Origin: an uncultured Pseudomonadota bacterium | Lineage (GTDB): Bacteria > Pseudomonadota > Gammaproteobacteria > Burkholderiales > Eutrophovitaceae | Length of the DNA: 64,000 bases | Assembly: GCA_937983055.1 (NCBI GenBank) | Contig: CALJLA010000068.1 | Location: 784-64,783 of the forward strand | Direction of reading: 5' to 3' | Shown: in pieces, positions 1-64,000 of the stretch | How the letters are laid out: the number at the start of each line of letters is the position of its first letter | Position numbering within the stretch: position 1 is the first letter of the stretch | Made by a program: the position numbers and the translations under genes | The notes under the pieces: model-generated | Told to the model about the DNA's origin: nothing | What the model saw: the letters and a program-made list of their open reading frames with translations, nothing else | Databases searched by the model: none

Positions 1-56
1 CCATGATGTGCCGATCCCGAACACGGCTTACATTTTTCGTGTGAACCAGCAGGCCT

Positions 57-1115
57 CTATTCACGCTGCGCAACGAGCGGCCGTGTCGGTGCCGGACGAT
101 GACTGAACAGGAACTGAAACGGGAGATGGCTGCGCAGGGCCCACGCCTTTTCGTTGTGGTGCGCGCCGGGGAACGCGAAATACTGAAGGTTGCCACCATG
201 GGAGTAGCCCCGGGTCGATAGCAGCGCTTGCATGTCGCGGGTGACCTCGTAGTTGTCCTGTGGCCAGCCGCTGTCGAGGTAGATGCGTATGTCGCGGGAC
301 GGTTCCGCAGCGATCCTCAAGAGCAGGTCGTCCCGCCAGCCGAAGGTGCTCGACAGACACGCGGCCATGCCGAAAACGCCTGGCCACTGCCAGGCCAGAT
401 ACAGTGATACGACGCCGCCGAGGGACGAACCCATCACGGCCGTATCTCGAGCGCTGTCGAGCGTGCGATAATCCCGGTCTATCCGCGCCTTCAGCGTCTG
501 TGCCACCACCTGGCCGTAGCTCTCGTATCCTGGCAGCGTGTAATCTTTCTCACGACTTTGCGGATAGATCCCGACGGCAATCACCTTGTCGATCACGTTC
601 ATGTCATTGAGCAACGACAGGGTCTCCCGGATTCGCCAGTCCGCACCACTGAACGATTCGCTGGGGAAGAACACATTCTGCCCGTCCTGCAAGTACAGCA
701 CAGGATAGCGCTTCAGCGTGTTCTCGCCGTAACCGGGCGGTGTGAATACGCGAAAGGCATAGTGCGCTGAGGCATCGGGTGTCGCCAGTTGTTCAACATC
801 GCAGACCGTGCAGCCGCGATCTTCGAAAAAGTAAGGGTAAACACTTTGCTCGCGCGGCCCATGCGCAAGCAACAAGTAATTTTTCCCCTGCGCCCATTGC
901 CGCGCGTTCCCCTGTGCCAGGACGGGCTTGTAGTAGCGGAAGGGTCTGTCCAGGCTGACGCGGAACACGGTGCATTGAGCGTCACTGGATAGGCTGCTGG
1001 CCTCGATGTCAGCGTCCCAGTCTGAATCGCAGCGCAACACGATACGCCCGTCAGTGATGGGGTAGTGAACGCGTAGCACCGTTTCCGTGTGTGCCGTGTC
1101 TCTTTTGGCGGTCAT
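57..1115 (-). CDS. putative esterase (alpha/beta hydrolase, esterase-D/enterochelin-esterase-like)
   Basis: 352-aa ORF with PVLYLQDGQNVF and the nucleophile elbow GSSLGG typical of the putative-esterase fold. It is the last gene of a four-gene minus-strand string. Confidence 0.7.
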   Translation of the reverse strand: MTAKRDTAHTETVLRVHYPITDGRIVLRCDSDWDADIEASSLSSDAQCTVFRVSLDRPFRYYKPVLAQGNARQWAQGKNYLLLAHGPREQSVYPYFFEDRGCTVCDVEQLATPDASAHYAFRVFTPPGYGENTLKRYPVLYLQDGQNVFFPSESFSGADWRIRETLSLLNDMNVIDKVIAVGIYPQSREKDYTLPGYESYGQVVAQTLKARIDRDYRTLDSARDTAVMGSSLGGVVSLYLAWQWPGVFGMAACLSSTFGWRDDLLLRIAAEPSRDIRIYLDSGWPQDNYEVTRDMQALLSTRGYSHGGNLQYFAFPGAHHNEKAWALRSHLPFQFLFSHRPAPTRPLVAQRE

Positions 1116-1127
1116 TGCATCCGTCGA

Positions 1128-1886
1128 TCAGTCATCGCGCGTCCTGCCGGCACCTGCGTTGTCATTTCCATCTGGCGCCGTTGATGGTGTGGCGGCGAGC
1201 GGTCGCGACCAGGTGATGTGTTCGTAGGCGCTTGACCAGAGGAAGCCAAGCGATAGCGCGAAGAGAATCTCTTCAATGGGAACACCCAGCAGCAGAATCC
1301 CGGAAATGCCGGTCAAGTTCCAGACGTGCTCGACGTATTCTGGGTAGGACAGAACGAGGGATAAGAAGAATACGAAATAGAAGAGCCCGAACAGCGCCGC
1401 TCCAGCCAGCATTCTGCGCCACAGATCTGGACGGCAGTAGCCGGCAAACAGACCACCGATGCCTAACGCCAGAATTGCCGAATAAATCGGATTGAACCAG
1501 TCCAGCGCATAGAGCACAAAGAAACTCACCATCGGAGAACTGATTGCGATACGATGCCAGCGATGTCCGGGCAGATGACGATGGTCCGACTCAATGGTGC
1601 CGTGATGCGCCGGGCGTATCCGATCGTACAGCGTGCTGGCGAGACCGCCGACGGCGAACGAAAAGCCCAGGCTCTCGAGATCGAAGCCGGTGGACTCAGC
1701 CAGGTCAAAAAGAGTCGGCGGATTCCAGTAGTCGGGTACAAACAGCGGTTCTGTCAGGCCGAGCGGCATAGTCAGCAGACTGGTGGTCAGCATCTTCCGC
1801 CGGCTCCAGCGATTGCGCAATCCCATGAACACAATCAACCACACGAGGCTCAGTATGGCGGTCCAAACGGCGTAGGCGTACGGCAT
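1128..1886 (-). CDS. polytopic membrane protein, lycopene-cyclase-domain-like
   Basis: 252-aa hydrophobic ORF. The PIEEILFALSLGF motif resembles the PxEE motif of CrtYc/d-type lycopene cyclase domains. The family assignment is tentative. Confidence 0.4.
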   Translation of the reverse strand: MPYAYAVWTAILSLVWLIVFMGLRNRWSRRKMLTTSLLTMPLGLTEPLFVPDYWNPPTLFDLAESTGFDLESLGFSFAVGGLASTLYDRIRPAHHGTIESDHRHLPGHRWHRIAISSPMVSFFVLYALDWFNPIYSAILALGIGGLFAGYCRPDLWRRMLAGAALFGLFYFVFFLSLVLSYPEYVEHVWNLTGISGILLLGVPIEEILFALSLGFLWSSAYEHITWSRPLAATPSTAPDGNDNAGAGRTRDD

Positions 1887-1921
1887 TACGTCTCAGCGCC
1901 CGCGCCGGCCAGTGCCCACGG

Positions 1922-2680
1922 TCATGCCCGCGATCCCGCCGCTGATGTGACGCTCGGCGCCTTGAGAAACCACAATTGCCACAGCGACACGACGATCTGT
2001 ACCAGCAGGCTCGCGCCGAGCAGACCGCCACCCACGACGACGACGTAGGCATACACCGGGTCCCACTTGGTCAGAAACCAGGCCAGGATGTCGGCGAGCA
2101 TCGCTGCAAACGGCAGTACGATCAGCGTCACTTTGAGCCAGCGCCGCATCAGGGACAATCTGAAGATCAAGCCGATCGCCAATGCCAGGATGCCGATACC
2201 GAACAGATGGATGTGCGACAGCCTCATCAGCGTGTGCAGTGACTGGCCCAGATCCACCTCGGCAACCTGCTGAACGGCGGCAAAGTTCGTCAGGTCCGGC
2301 ACGTCCAGGCCTGATTCCGGATTGTGGCACACGGTACAGGATGTGCTCAGGATCGGTTCAATCGTGGTGGCGTACTCGGCTTCGCCGGCACCGCCTTTCA
2401 GCCACGCGACGATTTCGTTCCGGTTATCCAACTGGATGTAGGCCGCCATGGGCCCGCGTAAGGCGGCCTCCAGGCGCGTTCCGCTCCGGTTGCCGTAATA
2501 CGTGTCGGCGATGTCTTGGATGGACACGCCCGGCCGCCCGTCGTGACCCTCGTGGCTCGTATACAGGTAGGTCATTGCCATCAGGTAGCCCATAGCGACA
2601 ATCAACAAGAAGCTGGTGAACAGCACTTTCTCGCTGAGCGTGCAGTCGTAGAATCGGCGGTCGCGCGGCGTCGCTTGCAT
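1922..2680 (-). CDS. membrane protein with a single CxxCH haem-c motif
   Basis: 252-aa ORF with an N-terminal TM segment, a soluble segment containing CTVCH, and then about 3 TM helices. I did not recognise a named family. Confidence 0.5.
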   Translation of the reverse strand: MQATPRDRRFYDCTLSEKVLFTSFLLIVAMGYLMAMTYLYTSHEGHDGRPGVSIQDIADTYYGNRSGTRLEAALRGPMAAYIQLDNRNEIVAWLKGGAGEAEYATTIEPILSTSCTVCHNPESGLDVPDLTNFAAVQQVAEVDLGQSLHTLMRLSHIHLFGIGILALAIGLIFRLSLMRRWLKVTLIVLPFAAMLADILAWFLTKWDPVYAYVVVVGGGLLGASLLVQIVVSLWQLWFLKAPSVTSAAGSRA

Positions 2681-2701
2681 GATTACCCGATGCTTCGCGG
2701 A

Positions 2702-3757
2702 CTAGGTTGGACCGGTCTGTGGCGTGGCGAAGAAGTCCGCGGTGACGCCGAGCGCACGGTCGGTCGCGGCGATGGAGCGAGCCGCGTCGCGCTCCATGCC
2801 GGTCAGCGCTCGGATGGCGTCGATGGTCTCCGGCACGACGATCGCCTGGTTGAAGACCTGGTAGGTGTAGAACGCCTCCTTGCCTTCGACGGCAACACCG
2901 TCCTCCCAGAGCGCGACTTCCCACAAATCGCCTCGCGGCCGGCCGATATCGAGCATGAGTTCGGTGGTGGCATTGAGCGCCACCAGCCCGTCGTCCATGC
3001 GCAGGAATGCAATCCGCGGCGCCGCGCGAAACGCGGCCAGAACCTCATCGCGCGTCGCTTCTTGCGTCAATTCGACCCACCAGGTGTGTAGATGGCTGGA
3101 GTTGTGCGCGGCTTTCACGGCCGTCGTCACGACGTCCAGGGACGGATCGACCGTTTGCGCGTCCGGGCCCTGATGGCTCGGAATCACTTTCTCGGGAACG
3201 ACCGTATTCATGATGCCTTCCGCGTGGCCTTCCCACGGATCCGAAGCACGTCGCACGAGGGTACCCCGGGCACGTTTCAGCAGCCCTGCGGACTTCAGCG
3301 CGCCCAGGGTCCGCACAATCGAGGTCGTATTACAGGAAACCACGCGCGTGCAGTCCCGGTCCAGCGCACTGGCATAGTTGGCCTGGGCGACGAAGGAGTG
3401 CCCGGTGAGCGCATGCGACTCACCGCCCTGGAAGATCGATTTGATCTTGGCCGCGTCGTATCTTGCCCGGTTGCCGGCCGCTACGTGCTTGGGCGTGCAG
3501 TCGACAACGACCGCGGCCTCCGCCAAGAGCTCGTCGAGGGTGCCCGCACTGGCGATATCGTGCGCCGCGAAGGTCGACCGGGCCTCCGGACTCGCCGCGT
3601 ACAGGGGGATGTCCAGGCGATTGGCGGTTCGGGTGCGGTAGTCGGCGACCACGTCGGCAACACCGACCAGCGTCATGTCCGCTTGTTGCTGAACGGCATC
3701 GGCGATGCGCTTGCCGATCACCCCGTATCCGTTGATTGCGACCTTGACTCGACTCAT
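2702..3757 (-). CDS. gap: type II (archaeal-type) glyceraldehyde-3-phosphate dehydrogenase
   Basis: MSRVKVAINGYGVIGKR Rossmann N-terminus and the VVSCNTTS active-site motif of class II GAPDH. The start was moved to the internal ATG at 3757 from the ORF-track start at 3823. Confidence 0.85.
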   Translation of the reverse strand: MSRVKVAINGYGVIGKRIADAVQQQADMTLVGVADVVADYRTRTANRLDIPLYAASPEARSTFAAHDIASAGTLDELLAEAAVVVDCTPKHVAAGNRARYDAAKIKSIFQGGESHALTGHSFVAQANYASALDRDCTRVVSCNTTSIVRTLGALKSAGLLKRARGTLVRRASDPWEGHAEGIMNTVVPEKVIPSHQGPDAQTVDPSLDVVTTAVKAAHNSSHLHTWWVELTQEATRDEVLAAFRAAPRIAFLRMDDGLVALNATTELMLDIGRPRGDLWEVALWEDGVAVEGKEAFYTYQVFNQAIVVPETIDAIRALTGMERDAARSIAATDRALGVTADFFATPQTGPT

Positions 3758-3832
3758 GTTGTTACTCGCTTGTCCGAATGGCGGTGAAGGCGCGCACCCG
3801 GACCATGCCCGGTGCCTGACCACGAAGGTTCA

Positions 3833-3865
3833 ACCGTACGACCTGTACCCAACTGTCAGGTCAAG
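3833..3865 (-). promoter_or_regulatory. MerR-type promoter/operator (TTGACC-N20-TACGGT) facing the gap operon
   Basis: The reverse complement reads CTTGACCTGACAGTTGGGTACAGGTCGTACGGT, with a 20-bp spacer and the dyad GACCTG-N11-CAGGTC. It is an exact inverted copy of the site at 3909-3937. Confidence 0.55.
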
Positions 3866-3908
3866 GCCCGGTGCTCGACGAGGATCGGGCGTCGTTCGAC
3901 CGCGTCGG

Positions 3909-3941
3909 CTTGACCTGACAGTTGGGTACAGGTCGTAGTCT
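3909..3941 (+). promoter_or_regulatory. MerR-type promoter/operator (TTGACC-N20-TAGTCT) facing the SDR-HMBD operon
   Basis: CTTGACCTGACAGTTGGGTACAGGTCGTAGTCT, located 59 bp upstream of the ATG at 4000. It has the same dyad as 3837-3865. Confidence 0.55.
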
Positions 3942-3999
3942 TCCCCGTTTAGCCATCGACGCTTGGCGCTCGATGTCGTTCTGGACCAGGGGATTCAAT

Positions 4000-5331
4000 A
4001 TGCCATCGCATACCGGCGCAGTCTTGATTACGGGCGCCAACGGCCGCATCGGCTCCGCCGTCATGAAGCGTCTTCGCCAACAATTCAGTGACGTGGTGGG
4101 CTTTGATCGACAAGCGTCGTCGCCGCCGCCGGCGGACTGTGTCTTCATACCGGTCGACATCACCTCGGACGCCGACGTGGAGGAGGGTCTTCGGACGCTC
4201 GGCGAGCACCATGGCCGTCGGATCGCGTCGGTGATTCACCTGGCGGCGTACTATGACTTTTTGGGCCGCGCGAGCCCAAAGTACGATGCGATTACCGTCG
4301 AGGGTACGCGACGCCTGTTGCGCGGCTTGAAGTCGTTCGAGGTCGAGCAGTTCATTTTTTCCAGCACCATGTTGGTGCACGCGCCGGGCGAACCCGGGGA
4401 GTTCATCAACGAAGATTGGCCCATTGGGCCAACCTGGGCCTACCCGGAATCCAAGGTGTGCACGGAAGCGGTGATCCATGAAGAGCGGGGCAGTATTCCT
4501 GCGGTGATCCTGCGGCTGGCCGGCGTGTACGACGATGTGTGTCATTCGCCGCCACTGGCGCACCAGATTCAGCGCATCTACGAGCGACAACTGGCCGGTC
4601 ACCTGTACTCCGGCGAGACCTCGCACGGCCAGGCATTCGTTCACCTCGACGACGTCGTGGACGCCATCGAGGCGGCGGTGATGCGACGATCGGAGCTGCC
4701 CGCCGAGGTCCCCATACTCATCGGTGAGCCGGATACGCTGAGCTACGACGAGCTGCAGCACACCTTCATGCGCCTGATCCATGGCAAGTCGTCGGAAACA
4801 CACAATGTGCCCGGGCTCATCGCCAAGGTCGGCGCCTGGCTTCAGAACCTGATGCCCGGCAAGAAACCGTTCATCAAACCCTGGATGATCGATCGCGCCA
4901 ACGACCACTACGCGCTCGACATCACGCGAGCTCGTTCATTGCTGGATTGGCTGCCCAAGCATACGCTGCGGCAAACCCTGCCGAGGATGGTTGCTGCCCT
5001 GCAGGCCGATCCGATCGCCTGGTATCGCGAGCACGGCCTCGAGCCGAGCACCGCCGTCAGAGAACAGGCGCGGCAGGCCGCGCCGGAACCCGTCGCCACA
5101 GCGGCAATCGACCGCAAAAAGCCGCACAGCTGCCCGCTGCACCCGGGAGTTTGTCAATCATCGCCCGGCAATTGTCCGCGTTGCGGGACGGCACTCGAAC
5201 CGCTTGGCGCGCCAGCGACTGCGTATAGCTGCCCCATGCATCCCGAGGTCGTGAGCAAGGAACCCGGTCGCTGCCCGAAGTGCGGCATGCCGCTGGAACG
5301 ATGTGACATCCCGGAGGAAGGCCATGCATGA
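4000..5331 (+). CDS. NAD(P)-dependent epimerase/dehydratase-family SDR fused to two C-terminal heavy-metal-binding (HMBD) zinc-ribbon-like motifs
   Basis: TGANGRIG Rossmann motif and YPESK catalytic YxxxK. The C-terminus carries [24 protein letters not shown] and [24 protein letters not shown]. The start was set at the ATG at 4000. Confidence 0.75.
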
Positions 5332-6913
5332 CCATCATGCCGGGCACGGACACACCACGGCGGCAGACTCCGCTGACGAGTACACCTGCCCCATGCACCC
5401 GGAGGTGGTGCAGAACGAACCGGGGGACTGTCCGAAATGCGGCATGACCCTGGTGTTGCGCGATTCGGCCAAACCGGCGGCTGGACACGGCGACATGATG
5501 GTCGAGAGCCACCGCAATATGCTCTGGCCGCATTATCTCAACCTGATGCTCGGCCTCTGGTTGCTGTTGAGCCCGTTCACGCTCGGTTACATGAGCGATT
5601 TCGTGCCCGATGCCAAGCAGCTCTGGGTTATGGCCGATCGCGGATTGCCGCCGTTCGAGCTGCGCAATCTGTGGATGACCTGGAGCGATGTGATCAGCGG
5701 CATCCTGGTCATCGTCTTCAGCGTCCTGTCAGCCGATGCCTGGCGGCGCAATCCCTGGGCGCAATGGGCCAACGCCTTCGTCGGCGTGTGGCTGTTGTTG
5801 GCGCCGCTGGTGTTCTGGACACCCCTGCCTGAGGCCTATGCCAACGGTACCCTGGTCGGCGGTCTGGTCATCGCGCTCTCGGTGCTCATCCCGATGATGC
5901 CGGGGATGAGCATGGCCGGCATGATGGGCAAGCCGGATGTGCCGCCGGGCTGGGCCTACACGCCGTCGAGCTGGTTGCAGCGCATGCCGATTGGTGTACT
6001 CGCCCTGATTGGCTTTCTTATCGCGCGCGTGCTCGGCGCCTATCAGCTCGGCCACATCGATACCGTCTGGGAGCCGTTTTTCGCCGGTGTCGGCGAGAAC
6101 AAGGACGTGATGAACGGCACCGAGTCCATCATCACCTCGGACGTCTCCAAGGCCTGGCCGATCGCCGACGGCGCGCTGGGCGCTATCGTCTACACGCTCG
6201 AACTGGCCATGACCTGGATGGCCGGCAAGGACCGCTGGCGCACCATGCCCTGGATGGTGCTCGGGCTGGCAGTGCTGATCGTACCGCTGGGCGTGGTCAG
6301 CATCTATTTCATTATCATCCAGCCGATCGATATCGGTACCTGGTGCACGTTGTGCCTGATTGCCGCACTGGCGATGGCGGTGATGATTCCGTATTCGCTC
6401 AACGAGTTCGTCGCCATGGGACAGTTCCTGGTCTGGTCGCGCAGGCAGGGCAAGCCGTTCTGGCGCACCTTCTGGACCGGCGACGCCATGGACGGCGGTA
6501 GCGACGATGATGCCAGGGGGCTTGTAGCCAGCCCGCGGGAGCAATGGGCGCAGGCCACGCGCGGCGTGACCTATCCCTGGACCTTGAATCTCAGCATCGG
6601 CATCGGTGTCTGGCTCACGTTCACGCGCCTGACCTTCGGCAATGCGGGCGCCATGGCCAATAGCGATCACCTGATCGGTGCGCTGGTGGTGACGTTCTCG
6701 ATCATGGCCTGGGCCGAGGTCGGACGCGCGGTGCGCTTCATCAACGTGCCCTTCGGCGCATGGTTGATCGCCGCGCCCTGGTTGCTCGACGGCGCAGGGT
6801 CGTCACTGGCTGCCTGGAACGGCGTTATTGCCGGCATACTGCTCATCGTGCTGGCCATCCCTCGAGGCACGATCAAGGAGTCTTACGCAGGCTGGGATCG
6901 GCACATTGTCTAG
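5324..6913 (+). CDS. membrane protein: N-terminal HMBD + SPW-repeat-like segments + VKOR-like core
   Basis: [24 protein letters not shown] is followed by [14 protein letters not shown] and [13 protein letters not shown] (SPW-like). A polytopic core carries WCTLCLIAA (CxxC in a TM helix, as in VKOR). A GGAGGAAG RBS lies before the ATG at 5324, and there is an 8-nt overlap with the upstream gene. Confidence 0.65.
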
Positions 6914-7036
6914 CGTCGACGGCTCCGGTACCGGCGTCCGGCTCGAACGCAAGTGTCTGGCCAGTCTCCCCGAACCGTTAACGCGCCGGCACTCAAGGCC
7001 GGGGCGGCGCCCGGATTCAGCAAAGGAGGATCCACA

Positions 7037-8047
7037 ATGCAACTAGGAATGTTTGGTCTGGGGCGCATGGGCAGCAACATGGTGCGGCGGCTCATGAACG
7101 ACGGGCACGAGTGCGTGGTCTACAACCGCAGCGAAGGCGCCGTTCGACAGCTGCAAAGCGAAGGCGCACTTGGGGTGTTTTCGCTCGAGGAACTGATTGT
7201 CCGCCTGGAGCGCCCCCGCCGCATCTGGTTGATGATTCCGGCTGCCGTCGTCGATGACGTTCTGGCGCGCCTGGTGCCGTTGCTCGACAGCGACGACATC
7301 GTGATCGACGGCGGCAACTCGAATTACCGCGACGATATACGCCGCGGTACCGAACTCGGACAGCAAGGTGTTCATTATCTCGACGTCGGCACCAGCGGCG
7401 GGGTGGCCGGGCTGGAACGCGGCTACTGCCTGATGATCGGCGGCGACACGGACGTCGTCTCGCAGCTCAGCCCGATTTTCGCAAGCCTCGCGCCGGGTGT
7501 CGCGGCGGCAACGAAGACCCCGGGCCGAGGCCCGGGCACGGCGGAGCAGGGCTATCTGCACTGCGGTCCGCACGGCGCAGGGCATTTCGTCAAGATGGTG
7601 CACAACGGCATCGAGTACGGCGTGATGCAGTCCTATGCGGAAGGCTTCAACATTTTGCGCAACGCCAATATCGGCAAGCGCCAGCACGATGTCGATGCTG
7701 AGACCGCGCCAACGCAGGATCCGGCACATTACGCCTACGACTTCGACCTGGCAGAGATCGCCGAGTTGTGGCGCCGCGGCAGCGTTATCGCCTCCTGGCT
7801 GCTCGATCTCACGGCGGCCGCGCTGTTGCGTGATCCGGCCTTGCAGCGTTACGCGGGCCGGGTTTCGGACTCCGGCGAAGGCCGCTGGACCATCACTGCG
7901 GCGATCGAAGAAGGCGTTCCGGCGCCCGTGTTGAGTGCGGCGCTTTATGCCCGGTTCAGCTCACGCGGTGAGGCGGAGTTCGCAAACCAGGTGCTCTCGG
8001 CAATGCGCGAGGGCTTTGGCGGTCACGTCGAAAAGCCGGACGATTGA
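7037..8047 (+). CDS. gnd: 6-phosphogluconate dehydrogenase, decarboxylating (short form)
   Basis: MQLGMFGLGRMGSNMVRRL NAD(P)-binding N-terminus, with YLDVGTSGG and HFVKMVHNGIEYG motifs. An AAAGGAGGA RBS lies upstream. Confidence 0.85.
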   Translation: MQLGMFGLGRMGSNMVRRLMNDGHECVVYNRSEGAVRQLQSEGALGVFSLEELIVRLERPRRIWLMIPAAVVDDVLARLVPLLDSDDIVIDGGNSNYRDDIRRGTELGQQGVHYLDVGTSGGVAGLERGYCLMIGGDTDVVSQLSPIFASLAPGVAAATKTPGRGPGTAEQGYLHCGPHGAGHFVKMVHNGIEYGVMQSYAEGFNILRNANIGKRQHDVDAETAPTQDPAHYAYDFDLAEIAELWRRGSVIASWLLDLTAAALLRDPALQRYAGRVSDSGEGRWTITAAIEEGVPAPVLSAALYARFSSRGEAEFANQVLSAMREGFGGHVEKPDD

Positions 8048-8049
8048 GC

Positions 8050-9432
8050 ATGGACACCCACGACGCCGATGCACTGGTCATATTCGGGGTCACCGGCGAC
8101 CTGGCGTACAAGAAGATCTTTCCGGCCCTGCAGGCGTTGTTCGAGCGCGGCGATCTGAGCCTGCCCGTCGTCGGCGTGGCACGGGGCGGCTGGACCCTGG
8201 AGCGGCTGCGCGAGCGGGTGCGGGCGAGCCTTCGGGAGCATGGCAGCGTCGATGCTGACGCGTTCGCGCGCCTGTCGGCGCAACTGCGCTACGTCGACGG
8301 CGACTATCGCGATCCAGCCACCTACGACCGACTGAAGCAGGCACTGCACGACAGCCAGCGGCCACTGCACTACCTGGCGATCGCGCCGGGGATGTTCGAG
8401 ACCGTGGTGCGGGGGCTGGCGAGCGCCGACTGTTCCCGCCACGCACGCGTCGTGGTCGAGAAGCCGTTTGGCCGCGACCTGGCCTCAGCCCGTGCGCTCA
8501 ACCGCACGCTGCATCAGGTATTCCCGGAAACCGCGGTGTTTCGCATCGATCATTACCTGGGCAAGGAGGCGGTTCAAAACCTGTTGTACTTCCGCTTTGC
8601 CAACACCTTCCTCGAGCCGATTTGGAATCAGCATCACGTCGCTGCTATTCACGTGACCATGGCCGAACGGTTCGGCGTGCAGGGTCGTGGCAAATTTTAC
8701 GAGGAGGTGGGCGCCATTCGCGACGTGGTGCAAAACCACCTGCTGCAGGTCATCGCGCTGCTGACGATGGATGCGCCGACGGGTCGCGATCCGCAAGCGA
8801 CGCGCGCGGAGAAGCTGCGCATTTTGCGTGCGATGCGGCCGGTCGATCCCTCGCAGCTCGTGCGCGGGCAATATCGTGGCTATCGTGACGAGCCCGGCGT
8901 CGCGGGCGACTCCGACGTTGAGACCTTCGCCGCATTTCGCTTGTACATCGACACCTGGCGCTGGTCCGGTGTGCCGATCGTGGTGCGTACCGGCAAATGC
9001 CTGCCGCTGACGGTCACGGAGGTGATCGTGCAGCTGTGCCAGCCGCCGCTCGCCATTTTCGATCCAGTCACGCCGGCAGCGGCAAACTACTTTCGCTTCC
9101 GCTTGAGCCCGGAGGTCGTCATCGCGGCCGGCACGCGCGTCAAGCAACCGGGGGACACCATGCGGGGCGAAGCCGCGGAGTTGATCGCCCGTCACGCACG
9201 CGCCGGGGCCGACCTGCCCTATGAACGGCTATTACGCGATGCCATCCGCGGTGACCCGGCACTGTTTACCCAGGACGAAAGCGTGGAGGCGGCCTGGCAG
9301 GTCGTCGAACCGATGCTCAGGGCGGGTGTGTCGGTAACGGAGTACGAGCCGGACACCTGGGGACCGACCAGGCTGGCGCCACAACCGGAGGGATGGCGAA
9401 ATCCCGAAGCGGAGGCGAGCAAACCGTGTTAA
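8050..9432 (+). CDS. zwf: glucose-6-phosphate 1-dehydrogenase
   Basis: IFGVTGDLAYKKIFPAL and RIDHYLGKE signature motifs. The start overlaps or abuts the gnd stop. Confidence 0.9.
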   Translation: MDTHDADALVIFGVTGDLAYKKIFPALQALFERGDLSLPVVGVARGGWTLERLRERVRASLREHGSVDADAFARLSAQLRYVDGDYRDPATYDRLKQALHDSQRPLHYLAIAPGMFETVVRGLASADCSRHARVVVEKPFGRDLASARALNRTLHQVFPETAVFRIDHYLGKEAVQNLLYFRFANTFLEPIWNQHHVAAIHVTMAERFGVQGRGKFYEEVGAIRDVVQNHLLQVIALLTMDAPTGRDPQATRAEKLRILRAMRPVDPSQLVRGQYRGYRDEPGVAGDSDVETFAAFRLYIDTWRWSGVPIVVRTGKCLPLTVTEVIVQLCQPPLAIFDPVTPAAANYFRFRLSPEVVIAAGTRVKQPGDTMRGEAAELIARHARAGADLPYERLLRDAIRGDPALFTQDESVEAAWQVVEPMLRAGVSVTEYEPDTWGPTRLAPQPEGWRNPEAEASKPC

Positions 9433-9507
9433 TCACGAAGACACAACACGCGCGGGCTCGGGTTCGCGGCCGGCGTGGGTAAGCGGTAGTTGAGTTAAGG
9501 AGTCAAG

Positions 9508-9672
9508 ATGGACTGGCTGGCAGAGAATTGGTTTTGGGTGCTGATCGGTATTGTGTTTGTCGCGATGCACCTGTTCGGACATGGTGGCCATGGTGGCCGC
9601 GGCGGGCATGCCGGTCACGGCGGCTCGCGGGATGCTGAGCGCGGCGATCAGAAGCAGCAACACCGGCATTGA
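9508..9672 (+). CDS. small membrane/His-rich peptide, DUF2933-like
   Basis: 54-aa ORF below the ORF-track cutoff: MDWLAENWFWVLIGIVFVAMHLFGHGGHGGRGGHAGHGGSRD.... An AAGGAG RBS sits 6 nt upstream. It lies immediately 5' of a P1B ATPase, which is the usual DUF2933 context. Confidence 0.5.
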   Translation: MDWLAENWFWVLIGIVFVAMHLFGHGGHGGRGGHAGHGGSRDAERGDQKQQHRH

Positions 9673-9690
9673 CCGGTCAACGGGACAATC

Positions 9691-12060
9691 ATGAGCAAAT
9701 CTACTATTGAAGTCGCGGGACTGCTGTCCGCGTCAAGCGCGGCCGGCGTCGAAAAGCAATTGATGCGACTGCGCGGCGTACGCAAAGCCGAAGTCAATTA
9801 TGTGGCTGGCAGCGCGACCGTCACCTACGACGAAAACGTCATCGATCTCGCGGCAATCAAGGCACAAATTCATGCCTGCGGGTACCACTGCCGGGGGGAG
9901 ATGGTGCCGAAACACATCTGCGCCCCGGCCAATCCGGCCGACGGGCCAACGGCTGCGGTCGCCGATCATCCGGCAACCCATCATCATGACACGCACGCTG
10001 CGCCCGAAGCACAAGGCGACGAGACGGCGGGCATGGCGCACGAAATGGGCCACGGTGGCGGGATGGACATGCAGGCCATGGTGCGCGATATGCGCAAGCG
10101 CTTCTGGGTCTGTTTGGCGTTCACCGTGCCGATCTTCATTTACTCGCCGATGGGGGGGCTGTTCACACCGCCAGCGCCGCCCTTCGGCCTGGACCTCAAC
10201 CTGTGGCTTTTCTTGTTGGCCAGTATCGCGGTCATCTGGCCAAGCTGGCCATTCTTCGTGGCCGCCTGGCGGGCGCTGAAAAACGGTGTCCTCAACATGG
10301 CGGTGCTGGTGGTGCTGTCGGTCGGTACCGGCTACTTGTTCAGTCTCGGGGCGACGTTTTTTTTCGACGGTGTGCAATTCTTCGAGGCGGTGGCGGTACT
10401 GCTGGTGTTCATCCTGCTCGGGCACTGGTTGGAGATGCGCGCTCGCGCCGGCGCCTCCGATGCGATTCGCTCTCTGATGGATCTCGCGCCGCCCAAGGCC
10501 ACCGTGCTGCGCGATGGCCGGGAACTGGAGATACCGACGGCGGAGGTGGCCAAAGACGACATCGTCGTGATCCGGCCCGGCAACAAGATCCCGGTGGACG
10601 GCGAGGTGCTCGAAGGCGAATCCCAGGTGGATGAGTCCATGCTCACCGGCGAATCCATGCCGGTCGGCAAGAAGCCCGGCGACACGGTGATCGGCGCCAC
10701 GATCAACAAAAGCGGCAGTTTCAAGTACCAGGCGACCAAGGTGGGCGCCGATACCGCCCTGGCACAGATCGTCAAGCTGGTACAGGAAGCACAGAACTCC
10801 AAGGCCCCCGCCCAGTTGCTGGCGGACAAAGCCTCGCAATGGCTGGTGGTGATCGCGATTGTCATTGGTCTGCTGACGTTTGCGGCCTGGTTCTGGTGGC
10901 TCGGTCAGACCTTGCTGTTTGCCGTCACTCTTACGATCACGGTATTCGTCATCGCCTGCCCGGATGCTCTGGGCCTCGCCACACCCATGGCGGTGATGGT
11001 AGGCACGGGCCTTGGTGCGAAGAACGGCATTCTGTTCAAGAATGCTTCCGCCCTCGAAGAGGCCACCAAGCTCGATATCGTCGTTTGCGACAAGACCGGT
11101 ACGTTGACCATGGGTGAACCGCAAGTCGTGGAGGTCGTCGCCGGCGATGCCGGCGAGGATGCCGTTCTTAGCCTCGCCGCCACCGTGGAACAAGGCTCGG
11201 ACCATCCACTGGCCCAGGCCATTCAGCGTCGCGCCGAGGGACTCACGCTCTCGCCGCTGCGTGGCTTTGAGAACATTGAGGGCAAGGGTGCGCGCGCCGA
11301 GGTGGACGGTCAAACCGTGTTCCTCGGTAATCGGCGTTTGATGGACGAGGAGGGTGTTGACCTGGCAAGCCTCGCAGACGAGGCGGCTCGCCTGCAGGGC
11401 GCCGGTCAGACCGTGGTGCACATTGCCCACGGCGGCCGCCTGGTGGGACTGATCGCGATCGCCGATGCGCCACGACCGACGGCGGCAGCGATGGTGGCAA
11501 AAATGCGCGAGCGGGGTGTGGAGGTTGCCATGCTCACCGGCGACAATCAGGCGACCGCCGAGCGTATTGCGGGGGAACTCGGTATACAGACGGTGATAGC
11601 CGACGTGTTACCCGCGCAAAAAGCCGACAAGATCAAGGAACTGCAAGCGCAAGGCAAGAAGGTCGGGATGGTCGGCGACGGCGTCAACGATGCGCCAGCA
11701 TTGACCCAGGCGGAGGTTGGATTCGCGATCGGCGCCGGTACCGACGTTGCCATGGAAAGCGCTGACGTCGTGCTCATGAAAAGCGATCCCTATGACGTGC
11801 TTGGCGCTATCGAACTGTCGCGTGCCACGCTGCGCAAGATGCACCAGAATTTGTTCTGGGCGGTGGCGTACAACGTGATTGCCTTTCCGGCGGCGGCTGG
11901 GGTTTTCTATCCACTGGTGATCAGTCCTGAAGTGGCGGCACTTGCGATGTCGGGCAGCTCGGCGTTGGTGGCAGTGAACGCGTTGCTGCTGAAACGCACG
12001 CGCCTGGAGGGCATCCGAACCGTGCGGTCCGCTACCAGCATAGATCCGCAAAGCGACTGA
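9691..12060 (+). CDS. heavy-metal P1B-type ATPase, CopB-like (His-rich N-terminus, CPD transmembrane motif)
   Basis: [15 protein letters not shown], YNxxxxP and MSGSS motifs. The TM motif reads [12 protein letters not shown]. The N-terminal HMA-like fold has SASS in place of CxxC and is followed by a His/Met-rich stretch. Confidence 0.9.
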
Positions 12061-12090
12061 AGATTGCACCGTCAATTCCCTGGTCACCGC

Positions 12091-12122
12091 TTGACGTGTG
12101 TCGGACATACACGTTGTAGAGT
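12091..12122 (+). promoter_or_regulatory. candidate MerR-type promoter (TTGACG-N20-TAGAGT) with ACGTGT/ACACGT dyad
   Basis: TTGACGTGTGTCGGACATACACGTTGTAGAGT lies between the ATPase stop and pgm. It has a long spacer and a dyad ACGTGT-N9-ACACGT. Confidence 0.4.
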
Positions 12123-12281
12123 CCGCGGGTAGACCGAAGAAGCGTACTCGAGGCTGGCCATGACTCCTGTAAGTTCAGTATCTTGCTGCCGCTACTGCGT
12201 TCCATCGCAGGGTGCCACCGAATTAGCGAGTTGCCGCGGCGGCATCGACACGCGCGCCGTCGGTCTGCACGAGATTGATTC

Positions 12282-13997
12282 GTGAGTGGCGTCGCCGAGT
12301 CAGCCACAGACACGAGCGTAGTCGCAGGGAAACCCGCGTCACGCGAGATGCTGATTGACGTATCGAAGCTCGTAGAGGCGTACCACGCCGAGCGGCCCAA
12401 TCCTCGTGTTGCGGCCGAACGAGTCGCGTTCGGGACGTCGGGCCACCGGGGTTCGGCGCTTTCCAGGAGTTTCAACCAGAACCACATTCTCGCCATCAGC
12501 CAGGCCATTTGTGACTACCGACGGACACAGGAGTTCGACGGGCCACTGTTTATTGGCATGGACACCCATGCCCAGTCCGAGCCAGCGTTTGCCACGGCGC
12601 TCGAGGTGCTGGCGGCGAATGGCGTCCAGGCTATGATCGCCGGCGACGAAAAATACACTCCTACGCCCGCCATCTCTCACGCTATCTTGCAGTACAATCG
12701 CACCGGCCCAGCAGGTCTGGCCGACGGCATCGTCATTACCCCATCACACAACCCGCCCGACAGCGGCGGCTTCAAGTACAACCCACCGACCGGCGGACCG
12801 GCGAACACGTCAGTGACGGACTGGATCGAAGCCAGGGCCAACGAGCTGTTGCAACAGGACCTGGTCGGCGTGCAGCGGATGCCGATCGAAAAGGCGCTGC
12901 GTGTCAGCACAACCCATCGCTACGATTACCTCAATACCTATGTCAACGACCTCGATCAGGTCGTTGACATGGCAACAATCCGCGCCGCCGGGATCCGCAT
13001 CGGGGTCGACCCCCTGGGCGGCGCCGGGGTCAACTACTGGCCGGCAATTGCGGAGCGATATGGCCTGGATCTGGACGTCGTCAATGCGGTCGTGGACCCG
13101 ACCTTTAGTTTCATGACGCTGGATTGGGATGGGCAGATCCGTATGGACCCGTCGTCAGAGTACGCGATGCAACGGCTAATCGCGTTCAAGGACCACTACG
13201 ACGTTGCGCTCGGCTGCGATCCTGACCATGACCGGCACGGCATCGTCGTGCCGGATGAGGGTTTGATGCCGGCAAATCACTATCTGGCGGTTGCCATCGC
13301 CTATCTTTACCGTCACCGGCCGGGCTGGCGCTTCCCCGCAGCCGTGGGCAAAACCATCGTCAGCAGCCAGATGATTGACCGGGTGGCCGAGAGTGTCGAG
13401 CGGCGCGTCTATGAAGTGCCGGTCGGCTTCAAGTGGTTCGTGGCAGGCCTCAAGGATGGATCGCTGGGGTTTGCCGGCGAAGAGAGTGCCGGGGCGTCAT
13501 TCGCGCGACGTGACGGACACGTCTGGACCACGGACAAAGATGGCCTGGTGCCGGCGCTGCTCGCCGCCGAGATGACTGCGCGAAGGGGTCGAAACCCTGG
13601 CGAAGCCTATCGCGAACTGGTGCAGGCGTTCGGTGCTTGCGCCTACACCCGCATTGAAGCCCCGGCTACGGCCGCGGAGAAATCGATCATCGCCAACCTC
13701 ACAGCGGAACAGGTTCAAGCGACCGAGCTCGCCGGCACAGCTGTCGACGGCGTCCTGACCCGTGCGCCGGCCAACAACGCATCCATCGGCGGCTTGAAGG
13801 TTACGACGGCACAGGGCTGGTTTGCTGCGCGTCCGTCCGGCACAGAAGCCCTGTACAAAATCTACGCCGAGAGTTTTCGCAACACGGATCACCTGCAACG
13901 TATCGTCAACGAAGCACAACATCTGATTGGCGAAGTACTCGCAGCCGCCGCAGGGTCCGGCCCGTCGGCTGCGACATCGGCAAGGAAGGCCCCGTGA
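12282..13997 (+). CDS. pgm: phosphoglucomutase (alpha-D-glucose phosphate-specific)
   Basis: FGTSGHRGSA and TPSHNPPDSGGFKYN motifs. By recall it is collinear with E. coli Pgm along its whole length. Confidence 0.9.
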   Translation: MSGVAESATDTSVVAGKPASREMLIDVSKLVEAYHAERPNPRVAAERVAFGTSGHRGSALSRSFNQNHILAISQAICDYRRTQEFDGPLFIGMDTHAQSEPAFATALEVLAANGVQAMIAGDEKYTPTPAISHAILQYNRTGPAGLADGIVITPSHNPPDSGGFKYNPPTGGPANTSVTDWIEARANELLQQDLVGVQRMPIEKALRVSTTHRYDYLNTYVNDLDQVVDMATIRAAGIRIGVDPLGGAGVNYWPAIAERYGLDLDVVNAVVDPTFSFMTLDWDGQIRMDPSSEYAMQRLIAFKDHYDVALGCDPDHDRHGIVVPDEGLMPANHYLAVAIAYLYRHRPGWRFPAAVGKTIVSSQMIDRVAESVERRVYEVPVGFKWFVAGLKDGSLGFAGEESAGASFARRDGHVWTTDKDGLVPALLAAEMTARRGRNPGEAYRELVQAFGACAYTRIEAPATAAEKSIIANLTAEQVQATELAGTAVDGVLTRAPANNASIGGLKVTTAQGWFAARPSGTEALYKIYAESFRNTDHLQRIVNEAQHLIGEVLAAAAGSGPSAATSARKAP

Positions 13998-16540
13998 GCG
14001 AGCAAATTATTGCTGACGATCTGGCTTACAGTCTGTTGCCCTTCGGCATCGAGGGTGTGGATGCGCTGGTTGAGTTGGCCCTGGATTTACGGTCCTCGTG
14101 GCATCACGGCACCGATACGCTGTGGCAGCAGCTCGATCCTGAGCTTTGGCAAGCCACCCAGAATCCCTGGGTCGTGCTGCAGACAGTCTCGCGGGAGCGG
14201 CTGGAACGCTGTCTGGCCGACGATGCTTTTCGTAAACACGTCGATAAGCTGGTCCGGAGCAGACGGGATGCGGCACGCGCCCCCGCGTGGTTCCAACAAC
14301 ACCATGCGCAAGCCCCGTTGAACGCCGCTGCCTATTTCAGCATGGAGTTCATGTTGAGCGAGGCGCTCCCCATCTACTCGGGCGGGCTCGGCAACGTGGC
14401 GGGCGATCAGCTGAAAGCGGCGAACGATCTCGGCGTGCCCGTGATTGGCGTGGGCTTGCTATACCAACAAGGCTATTTTCGCCAACTGATAGGCCCGGAC
14501 GGCATCCAACAGGCGGCGTATCCCTACAACGATCCCGGACAGCTGCCTGTGACGCCGTTGCGCCATGCCAACGGTGAGTGGCTGCGACTGAAGCTGGACC
14601 TGCCGGGTCATTCGATCTGGCTGCGTGCCTGGCAAGCCCGGGTCGGTCGTTTGAAACTGTATTTGTTGGACACCAACGATGCGGCCAATCATCCGCCCTA
14701 TCGCGGCATTACCAGCGAACTGTATGGCGGGGGATCGGAATTGCGCCTGATGCAGGAAATGGTGCTGGGCATCGGCGGTTGGCGTTTGCTGTCGACGCTC
14801 GGTGTCCAACCCGACGTCTGCCACCTCAATGAAGGGCACGCGGCACTGGTGGTGCTCGAACGCGCGCGCCAGTTCATGCTTGACACCGGTGCGAGCTTCG
14901 CTGTGGCGCTCGCCGCAACGCGCGCCGGTAACCTGTTCACCACGCACACGGCGGTGCCCGCTGGCTTCGACCGCTTCACCTCGGCGCAGATGGAGCACTG
15001 CCTGGGCACCTACGCCGAGACGCAGCTCGGTATTGCTCGCGATGAGTTGTTGGCTCTGGGCCGTCAGCGTCCCGATGACGTTACCGAGCCGTTCAATATG
15101 GCCTATCTCGCGATTCGCGGTTGCGGCGCGGTCAACGGGGTAAGCTGGCTGCACGGCCGGGTCAGCCGTCGCTTGTTCGCTGCCTTGTTTCCGCGCTGGG
15201 CCGAGCCGGAAGTGCCGATCGGACACATCACCAATGGTGTGCACACACCGACCTGGGATTCCGCGCAGGCGGACGCCTTGTGGACCGAGGCCTGCGGCCA
15301 GGAACGCTGGCTGGGCACCACCGAAGCGCTGGGGCGCGACATCTGCTGTGTCTCGGATGCGGAGCTTTGGCAGTTCCGCAGCGCCGCCAGCGCAGCGCTG
15401 GTTGATTACGTTCGCGAGCGTCTGTCGCAACAACGGGCTGCCGCCGGCCCGACACCGAATGCGATCGAGAGCGGCGCGCAGCCGCTCGATCCGGGGACGC
15501 TCACCATCGGCTTCGCGCGCCGTTTTGCGACCTACAAGCGACCGGACCTGCTGCTGCACGATCCGGCGCGATTGTTGAAGTTGCTCACGGACCCCGAGTG
15601 CCCGGTGCAACTGGTCATTGCCGGCAAGGCGCATCCGGCAGACGCCGCCGGGCAGGCGCTGATCCGGCGCTGGATCGAATTCGCACAGTGGCCCGACGCG
15701 AAGGATCGCGTGGTCTTTCTCAGCGACTACGACATGCACATGGCTGAGCATCTGGTGCAGGGCGTTGACGTCTGGCTCAACACGCCGCGACGGCCGTGGG
15801 AAGCCAGCGGCACGAGCGGCATGAAGGTGTTGGTGAACGGTGGGCTCAATATCTCCGAACTGGATGGCTGGTGGGCGGAAGCCTACACGCCGGAGGTGGG
15901 CTGGGCGCTGGGCGACGGTCAGGAACACGGTGACGATCCGGCCTGGGATGCGACTGAGGCCGAAGCGCTTTATGACCTTCTGGAACACAAGGTCGCTCCA
16001 GAATTCTACCAGCGAGACGAGCACGGCATCCCGCGCGCCTGGGTGGCGCGCATGCGCAACAGCATGGCGGAGTTGACGCCGCGGTTTTCCACCAATCGCA
16101 CGGTACGCGAATACACCGAACGCTATTACCTACCGGCTGCCGCCGCGTACCGCGCCCGCGCGGCGAATTCGGGGCAGTTGGCGGAGAGCATCGTGAACTG
16201 GCGTCGCCGGCTGGACGATCACTGGCCGACCCTGCAATTCGGCGAACTCACCGTTGCAACGAGCCACGAGCAGCACGACTTTTCGATTGAGCTCGATCTG
16301 GGCGAGTTGGGTGCGGACGATATCACGGTCGAACTTTACGCCGAGCCGCAGGAGGACCAGGCACCGGTGCGTGTACCCATGACACCCGGTGAGACGTCGA
16401 ACGGTACCGACAAGCGTTGGCTGTACGCCGCCTCGGTACCCGCCGAACGACCACCCGAGCACTACACAGCACGAGTGGTGCCGCGGTATCCCGACGTGGC
16501 GGTGCCGCTGGAAGCGCTGCCTATCCTTTGGCAGCGATGA
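13994..16540 (+). CDS. glgP: alpha-glucan (glycogen/maltodextrin) phosphorylase, GT35
   Basis: 848-aa ORF with GGLGNVAGDQLKA and EASGTSGMK (PLP-lysine region). The GTG start overlaps the pgm stop (GTGA). Confidence 0.9.
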   Translation: MSEQIIADDLAYSLLPFGIEGVDALVELALDLRSSWHHGTDTLWQQLDPELWQATQNPWVVLQTVSRERLERCLADDAFRKHVDKLVRSRRDAARAPAWFQQHHAQAPLNAAAYFSMEFMLSEALPIYSGGLGNVAGDQLKAANDLGVPVIGVGLLYQQGYFRQLIGPDGIQQAAYPYNDPGQLPVTPLRHANGEWLRLKLDLPGHSIWLRAWQARVGRLKLYLLDTNDAANHPPYRGITSELYGGGSELRLMQEMVLGIGGWRLLSTLGVQPDVCHLNEGHAALVVLERARQFMLDTGASFAVALAATRAGNLFTTHTAVPAGFDRFTSAQMEHCLGTYAETQLGIARDELLALGRQRPDDVTEPFNMAYLAIRGCGAVNGVSWLHGRVSRRLFAALFPRWAEPEVPIGHITNGVHTPTWDSAQADALWTEACGQERWLGTTEALGRDICCVSDAELWQFRSAASAALVDYVRERLSQQRAAAGPTPNAIESGAQPLDPGTLTIGFARRFATYKRPDLLLHDPARLLKLLTDPECPVQLVIAGKAHPADAAGQALIRRWIEFAQWPDAKDRVVFLSDYDMHMAEHLVQGVDVWLNTPRRPWEASGTSGMKVLVNGGLNISELDGWWAEAYTPEVGWALGDGQEHGDDPAWDATEAEALYDLLEHKVAPEFYQRDEHGIPRAWVARMRNSMAELTPRFSTNRTVREYTERYYLPAAAAYRARAANSGQLAESIVNWRRRLDDHWPTLQFGELTVATSHEQHDFSIELDLGELGADDITVELYAEPQEDQAPVRVPMTPGETSNGTDKRWLYAASVPAERPPEHYTARVVPRYPDVAVPLEALPILWQR

Positions 16541-16574
16541 GCGCGGCAGGACAGACAAGAAGGGGCTACTGACA

Positions 16575-17252
16575 ATGCAAGACTACATCGCCCATTCGGG
16601 TACCTGGGCCTTGGCGCTGATCATGATCGTAATCGCCTCCTGGCTGCTGTATCGCTTCCTGGCGCCGAAGAGCTGGCGGGAGTGGGCAAGCGCCGGTCTG
16701 GTGCAGGCCTTCATCATCGCCCTGTACGCGGAAATGTACGGCTTCCCGCTGACGATTTATCTGCTGGTCCGCTTCTTTGGCATGGACAGAATCAATCTGA
16801 ACGCCAATTTGTGGTCGACATTACTCGGTATGGGTGAGACCGGCATGATGATCGCGATGCTGCTGGGCTACGGCCTGCTGTTTATCGGCATCGGCCTGTT
16901 TATCCAGGGGTGGCGCGAGCTCTACCGCGCACGCAAGGAAAACCGGCTCGCAACGGATGGCCTGTACGGCCTAGTGCGCCATCCACAGTACTCGGGACTG
17001 TTTCTCGCATTATTCGGCGAGGGGGTCGTGCATTGGCCGACCGTGTTTTCCATTACCGTGTTTCCGTTGATCGTCGTGGCTTACGTGCTGCTCGCACGAC
17101 GCGAGGAGAAAAAAGTGATCGCCGAGTTCGGCGATGCGTACCGCGCCTATCGGCGCCAGGTACCGATGTTCTTTCCGCGTGCGGGCCAGTGGAAGCAACT
17201 CATTGCGCGCTCCAATATTTCAGAGCCAGGACGCCATGACCGTCCAGGATGA
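16575..17252 (+). CDS. isoprenylcysteine carboxyl methyltransferase (ICMT)-family membrane methyltransferase (CzcN-like)
   Basis: LATDGLYGLVRHPQYSGLFLALFG motif and a polytopic profile. The start was set at the ATG at 16575 (MQDYIAH). Confidence 0.7.
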   Translation: MQDYIAHSGTWALALIMIVIASWLLYRFLAPKSWREWASAGLVQAFIIALYAEMYGFPLTIYLLVRFFGMDRINLNANLWSTLLGMGETGMMIAMLLGYGLLFIGIGLFIQGWRELYRARKENRLATDGLYGLVRHPQYSGLFLALFGEGVVHWPTVFSITVFPLIVVAYVLLARREEKKVIAEFGDAYRAYRRQVPMFFPRAGQWKQLIARSNISEPGRHDRPG

Positions 17253-17296
17253 GGCTTGTCGACGGTGTCGGTGACCACGGCAGGCTAACGTCGCGC

Positions 17297-17328
17297 TTGA
17301 CTTGAGTCCGGCATACAGGTCCTAAAGT
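17297..17328 (+). promoter_or_regulatory. MerR-type promoter (TTGACT-N20-TAAAGT)
   Basis: TTGACTTGAGTCCGGCATACAGGTCCTAAAGT with dyad GACTTG-N11-CAGGTC, located 55 bp upstream of the HMA gene. Confidence 0.5.
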
Positions 17329-17382
17329 TACCAAGAATCGCACGGCTTGCGCGCAACCTTTCCGGCAACCAGGAGTCTCACG

Positions 17383-17634
17383 ATGCAAACCGAACGCTTG
17401 TCCATTCGCGGCATGACGTGCAGTGGCTGCGTGAATACGGTGACCCGCGCTCTGCGCACGATTGATGGCGTCCACGATACCGATGTCTCGCTCGAATCGG
17501 GCACGGCGGTCGTACAGTTCGACCCGGCGTCGATTTCGATCGAGGACCTGGGCCTCGCCGTGCGGCACGCGGGCTACGACACCACAGGCGAGCCCGGTCC
17601 GCCGCAATCCGACCGTCGTTGTTGCTGCGGATAG
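17383..17634 (+). CDS. heavy-metal-associated (HMA) domain protein with a C-terminal CCCG tail
   Basis: IRGMTCSGCVNTVTRAL HMA motif. The C-terminus ends in RRCCCG. Confidence 0.8.
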   Translation: MQTERLSIRGMTCSGCVNTVTRALRTIDGVHDTDVSLESGTAVVQFDPASISIEDLGLAVRHAGYDTTGEPGPPQSDRRCCCG

Positions 17635-17689
17635 CGCTAATCGATCATCCTCTGTTGCGGTCGGCGCCGCGCTGCGAGCCGCATCACTA

Positions 17690-18154
17690 TCACGAGTCTC
17701 GATGATCCAGAGGATGGCGCTGCGTTTCCAGTGGCCAGTAACGACGCATCGCGAGGAACGTGAACGACGTTGACCAGCCGATGAGCACCAGGCCGTTCAA
17801 TGCCTCAATGCCGCTGATCACGCGCAGATGTCCATCCGGAAATACATCGCCGAGACCCAGCGATGTATACATGACCGTGGAGTAATACAGGTAGTCCATG
17901 AAGCCTTCGGCCGGTTGACCGAGAATTGTTCCCACCGCAAAGCCGCGTTCCAGGACAAAAAAGGCCCCGGCGTACAGGCTGACCTCAAGCATGTGGGCTG
18001 AGAAGGCACCGATCACCACGACCAGCACCCGCGATTGTCCGGCCGGCCTGCACCGCGGCAACAATGCCGAGGTACGACGCAAGACCTCAAAGTGAATCAG
18101 CATGGTGGCGAGCACCAGCAGAAAACTCAAGCTCATGGCGATCAGCATCAACAC
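17690..18154 (-). CDS. two-TM ion channel family protein (K+-channel-like pore)
   Basis: 154-aa ORF whose pore-loop-like YSTVMYTSLGLGD resembles the TxGYGD filter region. Confidence 0.55.
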   Translation of the reverse strand: MLMLIAMSLSFLLVLATMLIHFEVLRRTSALLPRCRPAGQSRVLVVVIGAFSAHMLEVSLYAGAFFVLERGFAVGTILGQPAEGFMDYLYYSTVMYTSLGLGDVFPDGHLRVISGIEALNGLVLIGWSTSFTFLAMRRYWPLETQRHPLDHRDS

Positions 18155-18200
18155 ATCTCCTGGCTAACAATGACGGGGAAGCTCCCCCGAGGTCCTGCGC

Positions 18201-18232
18201 TTGACTTGTTAGTTACGTGCAGGTTTTACGCT
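18201..18232 (+). promoter_or_regulatory. MerR-type promoter (TTGACT-N20-TACGCT)
   Basis: TTGACTTGTTAGTTACGTGCAGGTTTTACGCT with dyad GACTTG-N11-CAGGTT, in the divergent gap between the channel gene and cfa. Confidence 0.45.
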
Positions 18233-18317
18233 TGCAATGCAACGACGCGGCCAGGGGTCGCACTGATTTCGATTGTCAAGGATACATGGGCGAGATTATG
18301 AGCGTAGGAGCAGCATC

Positions 18318-19550
18318 ATGAGCACCTCAACCACACACCTCACGCACGCGTTGGAAAAAGCACCACGGGGACGGCTACAGGCGCTGCTGGCTGATTGCGG
18401 CGTGACCGTGAACGGCACCCGCGCGTTCGATATTCAGGTTCACGAGCCGCAAGCCATGCAGCGTATGCTTCGCCATGGATCGCTTGGGCTGGGTGAGTCG
18501 TACATGGACGGCCAGTGGGACTGCGAGCGTATTGATCAACTGGTCGAACGCCTGCTCCGCGGCGCCCTGAATCAACGCTTTGCGAATACGCGCGCCTCTC
18601 GCTGGCTGACCTGGGTGTCGCGTGTGCAAAACCTGCAGACACGCGCGCGGGCGCGAATCGTCGGTGAACAGCATTACGATGTGGGCAATGCATTATTCGA
18701 GTCGATGCTGGACCCGTACATGAACTACTCCTGTGCGTACTGGGAACGGGCCGAGTCGCTGGAGCAGGCGCAACTCGACAAAATGGAGCTCATTTGTCGA
18801 AAACTCGAGTTAGAGCCGGGCATGACGCTGCTCGACATTGGTTGTGGCTGGGGCGGCCTGGCCCGGTATGCCGCCGAGCAGTACGGTGTGAGCGTGGTCG
18901 GTCTTACTATCTCAAAACAGCAACACGCATGGGCGGTATCGCGTCTGCAGGATCTACCGGTCGAGATTCGCTGCCAGGACTACCGGGATGTGCGCGGCCG
19001 ATTCGACCGCGTGGTATCGGTCGGCATGTTTGAACACGTTGGCTACAAGAACTACGACACGTTCTTTCGCAAGTGCCGTAGCGTGTTGCGGGACGATGGG
19101 CTCATGCTGTTGCACACGATCGGCAGCAATACATCGGTGCATTCGACGGATCCGTGGCTGCACCGGTACATATTTCCCTATGGCATGCTGCCGTCTATCG
19201 CGCAGATTGGCCAGGCTATCGAACCCTGCTTTGTGATGGAGGACTGGCACAATTTCGGGACCGACTACGATCGGACCTTGATGGTGTGGCATGAACGCGT
19301 CAATAGAGCCTGGAATGGGCTTGGCGACCGCTACGACGATCGATTTCGACGCATGTGGAATTTCTACCTGCTCGCCTGTGCGGGCGCATTCCGCGCGCGC
19401 AACGTGCAATTGTGGCAAATCGTACTCGGCAAGGGCGATCGCGCGCGCAGCTACCGACGGCCCGCACTGTCGGCTTCTGCGGTCGACCAGGCGGTTGCGC
19501 GCCGCGGCGCCACGGCGCATGACGAATCCCGGAATGCTCTCAGAGATTGA
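18318..19550 (+). CDS. cfa: cyclopropane-fatty-acyl-phospholipid synthase
   Basis: LGLGESYMDGQWDC N-terminal region and LLDIGCGWGGLA SAM motif. AGGAG RBS upstream. Confidence 0.85.
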   Translation: MSTSTTHLTHALEKAPRGRLQALLADCGVTVNGTRAFDIQVHEPQAMQRMLRHGSLGLGESYMDGQWDCERIDQLVERLLRGALNQRFANTRASRWLTWVSRVQNLQTRARARIVGEQHYDVGNALFESMLDPYMNYSCAYWERAESLEQAQLDKMELICRKLELEPGMTLLDIGCGWGGLARYAAEQYGVSVVGLTISKQQHAWAVSRLQDLPVEIRCQDYRDVRGRFDRVVSVGMFEHVGYKNYDTFFRKCRSVLRDDGLMLLHTIGSNTSVHSTDPWLHRYIFPYGMLPSIAQIGQAIEPCFVMEDWHNFGTDYDRTLMVWHERVNRAWNGLGDRYDDRFRRMWNFYLLACAGAFRARNVQLWQIVLGKGDRARSYRRPALSASAVDQAVARRGATAHDESRNALRD

Positions 19551-19658
19551 TCCGCGGCGTCTGGGTTTACGTAGATCGTTCCCCGATATGCCTTGAAGGA
19601 TCCACAAGAACTAGTGGCAGAAACATCTCGCTGTGCGTCTTTGATCAATGCAGTCTTT

Positions 19659-19682
19659 GCGTTCGATCGACGATGCGAACGC
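19659..19682. terminator. candidate bidirectional hairpin between convergent cfa and the sensor kinase
   Basis: GCGTTCG-N10-CGAACGC, flanked by T-rich (TCTTT / TTATTG) sequence. Confidence 0.35.
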
Positions 19683-19693
19683 TTATTGCGGCT

Positions 19694-21130
19694 TTATTCG
19701 CTACTTAGGTCGGACACCGAATGCGCCGGTAGCGTAATCACGAACTGTGTACAGCCGTTGTCAGACACGACATCGATTCGCCCATCGTGCGCGTTGACGA
19801 TCGACTTGACGATGGCGAGCCCCAACCCGACACCTTCATCGCTTTGTTGACGGGACCGATCGATGCGATAGAAGCGATCGAACAATCTCGGCAAATGCTC
19901 CGCGGGTATCGTCGGACCTGGGTTGGCGATAGAAATGCGGGTTTCACCGGTCTCGGTCACATTGAGGTTGACGCGAATCGTGGCGCCCGGCGGCGAGTGA
20001 CGGATAGCGTTTGACAGCAGATTGCTCAAGGCCCGTCGTAGCATCCGACGGTCGCCGGTGGTTTTGGCGGTACCCGTTAAGTCCAACTTCACATCACACT
20101 CATCTGCCCAACCCTCGTAGAATTCGAACAAGTCGTGGAACTCGTTCGTCAGCTCAAACTCGGCAATGCTTCCTTCCTGCTGACGATTGTCCGATTGCGC
20201 GAGAAACAGCATATCGCCAACCATCTGCGCCATACGCTGATATTCTTCCATGTTCGAATAGAGTATTTCGCGGTACTCATCGGCTGTGCGGGCGCGGGAC
20301 AGACCCACCTCAGTTTGGGTCATCAGATTCGCTATGGGCGTACGCAGCTCATGAGCAATATCGGCATTGAAATCCGAGAGTCGGTGAAAGGCCTCATCCA
20401 CACGCTCCAGCATCTCATTAAAGGAGATGGCCAGTTCAGTGAGTTCGGCCGGCACGTCATCCGGCGACAGGCGAACGGCCAATTCATCCGCTCGGATATG
20501 GCGGATTTGCTCGACGATGCCATGCAGCGGAACATGCCCCTGGCGCACTGCAATCCAGCCCATCAGGCTCATGAGCGCAATGCTTCCCACGATCAGTAAC
20601 GATAGGTTGCGGCGGAAGCTCGCGAGAAACCGCACATGGTCATCGATTGGTACGGCAACCGCAAAAGCATACGGTCCGCTGGTAGTTTCCGCACGCTTGT
20701 ACACGGACTCGGTTAGCACGCGGTAGCTGCGATCGGCGTCGTTCCATGCGCGTACGCTGTTGGCTGCGGACCCATTGGGTACCGGACGAAGGACAGCGGA
20801 CAGGTCCGGGCCTTCGCTTGCGTAGAGGGCCTTCCCATCGGGTCCAGCGACATACAGCGAGGCGTCATGGTGCCCAACCAGGATATCGGCGAATCGCGGT
20901 TCGAGGAACGTAATGTCTTGCGGCGTACGGATTTCCAATAACGCTGCTTGAACGGCATCTGCAATGACCACGAGTTCGTCGCCGTCTTGCTCTTTGAAGT
21001 GATTTTCCGTCGACTGGACGATGACCCAACCGAAAGCCGAGAAGGCGATGGCCGCGGAGATGCTGAACAGCAGTGTCAGACGTAGAGCAAGCGATAACGG
21101 ACGGCGCACAGTGGGTTCAAGTCCCGTCAT
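19694..21130 (-). CDS. cusS: heavy-metal sensor histidine kinase (CusS/CopS family)
   Basis: Two N-terminal TM segments, a HAMP-like region, the H-box [13 protein letters not shown], and the N/G boxes [10 protein letters not shown] and [10 protein letters not shown]. Confidence 0.85.
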
Positions 21131-21800
21131 TGGATTCGAGCATGTAGCCCATACCGCGCACCGTGTGGATCAACTTGCGCTCGAACGCATCGTCGATCTT
21201 GGCCCGCAACCGGCGAATCGCCACATCGATGACGTTCGTGTTGCTATCGAAGTTCATGTCCCAAACCTGGGAGGCGATCAGGGAGCGGGGCAGCACCTCG
21301 TTTTGATGGCGTATCAGCAATTCCAGCAGCGCAAACTCCTTGGCCGTGAGTGAGATGCGCTGCCCGGCCCGCGTCACCCGTCGACGCATCAGGTCGAGTT
21401 CAAGGTCGGCCACTATTAGACTCGTTTCGATCGCGGGAGCCGCCCCGCGCCGCAGCAGCGTCCGCACGCGCGCCAGCAACTCAGCGAAGGCAAACGGTTT
21501 GATGAGATAGTCGTCGGCACCCAATTCCAGTCCCTTGACGCGATCATCGACGCCGTCGCGGGCGGTAAGAAACAACACGGGAACCGTGTTTCCGGCATCG
21601 CGCATCGCTTCCAGTATTTTCCAACCGTCAATGCGCGGCAGCATCACGTCGAGGATCACTAAATCGTACGACTCGGTCATGGCCCGGTGATGGCCATCCA
21701 GGCCGTTGCGGGCGAGATCGACCATGAAACCGGCTTCGCTCAGGCCCTGGCGAAGATATTCACTGATTTTGGTCTCGTCTTCGACGATCAGTATTTTCAT
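21117..21800 (-). CDS. cusR: heavy-metal response regulator (CusR/CopR, OmpR family)
   Basis: MKILIVEDE receiver domain with [10 protein letters not shown], and a winged-helix C-terminus ending TVRGMGY. It overlaps the kinase gene by 14 nt. Confidence 0.9.
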
Positions 21801-21906
21801 ACACGGTGTGCCTATTGCGTGGTGCGTCAGGCGCGGCGAACTCCGCGTATCACCCCACTCCTTGACCCAGACTACTCCTCGCCGGCTGGCACCAACATGA
21901 CGCCAT

Positions 21907-21924
21907 CATTACGACATTGTAATG
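21907..21924. promoter_or_regulatory. palindrome CATTAC-N6-GTAATG, candidate CopR/CusR box
   Basis: CATTACGACATTGTAATG lies in the cusR / MerR-paralog intergenic region. It contains the TGTAAT half-site that I recall from cop/pco boxes. Confidence 0.35.
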
Positions 21925-22191
21925 GTTATGTCACGTTTGAGTCAGGGCTCGCTGGCTAGAGTGTGAACAGGCTAGCTGCCGGGCGGCGTGTTAGGCCGGC
22001 GAGTGATCCGGGGCGCACTCAATCCGCGGCATGGCGATTCCCTGGGCCATTGGTGCCGAAGAACTGGATCGGTTCGACGTGCTTCGCCCCCGGTGATCGG
22101 CCGGGCTCGTGGCCAGGCTGTGCATGTCACTGGGAGCGGCCGAAAAACAACGTGGCGTTCAAGTCTCAATCAAGAAACCGCGAGGGACAAC

Positions 22192-22746
22192 ATGCTTAAC
22201 CAATCAACCAAGCCTTTAGGCTCGTTACATGTGGGAGAATTGGCCCGCAAGGCCAACGTGACACCCGCCGCCGTTCGATATTATGCGCGTACCGGACTGA
22301 TTCATCCCGGCCGCGAACCCGACAATGGCTATCGGTGTTTCTCCGGAGGTGATGTTCGGCGGATCGCGTTCATTCGGCGGGCTCAAGCGCTCGGTCTCAC
22401 TATCGGCGACATCAAGGCCATTCTGGATGCTGCGGACCAGGGTGAGGTGCCCTGTGATGAGGTGAAGACAATGGTGGAGCGACGGCTTACGCGGGTCAGA
22501 GACCATATCGCCGAGCTTGAAGCGAAGGAAGCGCGTATCCGCCGTGCGATTTCAGCGTGGGAGACAATGGACGAGCCGACACCCGTCGATGGAGAACTGT
22601 GCCCGCTCATCGAACGTCTGGATCGGCATAACGGCGAAGCACGGATCCAAGCACGTCGGCAACAGTCAACCGCAAACGGCGCTGGTCATCGGGGCGCTGG
22701 TCATCGGGTACGCATCAGTGACAACGCCGCGGGTGCGTCGGCTTGA
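22192..22746 (+). CDS. MerR-family regulator, paralog 1 (PCDEV / CPLIER cysteines)
   Basis: HVGELARKANVTPAAVRYYARTGL HTH, a dimerisation helix, and one Cys each in PCDEV and ELCPLIERL. The start was set at the ATG at 22192. Confidence 0.8.
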   Translation: MLNQSTKPLGSLHVGELARKANVTPAAVRYYARTGLIHPGREPDNGYRCFSGGDVRRIAFIRRAQALGLTIGDIKAILDAADQGEVPCDEVKTMVERRLTRVRDHIAELEAKEARIRRAISAWETMDEPTPVDGELCPLIERLDRHNGEARIQARRQQSTANGAGHRGAGHRVRISDNAAGASA

Positions 22747-23006
22747 GGGAAGGCCAACGCGAGCGTGATCGTTGAGGCGACAAAGCCGGACTCAGAACGA
22801 CCGTAAATTGAACGGGTCAAATTTCGGCGGCATCCGATAGAGTTCGACCACAAGATCCTTTGTTTGAAGGAAGGGACGCCGCTGGGAAAAGTTGGAGGAT
22901 CAAACGCAACACGCGATACGTGAACCCGCCAGAGACCCGCGTGATCCCGTTGTGCCCACCGTTGGATCGCGATCGAATCGGGACCGACGCCGGACCAAGA
23001 GACCTT

Positions 23007-24761
23007 ATGGACGCGATCCAATCCACGTATTCGGAACTCAATCAATCTCCGGGCCTCGAGAACTACAACACGTTCTTGAGCGACAACGCGCTGCGCGCGG
23101 CTCTGCGGCGTGAGGGTGCCGGTTGGGCTACGGATGAACTGACCGTTTACGGCGCATTGACGGGGCGCGGCGAATTCATTCGCCTGGGATTTCAAGCGAA
23201 TGAATATCGACCGCGATTGAGCACCCATGACGCCAAGGCACGTCGCGTTGATCTGGTGGAATACCATCCCGCCTACCACGAACTCCTCGGTGGTGCGATC
23301 CGTCACGGGCTACATTCACGACCTTGGACTGAGCAACGAGCGGGCTCGCACGTGGCGCGCGCTGCGTTCAATTATTTGCAGACGCAGGTAGAGGCAGGCC
23401 ACGGCTGTCCGCTGACGATGACGTTTGCGGCAATGCCGACGCTCAGAAAACAGCCGAAACTGGCGGCGCTGTGGGAGCCGTTGGTGACGGCGCGTGAGTA
23501 CGATCCGCGCAATGTGCCGGTGAGCGAAAAACCGGGGGTCACCATTGGTATGGCCATGACGGAGAAGCAGGGCGGATCGGACGTGCGCGCGAACACAACG
23601 CAGGCAACGCCGCTTGCATCGGCGGGGCCGGGCGAGCGCTACGTGCTCCGGGGTCACAAGTATTTCGTTTCCGCGCCGATGAGTGATGCCTTTCTGGTGC
23701 TGGCGCAAGCACCGGGTGGACTATCTTGTTTCCTGCTGCCGCGTTGGCTGCCCGACGGCACCAAAAACGCCATCGAGCTGCAGCAACTCAAACGCAAAAT
23801 GGGCAACGTCTCCAACGCGTCGGCGGAAGTGGAGTTGCGGGATGCCCATGCTTGGTTGGTGGGCGATGAAGGGCGCGGTGTCGCGAATATCCTGGAGATG
23901 GTCGCGCTTACCCGGTTCGATTGCATGGTGGCCTCCGCAGCGGGTATGCGCCAGGCGGTGGCACAGGTGACGCATCATGCGGCGTATCGACAGACCTTTG
24001 GCAAGCGCCTGGATCAGCACCCATTGATGCAGAACGTTCTGGCGGATCTGGCCATGGAGTCGGAGGCCGCGCTGGCGTTGAGCTTTAGAACGGCGCGTGC
24101 ATTAGATCACTTGGCAGACGATAGCGAAGCCGCGCTGTTTCGGCTGTTGACGCCGATCGGTAAATACTGGGTTTGCAAACGAGCCCCGGCACATGCGTAT
24201 GAGGCCATGGAATGTCTGGGTGGTAGCGGCGCCATCGAAACGTCAATCCTGTCGCGGCTCTACCGGGAAGCCCCGATCAACGCGATTTGGGAGGGAAGCG
24301 GCAATATCCAGTGCCTGGATCTGTTTCGCGCCATTCAGCGTCAACCCGATGGATTGGACGCCGTGATCGAGGAGCTGAATGCGGCGGCGGGGATGAACGA
24401 CCTATACGATCGCCACCGCCGGCACCTGGGCACGCTACTGATGAGCGCCAGACAGCATAGCGATGCACCCAGGTCGGTCTATGAAGGACGTCAGCTGATG
24501 CAGTCACTGGCACTCGGCTTACAGGCAAGCCTGCTGTTGCGCGGCGACAACGCCGCGGTGGCCGAGGCTTTCTGCCAGGGGCGTTTGTCCTCAGGTGCCT
24601 CGGGATTGTTCGGTGCGTTGCCGCAGGGCGTGCCGAGTGCGGCGATTATCGAGCGTGCCCGGCCGCTGCTGTCCGCCAAACAAGAGCCGTCGGCGGTGGC
24701 GGTCGAGCCCGACACGCCGCCGCCTCACGGAGTCGCAGGACGCTGCGGGAACCGGGACTGA
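23007..24761 (+). CDS. AidB-like acyl-CoA dehydrogenase family protein
   Basis: The N-terminus NQSPGLENYNTFLSDNALR and MTEKQGGSDV are typical of AidB-type ACADs. A C-terminal extension of about 40 aa is present. Confidence 0.8.
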   Translation: MDAIQSTYSELNQSPGLENYNTFLSDNALRAALRREGAGWATDELTVYGALTGRGEFIRLGFQANEYRPRLSTHDAKARRVDLVEYHPAYHELLGGAIRHGLHSRPWTEQRAGSHVARAAFNYLQTQVEAGHGCPLTMTFAAMPTLRKQPKLAALWEPLVTAREYDPRNVPVSEKPGVTIGMAMTEKQGGSDVRANTTQATPLASAGPGERYVLRGHKYFVSAPMSDAFLVLAQAPGGLSCFLLPRWLPDGTKNAIELQQLKRKMGNVSNASAEVELRDAHAWLVGDEGRGVANILEMVALTRFDCMVASAAGMRQAVAQVTHHAAYRQTFGKRLDQHPLMQNVLADLAMESEAALALSFRTARALDHLADDSEAALFRLLTPIGKYWVCKRAPAHAYEAMECLGGSGAIETSILSRLYREAPINAIWEGSGNIQCLDLFRAIQRQPDGLDAVIEELNAAAGMNDLYDRHRRHLGTLLMSARQHSDAPRSVYEGRQLMQSLALGLQASLLLRGDNAAVAEAFCQGRLSSGASGLFGALPQGVPSAAIIERARPLLSAKQEPSAVAVEPDTPPPHGVAGRCGNRD

Positions 24762-24780
24762 ATTGCCTCAGCGATTGGCC

Positions 24781-24812
24781 TTGACCTGGCAGTAGGGTAC
24801 AGCTTGCACAAT
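24781..24812 (+). promoter_or_regulatory. MerR-type promoter (TTGACC-N20-CACAAT)
   Basis: TTGACCTGGCAGTAGGGTACAGCTTGCACAAT shares the GGGTACAG core with the 3.9-kb, 28.7-kb and 37.1-kb sites. It lies 73 bp upstream of hflK. Confidence 0.5.
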
Positions 24813-24884
24813 AGCCATTACGGTTGGCGCTCGGATGCCATCGAGCGCCGAGCCATCATTGCAAGATTTTTTGAGAGTCACGAC

Positions 24885-25871
24885 ATGGCCACGCAGCGCG
24901 GCGCGCCCGACCTGAGTCAGATACCCCTACCACGCGGGATCGTCCCGCTGGCGATCGCCGGCGCACTGGTAGTGTGGCTGCTGTATTCAGCCCTGTTTAC
25001 CGTGCCGGCCGAATCCGTGGGTGTGATTCAGCGCTTTGGGCACTACCACAGTGAGGTTGAGCCCGGCTTGCACATCAAGTGGCCATTCGGCATTGACCGG
25101 GTCACTTTGGTGCCCGTGAAACGGCAGCTGAAAGAGGAGTTCGGCTTCAGTACGCCGGGCGCCACATTTGGCGATCAGGCGTCCGCACCCAACCAGTGGG
25201 TACTCGAGACCACCATGGTCACCGGTGACCTCAACACCGCTTTGGTCGAGTGGATCATTCAATTTCGTATCGAGGTGCCATTCGATTTTCTGTTCAATGT
25301 TCGCGATCCGGGTGACACGCTCCGCGATGTGTCCGAATCAGTGATGCGCGAAGTCATCGGCGACCGAACGGTCGATGAAGTGCTCACGATTGGGCGCCAG
25401 GACATCGAATCCACCGCCCAAGTCAAGCTCCAGGACGTGGTAAACAAGTACGAAATGGGGCTTCGGATCGACCAGATTCAGCTGAAGAACGTCAATCCTC
25501 CGGAGCCCGTGCAGGAATCATTCGACCGGGTGAACGAAGCGCAGCAAGAACGTGAGCGGATGATCAACGATGCACGCGGTGAATACAACAAAGCGGTGCC
25601 GCGCGCACGCGGTGAAGCCGATCAGGGCATTCAGGCGGCGGAGGGCTATGCCATCCAGCGAGTGAACAAAGCCGAGGGCGACGTGCAACGATTCAACGCG
25701 TTGCTGGCCGAGTACCTCAAAGCCCCCGAGGTCACCAAACGACGGCTGTACCTGGAGACCCTGAATGAGGTGCTACCACGGGTGGACGCCAAGGTCATCG
25801 TTGATGAATCGGCGTCCTCGGTCTTGCCGCTGTTGCAGTTGGACACCGCGAAGTCGAGGGTCGAGCAATGA
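24885..25871 (+). CDS. hflK: FtsH protease modulator HflK (band-7/SPFH)
   Basis: An N-terminal TM segment followed by an SPFH domain (VGVIQRFGHYHSEVEPGLHIKWPFGID). ATGA overlap with hflC. Confidence 0.85.
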   Translation: MATQRGAPDLSQIPLPRGIVPLAIAGALVVWLLYSALFTVPAESVGVIQRFGHYHSEVEPGLHIKWPFGIDRVTLVPVKRQLKEEFGFSTPGATFGDQASAPNQWVLETTMVTGDLNTALVEWIIQFRIEVPFDFLFNVRDPGDTLRDVSESVMREVIGDRTVDEVLTIGRQDIESTAQVKLQDVVNKYEMGLRIDQIQLKNVNPPEPVQESFDRVNEAQQERERMINDARGEYNKAVPRARGEADQGIQAAEGYAIQRVNKAEGDVQRFNALLAEYLKAPEVTKRRLYLETLNEVLPRVDAKVIVDESASSVLPLLQLDTAKSRVEQ

Positions 25872-26830
25872 AAAGTCTGAACATGGCGTCCGCGGTGATC
25901 CTGGTGTTGCTGGTGCTGGCCGGCATCGTGGCGAGCCAGGCGCTCTACACCGTGGATGAAACAGAACGCGTCATCATTACTCAATTTGGTCGACCCGTCG
26001 GCGACGTTATCGATGAGGCCGGCTTGAAAATGAAGGTGCCGTTTATCCAAACCGTAAATCGAATCGAGAAACGTATTCTCGTTTGGGACGGCTCGGCCAA
26101 CGACATGCCCACCAAAGACAAACTCTACATCACGGTGGACACCTTCGGTCGGTGGCGTATCAAAGACTCCTTGCAGTACTTTTTGCGCCTGCGCGATGAG
26201 CGCAGTGCGCAATCACGCCTCGAAGATATTCTCGGTAGCGAAACCCGCAATGCCGTCGCGAAACACGAACTCATCGAGATTGTGCGTACCAGCAAAGACC
26301 GATCGCCCGAAGTTGACCCGATGCTGGCTGACGTGGATATCAGTACGCTGCTGCCGATCACCAAAGGCAGACAGAGTATCGAAGCAGACATCTTTGATGC
26401 GGCGTCCGGTAAGTTGGCCGAATTTGGCATCGAGCTGCTGGACATCCGCTTCAAGCGGATCAATTACAACGAGAGTGTGCGGCAGAAGATTTACGCGCGC
26501 ATGATCAGTGAACGCGATCAAATCGCTGAGCGGTTTCGATCGGAAGGCGCTGGTGAGGCCGCCCGCATCAACGGAGACAAAGAGCGTGATTTGCAGAAAA
26601 TCACCTCCGAGGCCTATCGCAAAATTCAAACAATACAAGGCCAAGCGGATGCCAAAGCCACCGATATTTATGCGCGTAGCTACAATCAGTCACCAGCGGC
26701 TGCCGACCTGTATGAATTTGTGAAGACTCTGGAAACGTATCAATCGGTGATCGACTCGAACACCACGCTGGTATTGTCAACCGACAGTGACCTGATGCGA
26801 CTCGTCAAGACGATGGGGGCGGCAGAGTGA
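25868..26830 (+). CDS. hflC: FtsH protease modulator HflC (band-7/SPFH)
   Basis: SPFH domain (LYTVDETERVIITQFGRPV). Translationally coupled to hflK. Confidence 0.85.
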   Translation: MKSLNMASAVILVLLVLAGIVASQALYTVDETERVIITQFGRPVGDVIDEAGLKMKVPFIQTVNRIEKRILVWDGSANDMPTKDKLYITVDTFGRWRIKDSLQYFLRLRDERSAQSRLEDILGSETRNAVAKHELIEIVRTSKDRSPEVDPMLADVDISTLLPITKGRQSIEADIFDAASGKLAEFGIELLDIRFKRINYNESVRQKIYARMISERDQIAERFRSEGAGEAARINGDKERDLQKITSEAYRKIQTIQGQADAKATDIYARSYNQSPAAADLYEFVKTLETYQSVIDSNTTLVLSTDSDLMRLVKTMGAAE

Positions 26831-26953
26831 CCGGTACGGCGTTGCCCGTGACCGTCAGAATCGGTCACTGCAGTCGTTTAACGACGCTAAACGAGCGATA
26901 GAGGCAGCGTGCAGCCCGCATGCCGTTGCTGCCCCTGACGTTACTGCGTGGCG

Positions 26954-27430
26954 CTAAATATCGCGGATTCGGTTGCTCTGTTGGGCCAGCCGGATGGTTT
27001 CGTGTTGCTCCATCTCCAGTAACGATTCGATCAAGTCCCGTGCCTCCGGTATCTCGGCTCTGCCCAACAGGTAACGATACAGCTCCGTTACCTGGTTGTG
27101 CAGATCAAATACCGATTGGTATATCTCCTCGAAGGTCATGCTCGCATAGGGCGCGTCACACGCCCGATGGGGGTCAATCGGTTCATGCTTGAGATAATCG
27201 TACACCCACGTATTTAACGCCTTTGGGTCGGCGCGCTTCTCGAAGCCTTCGACGATTTTTTCCAAATTCGATTCGTGTTCGGCCAGATAAGTCAGAAGCC
27301 ACTGAGCCTGAAGCCGCTCGGCGTGTGTCGAGCAGTGCGACAGACACTCGGCCAGGCGATGGTGAAGCGCTCGAGTCCAATCGATAAGATCCGCAAAGGT
27401 TGTCACTTTCATCGTACGCAGTTTCTCCAC
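26954..27430 (-). CDS. hypothetical helical cytoplasmic protein
   Basis: 158-aa ORF with no recognised family. It is preceded by a long-spacer promoter-like element. Confidence 0.5.
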   Translation of the reverse strand: MEKLRTMKVTTFADLIDWTRALHHRLAECLSHCSTHAERLQAQWLLTYLAEHESNLEKIVEGFEKRADPKALNTWVYDYLKHEPIDPHRACDAPYASMTFEEIYQSVFDLHNQVTELYRYLLGRAEIPEARDLIESLLEMEQHETIRLAQQSNRIRDI

Positions 27431-27445
27431 ACAGGTTGCGGCGTA

Positions 27446-27476
27446 AGTCTAGCGGTGTATCCAAGGTACAGGTCAA
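27446..27476 (-). promoter_or_regulatory. candidate MerR-type promoter (TTGACC-N19-TAGACT)
   Basis: The reverse complement reads TTGACCTGTACCTTGGATACACCGCTAGACT, located 16 bp upstream of the ORF start at 27430. Confidence 0.35.
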
Positions 27477-27649
27477 CGTGTTCTGCGCGTCGCCGCGGGA
27501 TTTCCGATTGGAGTGCGGCGAAAACCGCCGATTCTCGCGGTATCCCACGGGTGCCTACGCAGTATTACGTATGGAACGTGTTGTCACGGTTGAGATACTG
27601 ACCGTGCAGTAGTGGGTTATCCACGACCACCAACGGAACGGCACGCCAC

Positions 27650-28045
27650 ATGACCCTATTGGCCAGCATCAGACACCAGCATCGCTCGGCGGCCGTGCTC
27701 AGCGTGATGGTGCTGGCGTGGTTCGGAATCCTCGTCACGCCCTGTGCGACAACCTTCGCTGCGGTTGCACCGCCGGCGGAATTGGCGGCTGCCCCGCACG
27801 ATGACTGCCCGAATGCCGACGCGCAGGCGCCAATGTCCGAGGCGGATTGCTGTTGCGATCTGGGCGCCGTTCTGACAGCTCGAAAGCCAGAACTGCCCAA
27901 GCTCGACCTGAATTTGGCCCTACCGGTCGCACCTGATGTGCTGAGACCGGTGGTGTTGGTTGACGGCGCGCCTCCACTACCGACGACACTGCGACACAGA
28001 GCCGCACCGCCAGTCTATCTCTTGACGGAACGCCTGCGCATTTAG
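27650..28045 (+). CDS. exported Cys-rich protein (DUF2946/CopL-like), paralog A
   Basis: Signal-like N-terminus with DDCPNADAQAPMSEADCCCD. It resembles 45704-46129 in architecture. Confidence 0.5.
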   Translation: MTLLASIRHQHRSAAVLSVMVLAWFGILVTPCATTFAAVAPPAELAAAPHDDCPNADAQAPMSEADCCCDLGAVLTARKPELPKLDLNLALPVAPDVLRPVVLVDGAPPLPTTLRHRAAPPVYLLTERLRI

Positions 28046-28139
28046 GCCACCTTCAGTGCAACCACTGCCGCCACAGGGCGGATGAGAGTGACAGGGCTTA
28101 GACCTGCCGTTCAGCTACCCATTGAAGGAGTCCCAAATC

Positions 28140-28694
28140 ATGTCAACCCAATCCTTGTCGGCACCACCGTACGGCGCATTGCACGTTGCCGACGTTGCCA
28201 AACGCGCCAATGTAACCCCCGCGACCGTTCGCTATTACGCGCGGTCCAAGTTGTTAAGTCCAAGACGTGACCCGGAAAATGGCTATCGTTGTTTTTCATT
28301 GGCCGACGTACATCGCGTCGAGTTTATCCGCCAGGCGCAAGCGCTCGGACTTACGATTGGTGACATCAAGGGCATCCTCGAAACCGTGGATCGGGGTGCG
28401 ACGCCGTGTGACGAGGTCAAGTCGCTCGTCAAGCGGCGGCTTGAGCGCGTACAAACGCAGATCGCTGAATTGCAAGCAACGGAAGCCCGTATGACCAAGG
28501 CAGTCAGGCTGTGGCGGACCATGGACGAGCCGGTGCCGCAGGACGGGGAATACTGCCCCCTGATTGAGCGGGTCGAGGTCGAGATCTGCGGCAGTCCGGA
28601 TAGCGCCCGGCGTCAGACGCGCCGAAACCCACAACCAACCCCCTGTCATTGTCCACAGCCCAGCGAGGCGAGTCGACAGGCCTTGTCTGACTAG
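28140..28694 (+). CDS. MerR-family regulator, paralog 2
   Basis: HVADVAKRANVTPATVRYYARSKL HTH, with PCDEV, YCPLIERV and a Cys-containing tail (ICGSP, PCHCP). An AAGGAG RBS precedes the ATG at 28140. Confidence 0.8.
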   Translation: MSTQSLSAPPYGALHVADVAKRANVTPATVRYYARSKLLSPRRDPENGYRCFSLADVHRVEFIRQAQALGLTIGDIKGILETVDRGATPCDEVKSLVKRRLERVQTQIAELQATEARMTKAVRLWRTMDEPVPQDGEYCPLIERVEVEICGSPDSARRQTRRNPQPTPCHCPQPSEASRQALSD

Positions 28695-28699
28695 CACCC

Positions 28700-28734
28700 G
28701 CAAGCTCTGCTGGCGCTGATCAGCATGAGCTTGC
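28700..28734 (+). terminator. hairpin after MerR paralog 2
   Basis: GCAAGCTCTGCTG-gcgctgat-CAGCAtGAGCTTGC (13-bp interrupted stem). No T-tract follows. Confidence 0.35.
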
Positions 28735-28759
28735 CCATCGCCGCCGTGTCCGCCGAATC

Positions 28760-28791
28760 TTGACCTTGATGTTGGGTACAGGTTGCAGACT
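28760..28791 (+). promoter_or_regulatory. MerR-type promoter (TTGACC-N20-CAGACT) upstream of copAB
   Basis: TTGACCTTGATGTTGGGTACAGGTTGCAGACT matches the 37086 site at 29 of 32 positions. Confidence 0.55.
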
Positions 28792-29053
28792 GACGGCACG
28801 GTGATCTGCTAGGCCCACACGACTCAGGGATTCGACGTGACGGTGGAGTTCCCCCGCCACGGGTACGGTACGTCTATCGGAAAACCAATACGGGTCGGCG
28901 TATCCGTTGGTTTTTCGCAGCCGTCCTGAGGCGCCGGCGCAGCTGCGGACCGCGTCGGCGCGGCATGTATTGCGTCCGGATTCACTAATCTTACGGACCA
29001 CACCCCACCACGCCTTGCTGTTGATCTTGACGACACGACGAAAAAGGAGACTC

Positions 29054-30853
29054 ATGCCACAACAACACCGACCAGGACGTCGCCAATTCTTGAAAAGTGC
29101 CGGCGCAGCGGGCGTCGTATTGGCCTTTGATGCGTGGATACCCGCCTGGGCGAGAAACACGGCGGTCACGCGATCCGAACCCGCCGATGCGCAATCAGCA
29201 CTGGTCTTCGATCTGGCCATTCGCGAACAGGCGTTCGATATCGCCGGTGGTCGAGGCAATGCCATGACCATCAACGACAGTGTGCCGGGACCGCTACTGG
29301 AATGGTACGAAGGGCGGGACGTGGTGCTGAATGTCACCAATCACATGCGCCACTCCACGTCGATTCATTGGCACGGCATCCTGTTGCCGTTCGAGATGGA
29401 CGGTGTGCCGGGCGTCACCTTTCGCGGCATTGAGCCGGGCACCACGTTCCAGTATCGCTTTCCGGTCAAACAAAGCGGCACGTACTGGTACCACAGTCAT
29501 TCCGGCCTGCAGGAGCAGTCCGGTGTCTATGGCCCGCTGGTCGTACATCCGCAGACTGCGGATCCCATGCATTACGACCGCGACTACGTCGTAATGCTCT
29601 CGGACTGGACGTTCGAGGACCCGCATGACGTAATGGCCAAGCTCAAGAAAATGAGCGACTACTACAACTACCAGCAGTTCACGCTGACGGATTTGTATGG
29701 CAAGCCCCGAATGTCGCGAAGTGAGGCCTGGTCGCAGAAACTCGCCTGGGACCGCATGCGCATGATGCCGACGGACATTGCCGACATCACCGGCGCCACC
29801 TACACCTACCTGATGAACGGGTTGCATCCGGCTGGCAACTGGACTGGCCTTTTCGAGCACGGTGAGCGTGTGCGTCTGCGTTTCATCAATGGTTCGGCGA
29901 TGTCGTACTTCAACGTCCGCATCCCCGGACTGCCAATGACCGTGGTGGCCGCAGACGGCCAGAACGTCAAGCCCGTCGAGACCGATGAGTTTCAGATCGG
30001 GGTTGCCGAGACCTATGACGTCATTGTCGAGCCCGGAACCGACCAAGCTTATACCGTGATGGCGGAGTCCATGGATCGCAGCGGTTATGCCGCCGGCACT
30101 CTGGCGACCCGGCCCGGTCTTCGTGCCCCTGTTCCCCCGCTTCGCGAGCGACCGCTATTGACGATGGTGGACATGGGCATGGACATGGCGGACATGGACG
30201 GCATGGATCACGCCGCGATGGGTGCGATGAACAGCGCCGGCGGGAGTGGGCAGGATTCGAGCCACGGCATGGCCCACGGCGACCATGGCGCCGGCGCCAA
30301 CATGGTCATGCAAGGCTCGACCGGACCGATCATTGCGCGCCACGGACCGGATACCCACGGCCCGGGCAACATCAGTGTCGCCCAGGTGCAGCGCGACCGG
30401 CTCGGCGAACGCGGCACGGGCCTCGCCGAAGTCGAACACCGGGTGCTGGTCTACAACGACCTTAAACGACTGGACGATGACTATGACGATCGGCCACCGG
30501 CACGAGAAATCGAATTGCATCTGACAGGCCACATGGAGCGTTACATGTGGTCCTTCGACGGCAAGCAGTTCCACGAAGTGGACGGACCGATCGAGTTTCA
30601 CTACGGCGAGCGGCTGCGGCTGATCATGGTGAACGACACCATGATGAATCATCCGATTCATCTGCACGGCATGTGGATGGAGCTCGACAACGGGCACGGT
30701 CGGGAGATTCCGCGCAAGCACACCATCAATCTGATGCCGGCGGCTCGGGTCTCGGCCTTGATTACCGCCGATGCGCCGGGCCGTTGGGCGTTTCATTGTC
30801 ATCTGCTCTATCACATGGACATGGGTATGTTCCGTGTGGTCCGCGTCAGCTAG
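29054..30853 (+). CDS. copA: copper-resistance multicopper oxidase CopA/PcoA
   Basis: Tat signal RRQFLKSAGAAG; copper ligand motifs HWHG, HSH, HPIHLHGM and HCHLLYHMDMGM; and a Met/His-rich insert MVDMGMDMADMDGMDH. Confidence 0.9.
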   Translation: MPQQHRPGRRQFLKSAGAAGVVLAFDAWIPAWARNTAVTRSEPADAQSALVFDLAIREQAFDIAGGRGNAMTINDSVPGPLLEWYEGRDVVLNVTNHMRHSTSIHWHGILLPFEMDGVPGVTFRGIEPGTTFQYRFPVKQSGTYWYHSHSGLQEQSGVYGPLVVHPQTADPMHYDRDYVVMLSDWTFEDPHDVMAKLKKMSDYYNYQQFTLTDLYGKPRMSRSEAWSQKLAWDRMRMMPTDIADITGATYTYLMNGLHPAGNWTGLFEHGERVRLRFINGSAMSYFNVRIPGLPMTVVAADGQNVKPVETDEFQIGVAETYDVIVEPGTDQAYTVMAESMDRSGYAAGTLATRPGLRAPVPPLRERPLLTMVDMGMDMADMDGMDHAAMGAMNSAGGSGQDSSHGMAHGDHGAGANMVMQGSTGPIIARHGPDTHGPGNISVAQVQRDRLGERGTGLAEVEHRVLVYNDLKRLDDDYDDRPPAREIELHLTGHMERYMWSFDGKQFHEVDGPIEFHYGERLRLIMVNDTMMNHPIHLHGMWMELDNGHGREIPRKHTINLMPAARVSALITADAPGRWAFHCHLLYHMDMGMFRVVRVS

Positions 30854-30863
30854 GGAGGCCATC

Positions 30864-31604
30864 ATGAGACGACGACATCTATTGGCCGCCGCAGCGCTCC
30901 TCGCGAGCCCATGGGCGTGGGGCTACGAACCGGCCGGCACGCCCGAGGACTGGCCCAATCCGATTCCGGACCAGAAACCCTTCTGGATGGTCTTGAGCGA
31001 TCGTCTCGAGACGCGCTTTGCCGACGAGGTCGATACCTACGTCTGGGACTTGCAGGGGTGGTACGGCGGCGATTTCAATCGCCTGTGGATCAAGACCGAG
31101 GGCGAGGGTGAACAAGGCAAGTCGCCGGAAAGTGCTGAGCTGCAGGCACTCTTCAGCCGGCGATTCGCCCCGTTCTGGGACTGGCAGCTCGGCGTGCGTC
31201 ACGATTTCGAGCCGAATCCGTTCCGCAGCCATCTGGTACTCGGCCTACAGGGCGTCGTGCCCTACGAATTCGAATGGGACAGCGCGTTGTTCGTCAGCGA
31301 CGAAGGCGATGTCACGGCGCGCATTGAGGCAGAGTACGACCTCAGGATCACGCAGCGCCTGATCGTGCAGCCGCGCCTCGAACTGAATGCGGCGGGCTCC
31401 GACATTCCCGAACTGGGGCTCGGCAGCGGTCTCAACAGCACGGAGCTGGGTATTCGGTTGCGCTATGAGTTCAAGCGCGAATTCGCACCCTACATCGGTG
31501 TGTCCTGGGAAAAACTCTACGGCGATACCGCCGATTTCTCGCGACTCGACGGCGAACCGACGTCGGTGACGTCGCTGGTCATCGGCATTCGCGCTTGGTT
31601 TTAG
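30864..31604 (+). CDS. copB: copper-resistance protein B (outer membrane) CopB/PcoB
   Basis: Signal peptide, the REFAPYIGVSWEKLYGDTAD motif of the CopB family, and a C-terminal aromatic residue (AWF). Confidence 0.85.
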   Translation: MRRRHLLAAAALLASPWAWGYEPAGTPEDWPNPIPDQKPFWMVLSDRLETRFADEVDTYVWDLQGWYGGDFNRLWIKTEGEGEQGKSPESAELQALFSRRFAPFWDWQLGVRHDFEPNPFRSHLVLGLQGVVPYEFEWDSALFVSDEGDVTARIEAEYDLRITQRLIVQPRLELNAAGSDIPELGLGSGLNSTELGIRLRYEFKREFAPYIGVSWEKLYGDTADFSRLDGEPTSVTSLVIGIRAWF

Positions 31605-31645
31605 TACATTGACACAGAGGGAGGCACAAGGAGAGGAGATCCAAA

Positions 31646-31720
31646 ATGCGTGAATACTTGGCCCAAGCCCGATATGTTGCGACGATGATCACCGGAAACT
31701 ACCGCGGCGGACCGCCATGA
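31646..31720 (+). CDS. candidate 24-aa upstream small ORF
   Basis: GGAGAGGAG RBS 6 nt upstream. The peptide is MREYLAQARYVATMITGNYRGGPP. ATGA overlap with the next small ORF. Confidence 0.2.
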   Translation: MREYLAQARYVATMITGNYRGGPP

Positions 31721-31842
31721 GTCCCCTCGCGCAATACGCTATCTTGTTCGGGTTGATGCTCAGTACTGTCGGACTGGTGGTTCCCTGGGCTAAGTATCGG
31801 CGGCAAAGCACCCTCGCTCTCCGACAATCAATACGCCACTAG
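31717..31842 (+). CDS. candidate 41-aa single-TM small protein
   Basis: MSPLAQYAILFGLMLSTVGLVVPWAKYRRQSTLALRQSIRH, with one hydrophobic helix and a basic tail. It is coupled to the preceding small ORF. Confidence 0.3.
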   Translation: MSPLAQYAILFGLMLSTVGLVVPWAKYRRQSTLALRQSIRH

Positions 31843-31890
31843 CGTGGCATAAGGCGCAGAGCGCACGACGAACAGTAAAGTATCAATCGC

Positions 31891-33222
31891 ATGAGCAGTA
31901 CATACGAATCGGGGAGCCTTAGCCTGACCGCCACGGTAGCCATGGGCACTGGGGTCATGATCGGCGCCGGAATTTTCGCACTCACCGGACAGGTCGCCGA
32001 GTATGCCGGCGATCTGTTTCCATTGGCCTTTCTGCTCGCCGCGATCATCAGCGGCTTCAGTGCCTACACCTATATAAGAGTCACGAGCAAATACCCGTCT
32101 GCCGGCGGGATCGCGATGATCCTTGAGAAGGCCTACGGCAATACCATGATGACCGGCGCCTGTGCGCTGTTGATGGCCTTCTCGATGATCATCAACGAAA
32201 GCCTGGTGGCGCGAACCTTCGGCACTTACACTCTGCAATTGTTCAGAGTGGACAACCCCGCCTGGCAGGTGCCGGTGCTTGCCGTCGGCCTGATCGTGCT
32301 CGCTTTTCTGGTCAACATCGCCGGCAACAAGCTGATCGGTGCCATTTCGAAGATCACCGCGGCGATCAAGATTTTCGGGATTCTAGGGTTTGCGCTTGCA
32401 GCGCTATGGGCGGCAGGCTGGTCATTCCAGCCGGCCGCGGGTGGGCTGGCCGATAATACGTCCGCTACCGGCTTTCTGGCCGGCGTGGCGCTCGCCATTC
32501 TGGCTTACAAAGGCTTCACGACGATCACGAACAGTGGCGGCGAGGTGGAGAATCCGCACAAGAACGTGGGGCGGGCGATCATGATCTCGCTCGTCATTTG
32601 TGTCGTGGTGTACATGCTGGTGGCACTCGGTGTCGGCTCTACTTTGACCGTCGATCAAATCGTGAAGGCCAAGGATTACTCCCTGGCAGAAGCATCCCGG
32701 CCGGCGCTCGGCGATTACGGTGTCTGGTTTACCGTCGCCATCGCCATTGTGGCGACCTCATCCGGCGTGCTGGCAAGCATTTTCGCCGTGTCCCGAATGC
32801 TTGCCATGTTGACGGACATGAACATCATTCCGCACCGCCACTTCGGCATGCCCGGGGATATTCAGAAGCATACGCTGGTTTACACGGTGGTGACTGCAGC
32901 GTTTCTGGCGGCGTTTTTCGATCTAAGTCGCATCGCCTCGCTGGGTGCGATCTTCTATCTGGTCATGGACATTGCCATTCACTGGGGGGTCTTGCGACAT
33001 CTGCGTGAGGATGTGCAAGCGAAGGCTTGGGTGCTCATGTCCGCCATTGCAATGGACGCGGCGGCGCTGGTTGCATTCTTGATCATCAAAGGCGCCGCCG
33101 ACCCGATGATCGTGGTGATTGCCGTTGCCGCGATTGCGGCGATATTTGTCTTTGAGAGGTTCTACCTGGCGCGGCGCCGCAGCGTCGAGCCGGCGCACGA
33201 GACCGGCGCGCATGGTCACTGA
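31891..33222 (+). CDS. APC-superfamily amino acid permease, paralog A
   Basis: 443-aa polytopic ORF with the GTGVMIGAGIFALTGQ motif. It is highly similar to 44308-45612. Confidence 0.85.
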   Translation: MSSTYESGSLSLTATVAMGTGVMIGAGIFALTGQVAEYAGDLFPLAFLLAAIISGFSAYTYIRVTSKYPSAGGIAMILEKAYGNTMMTGACALLMAFSMIINESLVARTFGTYTLQLFRVDNPAWQVPVLAVGLIVLAFLVNIAGNKLIGAISKITAAIKIFGILGFALAALWAAGWSFQPAAGGLADNTSATGFLAGVALAILAYKGFTTITNSGGEVENPHKNVGRAIMISLVICVVVYMLVALGVGSTLTVDQIVKAKDYSLAEASRPALGDYGVWFTVAIAIVATSSGVLASIFAVSRMLAMLTDMNIIPHRHFGMPGDIQKHTLVYTVVTAAFLAAFFDLSRIASLGAIFYLVMDIAIHWGVLRHLREDVQAKAWVLMSAIAMDAAALVAFLIIKGAADPMIVVIAVAAIAAIFVFERFYLARRRSVEPAHETGAHGH

Positions 33223-33331
33223 CTCCGTCCTGTACAACGCAGCAGACACGTTGAGTCGTCGGAAGAGAACGCTGCGATTGCGCGCAACCGGCACATGAAC
33301 AGCCTGCACCGTCGTGGTTATCGCGTTGCCA

Positions 33332-34036
33332 TTAGCGTTTGTTCGTTAGCCACTGACGGTACAACGGCGGCAGAACGGTCAAGTGGTCTTCCACCGCAGC
33401 AACACCGGCGACCGATTCCGTCGCGATACGAATTTCGTCTTTCTGCGCCTCGGAAAGCGCCGTCCCCCACAGATGGACAACGCGATCGGAAACCGTCGCG
33501 TTCAGTGAGGCCAGCCCTACCCCCGCTTCGTTGCGCAGCCGGTTCAATACGGCCGCACGAAGTTCGCGATCGTCCTCGCTGGGCGGTGACGTCGGATCTG
33601 CAGACGCCAAGCCATGCAGCAAATTCGCGCGGCTCACAATGCCAACAACGCTGGAATGACGGAGGACCGGTACCCGCTTGATACGGTGTGCCTCCAGCAG
33701 ATTGGCGATGTCCGCCACGCTGGTGTCTTCTTCCACCGTCACCACCGATCGTGTCATGACGTCCTTGGCAAGATGACCGTGCGATTTCACATAGTCGGTT
33801 GCGCGCTCATCCGCATCGCCCAACGCCGCAAGCCACCAGGGCAGTGCCCGGTCGGTCTGCGTTTCAACACGACGCACGAGATCCCCCTCGCTCACGATCC
33901 CGACGAGGCGTTCCTTCGCATCGACGACAGGCACGGCGCTGATGCGCCACTTTAGCAAGGTGGTTGCGATTTCGGGCACCGTAGTGTCTTCGCTGACTGA
34001 AATCACGTTGGGCGTCATGACATCTTGCGCTTTCAC
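33332..34036 (-). CDS. CBS-pair + BON domain protein
   Basis: Two CBS repeats (DVMTPNVISV..., DVMTRSVVTV...) and a C-terminal BON-like segment (VSDRVVHLWGTALSEAQKDE). Confidence 0.8.
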   Translation of the reverse strand: MKAQDVMTPNVISVSEDTTVPEIATTLLKWRISAVPVVDAKERLVGIVSEGDLVRRVETQTDRALPWWLAALGDADERATDYVKSHGHLAKDVMTRSVVTVEEDTSVADIANLLEAHRIKRVPVLRHSSVVGIVSRANLLHGLASADPTSPPSEDDRELRAAVLNRLRNEAGVGLASLNATVSDRVVHLWGTALSEAQKDEIRIATESVAGVAAVEDHLTVLPPLYRQWLTNKR

Positions 34037-34126
34037 TGCATCCTCCTTGGGGGTCCACCGTTTTTTCCTGGCGGAGAGTTCGCTTTGGCTGTAACTTCTT
34101 ATGGCCTGGTTAGAGCCGGCCAGTGA

Positions 34127-34552
34127 TCAATGTCGGGACTCTTCGGGCCACGCCGCGATCAATTTCGCAATGCCACGGCCTGTGGGCGCCCCTCGCGGCA
34201 ACGATTCCCATTCGTGAATGAAGCGCGTTAAGCGGTGCTCAACCCGTTTCAGCGCTCTTATTCTTTTTCGCAATGCGCCAAGACGTGCTTGAAACAACGC
34301 AACGATCTCCGGATGTGATACGCGAGATTTGTGTGCAGCCCTGATTATCGTCTGCACATCATTGATGGACATCCCCAGCGCGCGGGCGTCGCGGATGAAC
34401 AGCAGTTGGGTATAGTCCTCCTCGTTGAACAGTCTGTACGAGGATCGATGATCGCGAGTCGGCGTCAGAAGTCCCAATCGTGTGTAGTAGCGGACGGTTT
34501 CCGGTGAGACGTCCGCTCGTCGCGCAATATCGATGACGCGCATGTCGGTCAA
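34127..34552 (-). CDS. MerR-family regulator without cysteines
   Basis: IDIARRADVSPETVRYYTRLGLL HTH. The protein contains no Cys at all. Confidence 0.8.
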   Translation of the reverse strand: MTDMRVIDIARRADVSPETVRYYTRLGLLTPTRDHRSSYRLFNEEDYTQLLFIRDARALGMSINDVQTIIRAAHKSRVSHPEIVALFQARLGALRKRIRALKRVEHRLTRFIHEWESLPRGAPTGRGIAKLIAAWPEESRH

Positions 34553-34575
34553 TCCTGTGTCGGCATCCTTTACGC

Positions 34576-34607
34576 ATCTTAAAAGGTATGTGCTGCATAT
34601 AGGTCAA
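34576..34607 (-). promoter_or_regulatory. candidate MerR-type promoter (TTGACC-N20-TAAGAT) with TATATGC-A-GCACATA dyad
   Basis: The reverse complement reads TTGACCTATATGCAGCACATACCTTTTAAGAT, about 24 bp upstream of the MerR start. Confidence 0.35.
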
Positions 34608-34641
34608 TCATTGTCCAGGACATCACGCGGCTAGGCAGCGC

Positions 34642-35445
34642 CTAGGGTTGATCGTCAACGATGACGACGGACTTCGGCCGGTCGGTCGAAAACAGCGCCG
34701 ACGGCGCAAAACCGAACATGCGGCGAAACGCGTGACTCATATGCGCAGAATCCGAGAATCATGCGGCATGAGCCGCCTCGGTCAGACTGGAACCCTTGAG
34801 CGCGTCTTCTATGACGGCCCGCAATCGCGACCAAACGATGAAACGGCGAACCGGTACACCCAAATCGCGCTTGAACAAGTGGCGCAAGCGGCTGGGTGAC
34901 AGACTGACAAGGTCCGCAAGCTCTTGACCGGTGTAGGTCCGATGGGGTTGGCTGCGAATCCGTTCGACCACGGTTTGGATGCGGGCATCCGTGAGGATCG
35001 ATTGGTGATGTGTGCTGAGGCGGAGTGCCGATGCGCATACCGACCACGCGCGGTCAGCATCGACTTGACGATCTATCAGCGACCGGAGCGTGTCACATGC
35101 ACTGGTGGTCAACGAGAGGGGCTGCACCGTGTGCGCCGCGTCCTTCAGTGGATAGTCGTCGCTTTCAGGTTCCCAATACAACGCCAGAATACGTGCGCTG
35201 CCGGAGTCGAGTTGGTGCGGATGGTCCGGCGGGATAAGGACGCCCAAACCGGTTGACCAGCGCGAATGCGAATCGGTACGGTAACGAAGCGGTTCACCCA
35301 ACGAGACGCACAGTTGCGCCGCGTGATGACTGTGTACATCGTTGTCCGGACTCAACCCTAGATAAAGGGCACGGTGAGACCACAGGTAGAGACGAAAGGC
35401 GGGCGGGGCTGTCATCGTGCGCGCAGCCTTGCCTGCGACAGACAC
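34642..35445 (-). pseudogene. AraC-family regulator interrupted by one in-frame TGA in the second HTH
   Basis: The ORF stops at ...LTEAAHAA(TGA). The same frame then continues FSDSAHMSHAFRRMFGFAPSALF... to TAG at 34642-34644. The stop sits where AraC proteins carry the conserved Gly of GFxDxSHF. Confidence 0.7.
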
Positions 35446-35518
35446 CGCTATTCACCGGCTGCCGTCAAGCTCGAGGACGTCACCACAATGTGATCAAGAC
35501 CGGTCAACACGGCCCCCG

Positions 35519-36772
35519 TCAGTCAAATAACGCGATTGGAAAGGCCGCCGTGTTGACGGTAGAGTCATCCTCCGAGGTGTCGGTCCAGGCGAACACGAGA
35601 CGATCACCGTGGCGCACCATTTGTGGAAACCCCGACGGCCGTGCGGCGCTGGTTTCAGCGATCACTTGCAGATCACCCAGGTCGCCGTCGCGGGATATTG
35701 ACCGCGCGACCACCTCGCCTTGACCACGCGCGTCTTTGCGCAGCCAGCTGACCACGGCCTGGTTATCGGCTAGGAACTCAACGTCCACGCGCCCAATGGG
35801 CTGCTCGACATCGAGATCGATGGGCGCGGAGAAGGTGGCCCCACCGTCCGTTGAACGGGCCATACGTACTTGAGCGGCGTTGTTGGCGGCGGTAAACCAC
35901 GCAACGGCCACCGCGTCCCCGTTAGCGGTAATCGCCGGCCCGTTGACCGGACAACCGCTGATATCCCAGCCATCGTCGGCCACGGGCATGCCGGTTTGCC
36001 AGCTCCCGTCGACGTACCGCGCGACATAGATATCGCGGATTTCGTCCTGGGTCCGATTCCGGTAGACGGTGACCGGCCCGTCTGCGGTCATGGCTATGTC
36101 CGTTTGGCAGCAGTCGCACACCAGTTCATCGATCAGTTGGGGCTGAGTGACCACGGCAGCCGGTGTGATCAGGGCAGAGCGCAAGGTCATTCCGCCTGCC
36201 TGGGTGCCGTGGCCACCTTCGGTCATGTTGCGCCCGTCCAGCCAGATCGCACCGACGCCGTCCTCCCAGGGGAAAAGGCTCACGAAACCGTGCTCGGTGG
36301 CGGTGTCATCATCATGAGGCGTGATGGATTGATTCCAGGACCGACCCCCATCGTTGGAGAGGGCAACGGCGACATCGTACGCGTAGCTGCCACCGGGTCG
36401 CTTGACCAGCCAGTGGGCTGCCCAGAAATCGCGTGAAACGGGCGTCACGGACGGAAAGTCGGCCCAATTGACGAACCAGTTCGCGCCTTGTGCCACCGTC
36501 CGGGCAGGACCCCATTGATCATCGGCGAGGATGGAATAGCGTAGTGCATGCTCGTCCCCCTCGGGTTCCAGCCAGCTCAGGACCAAGGTGTTGGCATCGG
36601 GGCTGTGCGCGAGGTGCGGTTCTGCGCTGCCGGGACCGGCCGGCGATGCGATGACCGTGACGGCCGGCGGTTCGCTGCAAGCGGTCAACGTATGGGCGGT
36701 AACAAGCAACCCAAGCATTAGGCTCCAGGTAGGTTGGCAGTCTGCCTGGGCCAGGGGTCTGTTTTTTCTCAT
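35519..36772 (-). CDS. BNR/Asp-box repeat (exo-alpha-sialidase-like) lipoprotein
   Basis: Lipobox LTAC and Asp-boxes SNDGGRSW and STDGGATF. Confidence 0.7.
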   Translation of the reverse strand: MRKNRPLAQADCQPTWSLMLGLLVTAHTLTACSEPPAVTVIASPAGPGSAEPHLAHSPDANTLVLSWLEPEGDEHALRYSILADDQWGPARTVAQGANWFVNWADFPSVTPVSRDFWAAHWLVKRPGGSYAYDVAVALSNDGGRSWNQSITPHDDDTATEHGFVSLFPWEDGVGAIWLDGRNMTEGGHGTQAGGMTLRSALITPAAVVTQPQLIDELVCDCCQTDIAMTADGPVTVYRNRTQDEIRDIYVARYVDGSWQTGMPVADDGWDISGCPVNGPAITANGDAVAVAWFTAANNAAQVRMARSTDGGATFSAPIDLDVEQPIGRVDVEFLADNQAVVSWLRKDARGQGEVVARSISRDGDLGDLQVIAETSAARPSGFPQMVRHGDRLVFAWTDTSEDDSTVNTAAFPIALFD

Positions 36773-37085
36773 AAGGGTCTGGCTCTAAGGACTGGGATCG
36801 CGGTCATTTAGCAGGATCACGTCCAGCATACAAGACATTAGCGACGGCGTGGGGCGCTCAGCGTCGCGCGGTTCTTCAGACTCGACGAGGCGGAGGTTGC
36901 TGCAGCAGTGGCGAACTGACGTCACCTGGCCCGTGTTCACCGGTACCCCGCCGGCGAGATTGCCCGTATGGCGAGCGTGTTCGAGCACGACGACATTGAA
37001 CTCGGGACCAGTGCGTTACTCCCAGAACGGTCGGCGCGGTTCAGTATTGCATGGGTCGGCACCAGTTGTCGGGTTATGCCAAAGT

Positions 37086-37117
37086 TTGACCTTGATGCGG
37101 GGTACAGGTTGTAGGCT
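37086..37117 (+). promoter_or_regulatory. MerR-type promoter (TTGACC-N20-TAGGCT)
   Basis: TTGACCTTGATGCGGGGTACAGGTTGTAGGCT. About 297 nt of leader lie before the cytochrome c ATG. Confidence 0.55.
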
Positions 37118-37414
37118 GCCGCAAAAGGGTTCCTGGCTTGAAATCGACGAATCCACCCATCGACGACTGACACGCAGCGATCGATCGTCGTGCCAGCCGG
37201 GACGGACCAGGTAATCGGGCCACAGTATGATGGCACCTGGACAACCTGGAATCAGCTGGCGCCGCCCGGACGTGAATGACATGCGGGTGTCGTGCCCATT
37301 GGCACTAGTGACACGCAGCCCGCACAAACGAGGGTGTTCTCGCGGGCGGTTTGTGGTGCGGGGTGGAGGTCCCATGATCACGAATACAGCAGAACAACAA
37401 CCGCGGAGAAGTCA

Positions 37415-38125
37415 ATGAAACTACTGATGACACTACTTGGTGTGATCGTGCTCATCGCCGTCGGAGCCATAGGGTTCGCGCATTCCGGCATCTATGATGT
37501 CAGCGCCAGCGCGTCTCACAGTGGTCCTGTTAGCTGGCTGCTATCGACGACGTCACATGCCTCTATTAAACGACGCGCCGGCGCAGTGGACGTTCCGGAT
37601 TTGACTGACGAATCACTCGTGCGCGCTGGCGTGAACGACTTTGATACGATGTGTGCGGGCTGTCATGGCGCCCCCGGTCGGGTACCCGAGGCGGTGGGTC
37701 AGGGTCTCAATCCACCGGCACCGGATCTAGCCGAATCCGCGGCGCATATGAGTTCCGCAGAGCTTTTCTGGGTCACAAAGCACGGCATCAAGATGACCGG
37801 CATGCCTGCTTGGGGGGCGACACACGACGATGACGCCTTGTGGCCGGTGGTCGCCTTCATGAGCTCACTTCCCGATCTTGACGCCGAAGGCTATCAGGCG
37901 CTCCTCGCCAGTGCGCAAGGGATGGGGCACCATGCGGCAGACGACAACGGCCCACATGCCCACGGTGAGAATGACTCCGTATCGCCGGCGGATGAGCACG
38001 ACCATGGGGGTTCAACCACCGAGCACAACCCCACCAGCGACGGTCACGACGATCACACCCACGACGAACCAATGGCTGATCAGACAGAGCCTCCAGATGA
38101 TGACGGACACGACCATGAGCACTGA
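37415..38125 (+). CDS. membrane-anchored mono-haem c-type cytochrome with His/Asp-rich tail, paralog A
   Basis: N-terminal TM segment, CAGCH haem motif, a GMPAWG Met-ligand region, and a tail ending GHDHEH. Confidence 0.75.
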   Translation: MKLLMTLLGVIVLIAVGAIGFAHSGIYDVSASASHSGPVSWLLSTTSHASIKRRAGAVDVPDLTDESLVRAGVNDFDTMCAGCHGAPGRVPEAVGQGLNPPAPDLAESAAHMSSAELFWVTKHGIKMTGMPAWGATHDDDALWPVVAFMSSLPDLDAEGYQALLASAQGMGHHAADDNGPHAHGENDSVSPADEHDHGGSTTEHNPTSDGHDDHTHDEPMADQTEPPDDDGHDHEH

Positions 38126-38251
38126 CCGCCGGTTTGTGCCAAGCGGCTGGGCAATCTGACGCCGCCCGGTACCCGCCCGGTCCGCTCAAGACACAAAGCT
38201 TGATCGTGAAAGGCGCGCCGTTTCGATGACTTGTACAGCGAGAGGAAAAAG

Positions 38252-38641
38252 ATGAGTTACTATTTTGCGAAGATTCTGTCTGAGGAGCACTTTGACGACG
38301 TGGTTGCCCGCGTGACCGACGCTCTGCGGGACGAGGGATTTGGCATCCTGACCGAGATAGACGTTCGTGCCACGATGAAAAAGAAGCTCGACAAGGACGT
38401 CCACGACTACCGTATCCTTGGTGCTTGTAATCCGCCGCTGGCGTATCAGGCGCTACAGGCGGAGGACAAAATTGGCACCATGCTGCCCTGCAACGTCATC
38501 GTAAGAACAACCGACGACGGCCATGTCGAGGTTGCTGCGGTCGATCCCGCAGCATCGATGCAGGCGGTCGACAATGCTGATCTGACGGCCATCGCAGAAA
38601 CGGTTCGCGACAAGCTCAAACGCGTCATCAACGCACTCTAG
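38252..38641 (+). CDS. DUF302 domain protein
   Basis: GFGILTEIDVRATMKKKL and YRILGACNP motifs typical of DUF302. Confidence 0.75.
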   Translation: MSYYFAKILSEEHFDDVVARVTDALRDEGFGILTEIDVRATMKKKLDKDVHDYRILGACNPPLAYQALQAEDKIGTMLPCNVIVRTTDDGHVEVAAVDPAASMQAVDNADLTAIAETVRDKLKRVINAL

Positions 38642-38840
38642 CCGCGGTTACGGACGATCAGAAAAGCCGCAGGCCCTGCCGATCCCCAGTATTGTGAAGG
38701 CCTCTCAGCAATGCAGGCCCCATGTTGGCGGTTCTTCAGATATTACACCTGCGGCCCTGGCGGGAAATGCCAGTGACAATAGGTCGGTGACGTCGACGAT
38801 GCATAGTACAGATGCTTGTTCTTTAGCGCGCCGTAGCCAT

Positions 38841-39497
38841 TCAATTCGTGTGTGGTTTGCTCGCGGTAAGCAATGTCAACGTGCCGAAAACGGTCGCAAA
38901 CCTCGCTGTTTCATCCACACTGTCTGCACCCGCTTCCTTGAGCATCGCCGCAATCCGGCCTTGGACGTTGTCGCGGGTATTGGCAAAACCATCCAAGACT
39001 CTGACGGGAAAGAATAGCAGGCGCATGAGCCAATTCTCCGGCGTGCCCCAGTCTGCGATGTGCAATTCGCCCCCGGGCGCCAGCACGCGCATGATCTCAA
39101 TAAACGCTCGGCGTTTTCCGTCGCGCTGCAGATGATGGAAGAACAAACTGGACACCACGCGGTCGGCGAACGCGTCGTCAAACGGCAAGGCAGTGGCGTT
39201 GCCTTCGACCAATGTAATATTGACAGCTGCTTTACGGGCCTTGACCTCGGCCAGCCGTAGAATGGCCGGATCTGCATCGAGCCCGATCACCTGCGCCGAT
39301 GGATGCCGCTGTTTCAAGCGGATGGCAAGTGTGCCGGTACCACAGCCAACATCGATCACGGTTGCGTTCTCAGGTACCTGCGCGGCATCGATGAGCGCTT
39401 GCTTCACCGTTGAGTCGCGGGTGGTGAGTTGCACGATGGGATCGTAGAATCGCGTCAATGCCTTGAACCGGAGCGCGGGTATAAAGTCACCGGTCAT
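38841..39497 (-). CDS. class I SAM-dependent methyltransferase
   Basis: VIDVGCGTGTLAIRL motif I and LAPGGELHIAD post-II region. Confidence 0.8.
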   Translation of the reverse strand: MTGDFIPALRFKALTRFYDPIVQLTTRDSTVKQALIDAAQVPENATVIDVGCGTGTLAIRLKQRHPSAQVIGLDADPAILRLAEVKARKAAVNITLVEGNATALPFDDAFADRVVSSLFFHHLQRDGKRRAFIEIMRVLAPGGELHIADWGTPENWLMRLLFFPVRVLDGFANTRDNVQGRIAAMLKEAGADSVDETARFATVFGTLTLLTASKPHTN

Positions 39498-39799
39498 ACC
39501 GAATCCCCTGATTGTTACCAGGAAAGAGGGTATCGCACGGCGCCGACGGAGGCTTGTAACAACTGGCTGTATTCAAGATCTTTCACCCACTGGGTATCGC
39601 CGCCGGCCAAGCGACCTCCCGCCAAATTCCGGGCAGTTTCCAACCTGTCCGGGCTGGCGACTCTCGGCAGTTGCTTTACAACAATAATCTGCTGCAAGAC
39701 GACGAAGTACTAGATATCTCAACAGACCCACGAGCGCGGGTCTAGTGCTTGTTAGGATACGACTTCTGCTTTAATCAATGATCGAACAAAGGAAGGGCA

Positions 39800-40720
39800 G
39801 TGCACACTCATGATTTAGCCGCGTGGCAACACGACCATATCTTTCGACACGACGAAGAGAAGTCCGGTGAACGGCCCACCCTGTGGGTGGTGGTGCTAAC
39901 GGCCATCATGATGGTGATCGAGCTCGTCACCGGTGTGGCGTACGGATCCATGGCATTGCTCGCCGATGGCTTGCATATGGCTTCGCACACAACGGCGCTC
40001 GGTATCGCGCTGCTCGCCTATGTGCTCGCAAGACGGTTTGCAGCAGACCCCCGGTTTGCCTTTGGCGTTGGCAAGGTCAACAGCTTGGCCGGTTTCGCCA
40101 GTGCCGTATTACTTTTGGGGTTCGCTGGCATCATGGTGACGGAGAGCGTGAGCCGCTTCATTGCGCCGCGCGCGATCGCATTCGACCAGGCATTGATCGT
40201 TGCGGTCGTTGGTCTGGTCGTGAACGGAGTCAGCGCCTGGATACTGATGTCCACGCCACATGACCATGGTCATGGTGATTCGCACGACCACCATCATCAT
40301 GACCACAATCTCCGAGCGGCATATTTGCATGTGATCGCGGACGCTCTGACATCCTTGCTGGCGATCGCCGCGCTCTTGGCCGGCAAGCACTGGGGCGCCA
40401 ACTGGCTCGATCCCGCCATGGGCATCGTCGGGGCGATACTGGTGGCGCGTTGGTCTCTTGGACTAATCCGCGAATCATCACGGGTACTCTTAGACCGACA
40501 AGCAGATGATGCTGTCTTGTCTTCCGTCCGGAGATCTGTCGAGGTCGAGTCGTCGGATCGAGTGACCGACCTACACGTTTGGCGGATTGGTCATGGGATC
40601 TACTCAATTGAACTGGCCGTGGTCAGCCACGATCCACAACCACCCGAACACTACAAAGGTCTGATCCCGTCTGCACTGAACGTAGTGCACGCTACGGTCG
40701 AAGTGCATCGGTGTTCGTAA
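39800..40720 (+). CDS. cation diffusion facilitator, DmeF/CzcD-like
   Basis: LLADGLHMASH and AYLHVIADALTS motifs, a His-rich loop HDHGHGDSHDHHHHDHN, and a GTG start. Confidence 0.85.
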   Translation: MHTHDLAAWQHDHIFRHDEEKSGERPTLWVVVLTAIMMVIELVTGVAYGSMALLADGLHMASHTTALGIALLAYVLARRFAADPRFAFGVGKVNSLAGFASAVLLLGFAGIMVTESVSRFIAPRAIAFDQALIVAVVGLVVNGVSAWILMSTPHDHGHGDSHDHHHHDHNLRAAYLHVIADALTSLLAIAALLAGKHWGANWLDPAMGIVGAILVARWSLGLIRESSRVLLDRQADDAVLSSVRRSVEVESSDRVTDLHVWRIGHGIYSIELAVVSHDPQPPEHYKGLIPSALNVVHATVEVHRCS

Positions 40721-41196
40721 CGAAGAACTTTCCGACATATTGTGAATTGGACGGCGCGACGGAAGCACTGCGGACCGCAACAAACCGAGCTGATCTCGTC
40801 TTCATCGCAGAAGCATATGTTTCGGTCGCAGACACGCAGCACGCCTCTGCTCTATACATCACCCCACCAGTCGCACGGCCACGGCAAATCGAGCGGTGAG
40901 CAGCGAAAAGGTCGGCACGGGCGGAAAGTAGCTAACCATCAACGGTGTTTAACGAAAGCGTTTCAAGTGCTGCGCCTCCAATTGGTCAGTTGGGTGCAGC
41001 GGGCCGACCGGACAATGATGCACCTTCATCGGAATGGAGCGACAGGAATCTAAAGGGCATCAGGTCTGGCGACTGGGCATGGAAAATACTGGGACAGCTG
41101 ACGGATCAACGCAGCGATCTCGCCGCATACGCAACTCAACGGAACAACGGACCTCGTGACGTCTTCTGACCTTGCCTATCACCCGCCTGCCCTAGG

Positions 41197-41529
41197 GTAC
41201 AGCTGGATATCGTCGATGCAGGGGCGATGCCTTGCGACAAGGTGAGATCGCTGGTCAAGCGACGCCTCGAGCGTGTGCGGGCCCGGATTGCCGAATTGCA
41301 GACGATGGAATCCCGAATGGCCGATGCAGTCCAGCAGTGGCGGACCATTGACGACCCGGCAAGGCGCGACGACGAGTTGTGCCCGTTGATCGAAAGGGTT
41401 GAAGTGCGTGATTGCGGTGGCCCGGAGACCGGTCGCCGCGAAACGCGCCGCAACCCGAACCCGACCGCCTGCCATTGCGCGCGACCGGGAGCAGCGAGTC
41501 AGCCGGCCGAGTCCGGTCAGCGCTATTGA
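41197..41529 (+). pseudogene. 5'-truncated MerR paralog 3 (C-terminal effector half only)
   Basis: LDIVDAGAMPCDKVRSLVKRRLERV...ELCPLIERVEVRDCGGP...TACHC aligns with residues about 80 to the end of the 28140 paralog. No HTH-encoding sequence lies upstream. Confidence 0.6.
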
Positions 41530-41600
41530 CGTTGCGCAACTCGTCGGAGCATGGACGGCCAATTACGAGTGTCGCGCAGCGTGTCATGCACAAAAAAAGC

Positions 41601-41631
41601 TTGACCTTCCCATAAGGGGAAGGTTTATCGT
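41601..41631 (+). promoter_or_regulatory. CueR-type promoter/operator (TTGACC-N19-TATCGT)
   Basis: TTGACCTTCCCATAAGGGGAAGGTTTATCGT, with the dyad ACCTTCCC-N5-GGGAAGGT as in E. coli PcopA. Confidence 0.7.
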
Positions 41632-41671
41632 AATGCCTGCCCTACCAGGGCTTTTTCTGGAGGATCAGGCC

Positions 41672-42067
41672 ATGAACATTGGTCAGGCGGCGGCCGCCAC
41701 CGGCGTTACCGCCAAGCGTATTCGTTATTACGAGCAGATCGGCCTCATCGAGCCGGCCGGGCGCACGGGCTCGGGTTACCGCCATTTCGACGAACGCGAC
41801 CTGCACACCTTGCGCTTCATCCAGCGTGCGCGACATCTCGGCTTCCCGATGCCGAAGATCGCGAACCTGCTGGCGCTGTGGCGCGACCAGAATCGCAGCA
41901 GCGCCGACGTCAAGCGGCTGGCCAAGGAACACATTGCAGAACTCGAGCAAAAGATCGCCGAGCTGCAGTCAATGGTCGACACGCTGAAGCACCTGGCGCA
42001 CCAGTGCAGCGGCGACGAGCGGCCCGATTGCCCGATCATCGCCGGCTTCGAAGGAGAACAATCATGA
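41672..42067 (+). CDS. cueR: Cu(I)-responsive MerR-family regulator CueR/HmrR
   Basis: [28 protein letters not shown] and the C-x8-C metal loop [16 protein letters not shown] overlap with copA. Confidence 0.85.
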
Positions 42068-44286
42068 GCGCGACCTGGACCTGCCCGATGCACCCCGAGG
42101 TGCAGTCGGACAAACCGGGCTCCTGCCCCAAGTGCGGTATGGCGCTCGAGCGCGCCGATGTGCCGGTACGCAAGACGCAGTACACGTGCCCGATGCACCC
42201 GGAAATCGTTCGCGATCATCCCGGCAGCTGCCCGATCTGCGGCATGGCGCTGGAACCGGTCGTCGCGAGCGCCGAGGAAGACACCAGCGAACTCGACGAC
42301 ATGACGCGGCGCTTCTGGGTCAGCGCAGTGCTGACCTTGCCGCTGTTCGTCTACGCGATGGCCGAGATCATCCCTGGCCACCCGCTGGAGCACCTGTTGC
42401 CGGGCGCGTGGCGCCAGTGGGCGCAACTCGCATTGGCAGCGCCCGTGGTGCTTTGGGGCGGTTGGCCGTTCTTCGTGCGTGGCTGGAACTCGGTTCGAAC
42501 GATGAACCTGAACATGTTCACGCTGATTGCGCTCGGCGTCGGCGTCGCCTTTGTCTACTCGGTCGTCGCAGTCGCAATGCCGGGCATCTTTCCGCAGGCA
42601 TTTCAGAATGCCGCGGGCGAGGTGGCCGTGTACTTCGAGGCGGCCGCCGTCATCACGACGCTGGTGTTGCTCGGCCAGGTGCTCGAACTGAGGGCTCGCA
42701 GCCAAACGTCGGGCGCGATACGTGCGTTGCTCGAACTCGCGCCGCCAACCGCGCTCAGGATTTCACCCGATGGTAGCGAGCAGGAAGTATCGCTCGACGA
42801 TCTCGCACCGGGTGACCGCCTGCGCGTCAAGCCGGGCGAGAAGGTTCCGGTCGACGGATCGGTCGTCGACGGTCACAGTTCTGTCGACGAGTCGATGGTC
42901 AGTGGTGAGCCTATTCCGGTCGAGAAGCGTGCGGGCGACAAGCTTATCGGCGGTACCGTCAACGGGACCGGCAGCCTCATCATGGAGGTTACCCGGGTCG
43001 GGGACGATACCTTGTTGTCACAGATCGTGCGCATGGTCGCCGAAGCGCAGCGCAGCCGGGCACCGATTCAGAAGCTGGCCGATCTCGTTGCGGCGTGGTT
43101 TGTACCGGCCGTCGTCGTCATCGCGATCATTACGTTCATCGTCTGGTCGATCTGGGGGCCCGCGCCCGCGATGGCTTACGCCATCGTCAACGCCGTTGCG
43201 GTTCTGATCATTGCCTGTCCCTGTGCGCTCGGCCTCGCCACACCGATGTCGATCATGGTCGGTACCGGCAAAGGTGCGCAGAACGGTATCCTGATCAAGA
43301 ATGCCGAAGCACTCGAGACCTTCGAGAAGGTGGACACCGTCGTCGTCGACAAGACAGGTACGCTGACGGAGGGCCGGCCGAAGCTGGTCATGGTCGAAGC
43401 GGCCGGTGGGCACGACGAGAATGAAATGTTGCGCCTCGTCGCATCTGTCGAGCGAGCCAGCGAACACCCGCTGGCCGAGGCCATCGTCGAGGGCGCCGCG
43501 GCTCGATCACTGGAGATCGCGTCCGCCAGCGACTTCGAATCGGTAACCGGCGAAGGCGTCAAGGCCCAAGTTGGCGGCGCCGCCGTTGCAATCGGCAACA
43601 GCAAGTTTATGAAGCGGCTCGGCGCCGAGGATTTCGCGCTCGCGGACGCCGCCGAAAAGCACCGTGCCGACGGTCAAACGGTCATGTTCGTCGCAATCGA
43701 CGGCAGGCCTGCCGGCATCGTTGGCGTGGCCGACCCGATCAAGGAGTCGACGCCGGAGGCCATACGCATGCTGCACCAGGCCGGCCTCAAGGTCGTGATG
43801 TTGACAGGCGACAGTCGTGGCACCGCCGAAGCCGTTGCACGCCAGATCGGCATCGACGAGGTGCATGCCGACGTCTCGCCGGAGGACAAGAATCGCGTCG
43901 TCCGCGAACTGCAGGCAGCCGGCTCTGTCGTCGCCATGGCTGGCGACGGCATCAACGACGCGCCGGCACTCGCACAAGCTGACGTTGGCATAGCGATGGG
44001 TACGGGTACCGATGTCGCAATGGAAAGCGCCGGCGTCACGCTCGTGCGCGGCGACCTGATGGGCGTCGCCAGGGCACGTTTGCTGAGCCGGGCAACCATG
44101 CGCAATATTCGAGAGAATCTTTTTTTCGCGTTCGCGTACAACACCGCCGGTGTGCCGATTGCGGCAGGCGTGCTGTACCCGGTCTTCGGATTGCTGCTGA
44201 GCCCGATGATTGCCGCCGCGGCGATGAGCCTGAGCTCGGTCTCGGTCATCGGCAACGCGCTTCGTCTGCGCAGGTTGAAGTTGTAG
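42064..44286 (+). CDS. copA: Cu(I)-translocating P1B-1 ATPase with two N-terminal HMBD motifs
   Basis: [24 protein letters not shown] and [24 protein letters not shown], with CPC ([12 protein letters not shown]), [15 protein letters not shown], YNxxxxP and MSLSS motifs. Confidence 0.9.
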
Positions 44287-44307
44287 CCGGAATAAAGAGA
44301 CAGGAAT

Positions 44308-45612
44308 ATGGAATCGAGCAACGACTACAAATCCGGCAGCCTGACGCTGACTGCGACGGTGGCAATGGGTACCGGGGTCATGATCGGTGCGGGCATCTTC
44401 GCGCTAACCGGACAGGTCGCGGAGTACGCGGGACCCATGTTCCCGCTGGCATTTTTGCTCGCTGCGGTTATCAGTGCCTTCAGCGCCTACACCTATATAA
44501 AGGTAACGAGCAAGTATCCGTCCGCCGGCGGCATCGCGATGATCCTGCAAAAAGCCTACGGCAAGACCATGATGACCGGCGCCTGCGCCCTGCTGATGGC
44601 ATTCTCGATGATCATCAACGAGAGCCTGGTCGCTCGAACCTTCGGTACCTATACCCTGCAGCTCTTCGACGCGGGAGATCAGGCATGGCTGGTTCCCTTG
44701 CTGGCCGTCGGCCTGATCGTCGTCGCGTTCCTGATCAATATCGCCGGCAATCGCCTGATCGGCGCGGTATCCAAGGTCACGGCAGCAATCAAGATCCTGG
44801 GCATCGTCGGGTTCGCGGCGGCAGCCTTGTGGGCCGCGGGCTTCACATTTGAGCCGGCAACGACGGGCGTCGTTGACGACACGTCGGCAACAGGATTTCT
44901 CGCCGGCGTTGCCCTCGCGATTCTCGCGTACAAGGGCTTTACAACAATCACTAACAGTGGCGGCGAAGTCGTCGAGCCGCACAAGAATGTCGGTCGAGCA
45001 ATAATGATATCGCTCGGAATCTGCGTCGCTGTTTACATGCTTGTAGCGTTCGGCGTGGGTTCTACGCTGACAATCGACGAGATCGTGCGAGCGAAGGACT
45101 ATTCGCTCGCCGAAGCAGCACGCCCAGCACTCGGTGACAATGGCGTCTGGTTCACGGTGGCCATTGCCATCATCGCCACCAGCTCGGGTCTGCTGGCGAG
45201 CGTTTTTGCGGTGTCGCGAATGCTCGCGATGCTGACGAATATGAATATCATTCCGCACCGGCATTTCGGCATGCCGGGCGGCATCCAGAAGCACACGCTG
45301 GTATATACCGTGGTACTTGCCGCTGTGCTGGCGGCGTTCTTCGATCTGAGCCGGATCGCGTCGCTCGGTGCGATTTATTACCTCGTCATGGACATCGCTG
45401 TTCACTGGGGCGTCTGGCGTCACCTTCGGGACGACGTCGGTGCCCGTGCCTGGGTGCTGATTGTCGCGATGCTTCTCGATGCACTGGCCCTGGTTGCCTT
45501 CCTGGTCATCAAGGGAGGAGCGGACCCGCTGATCGTTGGCATAGCCGCTGGTTCGATCGCCCTTATATTCGGATTTGAAAAATACTACCTGGCGAGGCGG
45601 CGCGGGCAGTGA
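44308..45612 (+). CDS. APC-superfamily amino acid permease, paralog B
   Basis: 434-aa ORF that is collinear and highly similar to 31891-33222. It starts 21 bp after the copA stop. Confidence 0.85.
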   Translation: MESSNDYKSGSLTLTATVAMGTGVMIGAGIFALTGQVAEYAGPMFPLAFLLAAVISAFSAYTYIKVTSKYPSAGGIAMILQKAYGKTMMTGACALLMAFSMIINESLVARTFGTYTLQLFDAGDQAWLVPLLAVGLIVVAFLINIAGNRLIGAVSKVTAAIKILGIVGFAAAALWAAGFTFEPATTGVVDDTSATGFLAGVALAILAYKGFTTITNSGGEVVEPHKNVGRAIMISLGICVAVYMLVAFGVGSTLTIDEIVRAKDYSLAEAARPALGDNGVWFTVAIAIIATSSGLLASVFAVSRMLAMLTNMNIIPHRHFGMPGGIQKHTLVYTVVLAAVLAAFFDLSRIASLGAIYYLVMDIAVHWGVWRHLRDDVGARAWVLIVAMLLDALALVAFLVIKGGADPLIVGIAAGSIALIFGFEKYYLARRRGQ

Positions 45613-45703
45613 AATCAATGATATACAAACTGTGTAAAATGCCAGGAAGAATTCGTAAGCACCCCGTTTGTGCTCTGCAATCGAAAGAGCTAGCCTTATA
45701 GCA

Positions 45704-46129
45704 ATGATGCGAGCGCGAAAATCCATTGCCGGCCTGTTCGCCATAGTCCTCGTCTTGTCTGCTTGGACCGGGGCAGGGGCTATGTGCGAAATGGATGCGG
45801 CGCTGACCACCGCGTCCGCCTCCGCAAGTACGGATGCCCACGCGCATCACGCCACCAACACGGCTTCGCAAGATCACCAGGGCATGGATCACAGCAAACA
45901 TCTCGCTGCTAGCGGCGGCGAGGCAGAACAGGGATCCTCGGTCGAGTGCCCGTGTTGCGGCAGTTGCGCCTCGATGTGTGTACTTTCGAGCGGCAGCCCG
46001 ATCGTAACGTCGGTCGCTACCGGCCTTTTTTCGGTTGGCGCAGGCGCTGAGCGTTCACCGAAGGCAGATGCGTTTCGGGCTGGCCCGACGCCTCACGCAC
46101 CCTACCGACCTCCAATTCTCTCTGCGTAG
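45704..46129 (+). CDS. exported Cys/His-rich protein (DUF2946/CopL-like), paralog B
   Basis: Signal peptide with DAHAHHATN, VECPCCGSCASMC and a C-terminal PYRPPILSA. Confidence 0.5.
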   Translation: MMRARKSIAGLFAIVLVLSAWTGAGAMCEMDAALTTASASASTDAHAHHATNTASQDHQGMDHSKHLAASGGEAEQGSSVECPCCGSCASMCVLSSGSPIVTSVATGLFSVGAGAERSPKADAFRAGPTPHAPYRPPILSA

Positions 46130-46253
46130 TTAAGCCGCCCTCCGGGGCCGGCTGGCCGTTCATCGTTTGATAACGATGAATGGTCGTGGGTTCTCGCATT
46201 CGACTCCGGCCGAATGCGAATCAGCGACACCATTTAACTCTCAGAGATTTGCC

Positions 46254-46937
46254 ATGAAAACTCTACTCAAGCTCGCCGCCGTGCTGGTGATCGGTGTCGT
46301 CGGCATTATCGCGTTCGCGTATTCCGGCCTTTACGATGTCAGCGCAAGCGCACCGCATAGCGGCGCAGTCCACTGGCTGCTGTCGACGACCTCCCATGCA
46401 TCCATCGAACGGCGTGCAAGGAAAATCGATGTGCCCGACCTGAGCGATGAGTCACTCGTTCGTGCGGGCGTAAACGACTTCGAAGCCATGTGCGTCGGCT
46501 GCCATGGCGCGCCGGGCAAGGCCGCCGAAGCTATGGGCCAGGGCCTCAATCCACCGGCGCCGGATCTCGCCGAGTCGGCTGCGCGCATGACCCCGGCGGA
46601 ATTGTTCCAGGTGACGAAGCACGGCATCCGGATGACCGGCATGCCGGCCTGGGGCGCGACACACGACGACGATGCGATCTGGCCCGTGGTTGCATTCATG
46701 ACCCGGCTCCCGACACTCGACGCTGACGAATACGACGCGTTTTTGGCTAGCGCTGCCGGCATGGGCCACCACGCGGGTGACGAGCACGGCGCCGGTGCTC
46801 ATGACCACGCAATGGAACCCGCGTCCGGGCAGGCTGACAAAGCCGTTGAGCACGACCACAGCACGCACTCGCATGGTGACGATCCACCACAACCCGACGC
46901 AGACGAATCCCATGACGGCCACGATCATGAGCACTGA
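46254..46937 (+). CDS. membrane-anchored mono-haem c-type cytochrome with His/Asp-rich tail, paralog B
   Basis: CVGCH haem motif and GMPAWG, with a tail ending HDGHDHEH. It is collinear with 37415-38125. Confidence 0.75.
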   Translation: MKTLLKLAAVLVIGVVGIIAFAYSGLYDVSASAPHSGAVHWLLSTTSHASIERRARKIDVPDLSDESLVRAGVNDFEAMCVGCHGAPGKAAEAMGQGLNPPAPDLAESAARMTPAELFQVTKHGIRMTGMPAWGATHDDDAIWPVVAFMTRLPTLDADEYDAFLASAAGMGHHAGDEHGAGAHDHAMEPASGQADKAVEHDHSTHSHGDDPPQPDADESHDGHDHEH

Positions 46938-48606
46938 ATTGCGCAACGACATTTCTGCAGAGCGCCGTCCCCTGGCGCGTGAATCGCAACGGACCGGTGT
47001 GCGATTCCGGCGCCCGTTCGCATTGGTTGCGGTCGTACTGCTCGGCGGCTGTAGCAGCATCCCGGCAGACCTGGGACGCGGCGAGGTCAACGAACTGGTT
47101 ACGGCACGCGGCCAGCCCGTCGATGCGAGAACCGACGAATTGCTCGCGAGATTGACGTCAGCCCCTTTGTCGGCGGAGAGCGCGATCCGCATTGCGCTCA
47201 TCAACAATCCGGAGCTGCAGGCCAGTTATGCAAGCCTCGGTTTCGCTGCAGCCGACGTGTACGAAGCCGGCCGCATAAGAAACCCGATCCTGAGTGGCGT
47301 ATTCCTGGATACGAACGCCGCCGGCGAGCGGGACCAGGTAACGTATGGCCTGGTCGTGTCGTTCACCGACCTGATCACGCTGCCGGCACGCAAGCGCCTG
47401 TCGCGCGGCGCATTCGCGGCGATGAAGCACCGGGTTGGCGCCGATGTGCTCGGCGTGTCGGCGGCTGCCGAGAAGGTTTATTACGACTACGTCGGCGCAC
47501 AGCAGGTGGCAGCCCTCAGGGCCCAGATCGCCAAAGCCGGCGAACTTTCCGCACGGCTGGCGCAGCGATTCTTCGATGCCGGCAATCTTGCGCCACGCGA
47601 GTTGGCGATGGAGCGAGCGACGGCGTCGGAGGCGCGACTGAACGCGCTGGAGGCGGCCAAAGCATCCTTCGCTGCGAGGACCGCCCTGGCAACCGTGCTG
47701 GGGTTGTCGGTCGGCGAGCCCTGGACGGCACCGGCGGCATTGCGGTTGCCGGTCGCCACCGAAGACGATCTCGATGAGTTGCTGGCGCTCGCCCGTAATT
47801 CCCGGCTCGACCTTGCTGCCGCACACACGAATGCCGATGTACTGGCGGATCGCCTCGGCGTCGTGAACTGGACCCGATGGCTGGGCGATCTCGACGTCGG
47901 TTTCGAGCGCGAGCGGGACACTGACGGCTCGCGGCTTTCGGGTCCTACGGTCGACTGGGAGGTACCGATCTTCAACCAGCATCGCGACGCACTGCTGCGA
48001 GCCGACGCGGAATTACAGGTAGCAGTCAGCAACGTGCGTCGCGTGACACTCGACGTCGACAACAGTGTGCGCCTTGCACACGCAGCGCTGCAGAACGCGC
48101 GCGCAAGAATCGACGAGTACCGAACGACACTGTTACCGCAACGAGTCGAAACGGTCGCGCGCGCACAAGAGGAAGTGAACTTCATGTTGATTGGCATTTT
48201 CGAGCTGATCGCCCTGAAGCAGGACGAGTATGACGCTTACCAGGGCTATCTCGAAGCCATACGTGACTATTGGCTGGCACGCGCAGAGCTGGCGCTCGCC
48301 GTCGGCACGTCACTGCCGAGTGCGGCCAGCATCGGCGACGAACGCATCGACGTGGAGGAATTCGTCCGGCCGGCAGAGAGCGGCGGTGATCACACTGGAC
48401 ATGGCGGCATGCACGACGACATGGCAATGCCGGAGAACGGCGAAAAAGAGTCGGCCATGCCGATGGATCATTCCGGTCACCGGATGAATAAGGACGACGG
48501 CGCGCACCAGTCGCCGCAGCACGAAAAGCCGAAAGACAACCGACCCGACCCGGGCAGTAGCGCAGATCAAAATCAGCACGAGCACGATCACGGAGGTGCA
48601 CAATGA
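46927..48606 (+). CDS. TolC/CusC-family outer-membrane lipoprotein with His/Met-rich C-terminal extension
   Basis: Lipobox LLGGCSS and two OEP-type repeats. About 90 aa of tail follow (HTGHGGMHDDMAMP...MPMDHSGH...QHEHDHGGAQ). The start overlaps the cytochrome stop by 11 nt. Confidence 0.8.
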   Translation: MSTELRNDISAERRPLARESQRTGVRFRRPFALVAVVLLGGCSSIPADLGRGEVNELVTARGQPVDARTDELLARLTSAPLSAESAIRIALINNPELQASYASLGFAAADVYEAGRIRNPILSGVFLDTNAAGERDQVTYGLVVSFTDLITLPARKRLSRGAFAAMKHRVGADVLGVSAAAEKVYYDYVGAQQVAALRAQIAKAGELSARLAQRFFDAGNLAPRELAMERATASEARLNALEAAKASFAARTALATVLGLSVGEPWTAPAALRLPVATEDDLDELLALARNSRLDLAAAHTNADVLADRLGVVNWTRWLGDLDVGFERERDTDGSRLSGPTVDWEVPIFNQHRDALLRADAELQVAVSNVRRVTLDVDNSVRLAHAALQNARARIDEYRTTLLPQRVETVARAQEEVNFMLIGIFELIALKQDEYDAYQGYLEAIRDYWLARAELALAVGTSLPSAASIGDERIDVEEFVRPAESGGDHTGHGGMHDDMAMPENGEKESAMPMDHSGHRMNKDDGAHQSPQHEKPKDNRPDPGSSADQNQHEHDHGGAQ

Positions 48607-49904
48607 CTTCACGACGCGAGTTCCTTGGGTACACGGGCGCTGTCGCGACCGCAGTGGGTACGGTAGCCAACGGGGTAAACGCCCAGGAAGCGCCGCGGGC
48701 TCCGGTGGCAGGAAACAGTTCCTCGTATCGGCCTGTGAGAACCCTCAACGGCTGGACGCTGCCATACACGATGAAAAACGGCGTAAAAGAGTTTCACCTG
48801 GTCGCCGAGGAGGTCGAGCACGAGTTCGCGCCGGGCAGCCGCGCCAAGTGCTGGGGTTATAACGGCACGACGCCGGGCCCGACGATCGAGGCTGTCGAGG
48901 GCGACCGGGTGCGCATACTCGTTACGAACAATCTGAAGGAGCACACGACCATACACTGGCACGGCCTGATCCTGCCGAGCGGGATGGACGGAGTCGGCGG
49001 CCTTAACCAGCCGCACATCAATCCGGGGGAGACCTTCGCCTACGAGTTCACGCTGAAGCAACACGGCAGCCACATGTATCACCCGCACGCGGACGAAATG
49101 GTGCAGATGGCTGTCGGCATGATGGGCATGTTTATCATTCACCCGAAGAACGGCGAAGCGGTACCTGTCGATCGCGACTACTGTTTCCTGCTGCACAACT
49201 GGGCAATGCACCCGGGTACGTACCGGCCGGACCCTGCGATCATGCAGGACTTCGATCTATGGACGTTCAACAGCAAGGTTTTTCCGGCTATTGACCCGGT
49301 GGTCGCCCGCACCGGCGAGCGTGTGCGGGTGCGCATGGCCAACCTGTCGATGTGGAACCACCCGATACACATGCACGGCGTGCAGTACTGGGTGACCGGG
49401 TCCGACGGAGGGCGCTGGCCGAGAAGCCAGTGGCGCACGGAAACGACGGAAATCGTCGGCGTCGGCCAGATTCGCGACATCGAGTTCGTCGCGGTGCCGG
49501 GCGACTGGGCGTTCCACTGCCACATGGCGCACCACACGATGAATGCGATGGGCCACGACGTCCCGAACCCGATCGGCGTCGACCAGCGCGGTATAGAAAA
49601 CGAGATCAAGAAGATTCTGCCGGGCTACCTAGCGATGGGCGAATACGGCATGGCCGAACACCAGGACCACATCGACATGGGTCATCACGGCGGCCCGCGA
49701 AACACGCTGCCGATGATGACCGGCAAAGGTCCGTACGGAAATATCGAAATGGGCGGCATGTTCACGACCGTCAAGGTCCGCGACAACCTGGCGCGCAACG
49801 ATTTCAGTGACCCGGGCTGGTATGAACCGCCACAGGGAACAGTTGCGTACCGTATCAGCGAGGACCCGGAGTTTGGAACACCACACCGGCGGAAGCCGGC
49901 CTGA
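48603..49904 (+). CDS. multicopper oxidase (compact, Tat-exported)
   Basis: Tat signal SRREFLGYTG, with HWHG, HPHADE, HPIHMHG and HCHMAHHTMNAM copper ligand motifs. ATGA overlap with the TolC-like gene. Confidence 0.85.
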   Translation: MTSRREFLGYTGAVATAVGTVANGVNAQEAPRAPVAGNSSSYRPVRTLNGWTLPYTMKNGVKEFHLVAEEVEHEFAPGSRAKCWGYNGTTPGPTIEAVEGDRVRILVTNNLKEHTTIHWHGLILPSGMDGVGGLNQPHINPGETFAYEFTLKQHGSHMYHPHADEMVQMAVGMMGMFIIHPKNGEAVPVDRDYCFLLHNWAMHPGTYRPDPAIMQDFDLWTFNSKVFPAIDPVVARTGERVRVRMANLSMWNHPIHMHGVQYWVTGSDGGRWPRSQWRTETTEIVGVGQIRDIEFVAVPGDWAFHCHMAHHTMNAMGHDVPNPIGVDQRGIENEIKKILPGYLAMGEYGMAEHQDHIDMGHHGGPRNTLPMMTGKGPYGNIEMGGMFTTVKVRDNLARNDFSDPGWYEPPQGTVAYRISEDPEFGTPHRRKPA

Positions 49905-49975
49905 TGAATTGGGTGCCGAAAAACCCAACTGGATTGGGGAGCCGATGCCCGGTTTCAAGACAAGCGAGGTGAACT

Positions 49976-50488
49976 ATGAACAAGATGTACGCACGTAGAT
50001 TATCGAATTACTTGGCAACGCTGGTACTCGTCCCGTGCTTGTTTGTGTCGGCTGAACTGCGGGCCGATTCCACGGACGAGTCACGCATCGTCGAGATCAT
50101 CGATGCGATAGAGCGGGGCTGGGAGACCGCGGACGGTACGCCGTTTCGGGAGCATTTTCTCGATTTCGATGGCGCCCGATACATAGAAAGCGGCGGCCAG
50201 AACGCCGGCCTGAGCGATCTCATCGACAATCATGTCGAACCGGAAGGCGACGCGCTCGATTCGCTGGAGCTGAACTTTTCGAACATCGAGGTGCATTGGG
50301 AGGGGCCCTTCGCCTGGGCTGTCGCCGATACGGAAGTGATCGCCGTCGTCAAAGCCGACAAGCGGCGCATTCACAATCGTGGCTATCAGACATTTCTGTT
50401 TCGTGCCGTCGACGACGACTGGAAGGTAATTCACACGCACAGCTCGTCGCGACCGGTCAAAAAAGAGGGCGACAATCATGAACACTGA
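49976..50488 (+). CDS. exported SnoaL/DUF4440-like (NTF2-fold) protein with C-terminal NHEH
   Basis: Signal peptide, and the pattern IIDAIERGWETAD...WKVIHTHSS typical of DUF4440/SnoaL-like proteins. The tail reads EGDNHEH. Confidence 0.55.
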   Translation: MNKMYARRLSNYLATLVLVPCLFVSAELRADSTDESRIVEIIDAIERGWETADGTPFREHFLDFDGARYIESGGQNAGLSDLIDNHVEPEGDALDSLELNFSNIEVHWEGPFAWAVADTEVIAVVKADKRRIHNRGYQTFLFRAVDDDWKVIHTHSSSRPVKKEGDNHEH

Positions 50489-50566
50489 AGTTCGGCGATA
50501 TGTGTGACGAGCCTGTTCGGAACCTAGCCAAGCCGTCGATGCAGCAGAACTCGAGGAGGGCAACGA

Positions 50567-51166
50567 ATGAGAAACAAGCCCAAGCAATTGAGTAGCCCAT
50601 CCGGGCTGACGGCCGTGTCGGCCGCCTTCGTGGAACACAGCGCGTTCCTCAGGAAGTACCTGGCGCGCTACTTCTCGGATCGGCAGGATATTGAAGATGT
50701 GGCGCAAGAGGCCTATTTGCGTGCCTACGTCGCCGAGCAGCAAAAGGACATCGAGCAGCCGAAAGCCTTTCTCTTTCGTATCGCGAAGAACGTTGCGCTT
50801 ACGAAACTGACCAGGAAGTCAAGACAAATCACCGATTATCTTGAGGAAACGGGCGCTTCGCTGGTTATAGACTGTGAAAGTTCCGCGGAACAGGCGGCGA
50901 CGGCCGAAGAATCGCTGGGCCTTTACTGCGAGGCGGTGGCATCGCTGCCAGACAAGTGCAGGCAGGTATACTTGCTGCGCAAAGTCCATGGCCTGGCTCA
51001 CAAGGAGATTGCGGAAAGAATGTCCCTGTCGGTAAGTTCAGTGGAGAAGTACCTGCTGCGCGGCGTTCTGGAGTGCCGGGCGTTCGTGCTGGCTCGTGGA
51101 GGCGATGAGACATTGGTAGGCAGGAATCAGGGTGTACCGACCAGGTGCAAGAAGGGTGCGCAATGA
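50567..51166 (+). CDS. ECF sigma factor (FecI-like)
   Basis: Region 2 (DIEDVAQEAYLRAY; FLFRIAKNVAL) and region 4 (HKEIAERMSLSVSSVEKYL). Confidence 0.85.
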   Translation: MRNKPKQLSSPSGLTAVSAAFVEHSAFLRKYLARYFSDRQDIEDVAQEAYLRAYVAEQQKDIEQPKAFLFRIAKNVALTKLTRKSRQITDYLEETGASLVIDCESSAEQAATAEESLGLYCEAVASLPDKCRQVYLLRKVHGLAHKEIAERMSLSVSSVEKYLLRGVLECRAFVLARGGDETLVGRNQGVPTRCKKGAQ

Positions 51167-52290
51167 CTGACCGAATTGTCGAGTTTCCCGATCGCCGCGC
51201 AATTGCCGAGGAGGCTGCGACATGGCTGATTCGCCTGGATGCCGACGATGCGCCGACCCAGGTAGACATCGCGGCGCTTCAGGAGTGGCTGAGCCGCAGT
51301 CCCGTGCATCGCGAGGAACTCCAGAGCCTCGCGGTACTGTGGGAAAAGATGAACGTCCTGACCGAGCTTGCTGTGCCGCTGGCCAGGCCCGCCGGCCAAT
51401 CGGCGAGCCATACTCGATTGTTGTCTGTGCAGGCTGCGCTGGCGTCAGTGGCATTCGTCGCATTTGTGATATCGATCGGGATTGCTGCCCTGTTCTGGCA
51501 AAGCACGTCATCTTTTCACGAATCGAACGGCCTGTTCGCGACCGCGATCGGCCAGCAGCAGACGACAACACTGTCCGACGGCTCCGTCGTTGTCCTCAAT
51601 ACCGACAGCCAGATCGAGGTCAACTATCATGCAGAATTCCGCGACATTCGCTTGCTGCGTGGCGAAGCGCATTTTACGGTTGCTGATAACAGCGACCAAC
51701 CGTTTCGTGTATTCGCCGGCACCGGCCGGGTGCAGGCGATTGGCACGGCATTCTCTGTGTATCTGAAAGAACAGAGCATTGATGTAACCGTTACGGACGG
51801 TCGGGTTTCGTTGGCTACACTAAACGAACACCGCGCCGCTAGCGGGTTGTCGACAGTTGTTGATCATGTGGAACCACAGGCGTCAGGATCGGTTGAGACA
51901 GAGATCGACGACTACCTCGAGGCGGTTGTAGCGCTGAGCGCCGGGCAAAGCGCGACGATAAAGACCGGTCCGGACTCCGAATCGAACGCCCGGAGTATTC
52001 AGGAAAGCGTGCGGACGATCCCATCTCAGGATCTGGCCAAGAAACTGGCGTGGCGCGATGGCATGCTGTCCTTCGCAGGAGATCCACTGGAATTGGTCGT
52101 CAGCGAGATCAGCCGATACACGCCAATCACGATCGAAATTGCCGATCCGGCAATCCGTGCAACGCGCATCGGTGGGCAGTTTCCGGTCGGACAGACGGAG
52201 GCCATGTTCGACGCGCTCGAGGCAAATTTCGGGTTGCGTGTTACGCGTTTGAGCCGTGATCGTGTCGTGCTATCTGCCGCAAACGAGTAA
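51163..52290 (+). CDS. FecR-family anti-sigma factor
   Basis: The N-terminus AATWLIRLDADD...LQEWL, one TM segment and a periplasmic FecR domain. ATGA overlap with the sigma gene. Confidence 0.85.
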   Translation: MTDRIVEFPDRRAIAEEAATWLIRLDADDAPTQVDIAALQEWLSRSPVHREELQSLAVLWEKMNVLTELAVPLARPAGQSASHTRLLSVQAALASVAFVAFVISIGIAALFWQSTSSFHESNGLFATAIGQQQTTTLSDGSVVVLNTDSQIEVNYHAEFRDIRLLRGEAHFTVADNSDQPFRVFAGTGRVQAIGTAFSVYLKEQSIDVTVTDGRVSLATLNEHRAASGLSTVVDHVEPQASGSVETEIDDYLEAVVALSAGQSATIKTGPDSESNARSIQESVRTIPSQDLAKKLAWRDGMLSFAGDPLELVVSEISRYTPITIEIADPAIRATRIGGQFPVGQTEAMFDALEANFGLRVTRLSRDRVVLSAANE

Positions 52291-52411
52291 CACCGGGTCG
52301 TCGAACGATACGGAGCTGCGTCCGGCTCGCCAGCCGCGGACCTTGTCGCGTCTGCACATCGACGGCTGGCGAACGGTCAAGAACCCTGGTTCCTGGGCTC
52401 GCAGAGAAAAA

Positions 52412-55400
52412 ATGTTCAAGTTTTATTGCGGCTTTCCGGTCCTCGGTAGTTATCTGATTGACAAGTCCGATCGGGTACATCGACAGAGGAACTGCGTGTC
52501 CGGACGGGTTGTTGGGGGAACGCAACATCGGGCTGCCCGCGTGACGCGATGGTTGGCGAGTTGGCTGATGGTGGCCATGCTGAGTACCGCGAGCATCGCC
52601 GCCGAGCCGTCCGGTGAGCCGTTGTTTGACATTGACATACCGCCCTTGAATGCGGCGGAGGCGTTGAACCGCCTTGCCAAACAAACCGGCGCAATCATGC
52701 TTTTCCCCTACGACCTGGCTGAATCTCGACAAGCCAACGCAGTATCGGGTCGATATTCGTTGAGCGATGCTTTGGAGCTGCTCCTGCGGGACTCGGGACT
52801 CTCGAGCGGACTGTCGGACAAACGTGTGATTCAGATCTACGTTGCTGAAGAGACAGAACGTGACACCGAGGTGGGGGACGACATGAATACGAGAAAGAAG
52901 ACAGGTTTGGTAGCGATGCTGGCGAGCGTGTTCAGCGTCAGTGCGAGCGCACAGGATTCGGGGACCCTGGCGGGCGATGGCAATACCGTCGAAGAAGTGG
53001 TCGTGACGGGCAGTCGCATTGCCCGAAAAGACCTCAACAGCGTCGGGCCCATGACGATAATCGGCGCTCCGGAAATCGAAGCGACGGGCGTCACGTCGCT
53101 CGAAGTGCTGCTGCAGCGACTACCGTCATCGGCTGGCTTTGGCGGCAATCAGACATCGGCGTACTGGGTGTCGAACGGCTGGGGTACGCCACAGATCAAC
53201 CTGCGGGGCATGGGCATCAACCGCACGCTGGTTCTGCTGAACGGAAGACGAATCGTCGCCGGCGGGACCGGTGCGAATACCTCCGTGGATCTGAGCATGA
53301 TCCCGGTTTCGATCATCGAGCAGATCGAGGTGCTCAAGGACGGCGCATCGGCCATCTATGGCGCTGACGCGGTCGCCGGCGTTGTCAATATCATTACCAA
53401 GAAGAACTTCGAGGGCGTCGAAGCCGCGGTCAAGGCCGGTGCGGCGTTCGAGGGCGATGGCGAGGAGTTACAGCTCGACCTGACCTGGGGCGTCACAAAC
53501 GAACGTGGCAGCCTGATGGCCAACATCAGCTATCAGGATGCAGACGAGGTTTACATGCCTGACCGTGTCGACTGCCCCCGGTCCGAGGTCAATGGCCAGC
53601 TCGTTTGCTTCGGCAGCAGCAGTACTACGGGCGGCCGGGCGCTCTTGCCCGACGGAACGCGCATAAACTTCAACCAGGATCCCAATGGCAGCGGTGACGA
53701 TTTCGCAATTTACGATCCGTTGATTCACAACTTCGACTTCAATCAGTCGTTCAACGCCGTCAATCCCCTGGAACGCCTGTCGTTTTCGGCATTCGGCAAT
53801 CACGAGTTGACGGACCGGGTCGGCATATTCGGCGAGGTCATGTACACAAATCGACAGACCGACCAGCCTGCCTCACCGACCACTATCAGGAACATCTTTT
53901 TCGACGCCAGCCACCCGACCAATCCGACCGGCGAGGACGTATTCCTGGAAAATCGGCGCATCGCCGAAAGTGGCGACCGGCAGTTTTTCCAGGAAACAGA
54001 TACCTGGCGCGTGGTTGCCGGGCTCGATGGCGAGTTCTCCGATACGTGGAGCTGGGATGTTTCCTACAACTGGGGGCGCAATACCGGTATCGATGGCTCA
54101 ACGAACATCGTCAATCTGCTAAGGCTCAACGAAACGCTGGATACCTCGATCTGTGGAACGGGCGGTATCCCCTGTGCCGATATCCTGGGCCTCGGCGACG
54201 TAACACAGGAGGTCATGGACTACATTCTGTTCACGATGGTCGGTACCGGTGGCAACGAGCAGACGAGCATCTCGGCCAACGTGTCGGGCGAATTGTTCGA
54301 TCTGCCGGCCGGCCCGGTATTGCTCGCCGCTGGCTACGAGAACAGGAACGACAAGGGCTGGCGCAACCCGGATTCACTGGTAATTATTGGCGCCGCCAAT
54401 ACGAATGCGGCCGACCCGATTTCGGGTACGGTCAAGTCCGACGAGTTCTACGTGGAAGCGAGCTTGCCGATTCTCGTCGATGCGCCGCTTGCCCGAAACC
54501 TCAACCTCGACTTGGCGTTTCGATTCTCGGACTATGAAACCTTTGGCAGCGACGACAACTTCAAGATCGGCCTCAACTGGCAGATCATTGATGATCTGAA
54601 GATTCGTGCGAATCTGTCGACCGCGTTCAGAGTGCCGAACGTCAATGAACTGTTCGGCGGCGTCGCTGAGGGCAACCTGACGACGACCGATCCATGTTCG
54701 GGCTGGAGCGATCTGGATCCCAGTAACGTCGTCTACCAGAATTGCCAGGCCGACGGCGTTCCTGTGGGCTTCATGCAGCTCGGCAACACGATCCTGACAA
54801 CGGTGGGTGGCAATACTGCGCTCGAACCCGAGAGTGCCGACACGTTTACTCTTGGAGTCGTCTATGAACCGTCGTTCCTGGAAGGTCTGGCGCTGACACT
54901 CGACTACTATGACATCGAAATCGAGGACGCGATTACGCAAATTCCCGGTTCGACCAAGCTCGATGTTTGCTACAACACGCCGAATCTTGCGCATGAATTT
55001 TGTTCGCCAGCGCACTTTACGCGGAGCTCGTTGAGCGGAGACGTCAATTTCCTGTCGGCGCAACCCGTCAACTCGGGGCTGGAAACCATCAAGGGCATTG
55101 ATTTCGGGCTGACCTACAACTTCGACCTGATGGATTTGCCTGCTGCTTTCGATTTCAAGACGACGCTGTTGAACGAGTACGAGATCACGCCGTTTTCCGG
55201 TGCGGCACCTATCGTTCTGGATGGACACATTGGTGGCGGTAACGGAGGCTATTCTCGTTTTCGCTCTTACATGTCGCTGAATGTCGGTGCGGAAAGATGG
55301 GGCGGAACCTATTCCGTACAGGTCATCGGTGATGGTGACGACTTCAATGCTGAGCCACCAGCGATCGGTGCGGAGATCGATTCCGTTGTCTACCATTATT

Positions 55401-55573
55401 TGCAGGCGACGTATGAATTCTCTGACAGCATGCGGCTTGCAGTCGGAATCGACAATCTGTTCGACGAGGGCGCCCCTTACGTCGCGTCCTGGACGGATGC
55501 CAATACCGATACGATGACCTACGACCTCACCGGGCGGCGTGGCTACGCTCGGCTGACGTACCGCTGGCAGTAA
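52412..55573 (+). CDS. TonB-dependent transducer (STN signalling domain + plug + 22-strand barrel)
   Basis: STN region (IPPLNAAEALNRLAKQTGAIMLFPYD) and plug (VVVTGSRI...IEVLKDGASAIYGADAVAGVVNIITKK), with a C-terminal barrel ending TYRWQ. The start is uncertain. Confidence 0.85.
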   Translation: MFKFYCGFPVLGSYLIDKSDRVHRQRNCVSGRVVGGTQHRAARVTRWLASWLMVAMLSTASIAAEPSGEPLFDIDIPPLNAAEALNRLAKQTGAIMLFPYDLAESRQANAVSGRYSLSDALELLLRDSGLSSGLSDKRVIQIYVAEETERDTEVGDDMNTRKKTGLVAMLASVFSVSASAQDSGTLAGDGNTVEEVVVTGSRIARKDLNSVGPMTIIGAPEIEATGVTSLEVLLQRLPSSAGFGGNQTSAYWVSNGWGTPQINLRGMGINRTLVLLNGRRIVAGGTGANTSVDLSMIPVSIIEQIEVLKDGASAIYGADAVAGVVNIITKKNFEGVEAAVKAGAAFEGDGEELQLDLTWGVTNERGSLMANISYQDADEVYMPDRVDCPRSEVNGQLVCFGSSSTTGGRALLPDGTRINFNQDPNGSGDDFAIYDPLIHNFDFNQSFNAVNPLERLSFSAFGNHELTDRVGIFGEVMYTNRQTDQPASPTTIRNIFFDASHPTNPTGEDVFLENRRIAESGDRQFFQETDTWRVVAGLDGEFSDTWSWDVSYNWGRNTGIDGSTNIVNLLRLNETLDTSICGTGGIPCADILGLGDVTQEVMDYILFTMVGTGGNEQTSISANVSGELFDLPAGPVLLAAGYENRNDKGWRNPDSLVIIGAANTNAADPISGTVKSDEFYVEASLPILVDAPLARNLNLDLAFRFSDYETFGSDDNFKIGLNWQIIDDLKIRANLSTAFRVPNVNELFGGVAEGNLTTTDPCSGWSDLDPSNVVYQNCQADGVPVGFMQLGNTILTTVGGNTALEPESADTFTLGVVYEPSFLEGLALTLDYYDIEIEDAITQIPGSTKLDVCYNTPNLAHEFCSPAHFTRSSLSGDVNFLSAQPVNSGLETIKGIDFGLTYNFDLMDLPAAFDFKTTLLNEYEITPFSGAAPIVLDGHIGGGNGGYSRFRSYMSLNVGAERWGGTYSVQVIGDGDDFNAEPPAIGAEIDSVVYHYLQATYEFSDSMRLAVGIDNLFDEGAPYVASWTDANTDTMTYDLTGRRGYARLTYRWQ

Positions 55574-55587
55574 GGACACGGGTAGCG

Positions 55588-55613
55588 TGCGGGGCGGCGG
55601 CTGCCGCCCCGCA
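55588..55613 (+). terminator. GC-rich hairpin after the receptor gene
   Basis: TGCGGGGCGGC-ggct-GCCGCCCCGCA, an 11-bp perfect stem with no clear T-tract. Confidence 0.45.
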
Positions 55614-55681
55614 GTGAGCGAAGTGCGCTCTGCTGCGTGGGTACCAAGCGTGAGTCACACAATGCAATCAGGAATAAAATC

Positions 55682-56446
55682 ATGAAAGCGCCGTTTCTTG
55701 CGCGCAAGGCCCACAAGTGGCTCGCATTGATTGTCGGTATTCAGGCCATGTTCTGGATGGTCAGCGGCGCTTACATGGCAACGGTGGACATCGACTTCAT
55801 CCATGGCGATCCCCTGGTCAAGAACGTCGTTGAGCCTGTCGGAAAGGATCTGGCCGAGCTCTATCCCATGAGCGACATTCTCGAACGATATCCGCAGGCC
55901 ACCCGGGTTCAGTTCATAGCGCGACGCGGCGACCCGCACTATATCGTCAAGACTGCGCAGGGCAGTACCCTTCTGGACGCCACAACTGGAGCGGAACGCA
56001 CGCCGATCGATCGCAGTGAGGCCATGGCGCTGGCCACGCACTACTACGCCGGCGATGGCGAGATCATTGCTGCTGTATTGCTTGACGACAGTGATGCCCG
56101 GCCAACCGAGATCCAGTCACGGCCATTGCCGCTCTGGCAGGTGCGATTCGACGACCGGATTGAAACGACTTTCTATGTATCGCCGACGACAGGAGAGCTG
56201 ATTACTCGCCGCCACACATTCTGGCGGCTATACGATTTCTTGTGGATGTTCCACATCATGGATTACGAGAATCGAACGGACTTCAATAATAATTTACTCA
56301 GAGTGGCCGCGTTCGTCGGACTCCTGTTTGCGTTGACCGGTGTCTGGCTCCTGTTCTACAGCCTGAAGAAGCGCCAGCAGGCGGTCATACCGGTCGATGA
56401 CTCGAACATTGGTGATAGAAGTGATCTGGTTCCGAAGACTCCATAA
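55682..56446 (+). CDS. PepSY-domain membrane protein (PepSY_TM-like, 2 TM)
   Basis: N-terminal AHKWLALIVGIQAMFWMVSG helix, a periplasmic domain of about 170 aa, and a C-terminal FLWMFHIMDY...TGVWLLFYSL helix. Confidence 0.65.
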   Translation: MKAPFLARKAHKWLALIVGIQAMFWMVSGAYMATVDIDFIHGDPLVKNVVEPVGKDLAELYPMSDILERYPQATRVQFIARRGDPHYIVKTAQGSTLLDATTGAERTPIDRSEAMALATHYYAGDGEIIAAVLLDDSDARPTEIQSRPLPLWQVRFDDRIETTFYVSPTTGELITRRHTFWRLYDFLWMFHIMDYENRTDFNNNLLRVAAFVGLLFALTGVWLLFYSLKKRQQAVIPVDDSNIGDRSDLVPKTP

Positions 56447-58274
56447 GTGGATCGGACTTGCGATCGGAATCCAGGTGGGCATCTGGATGTTGAGTGGTCT
56501 TATGATGGGCCTGCTCGACCACGAACACGTTCAGGGACATCACTACCAGGCGGTCGCCGACGTCATGCCGGTTTCGGCATCTTCGCGCAATGTGCTGAGC
56601 GTCGGCGATATTCTCGAGCGAGCCGCTTCGGCTGCGCCGATCTTCGATATTTCACTGAGATCGCATCTTGGTCGTGCTGCATACCAGGTAAAAAATGCCG
56701 GCGGATCGCAGCTGTTCGATGCAACGTCCGGCAGCCGAATCGTCGTTACAGCCGAGGATGCCGCGGCACTGGCGGGGCAGGACTACTCGGGGCCCGGACA
56801 GATCGTGTCGATCGAACCGGTTCAGGCACCGAGCATGGAGATCCGCCGGCATTCGGGCGACGCATGGCGCGTTGCGTTCGACGACGATGACGCGACGACG
56901 TTATACATCGCGGCCGATGACGGGAGAATTCTCGAGCGTCGCAATGATACGTGGCGACTTTTTGATGTGTTCTGGATGCTGCACATCATGGACTACAAGG
57001 AGCGGGAAGATTTCAATAATGCCCTCGTCATTCTGGTTTCACTGATTGCTGCCTGGTTCTCGATCACGGGCGTGGTCCTGTTCTTCGATAGCTTTCGACG
57101 CGAGGATTTTCTTGCATTGGTGCCGGGCGGTTGGTGGCGATCTCCGGCGCAAATCGCGGTGTGCGCGCCGCACGGCGAGGTTGTCGCACGCGTGAGTTCG
57201 CACGTCGGTGGCCGTCTCTACGACGAATTGGCCAGGGACGACATTGTATTGCCGTCAAACTGCGGAGGTGGCGGAACGTGCGGGCTCTGCGTCGTAAACC
57301 TCGGACCGGACTGGCCTGAGTCGGCGGCCGATCGTCGCTTGTTGTCAGAGTCGCAACGAAAAAAGGGAATCCGGTTGTCCTGTCAAGCCGAAGTTGCGAG
57401 CGATATGGTTGTTGGAATATCCGACGACGTGCTGTCGGCACAGGAACTCACAGCCGAGGTAGCCGAATGTCGTTTCCTGACGCCGTTTATCCGCGAAATT
57501 CGTCTGCGGCTACCTGAGAACGACTTTGACTATGCGGCCGGTTCCTATGTCCACGTAATAATTCCACGGTACAAGCTTGAGTACGCGAAGCTAGGGTTGA
57601 CGTCCGAAGCTAGCAGATCGTGCGAGGCGGTCGGTGCCCAGGTCACCAACGTCAACAAGTCCGAAACTCGGCGGGCATACTCTTTGGCGACACCGTGCGA
57701 GCAGGAGCGCGGAACGATCGTGCTCAATGTACGACTGATGGTGCCGCCGGAGGGTAGCCAGGCGCTGCCGGTGGGCGTCGGATCCACATATATGTGGTCA
57801 CTCCAGCCCGGGGACAAATTGGACATCGTCGGCCCACTGGGCGATTTCAGGGCTCGAGAGTCCAATGCGGATATGATCTTTGTTGGTGGCGGCGCCGGCA
57901 TGGCACCGCTTCGTGCCATTATACGAAGCGAGCTCCTGTACAAGCAGAGCGGCAGAAAAATTGACTTCTGGTACGGTGCCCGCACCCGGGCAGATCTATT
58001 CTACGCAAGAGAATTCGATGAGCTACAAGGTCAACACCCGAATTTCCGATGGCAACCCGTGCTGTCGGAGCCACTGTCGGTGGACGGCTGGCAGGGCCCC
58101 ACAGGATTCGTCCATGCCGTTGCCCTGCAGGATCTGATCGGCCAGGACCGGGACTTCGGAGCCTGTGAATTCTATGTTTGCGGCCCGCCGCCGATGCTCG
58201 CGGCAACCCGTAGAATGCTGGCTGAAAAAGGGGTTCCAGAGAACAGCGTCTTTTTCGACGATTTCGGGATCTAG
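56397..58274 (+). CDS. fusion protein: PepSY_TM-like module + plant-type 2Fe-2S ferredoxin + FAD/NAD(P)H reductase (NqrF-like)
   Basis: The N-terminal half is paralogous to 55682-56446 (LHKWIGLAIGIQVGIWMLSG; VFWMLHIMDY). It is followed by CGGGGTCGLC...LSCQ, RAYSLAT and FVGGGAGMAPL. The true start may be a GTG around 56412-56421. Confidence 0.75.
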   Translation: MTRTLVIEVIWFRRLHKWIGLAIGIQVGIWMLSGLMMGLLDHEHVQGHHYQAVADVMPVSASSRNVLSVGDILERAASAAPIFDISLRSHLGRAAYQVKNAGGSQLFDATSGSRIVVTAEDAAALAGQDYSGPGQIVSIEPVQAPSMEIRRHSGDAWRVAFDDDDATTLYIAADDGRILERRNDTWRLFDVFWMLHIMDYKEREDFNNALVILVSLIAAWFSITGVVLFFDSFRREDFLALVPGGWWRSPAQIAVCAPHGEVVARVSSHVGGRLYDELARDDIVLPSNCGGGGTCGLCVVNLGPDWPESAADRRLLSESQRKKGIRLSCQAEVASDMVVGISDDVLSAQELTAEVAECRFLTPFIREIRLRLPENDFDYAAGSYVHVIIPRYKLEYAKLGLTSEASRSCEAVGAQVTNVNKSETRRAYSLATPCEQERGTIVLNVRLMVPPEGSQALPVGVGSTYMWSLQPGDKLDIVGPLGDFRARESNADMIFVGGGAGMAPLRAIIRSELLYKQSGRKIDFWYGARTRADLFYAREFDELQGQHPNFRWQPVLSEPLSVDGWQGPTGFVHAVALQDLIGQDRDFGACEFYVCGPPPMLAATRRMLAEKGVPENSVFFDDFGI

Positions 58275-58764
58275 CGGGGTTCGAAATTTGGCCGGCGCTG
58301 GAAGATGCGTCCCTCAAATTTCGCGGAATGTCCGAAGCCCAAAAGCTGCAGAGTAGGGCAGTCGTATCGTGAATCAGCCCGCAACAAGCGGAACCCCGTT
58401 TGCTCGTGGGCGAACCGGTGCGTGAGATTTGCTTGGTTTGGTCATGCAGTTATGTGCACAATGCCGCGATTGCAACGGGCGTCCTGCCACATAATGGTAA
58501 ACAAAACATTTACTTACTGTTGATCTGGCGAACTCCGAAGGCAGGGGTCATAGGTTCGATCGGAGCGCGACGCAGTCGCGCGACAGACGCACGAACGCAG
58601 TGAGTGCGCCCGAAGGGCGAGGGCCGCAGATCCGAGTCAATCCTGTCGAGCGCGCCATTCTCTTCATGTAGGGCCTTAAGACCACGGTGACACGTCAGCT
58701 CGAGATTCCTCCGCCTCACTGCGAATGCCCTATGCGTAGATCGGAGAACTGCAAAGGAGCCTCC

Positions 58765-58795
58765 TTGACATGGAGTGAACTCCAGGTTGTAGGCT
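58765..58795 (+). promoter_or_regulatory. MerR-type promoter (TTGACA-N19-TAGGCT) with TGGAGT-GA-ACTCCA dyad
   Basis: TTGACATGGAGTGAACTCCAGGTTGTAGGCT. The -10 element ends 7 nt before the ATG at 58803. Confidence 0.5.
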
Positions 58796-58802
58796 GTTTC
58801 CA

Positions 58803-59192
58803 ATGAATATGGAGACACGAGAAACTCGCGTGACTTGGTTGGCGTTATTTGCGTCAACCGGCACCCTGATCTGTTGTGCGCTGCCAATCGCATTCGTTGC
58901 ACTCGGTCTCGGGGCGACAGTCGCGGCAATTTCATCCAGCTTTCCGATATTGGTTTCGATAGCCCAACACAAGGCCTGGGTCTTTACCGGCGCCGCCGTG
59001 CTTCTTGTATTGACGGGCTGGCTCCTGTTCCGCTCGGGTCGCGAGTGCCCCGCAGATCCAGAACTTCAGGCTGCGTGCGATCGAGTCCTGATGTGGAATC
59101 GTCGAATTTTCTGGATAGCCGTTGCCATCTGGGCGATCGGGTTTTTCGCGGCCTATGCAGCACTACCGCTGCGGATCTGGTTGGAAGGCTGA
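58803..59192 (+). CDS. MerT-like three-TM metal transporter
   Basis: TM1 carries a vicinal pair in LICCALP, as in the MerT CC motif. The loop between TM2 and TM3 has a second Cys pair (RECPADPELQAAC). Confidence 0.55.
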   Translation: MNMETRETRVTWLALFASTGTLICCALPIAFVALGLGATVAAISSSFPILVSIAQHKAWVFTGAAVLLVLTGWLLFRSGRECPADPELQAACDRVLMWNRRIFWIAVAIWAIGFFAAYAALPLRIWLEG

Positions 59193-59230
59193 TGACTCGA
59201 ATGAAAATCGAAATCGTATTGGAGAGTGAG

Positions 59231-59533
59231 ATGCGGAAGATAGTGCCGTTGGTGTTGAGTCTTGTCTTCATGTCGACGGTTGCCTTTGCCACAGAGCATC
59301 AGGTCGTGGAGATCGAGGTGACTGGGCTTGCGTGCCCGTTTTGTGCCTACAGCGTGGAGAAAAGCATCAAGAAGTTGCCGGGAGTTAATTGCGTCCAGGT
59401 TGATCTGGCAAACGGTGAGGTTCGAATTGAAATGCGGGCCGACCATACAGTCGATCTCGAGCAGGTCAAGCACGCGATCCTCAACGCCGGGTTCACTCCC
59501 GGTGAGGCGACAATGTCTACGGTCGACGAGTAG
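59231..59533 (+). CDS. periplasmic HMA-domain protein (MerP-like)
   Basis: Signal peptide followed by VTGLACPFCAYSVEKSI (CxxC HMA motif). A GGAGAG RBS lies upstream. Confidence 0.75.
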   Translation: MRKIVPLVLSLVFMSTVAFATEHQVVEIEVTGLACPFCAYSVEKSIKKLPGVNCVQVDLANGEVRIEMRADHTVDLEQVKHAILNAGFTPGEATMSTVDE

Positions 59534-60429
59534 TGCGCTACCGGAACACGTTGCTCGGAATTGCGCTTGGCCTGATTATCTTCGGCCCGGCTGTCGGCGC
59601 ACCGGTGACCTTTAATACGGCGTTGCCGGTCGGCGGCGACGAATTCGTTGCCCGAGGTCTGGTGGTGGTGAGTCAGTCGGGGGACGGTCCTGGTGCGGAC
59701 GACAGGGATCTGGCGAGCACGTCAGTCATCGCCGTATTGGGATATGGTCTGAATCACAGGCTCGCATTGTTTGGGGTTCTGCCCTATGTCGACAAGGAGC
59801 TCGATATCACGATGAACGGCAGTCGCGTCAACCGTTCGTCCAGTGGCCTCGGTGATGCAAGTGCTTTTCTTCGATACACGCTAGTGCAACGGGACCAGCC
59901 GGGGCACACGTTTCGTGTCGCGCCTTTCGCCGGACTCAAGGCGCCGACAGCCGACGATAACAGGAGCGACTCAATCGGTCGGTTGCCGCCTGGCCTGCAA
60001 TCCGGTTCCGGCGCGTGGGACGTGTTCGGCGGTGTTACCGCGACTTACCAAACACTGGACTTTCAGGCTGATGCACAGGCGAGTTATCGCGTAAGAAATG
60101 AAGCGAACGGCTTCGACCCGGGCGACGAATTCCGCCTGGATGGTTCCCTCCAATACCGATTGTGGCCCCAGTCGTTAGGCGACGGGGTTCCGGATTTCTT
60201 GTATGCGGTACTCGAAGCTAATCTCGTCCGTCGTGACAACAACCGTGTTAACGGCGCCGATGACCCGAACTCTGGCGGTACAACAATCTACCTGTCGCCC
60301 GGCGTACAATACGTGACAAGACGCTGGATTGTGGAGGGTGTCGTGCAATTACCTGTAGTACAGAATCTTCACGGCACGGCACTTGAAAACGACTATGTTG
60401 TTCGTGCCGGATTTCGATTCAATTTTTGA
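59533..60429 (+). CDS. outer-membrane beta-barrel, MetA-pathway/'transporter' family-like
   Basis: Signal peptide, alternating beta-strand pattern, GLGD and GSGAWD motifs, and a C-terminal RAGFRFNF. Confidence 0.6.
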   Translation: MRYRNTLLGIALGLIIFGPAVGAPVTFNTALPVGGDEFVARGLVVVSQSGDGPGADDRDLASTSVIAVLGYGLNHRLALFGVLPYVDKELDITMNGSRVNRSSSGLGDASAFLRYTLVQRDQPGHTFRVAPFAGLKAPTADDNRSDSIGRLPPGLQSGSGAWDVFGGVTATYQTLDFQADAQASYRVRNEANGFDPGDEFRLDGSLQYRLWPQSLGDGVPDFLYAVLEANLVRRDNNRVNGADDPNSGGTTIYLSPGVQYVTRRWIVEGVVQLPVVQNLHGTALENDYVVRAGFRFNF

Positions 60430-60431
60430 AT

Positions 60432-60695
60432 ATGACCGTTACGGTAGAATTGTTTACCTCGGGCGGCTGCCCTCACTGCGCCAGGGCAATGAAGCTATTG
60501 GCGCGAGTCGGTGAGTCTTTTGGTGCCGACCGGGTTGTGCTGCGACAGGTCGACGTCGTGACTGAAATCGACTATGCAGTGGCGCTCGGAGTGCTGTCCA
60601 CACCGGCGGTCGCGGTGGACGGAGAACTACTATTTACATCGCTGCCGCCTGAGAAAAAGCTACATGCGGAACTACTGAAACGAGTATCAACTTAA
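60432..60695 (+). CDS. small thioredoxin/glutaredoxin-like protein (CPHC)
   Basis: VELFTSGGCPHCARA...LSTPAVAVDGELLF matches the pattern of small thioredoxin-fold proteins. No signal peptide is present. Confidence 0.7.
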   Translation: MTVTVELFTSGGCPHCARAMKLLARVGESFGADRVVLRQVDVVTEIDYAVALGVLSTPAVAVDGELLFTSLPPEKKLHAELLKRVST

Positions 60696-60739
60696 CCTCG
60701 TAGTTCCGAGCAGCGATTTACTTGAACGAGCGTAATCAG

Positions 60740-61132
60740 ATGAACGAATACCTGATCGGTCAAGCAGCAAGTCGTGTTGGCCTGAGTGCCGACACGTTGC
60801 GTTACTACGAGAAGATTGGATTGTTGCCCACGGTGTCGCGCAACAGTGCCGGGCGACGAATGTACATAGATAGAGATATTTCGCGACTGAATTTCGTAAA
60901 GCGCGCCCAGCGAATGAACTTCACTTTAGCGGAGATCGCCCAGTTGCTGGAAATGCGAGAGAATCCACAGGGGGCACGAGAAGCAGTGCGGGCTGTAAGT
61001 CAACAAAAGTTGGTTCAGATTGAGGAGCAGCTCGAAGAATTGATGGTTTTAAAGAATGAGATGCAATTACTCATTAATCTTTGCCACGGAGCGGAAGACG
61101 GCTGTCCGATTATCGAGAGACTGGAAGGTTGA
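60740..61132 (+). CDS. MerR-family metal-responsive regulator (C-x6-C loop, CueR/CadR-like)
   Basis: IGQAASRVGLSADTLRYYEKIGLL HTH and the loop LCHGAEDGCPIIERL. There is no Cys at the helix-5 (position-79-like) site. Confidence 0.8.
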   Translation: MNEYLIGQAASRVGLSADTLRYYEKIGLLPTVSRNSAGRRMYIDRDISRLNFVKRAQRMNFTLAEIAQLLEMRENPQGAREAVRAVSQQKLVQIEEQLEELMVLKNEMQLLINLCHGAEDGCPIIERLEG

Positions 61133-61196
61133 ATCGATACTGGTCTTGCGCAGTCGCAGGGAGTTGTAATTGCACCTGCGTGACGGATCGTGGTGC

Positions 61197-61622
61197 TTAC
61201 ACTCGCGCTTCGGTATCCGGATCGAGTAGCGCATCGATAATTGGGCATTCGGGCACTTTGCTCCCCGTGCACTTCGCAGCTATCGAACGCAATGTAGCCC
61301 CAAGGCGTTGAAGGTCAGCTATCTTCGATTCCACGATGGCGGCGTGACCGAGCGTCAAATCGCGCACATCCGCACACGTGTAATCGTGTTCATCGACGAG
61401 CTCGAGCAGATTACCGATATCCCGCATCGAGAAGCCCAGTTGCCGGCACCGGACAATGAAGTTCAGTCGATTAAGGTCATCCTCTCTATAGACACGGTAG
61501 CCACCGGCCGTGCGCGGCGGCTTTGGCAGGATGCCGCTCTTCTCGTAGTAGCGGATCGTATCGACCTTGACGCCGGTTCGCTTCGATAGCTCACCGATCT
61601 GCATTTCGCCGGAATTCTTCAT
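61197..61622 (-). CDS. merR: Hg(II)-responsive MerR
   Basis: IGELSKRTGVKVDTIRYYEKSGIL HTH. Three Cys at positions 83, 118 and 126 (TCADV, KCTGS, ECPII) match the C82/C117/C126 spacing of MerR. The gene is divergent from a mer operon. Confidence 0.8.
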   Translation of the reverse strand: MKNSGEMQIGELSKRTGVKVDTIRYYEKSGILPKPPRTAGGYRVYREDDLNRLNFIVRCRQLGFSMRDIGNLLELVDEHDYTCADVRDLTLGHAAIVESKIADLQRLGATLRSIAAKCTGSKVPECPIIDALLDPDTEARV

Positions 61623-61631
61623 CGCTGACCC

Positions 61632-61662
61632 TTGACTCTGGAGTCACTCCAGGGTTGATACT
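61632..61662 (+). promoter_or_regulatory. mer operator/promoter (TTGACT-N19-GATACT) with CTGGAGT-C-ACTCCAG dyad
   Basis: TTGACTCTGGAGTCACTCCAGGGTTGATACT lies between divergent merR and orfX-merB. Confidence 0.6.
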
Positions 61663-61698
61663 CGGTCCATGCAACAACAATTGCAAGGAGGGATCGGC

Positions 61699-62211
61699 AT
61701 GGTTCGGATGATTTTCCTGAGTTGGATTATTGCGGCTGGCGCGCTGCTCGCGGGCCTTCCAGGCACGTCACATTCGGCTACTGCCGTTCCTGTGTTGGCG
61801 CTGGAGTTCGTGTACCAGCAATCCGAGCGTCGCTGGTTCCGGGACCGACCGGCGTTTTTCGAGACTTACCTGGGAACGGGCAACGGCCAGGCGACAGGCA
61901 GGCTCGAGGGCTGGGTCGGATGGGATTTGTACGAAGACCAAAAGCGCGACGACTTTCATCCGGCCCATTTCCACGGCTTCATCGAGCAGGACGGCCAACG
62001 ACACGAGTTTCAGATCATCGGCATCTATACGCCGATCAGCGACGACTCCGCCGTCACGCCAGACGGCAAGACACATCCAAAGCTCTGGGCACTGTCCGGC
62101 GCAATCGTGTTCGAGGATACGACAGTGCTGGGCGCACGGCATCTGCCCGTCACCGGCGTCGCCAACCTGGAAACCTGGACCGCATCCTACGAAGTGTGGG
62201 AAACGTCATGA
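61699..62211 (+). CDS. exported Cys-free hypothetical protein (first gene of the mer operon)
   Basis: An AAGGAGGG RBS precedes the ATG at 61699. It has a signal peptide (LLAGLPGTSHSA) and an ATGA overlap with merB. I did not recognise a family. Confidence 0.55.
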   Translation: MVRMIFLSWIIAAGALLAGLPGTSHSATAVPVLALEFVYQQSERRWFRDRPAFFETYLGTGNGQATGRLEGWVGWDLYEDQKRDDFHPAHFHGFIEQDGQRHEFQIIGIYTPISDDSAVTPDGKTHPKLWALSGAIVFEDTTVLGARHLPVTGVANLETWTASYEVWETS

Positions 62212-62894
62212 GTGCCAAATCAATCAGTCACCGGCTGACAACACTGTTTCCGCCACTTGATGCGACCGACGCGCGCATCGCTCTGAGCATTTATCGCTTG
62301 CTTGTAGGCAATGCGCCTGTCAATCCAGGCAATATCGCGAACGAGTCTGGTGAAGCGGAGGCGCATGTGCGTTATCTGCTCAATCACTGGCCTGGGGTAT
62401 ATCGCGATGACGATTCCAACATCATCGGCTTCTGGGGACTGGCTCGACCGGAAATGGGTTACGAACTATCGATCGCCGGTCAGGCGCGATTCGCCTGGTG
62501 CGCGTGGGATACGTTATTTCTTCCAGAGCTCCTGAACGCCGAAGTGCGAGTCGACGCGGCGACCGGCCTCGCACAAAAACCCGTTCATTTGACGGTCACG
62601 CCTGACGCCGTCATGCGCGAAATGCCAATCGATGACGAACTTTACGTCTCGTTCAACTTGCCGACCGACGAAAACTGGGAGGACAACGTCGTCGCGTCAT
62701 TTTGTCACCATGTCCATTTCCTTTATGCCGACGAAGTAACTGCCTGGCGTGAGCGAAACACCGGGGGAGTGGTCTTGACACTTCGGGAGGCATTCAGTGC
62801 GGGGAAATCCAAGAACCGGCATCAGTTCGGCTCGGTCATGCTCGATGCGGAATCCGATGCCGCATCGCCGGCTTCGCAATTACATCAGGCCTGA
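62208..62894 (+). CDS. merB: organomercurial lyase MerB
   Basis: AWCAWDTLFLPELL and SFCHHVHFL correspond to the catalytic Cys96/Asp99 and Cys159 regions of MerB (AWCALDTLIFP, SFCCHVHFF). Confidence 0.85.
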   Translation: MSAKSISHRLTTLFPPLDATDARIALSIYRLLVGNAPVNPGNIANESGEAEAHVRYLLNHWPGVYRDDDSNIIGFWGLARPEMGYELSIAGQARFAWCAWDTLFLPELLNAEVRVDAATGLAQKPVHLTVTPDAVMREMPIDDELYVSFNLPTDENWEDNVVASFCHHVHFLYADEVTAWRERNTGGVVLTLREAFSAGKSKNRHQFGSVMLDAESDAASPASQLHQA

Positions 62895-62897
62895 ATC

Positions 62898-63302
62898 ATG
62901 AATGAAACGAATCGAAACGCAGCAATGACGAACGGAAGCGCTACTCCGGAAACTGGCAACGGTCGGCAGAAGTTTCTCGCTGCCGGTAGCGTTCTCGGCG
63001 GTGTCCTCGCGTCAACGTGCTGCATCGCGCCACTGCTGCTCGTCACACTCGGCGTCGGCGGCGCGTGGATGGGCAGACTGACTGCGCTGGCGCCGTATCA
63101 ACCCTATTTCGTCGCTGCCACGCTGGCGTTCCTTGCCGGCGGTTTCTGGTATGTCTACTGGAAACCGCGGCGAGCCTGTGACGCAGATGGATACTGTGCG
63201 ACCGACACGGCCGACAGGGTCGTGAAAGTCGCACTCTGGGTCGCCACCGGCCTCGTCGCTCTGGCGCTCGGAGTGACCTACCTATTGCCTTACTTTTTGT
63301 AG
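62898..63302 (+). CDS. merT: mercuric ion transporter MerT
   Basis: LASTCCIAPLLLVTLG (CC in TM1), LAPYQPYF, and the cytoplasmic pair RACDADGYC. Confidence 0.85.
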   Translation: MNETNRNAAMTNGSATPETGNGRQKFLAAGSVLGGVLASTCCIAPLLLVTLGVGGAWMGRLTALAPYQPYFVAATLAFLAGGFWYVYWKPRRACDADGYCATDTADRVVKVALWVATGLVALALGVTYLLPYFL

Positions 63303-63312
63303 GAGAACTGCA

Positions 63313-63600
63313 ATGAATAGAATACTTCTGACGACGTCCGTTGTGCTGCTCATACTGGTGTCGGCTTTTGCCGTCGCCGAAGAGCGCACCGTCGTACTGA
63401 ACGTCGAGAAGATGCACTGCGCGCTGTGTCCTGTGACTGTGCGCAAAGCGATCGAGAAAGTCGATGGCGTCAAAAACGTTGTCGTGGACTTCGATCGCAA
63501 GACAGCAACTGTAATCTACGATGATGATGCGACGACGATCGAGAGGATCGCCGATGCATCAACAAACGTAGGCTATCCGGCTGCGCCGTCCCGGGAGTAA
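63313..63600 (+). CDS. merP: periplasmic mercury-binding protein MerP
   Basis: Signal peptide followed by VEKMHCALCPVTVRKAIE (HMA CxxC). Confidence 0.85.
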   Translation: MNRILLTTSVVLLILVSAFAVAEERTVVLNVEKMHCALCPVTVRKAIEKVDGVKNVVVDFDRKTATVIYDDDATTIERIADASTNVGYPAAPSRE

Positions 63601-63621
63601 CCTTCCGGTTGCTAACATTGA

Positions 63622-64000
<379 letters not shown>

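What the first reader, a model, noticed from the sequence alone, without database searches (positions are those of the whole stretch)
58765..61132. A second, divergent MerT/MerP-like pair is linked to an outer-membrane barrel, a CPHC thioredoxin-fold protein and a CueR/CadR-like regulator, a possible envelope-spanning thiol-metal relay
The cluster contains five genes in order. (1) A three-TM protein with a vicinal CC in TM1 (LICCALP) and a cytoplasmic-loop Cys pair (CPADPELQAAC), which is the MerT layout but with little sequence similarity to the bona fide MerT at 62898. (2) A periplasmic HMA protein (GLACPFC). (3) A MetA-pathway/'transporter'-type outer-membrane barrel whose GTG start overlaps the previous stop. 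(4) A small cytoplasmic thioredoxin-fold protein with CPHC. (5) A MerR-family regulator with a C-x6-C loop and no helix-5 Cys. Canonical mer operons have no outer-membrane component and no thioredoxin. Adding both would give a complete route: outer-membrane channel, periplasmic binder, inner-membrane transporter, then cytoplasmic thiol acceptor. The MerA downstream lacks the NmerA domain that normally takes Hg(II) from MerT, so the CPHC protein could be its functional replacement.
Basis: partly seen in the sequence, partly recalled or inferred. Interest (0 to 1): 0.65.

Follow-up and report, generated by a model that had tools for sequence, protein, structure and literature searches.

The report
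Mercury-type uptake cassette with outer-membrane channel
A compact, horizontally exchanged five-gene operon widespread in marine bacteria appears to add an outer-membrane channel, a thioredoxin-like protein and its own two-cysteine sensor to a distant relative of the mercury transporter pair MerT/MerP; nobody seems to have described it.

Summary
Window 58765-61132 holds a MerR-type promoter and five co-oriented, tightly packed genes:
- T*, a 3-TM protein with CC in TM1 and a loop Cys pair
- a secreted HMA protein (GLACPFC)
- a COG4313/Phenol_MetA_deg outer-membrane protein
- a small cytoplasmic thioredoxin-fold protein
- a MerR-family regulator with an invariant C-x6-C and no third Cys

T* has no Pfam or NCBIfam hit, but it is a remote MerT homologue (hhalign 95%, E 3e-8).

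The set is co-conserved. In 77 non-redundant loci from other genomes, HMA accompanies T* in 74, the OMP in 61, Trx in 45 and the regulator in 43. Gene order varies. A conserved ZntR-like operator/promoter (19-nt spacer) precedes the cluster in 74 of 85 loci.

Mer genes are the commonest neighbours (18/77). In four loci a regulator passing NCBI's Hg-MerR equivalog cutoff lies close upstream on the opposite strand. In one locus MerA follows T*.

Most likely this is an Hg(II)/soft-metal uptake and hand-off module.

The idea that the CPHC protein replaces NmerA is not supported. CPHC is unique to the window, Trx occurs alongside NmerA-bearing MerAs, and in 21 loci a CcdA/DsbD-like membrane protein follows it.

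No literature on the cluster was found.

The parts
58765..58795 (+). MerR-type promoter/operator: -35 TTGACA (58765-58770), 19-nt spacer holding the dyad TGGAGT-GA-ACTCCA (58771-58784), -10 TAGGCT (58790-58795)
   Evidence: Read from the sequence. The same layout, cTTGACcTGGAGTnnACTCCAGGnnGTAGGCT, lies upstream of the first cluster gene in 74 of 85 related loci. The half-sites and 2-nt centre match the E. coli zntA promoter. The ordinary 16-18-nt sigma-70 scan does not find it, as expected for a 19-nt spacer.
58803..59192 (+). T*: 129-aa, 3-TM inner-membrane protein, a divergent MerT-superfamily member (CC at 24-25 in TM1; C82 and C92 in the positively charged TM2-TM3 loop). The mRNA is probably leaderless.
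   Evidence: The ATG lies 8 nt after the -10, as in L002, L006 and L012.
59231..59533 (+). Secreted (periplasmic) HMA protein, 100 aa, GLACPFC motif
   Evidence: PF00403 E 7e-13; MerP equivalog 37.8 bits against a cutoff of 92.55. GLACP[FY]C is conserved and signal peptides are present in orthologues.
59533..60429 (+). Outer-membrane protein of the COG4313 / Phenol_MetA_deg family, 298 aa; start overlaps the HMA stop by 1 nt
   Evidence: PF13557 E 4e-12. Signal peptide, C-terminal F, no Cys. The same 1-nt overlap occurs in L002-L005.
60426..60695 (+). Small cytoplasmic thioredoxin-fold protein (CPHC). The likely start is ATG 60432 (87 aa) by alignment with orthologues.
   Evidence: PF13192. 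Closest PDB entries are 1NHO and 1FO5, archaeal small thioredoxins. CxxC and the cis-Pro loop are conserved, the inner dipeptide is variable, and there is no signal peptide.
60722..61132 (+). R*: MerR-family regulator with invariant NLC-x6-CPII and no third Cys (alternative start ATG 60740)
61144..61161 (+). Weak terminator-like hairpin after R*
   Evidence: It is a consensus match only.
61197..61622 (-). Neighbour, not part of the cassette: three-Cys MerR-family regulator (YTC..., C-x7-C), convergent with R* and divergent from the mer operon
61632..61662 (+). Neighbour: mer operon promoter/operator TTGACT-CTGGAGTcACTCCAG-...GATACT. It has the same half-sites as the cassette operator but a 1-nt centre.
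61669..64000 (+). Neighbour: mer operon. It holds an unknown secreted 180-aa protein (61669-62211), MerB (62208-62894), MerT (62898-63302), MerP (63313-63600), and MerA without NmerA (63637 to beyond the window end).

Best explanation
The block 58759-61132 is a self-contained, horizontally exchanged operon. It most likely encodes a mer-type uptake and hand-off route for Hg(II), and possibly for related thiophilic mercury species, that spans the whole envelope.

Proposed mechanism:
1. A MerR-family activator bound to the dyad between the -35 and -10 boxes of a 19-nt-spacer promoter switches on a probably leaderless transcript.
2. The COG4313 barrel lets the metal species through the outer membrane.
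3. The secreted HMA protein (GLACPFC) captures it with two thiols.
4. It passes the metal to the vicinal Cys pair in TM1 of T*, a distant MerT relative.
5. T* moves it to its cytoplasmic Cys pair (C82/C92).
6. Cytoplasmic thiols, and MerA where present, take over.

The thioredoxin-fold protein is a cytoplasmic dithiol partner. Most likely it keeps the relay's cysteines reduced; in about half of the Trx-bearing relatives this would go through a CcdA/DsbD-like membrane protein. Less likely it is a metal acceptor.

The two-Cys regulator R* is encoded at the distal end of the operon, the position merD holds in Tn21/Tn501-type mer operons. It either autoregulates the cassette or modulates a three-Cys MerR acting on the same operator.

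Shown: the gene content, the homologies, the co-conservation, the conserved operator and the mer linkage. Inferred: the substrate, the direction of transport, every transfer step and the regulator's ligand.
For: Homology to MerT:
- Profile-profile match T* vs MerT at 95% probability, E 3e-8, over the full length, with the CC pair and the first loop Cys aligned.
- Same 3-TM layout.
- 7 of 33 diverse family members weakly hit PF02411.
- JGI names some members 'mercuric ion transport protein'.

Co-conservation:
- In 77 non-redundant loci: HMA 74, OMP 61, Trx 45, R* 43, all five 35. Gene order is shuffled and the OMP/HMA pair is often duplicated, which argues for function rather than shared synteny.

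Regulation:
- The conserved promoter/operator precedes the cluster in 74 of 85 loci. It also precedes Trx, the CcdA-like gene, an NHL protein and HMA+ATPase genes elsewhere.

Link to mercury:
- Mer genes lie within 8 kb in 18 of 77 loci. By my tally they are more frequent neighbours than ars (11) or RND efflux genes (11).
- In L057 a bona fide MerA (826 bits to PRK13748) follows OMP-HMA-T* on the same strand.
- In L033, L029, L052 and L019, the regulator lying just upstream (about 0.15-1.6 kb) of the OMP-HMA-T* operon on the opposite strand passes the curated Hg-MerR equivalog cutoff (156.4, 150.9, 153.6 and 151.5 against 150.85) and has the three-Cys C-x8-C signature. The conserved operator lies in the gap in L029, L033 and L052.

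Modularity:
- The window and L088 share exactly 58759-61125 at 96.2% identity, with unalignable flanks.

Logic:
- MerR-activated import makes physiological sense mainly in the mer scheme. This rests on established knowledge of mer operons.
Against: - Most related loci show no mer gene within 8 kb (59 of 77). Whole-genome merA content could not be checked.
- R* has only two Cys, like the monovalent-ion sensor CueR, whereas Hg-MerR uses three.
- The HMA protein scores higher against CopZ models than against MerP.
- Neighbourhoods also include copper, arsenic and RND efflux genes.
- The OMP has no Cys and no obvious metal site, and its family is linked to hydrophobic molecules.
- An outer-membrane channel that speeds entry of a poison has no obvious benefit.
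- There are no experimental data of any kind.
Confidence: 0.55

Rival explanations
1. The cassette is a Cu(I)/Ag(I)/Au(I) envelope system. R* would be a CueR-like monovalent-ion sensor. The HMA protein would be a periplasmic CopZ-like chaperone. T* and the OMP would move or buffer Cu(I), and the thioredoxin (with CcdA/DsbD-like partners elsewhere) would repair copper-damaged periplasmic thiols, as the Scs system does.
For: - R* has two Cys and no third ligand, and CueR is its top NCBIfam hit at 103 bits.
- The HMA protein's best hits are CopZ models.
- DsbA and DUF411 genes flank the cluster in L002-L004.
- The window itself carries multicopper oxidases and P1B ATPases.
- Trx is coupled to a CcdA/DsbD-like protein in 21 loci.
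Against: - T* is homologous to MerT, not to any copper transporter.
- The operator is ZntR-like, not CueR-like.
- The loop is C-x6-C, not CueR's C-x7-C, and Arg replaces Ser77.
- Hg-type MerR regulators and MerA are the specific neighbours.
- Metal-induced import of copper has no known rationale.
Confidence: 0.15
2. The cassette carries electrons, not metal. The cytoplasmic thioredoxin would reduce T* (or the CcdA/DsbD-like protein where present), and T* would pass reducing equivalents across the membrane. This would keep the CxxC of the periplasmic HMA protein, and other metal-binding thiols, reduced in an oxidising periplasm. T* would be a minimal DsbD/CcdA analogue.
For: - Trx is translationally coupled to a double CcdA/DsbD_TM protein in 21 of 45 Trx-bearing loci.
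- T* has two Cys pairs on opposite faces.
- The Trx resembles low-potential archaeal thioredoxins 1NHO and 1FO5.
Against: - T* is homologous to a known metal transporter.
- T* occurs without Trx in about 40% of loci.
- C82 is not conserved across the wider family.
- A dedicated OMP is not explained by an electron relay.
Confidence: 0.1
3. One reading: the CPHC thioredoxin-fold protein is the functional replacement for the NmerA domain. It would take Hg(II) from T* or MerT and deliver it to the NmerA-less MerA.
For: - The window's MerA lacks NmerA.
- A CxxC thioredoxin fold can bind Hg(II) (general knowledge).
- The protein is cytoplasmic and co-transcribed with the transporter.
Against: - CPHC is found only in the window's copy, and the inner dipeptide varies freely among orthologues.
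- Trx accompanies NmerA-bearing MerAs in L011, L019, L052, L067 and L075. It is absent from three NmerA-less loci, L057, L069 and L082.
- Most Trx-bearing loci have no MerA nearby.
- NmerA-less MerAs here carry their own N-terminal vicinal Cys tail, MDEHECC....
Confidence: 0.1
4. The cassette handles a divalent soft metal other than mercury (Cd, Pb or Zn). It would resemble the uptake arm of the pbr system (PbrT), with R* acting as a CadR-like sensor.
For: - The C-x6-C spacing equals my recollection of CadR's C112-x6-C119; this was not re-checked against a CadR alignment.
- The operator is ZntR/CadR-like.
- P1B ATPases sit under the same operator in L042 and L052.
Against: - The Cys77/79 ligand that defines divalent sensors is absent.
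- The CadR-PbrR model is the weakest of the metal-sensor hits, at 79 bits.
- The specific neighbours are mer genes.
Confidence: 0.08

Closest known systems
MerT/MerP Hg(II) uptake pair of mer operons (Tn501/Tn21 type; PF02411, TIGR02052)
   Same: - 3-TM protein of about 130 aa with a vicinal CC followed by Pro in TM1 and a Cys pair in the TM2-TM3 cytoplasmic loop.
- A secreted HMA partner with CxxC.
- A MerR-type promoter with a 19-nt spacer.
- Frequent physical linkage to merA and merR.
   Different: - T* fails the Pfam and NCBIfam MerT models and shares only 25% identity with the MerT 3.7 kb away.
- The loop pair is C-x9-C rather than C-x5-C.
- The HMA motif is GLACP[FY]C rather than GMTCxxC, and the protein fails the MerP equivalog.
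- The cassette adds an OMP, a thioredoxin-fold protein and its own regulator.
- The regulator has two Cys, not three.
COG4313 outer-membrane channels (Pput2725, TcpY, SphA)
   Same: Pfam family PF13557, a size of about 270-300 residues, a signal peptide and a C-terminal aromatic residue.
   Different: Characterised members take up hydrophobic organics such as trichlorophenol and sphingosine. None is linked to metals. This protein is translationally coupled to an HMA protein and sits under a metal-sensor promoter.
MJ0307 / MTH807-type small thioredoxins (PDB 1FO5, 1NHO; PF13192)
   Same: About 85 residues, an N-terminal CxxC (Mj0307 also has CPHC) and a cis-Pro loop. E-values are 4e-9 and 2e-11.
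   Different: It scores below the TIGR00411 equivalog cutoff. The inner dipeptide is hypervariable among orthologues. The gene is embedded in a metal operon and is often followed by a CcdA/DsbD-like gene.
CueR, CadR, ZntR and Hg-MerR metal sensors of the MerR family
   Same: The HTH, the dimerisation helix and a C-terminal Cys loop ending in CPII. There are two Cys as in CueR and a C-x6-C spacing as in CadR (the CadR spacing is from memory). The operator half-sites and 2-nt centre match ZntR's site at zntA.
   Different: It fails all five equivalog cutoffs. Arg or Lys occupies the Ser77/Cys79 position. It is encoded at the distal end of the operon it presumably controls, the position merD holds in Tn21/Tn501-type mer operons.
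ScsABCD / DsbD-CcdA reductant pathways
   Same: In 21 related loci the thioredoxin is followed directly by a membrane protein with DsbD_TM/CcdA domains, in a metal-stress context.
   Different: The window lacks the CcdA-like gene. No periplasmic thioredoxin-fold or DsbC-like partner was seen.

Membership tests
MerT (PF02411 / NF010314) | Passes the curated family HMM | tested here: not met
   No Pfam or NCBIfam hit at E<=0.01. Only 7 of 33 diverse relatives hit PF02411, best E 1e-6.
MerT (PF02411 / NF010314) | Detectable homology to MerT over the full length | tested here: met
   hhalign probability 95.1%, E 3e-8, 105 aligned columns. BLASTP to the window's MerT gives E 2e-4 at 25% identity.
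MerT (PF02411 / NF010314) | Three TM helices with a vicinal Cys pair in TM1 | tested here: met
   TM segments at 22-40, 58-76 and 102-120; C24 and C25. The AF2 model shows long helices, mean pLDDT 69.6. CC is conserved.
MerT (PF02411 / NF010314) | Cys pair in the cytoplasmic TM2-TM3 loop (C-x5-C in MerT) | tested here: inconclusive
   A pair is present at C82/C92 in an Arg-rich loop, but the spacing is C-x9-C. C82 is variable in the wider family.
MerT (PF02411 / NF010314) | Transports Hg(II) into the cell | not testable with these tools
   Needs uptake or hypersensitivity assays.
MerP (TIGR02052) | Secreted HMA protein passing the MerP equivalog, with a GMTCxxC motif | tested here: not met
   The HMA domain and signal peptide are present, but TIGR02052 scores 37.8 bits against a cutoff of 92.55 and CopZ models score higher. 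The motif is GLACPFC.
COG4313 / Phenol_MetA_deg OMP (PF13557) | Passes the Pfam gathering score; signal peptide; C-terminal aromatic residue | tested here: met
   47.1 bits against 22. Signal peptide and terminal F are present.
COG4313 / Phenol_MetA_deg OMP (PF13557) | [quoted passage not shown] | not tested
   There is no sequence hit in the PDB and no structure was predicted for this protein.
Thioredoxin_3 (PF13192) / MJ0307 thioredoxin (TIGR00411) | Thioredoxin fold with CxxC and a cis-Pro loop | tested here: met
   PF13192 scores 34.6 bits against 24.8. 1NHO E 2e-11 and 1FO5 E 4e-9. CxxC and the TP(A/S) loop are conserved in 53 sequences.
Thioredoxin_3 (PF13192) / MJ0307 thioredoxin (TIGR00411) | Passes the MJ0307 equivalog cutoff | tested here: not met
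   49.2 bits against 92.75.
CueR (TIGR02044) | Equivalog cutoff; C112-x7-C120; Ser77 | tested here: not met
   103 bits against 147.4. The loop is C-x6-C, and Arg aligns with Ser77.
CadR/PbrR (TIGR02047) | Equivalog cutoff; third Cys (Cys77/78) in the dimerisation helix | tested here: not met
   79 bits against 151.45, and no third Cys in any of 44 orthologues. Only the C-x6-C spacing matches, and the CadR spacing is from memory.
Hg(II) MerR (TIGR02051) | Equivalog cutoff; three Cys (C79/82, C-x8-C) | tested here: not met
   95.3 bits against 150.85, and only two Cys. By contrast, the regulators lying just upstream of the cluster on the opposite strand in L033, L029, L052 and L019 do pass.
MerR-family metal-responsive promoter | -35 and -10 boxes separated by 19-20 nt with a dyad operator in the spacer | tested here: met
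   TTGACA-19 nt-TAGGCT with TGGAGT-GA-ACTCCA, conserved in 74 of 85 loci. Binding and activation were not tested.
mer operon (functional unit with merA) | Transport genes co-localised or co-regulated with mercuric reductase | tested here: inconclusive
   merA lies within 8 kb in 12 of 77 loci, and any mer gene in 18 of 77. MerA is in line with the cluster in L057, and the window's cassette abuts a merB-T-P-A operon. Most loci show no mer gene nearby, and whole genomes could not be scanned.

The most novel reading that the evidence does not exclude
This would be the first dedicated envelope-spanning mercury acquisition route. A hydrophobic-substrate-type outer-membrane channel (COG4313) would admit neutral or lipophilic mercury species (HgCl2, Hg-thiol/sulfide complexes or organomercurials). 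It would feed a new MerT-superfamily thiol relay whose cysteines are maintained by a private thioredoxin (plus a CcdA-like protein). The cassette would be controlled by a previously unrecognised two-Cys class of MerR-family metal sensor. It moves among marine sulfur-cycling bacteria as a 2.4-kb plug-in module for mer systems.
Probability: 0.25. Interest if true: 0.8.

Novelty: new variant of a known kind. Interest (0 to 1): 0.6.

Why it matters
Mercury resistance is a textbook system, and its accepted parts list (MerR/D, T/P/C/E/F/G, A, B) has no outer-membrane component, no thiol-redox partner and no two-Cys sensor.

This cassette would add all three. The T* family is large:
- at least 223 species-level genomes, mostly uncultured marine Gammaproteobacteria including tubeworm symbionts, Woeseiaceae and sulfur oxidisers
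- 420 clusters at 50% identity with E<=1e-10

The family has no Pfam or NCBIfam model, and at least one RefSeq record leaves it unannotated. Surveys of mer genes in ocean and sediment metagenomes therefore miss it.

If it imports mercury species across both membranes, it bears on how marine bacteria take up and turn over Hg and possibly methylmercury. It would also give a compact module for bioremediation or biosensor design. The regulator family is a clean test case for how MerR-type sensors set metal selectivity with two rather than three thiols.

Tried and rejected
- tRNA/tmRNA and Rfam scans of the whole window, to see whether the GGTTCGA-like stretch at about 58540-58600 marks an integration site, found nothing.
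- A Foldseek search of the T* AF2 model against the PDB gave only generic helical bundles, none with E<=0.001.
- A PDB sequence search with the OMP gave no hit.
- Literature searches found no description of this cluster. Terms tried: MerT + outer membrane + thioredoxin; COG4313 + mercury; PF13557 / Phenol_MetA_deg; MerT-like / MerP-like; GDCCVxC.
- The cluster-member look-up gave no informative names.
- I tried to read the metal from P1B ATPases under the same operator in L042 and L052. They lack the CPC, YN/MxxSS and DxG signatures and have GYPCAxG instead, so they are uninformative.
- The Vibrio plasmid hit first looked like a T*-HMA fusion, which would have been Rosetta-stone evidence. It is an over-extended HMA CDS that overlaps an unannotated T* gene in another frame.
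- I first thought T* started at Met3. I rejected this because the first ATG sits at a conserved 8-nt offset from the -10 in the closest relatives.
- No flanking direct or inverted repeats mark the cassette ends.
- Chance juxtaposition of unrelated genes is rejected on the co-conservation data.

Full report
**1. What is in the window**

Between 58765 and 61132 on the + strand lie five tightly packed genes.

- T* (58803-59192, 129 aa) has three hydrophobic segments (residues 22-40, 58-76, 102-120). Its Cys residues are at 24, 25, 82 and 92. The last two sit in an Arg-rich loop, which should therefore be cytoplasmic. An AlphaFold model built on 20 homologues is of moderate confidence (pLDDT 69.6) and shows long helices that match this layout.
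- The second gene (59231-59533) encodes a 100-aa HMA protein with a Sec signal peptide and the motif GLACPFC.
- The third gene (59533-60429) starts with a GTG that shares one base with the HMA stop codon. It hits PF13557 (Phenol_MetA_deg, i.e. COG4313) at E 4e-12. It has a signal peptide, ends in Phe and contains no Cys.
- The fourth gene encodes a thioredoxin-fold protein with CPHC and no signal peptide. Its likely start is ATG 60432. Its closest solved relatives are the small archaeal thioredoxins 1NHO and 1FO5, and 1FO5 also has CPHC.
- The fifth gene (60722 or 60740 to 61132) is a MerR-family regulator with LCHGAEDGCP. In alignments to solved MerR and CueR structures it has Arg where MerR has Cys79 and CueR has Ser77.

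Downstream lie a convergent three-Cys MerR-family gene and an operon. The operon holds an unknown secreted protein, MerB, MerT, MerP and a MerA that begins directly with the FAD fold.

**2. T* is a remote MerT relative from a large unmodelled family**

Neither Pfam nor NCBIfam recognises T*. A word-indexed search still found 436 protein clusters. An exhaustive profile search found 420 clusters at 50% identity with E<=1e-10.

A profile of 20 T* homologues matches a profile of 11 MerTs with 95% probability and E 3e-8. The match covers the full length, and the CC pair and the first loop Cys are in register. The loop pair is C-x9-C in T* against C-x5-C in MerT.

In 33 diverse members, C25 and P28 are invariant and C24 and C92 are at least 90% conserved. 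C82 is less conserved. Only 7 of the 33 touch PF02411.

So T* works like, and descends with, MerT, but it is not a member of the family as currently modelled.

**3. The five genes belong together**

A scan of one genome per species found T* in 223 genomes. Almost all are marine Gammaproteobacteria MAGs: Woeseiaceae, Sedimenticola, Thiohalobacter, Thiogranum, Acidiferrobacterales and tubeworm endosymbionts. A few Alphaproteobacteria and one Phycisphaerales MAG also carry it.

I searched the ORFs of the 80 retained loci, plus five loci from earlier look-ups, with the window's proteins. Counts in 77 non-redundant loci:

| Component near T* | Loci (of 77) |
|---|---|
| HMA | 74 |
| OMP | 61 |
| Trx | 45 |
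| R* | 43 |
| All five | 35 |

Many contigs are truncated, so these are lower bounds. Among 42 loci with at least 5 kb on both sides of T*, all five are present in 24.

Gene order is not fixed. The two main layouts are T*-HMA-OMP-Trx-R*, as in the window, and OMP-HMA-T*-Trx-R*. Many loci carry two OMP paralogues and two or three HMA genes. Shuffled order with conserved membership argues for functional coupling.

The HMA motif GLACP[FY]C is conserved. So is the regulator's NLC-x6-CPII, with no other Cys in 44 orthologues.

**4. A conserved MerR-type promoter drives the operon**

Immediately upstream of T* the sequence reads TTGACA-TGGAGTGAACTCCAGGTTG-TAGGCT. That is a -35 box, a 19-nt spacer containing a perfect dyad, and a -10 box.

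The same layout precedes the first gene of the cluster in 74 of 85 loci. In some loci it also precedes Trx, the CcdA-like gene, an NHL-repeat gene and an HMA+P-type-ATPase pair. This suggests a small regulon.

The half-sites TGGAGT/ACTCCA and their 2-nt centre are those of the E. coli zntA promoter. I verified that promoter lies 36 nt upstream of zntA in 5426 of 5426 genomes.

The window's neighbouring mer promoter (61632-61662) has the same half-sites with a 1-nt centre. Cross-talk between the two regulators is therefore possible.

In the window and its closest relatives the T* ATG begins 8 nt after the -10, so the mRNA is probably leaderless. No ordinary promoter occurs inside the block on the + strand, and only a weak hairpin follows R*. 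A single transcript is therefore the simplest reading.

**5. The block is a mobile module**

A contig whose T* is 97% identical (L088) aligns to the window in one block only. Window 58759-61125 matches at 96.2% over 2367 nt. The block begins a few bases before the -35 and ends in the last codons of R*. The flanks on both sides cannot be aligned. No terminal repeats were seen.

In L088 the neighbour is again a divergent MerR-family gene. It is followed by a GDCCVxC protein, a Pfam-recognised MerT and unknown proteins.

**6. Which metal?**

The evidence favours mercury but does not prove it.

For mercury:
- T* is homologous to MerT.
- Mer genes are the commonest neighbours outside the cassette: merT in 14 loci, merA in 12, and any mer gene in 18 of 77. 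By my tally ars genes appear in 11 loci and RND efflux genes in 11.
- In L057 a bona fide MerA (826 bits) follows OMP-HMA-T* on the same strand.
- In L033, L029, L052 and L019, the regulator lying about 0.15-1.6 kb upstream of the OMP-HMA-T* operon on the opposite strand passes NCBI's curated equivalog cutoff for the mercury regulator MerR. It carries the three-Cys, C-x8-C signature. Three more regulators fall just below the cutoff. In L029, L033 and L052 the conserved operator lies in the short gap between the two. That is the position merT holds relative to merR in Tn501-type operons.

Against mercury:
- R* itself has only two Cys.
- The HMA protein resembles CopZ more than MerP.
- Most loci show no mer gene within 8 kb.
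- The islands also carry copper, arsenic and RND genes.
- The P1B ATPases under the same operator have an unusual GYPCAxG motif and give no clue.

**7. The thioredoxin**

- CPHC is unique to the window. Orthologues have CSKC (13), CGKC (6), CNRC, CDRC, CPRC and others. Only the two Cys, a usually basic residue before the second Cys, and the cis-Pro loop are conserved.
- Neighbouring MerAs include forms with NmerA (L011, L019, L052, L063, L067, L075) and without it (L029, L036, L057, L069, L079, L082). Trx occurs with both kinds.
- In 21 loci the gene after Trx, often overlapping it, encodes a 434-aa (sometimes about 220-aa) membrane protein with DsbD_TM/CcdA domains. That is the classic partner of a cytoplasmic thioredoxin in exporting reducing power.

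I therefore favour a role in keeping the relay's thiols reduced. A metal-acceptor role is not excluded. The window has no CcdA-like gene anywhere in its 64 kb.

**8. The outer-membrane protein**

COG4313 channels are 12-stranded barrels implicated in the uptake of hydrophobic molecules. No link to metals was found in the literature.

The barrel is translationally coupled to an HMA protein and has no Cys. This suggests a passive channel. A speculative possibility is that it admits neutral or lipophilic mercury species.

**9. Verdict**

The general interpretation, a MerT/MerP-like thiol relay extended to the outer membrane and to a cytoplasmic dithiol protein under its own MerR-family sensor, is supported by co-conservation, shared regulation and mer linkage. 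The NmerA-replacement detail is not supported.

I found no paper or curated model describing this cassette. I rate it a new variant of a known kind, of moderate to high interest. The substrate, the direction of transport and the transfer steps remain inferred.

Noticed in passing
window 61669-62211 (+): The first gene of the window's mer operon encodes a 180-aa secreted protein. It is His-rich (7 His), has no Cys and has no Pfam or NCBIfam family. Its stop overlaps the MerB start (ATGA). It was not found in any of the 85 related loci.
   Followed up: partly
window 63637-63670; L036 3855-5291 (-); L069 2232-3731 (+): MerAs that lack NmerA carry a short N-terminal tail with vicinal Cys: [11 protein letters not shown] in the window, SECCAS in L036 and SDCCNSGTC in L069. 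The tail echoes the C-terminal SCCAG pair and could be a minimal substitute for NmerA.
   Followed up: partly
L019 8782-10086; L010 9010-10314; L053 9469-10956 and 18 other loci: A membrane protein of about 434 aa with a C-terminal DsbD_TM/CcdA domain follows the thioredoxin gene directly. Its N-terminal half also looks CcdA-like. Cys motifs in the L019 sequence are EPC, a CC pair, PAC and CPFC. The gene is absent from the window.
   Followed up: partly
L042 2718-5258; L052 7910-10327: P1B-type ATPases sit under, or next to, the same operator. They have GYPCA(V/L)G in place of the usual CPC motif and lack the YN/MxxSS and DxG signatures. They may be a subgroup of unknown specificity.
   Followed up: partly
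e.g. L010 5758-5778, L011 6758-6778, L053 6401-6421, L085 386-406: In many loci where an OMP gene comes first, a second operator-like site (GAACCTGGAGTnnACTCCAGnnTGTCA) lies about 60 nt downstream of the promoter operator. Its role is unknown, and the window has no such site.
   Followed up: no
L017 1328-1924, L020 9061-9735, L053 5036-5596 (-), L069 644-1228, L081 8472-9029 and others: A further accessory family of about 190-220 aa recurs in the clusters. It gives only a weak match to the window's HMA protein and has a conserved C-terminal region (...LLKPxLxGRxxxIxVxF...).
   Followed up: no
L091 (Vibrio diabolicus plasmid NZ_CP069194.1) 6248-8383: A 45%-identical T* homologue is not annotated in RefSeq. 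An HMA CDS extended too far upstream covers it in another frame. The locus reads MerR-like | GDCCVxC (seleno)protein - T* - HMA - hypothetical, next to a Tn3 transposase. A GDCCVxC protein also starts the MerT operon beside the cassette in L088 (11581-11796).
   Followed up: partly
window 9691-12060, 17347-17634, 28907-30853, 41399-44286, 46777-49904: The whole window is rich in metal genes. It holds two P1B ATPases (one with HMA, one with HMBD domains), a free HMA protein, two multicopper oxidases, an OEP outer-membrane factor and six MerR-family genes in all.
   Followed up: partly
window 50567-58274: Directly upstream of the cassette lie an ECF sigma factor, a FecR-like protein, a TonB-dependent receptor, a PepSY_TM protein and a PepSY_TM-ferredoxin-FAD/NAD reductase fusion. 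This looks like a siderophore/iron-reduction unit. It appears unrelated to the cassette and is absent from that position in L088.
   Followed up: partly
window 61103-61116 and 61234-61247: A 14-nt inverted repeat arises because the two convergent MerR-family genes both end with CPII-coding sequence. It could promote recombination at the cassette's right boundary, which lies within a few codons of it.
   Followed up: no
L057 10016-12410: Downstream of the in-line MerA is an ORF with an N-terminal CC-containing membrane segment and a Cys-rich C-terminus, followed by two further ORFs. By eye this resembles a bufferin-type (DUF2282/DUF692/DUF2063) copper-peptide cluster. I did not check it with profiles.
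   Followed up: no
window 58275-58760: A 490-nt non-coding stretch lies between the reductase gene and the cassette promoter. It includes a GGTTCGATC T-loop-like motif near 58552-58560. ARAGORN and Rfam find nothing there, and the stretch is not shared with L088.
   Followed up: partly
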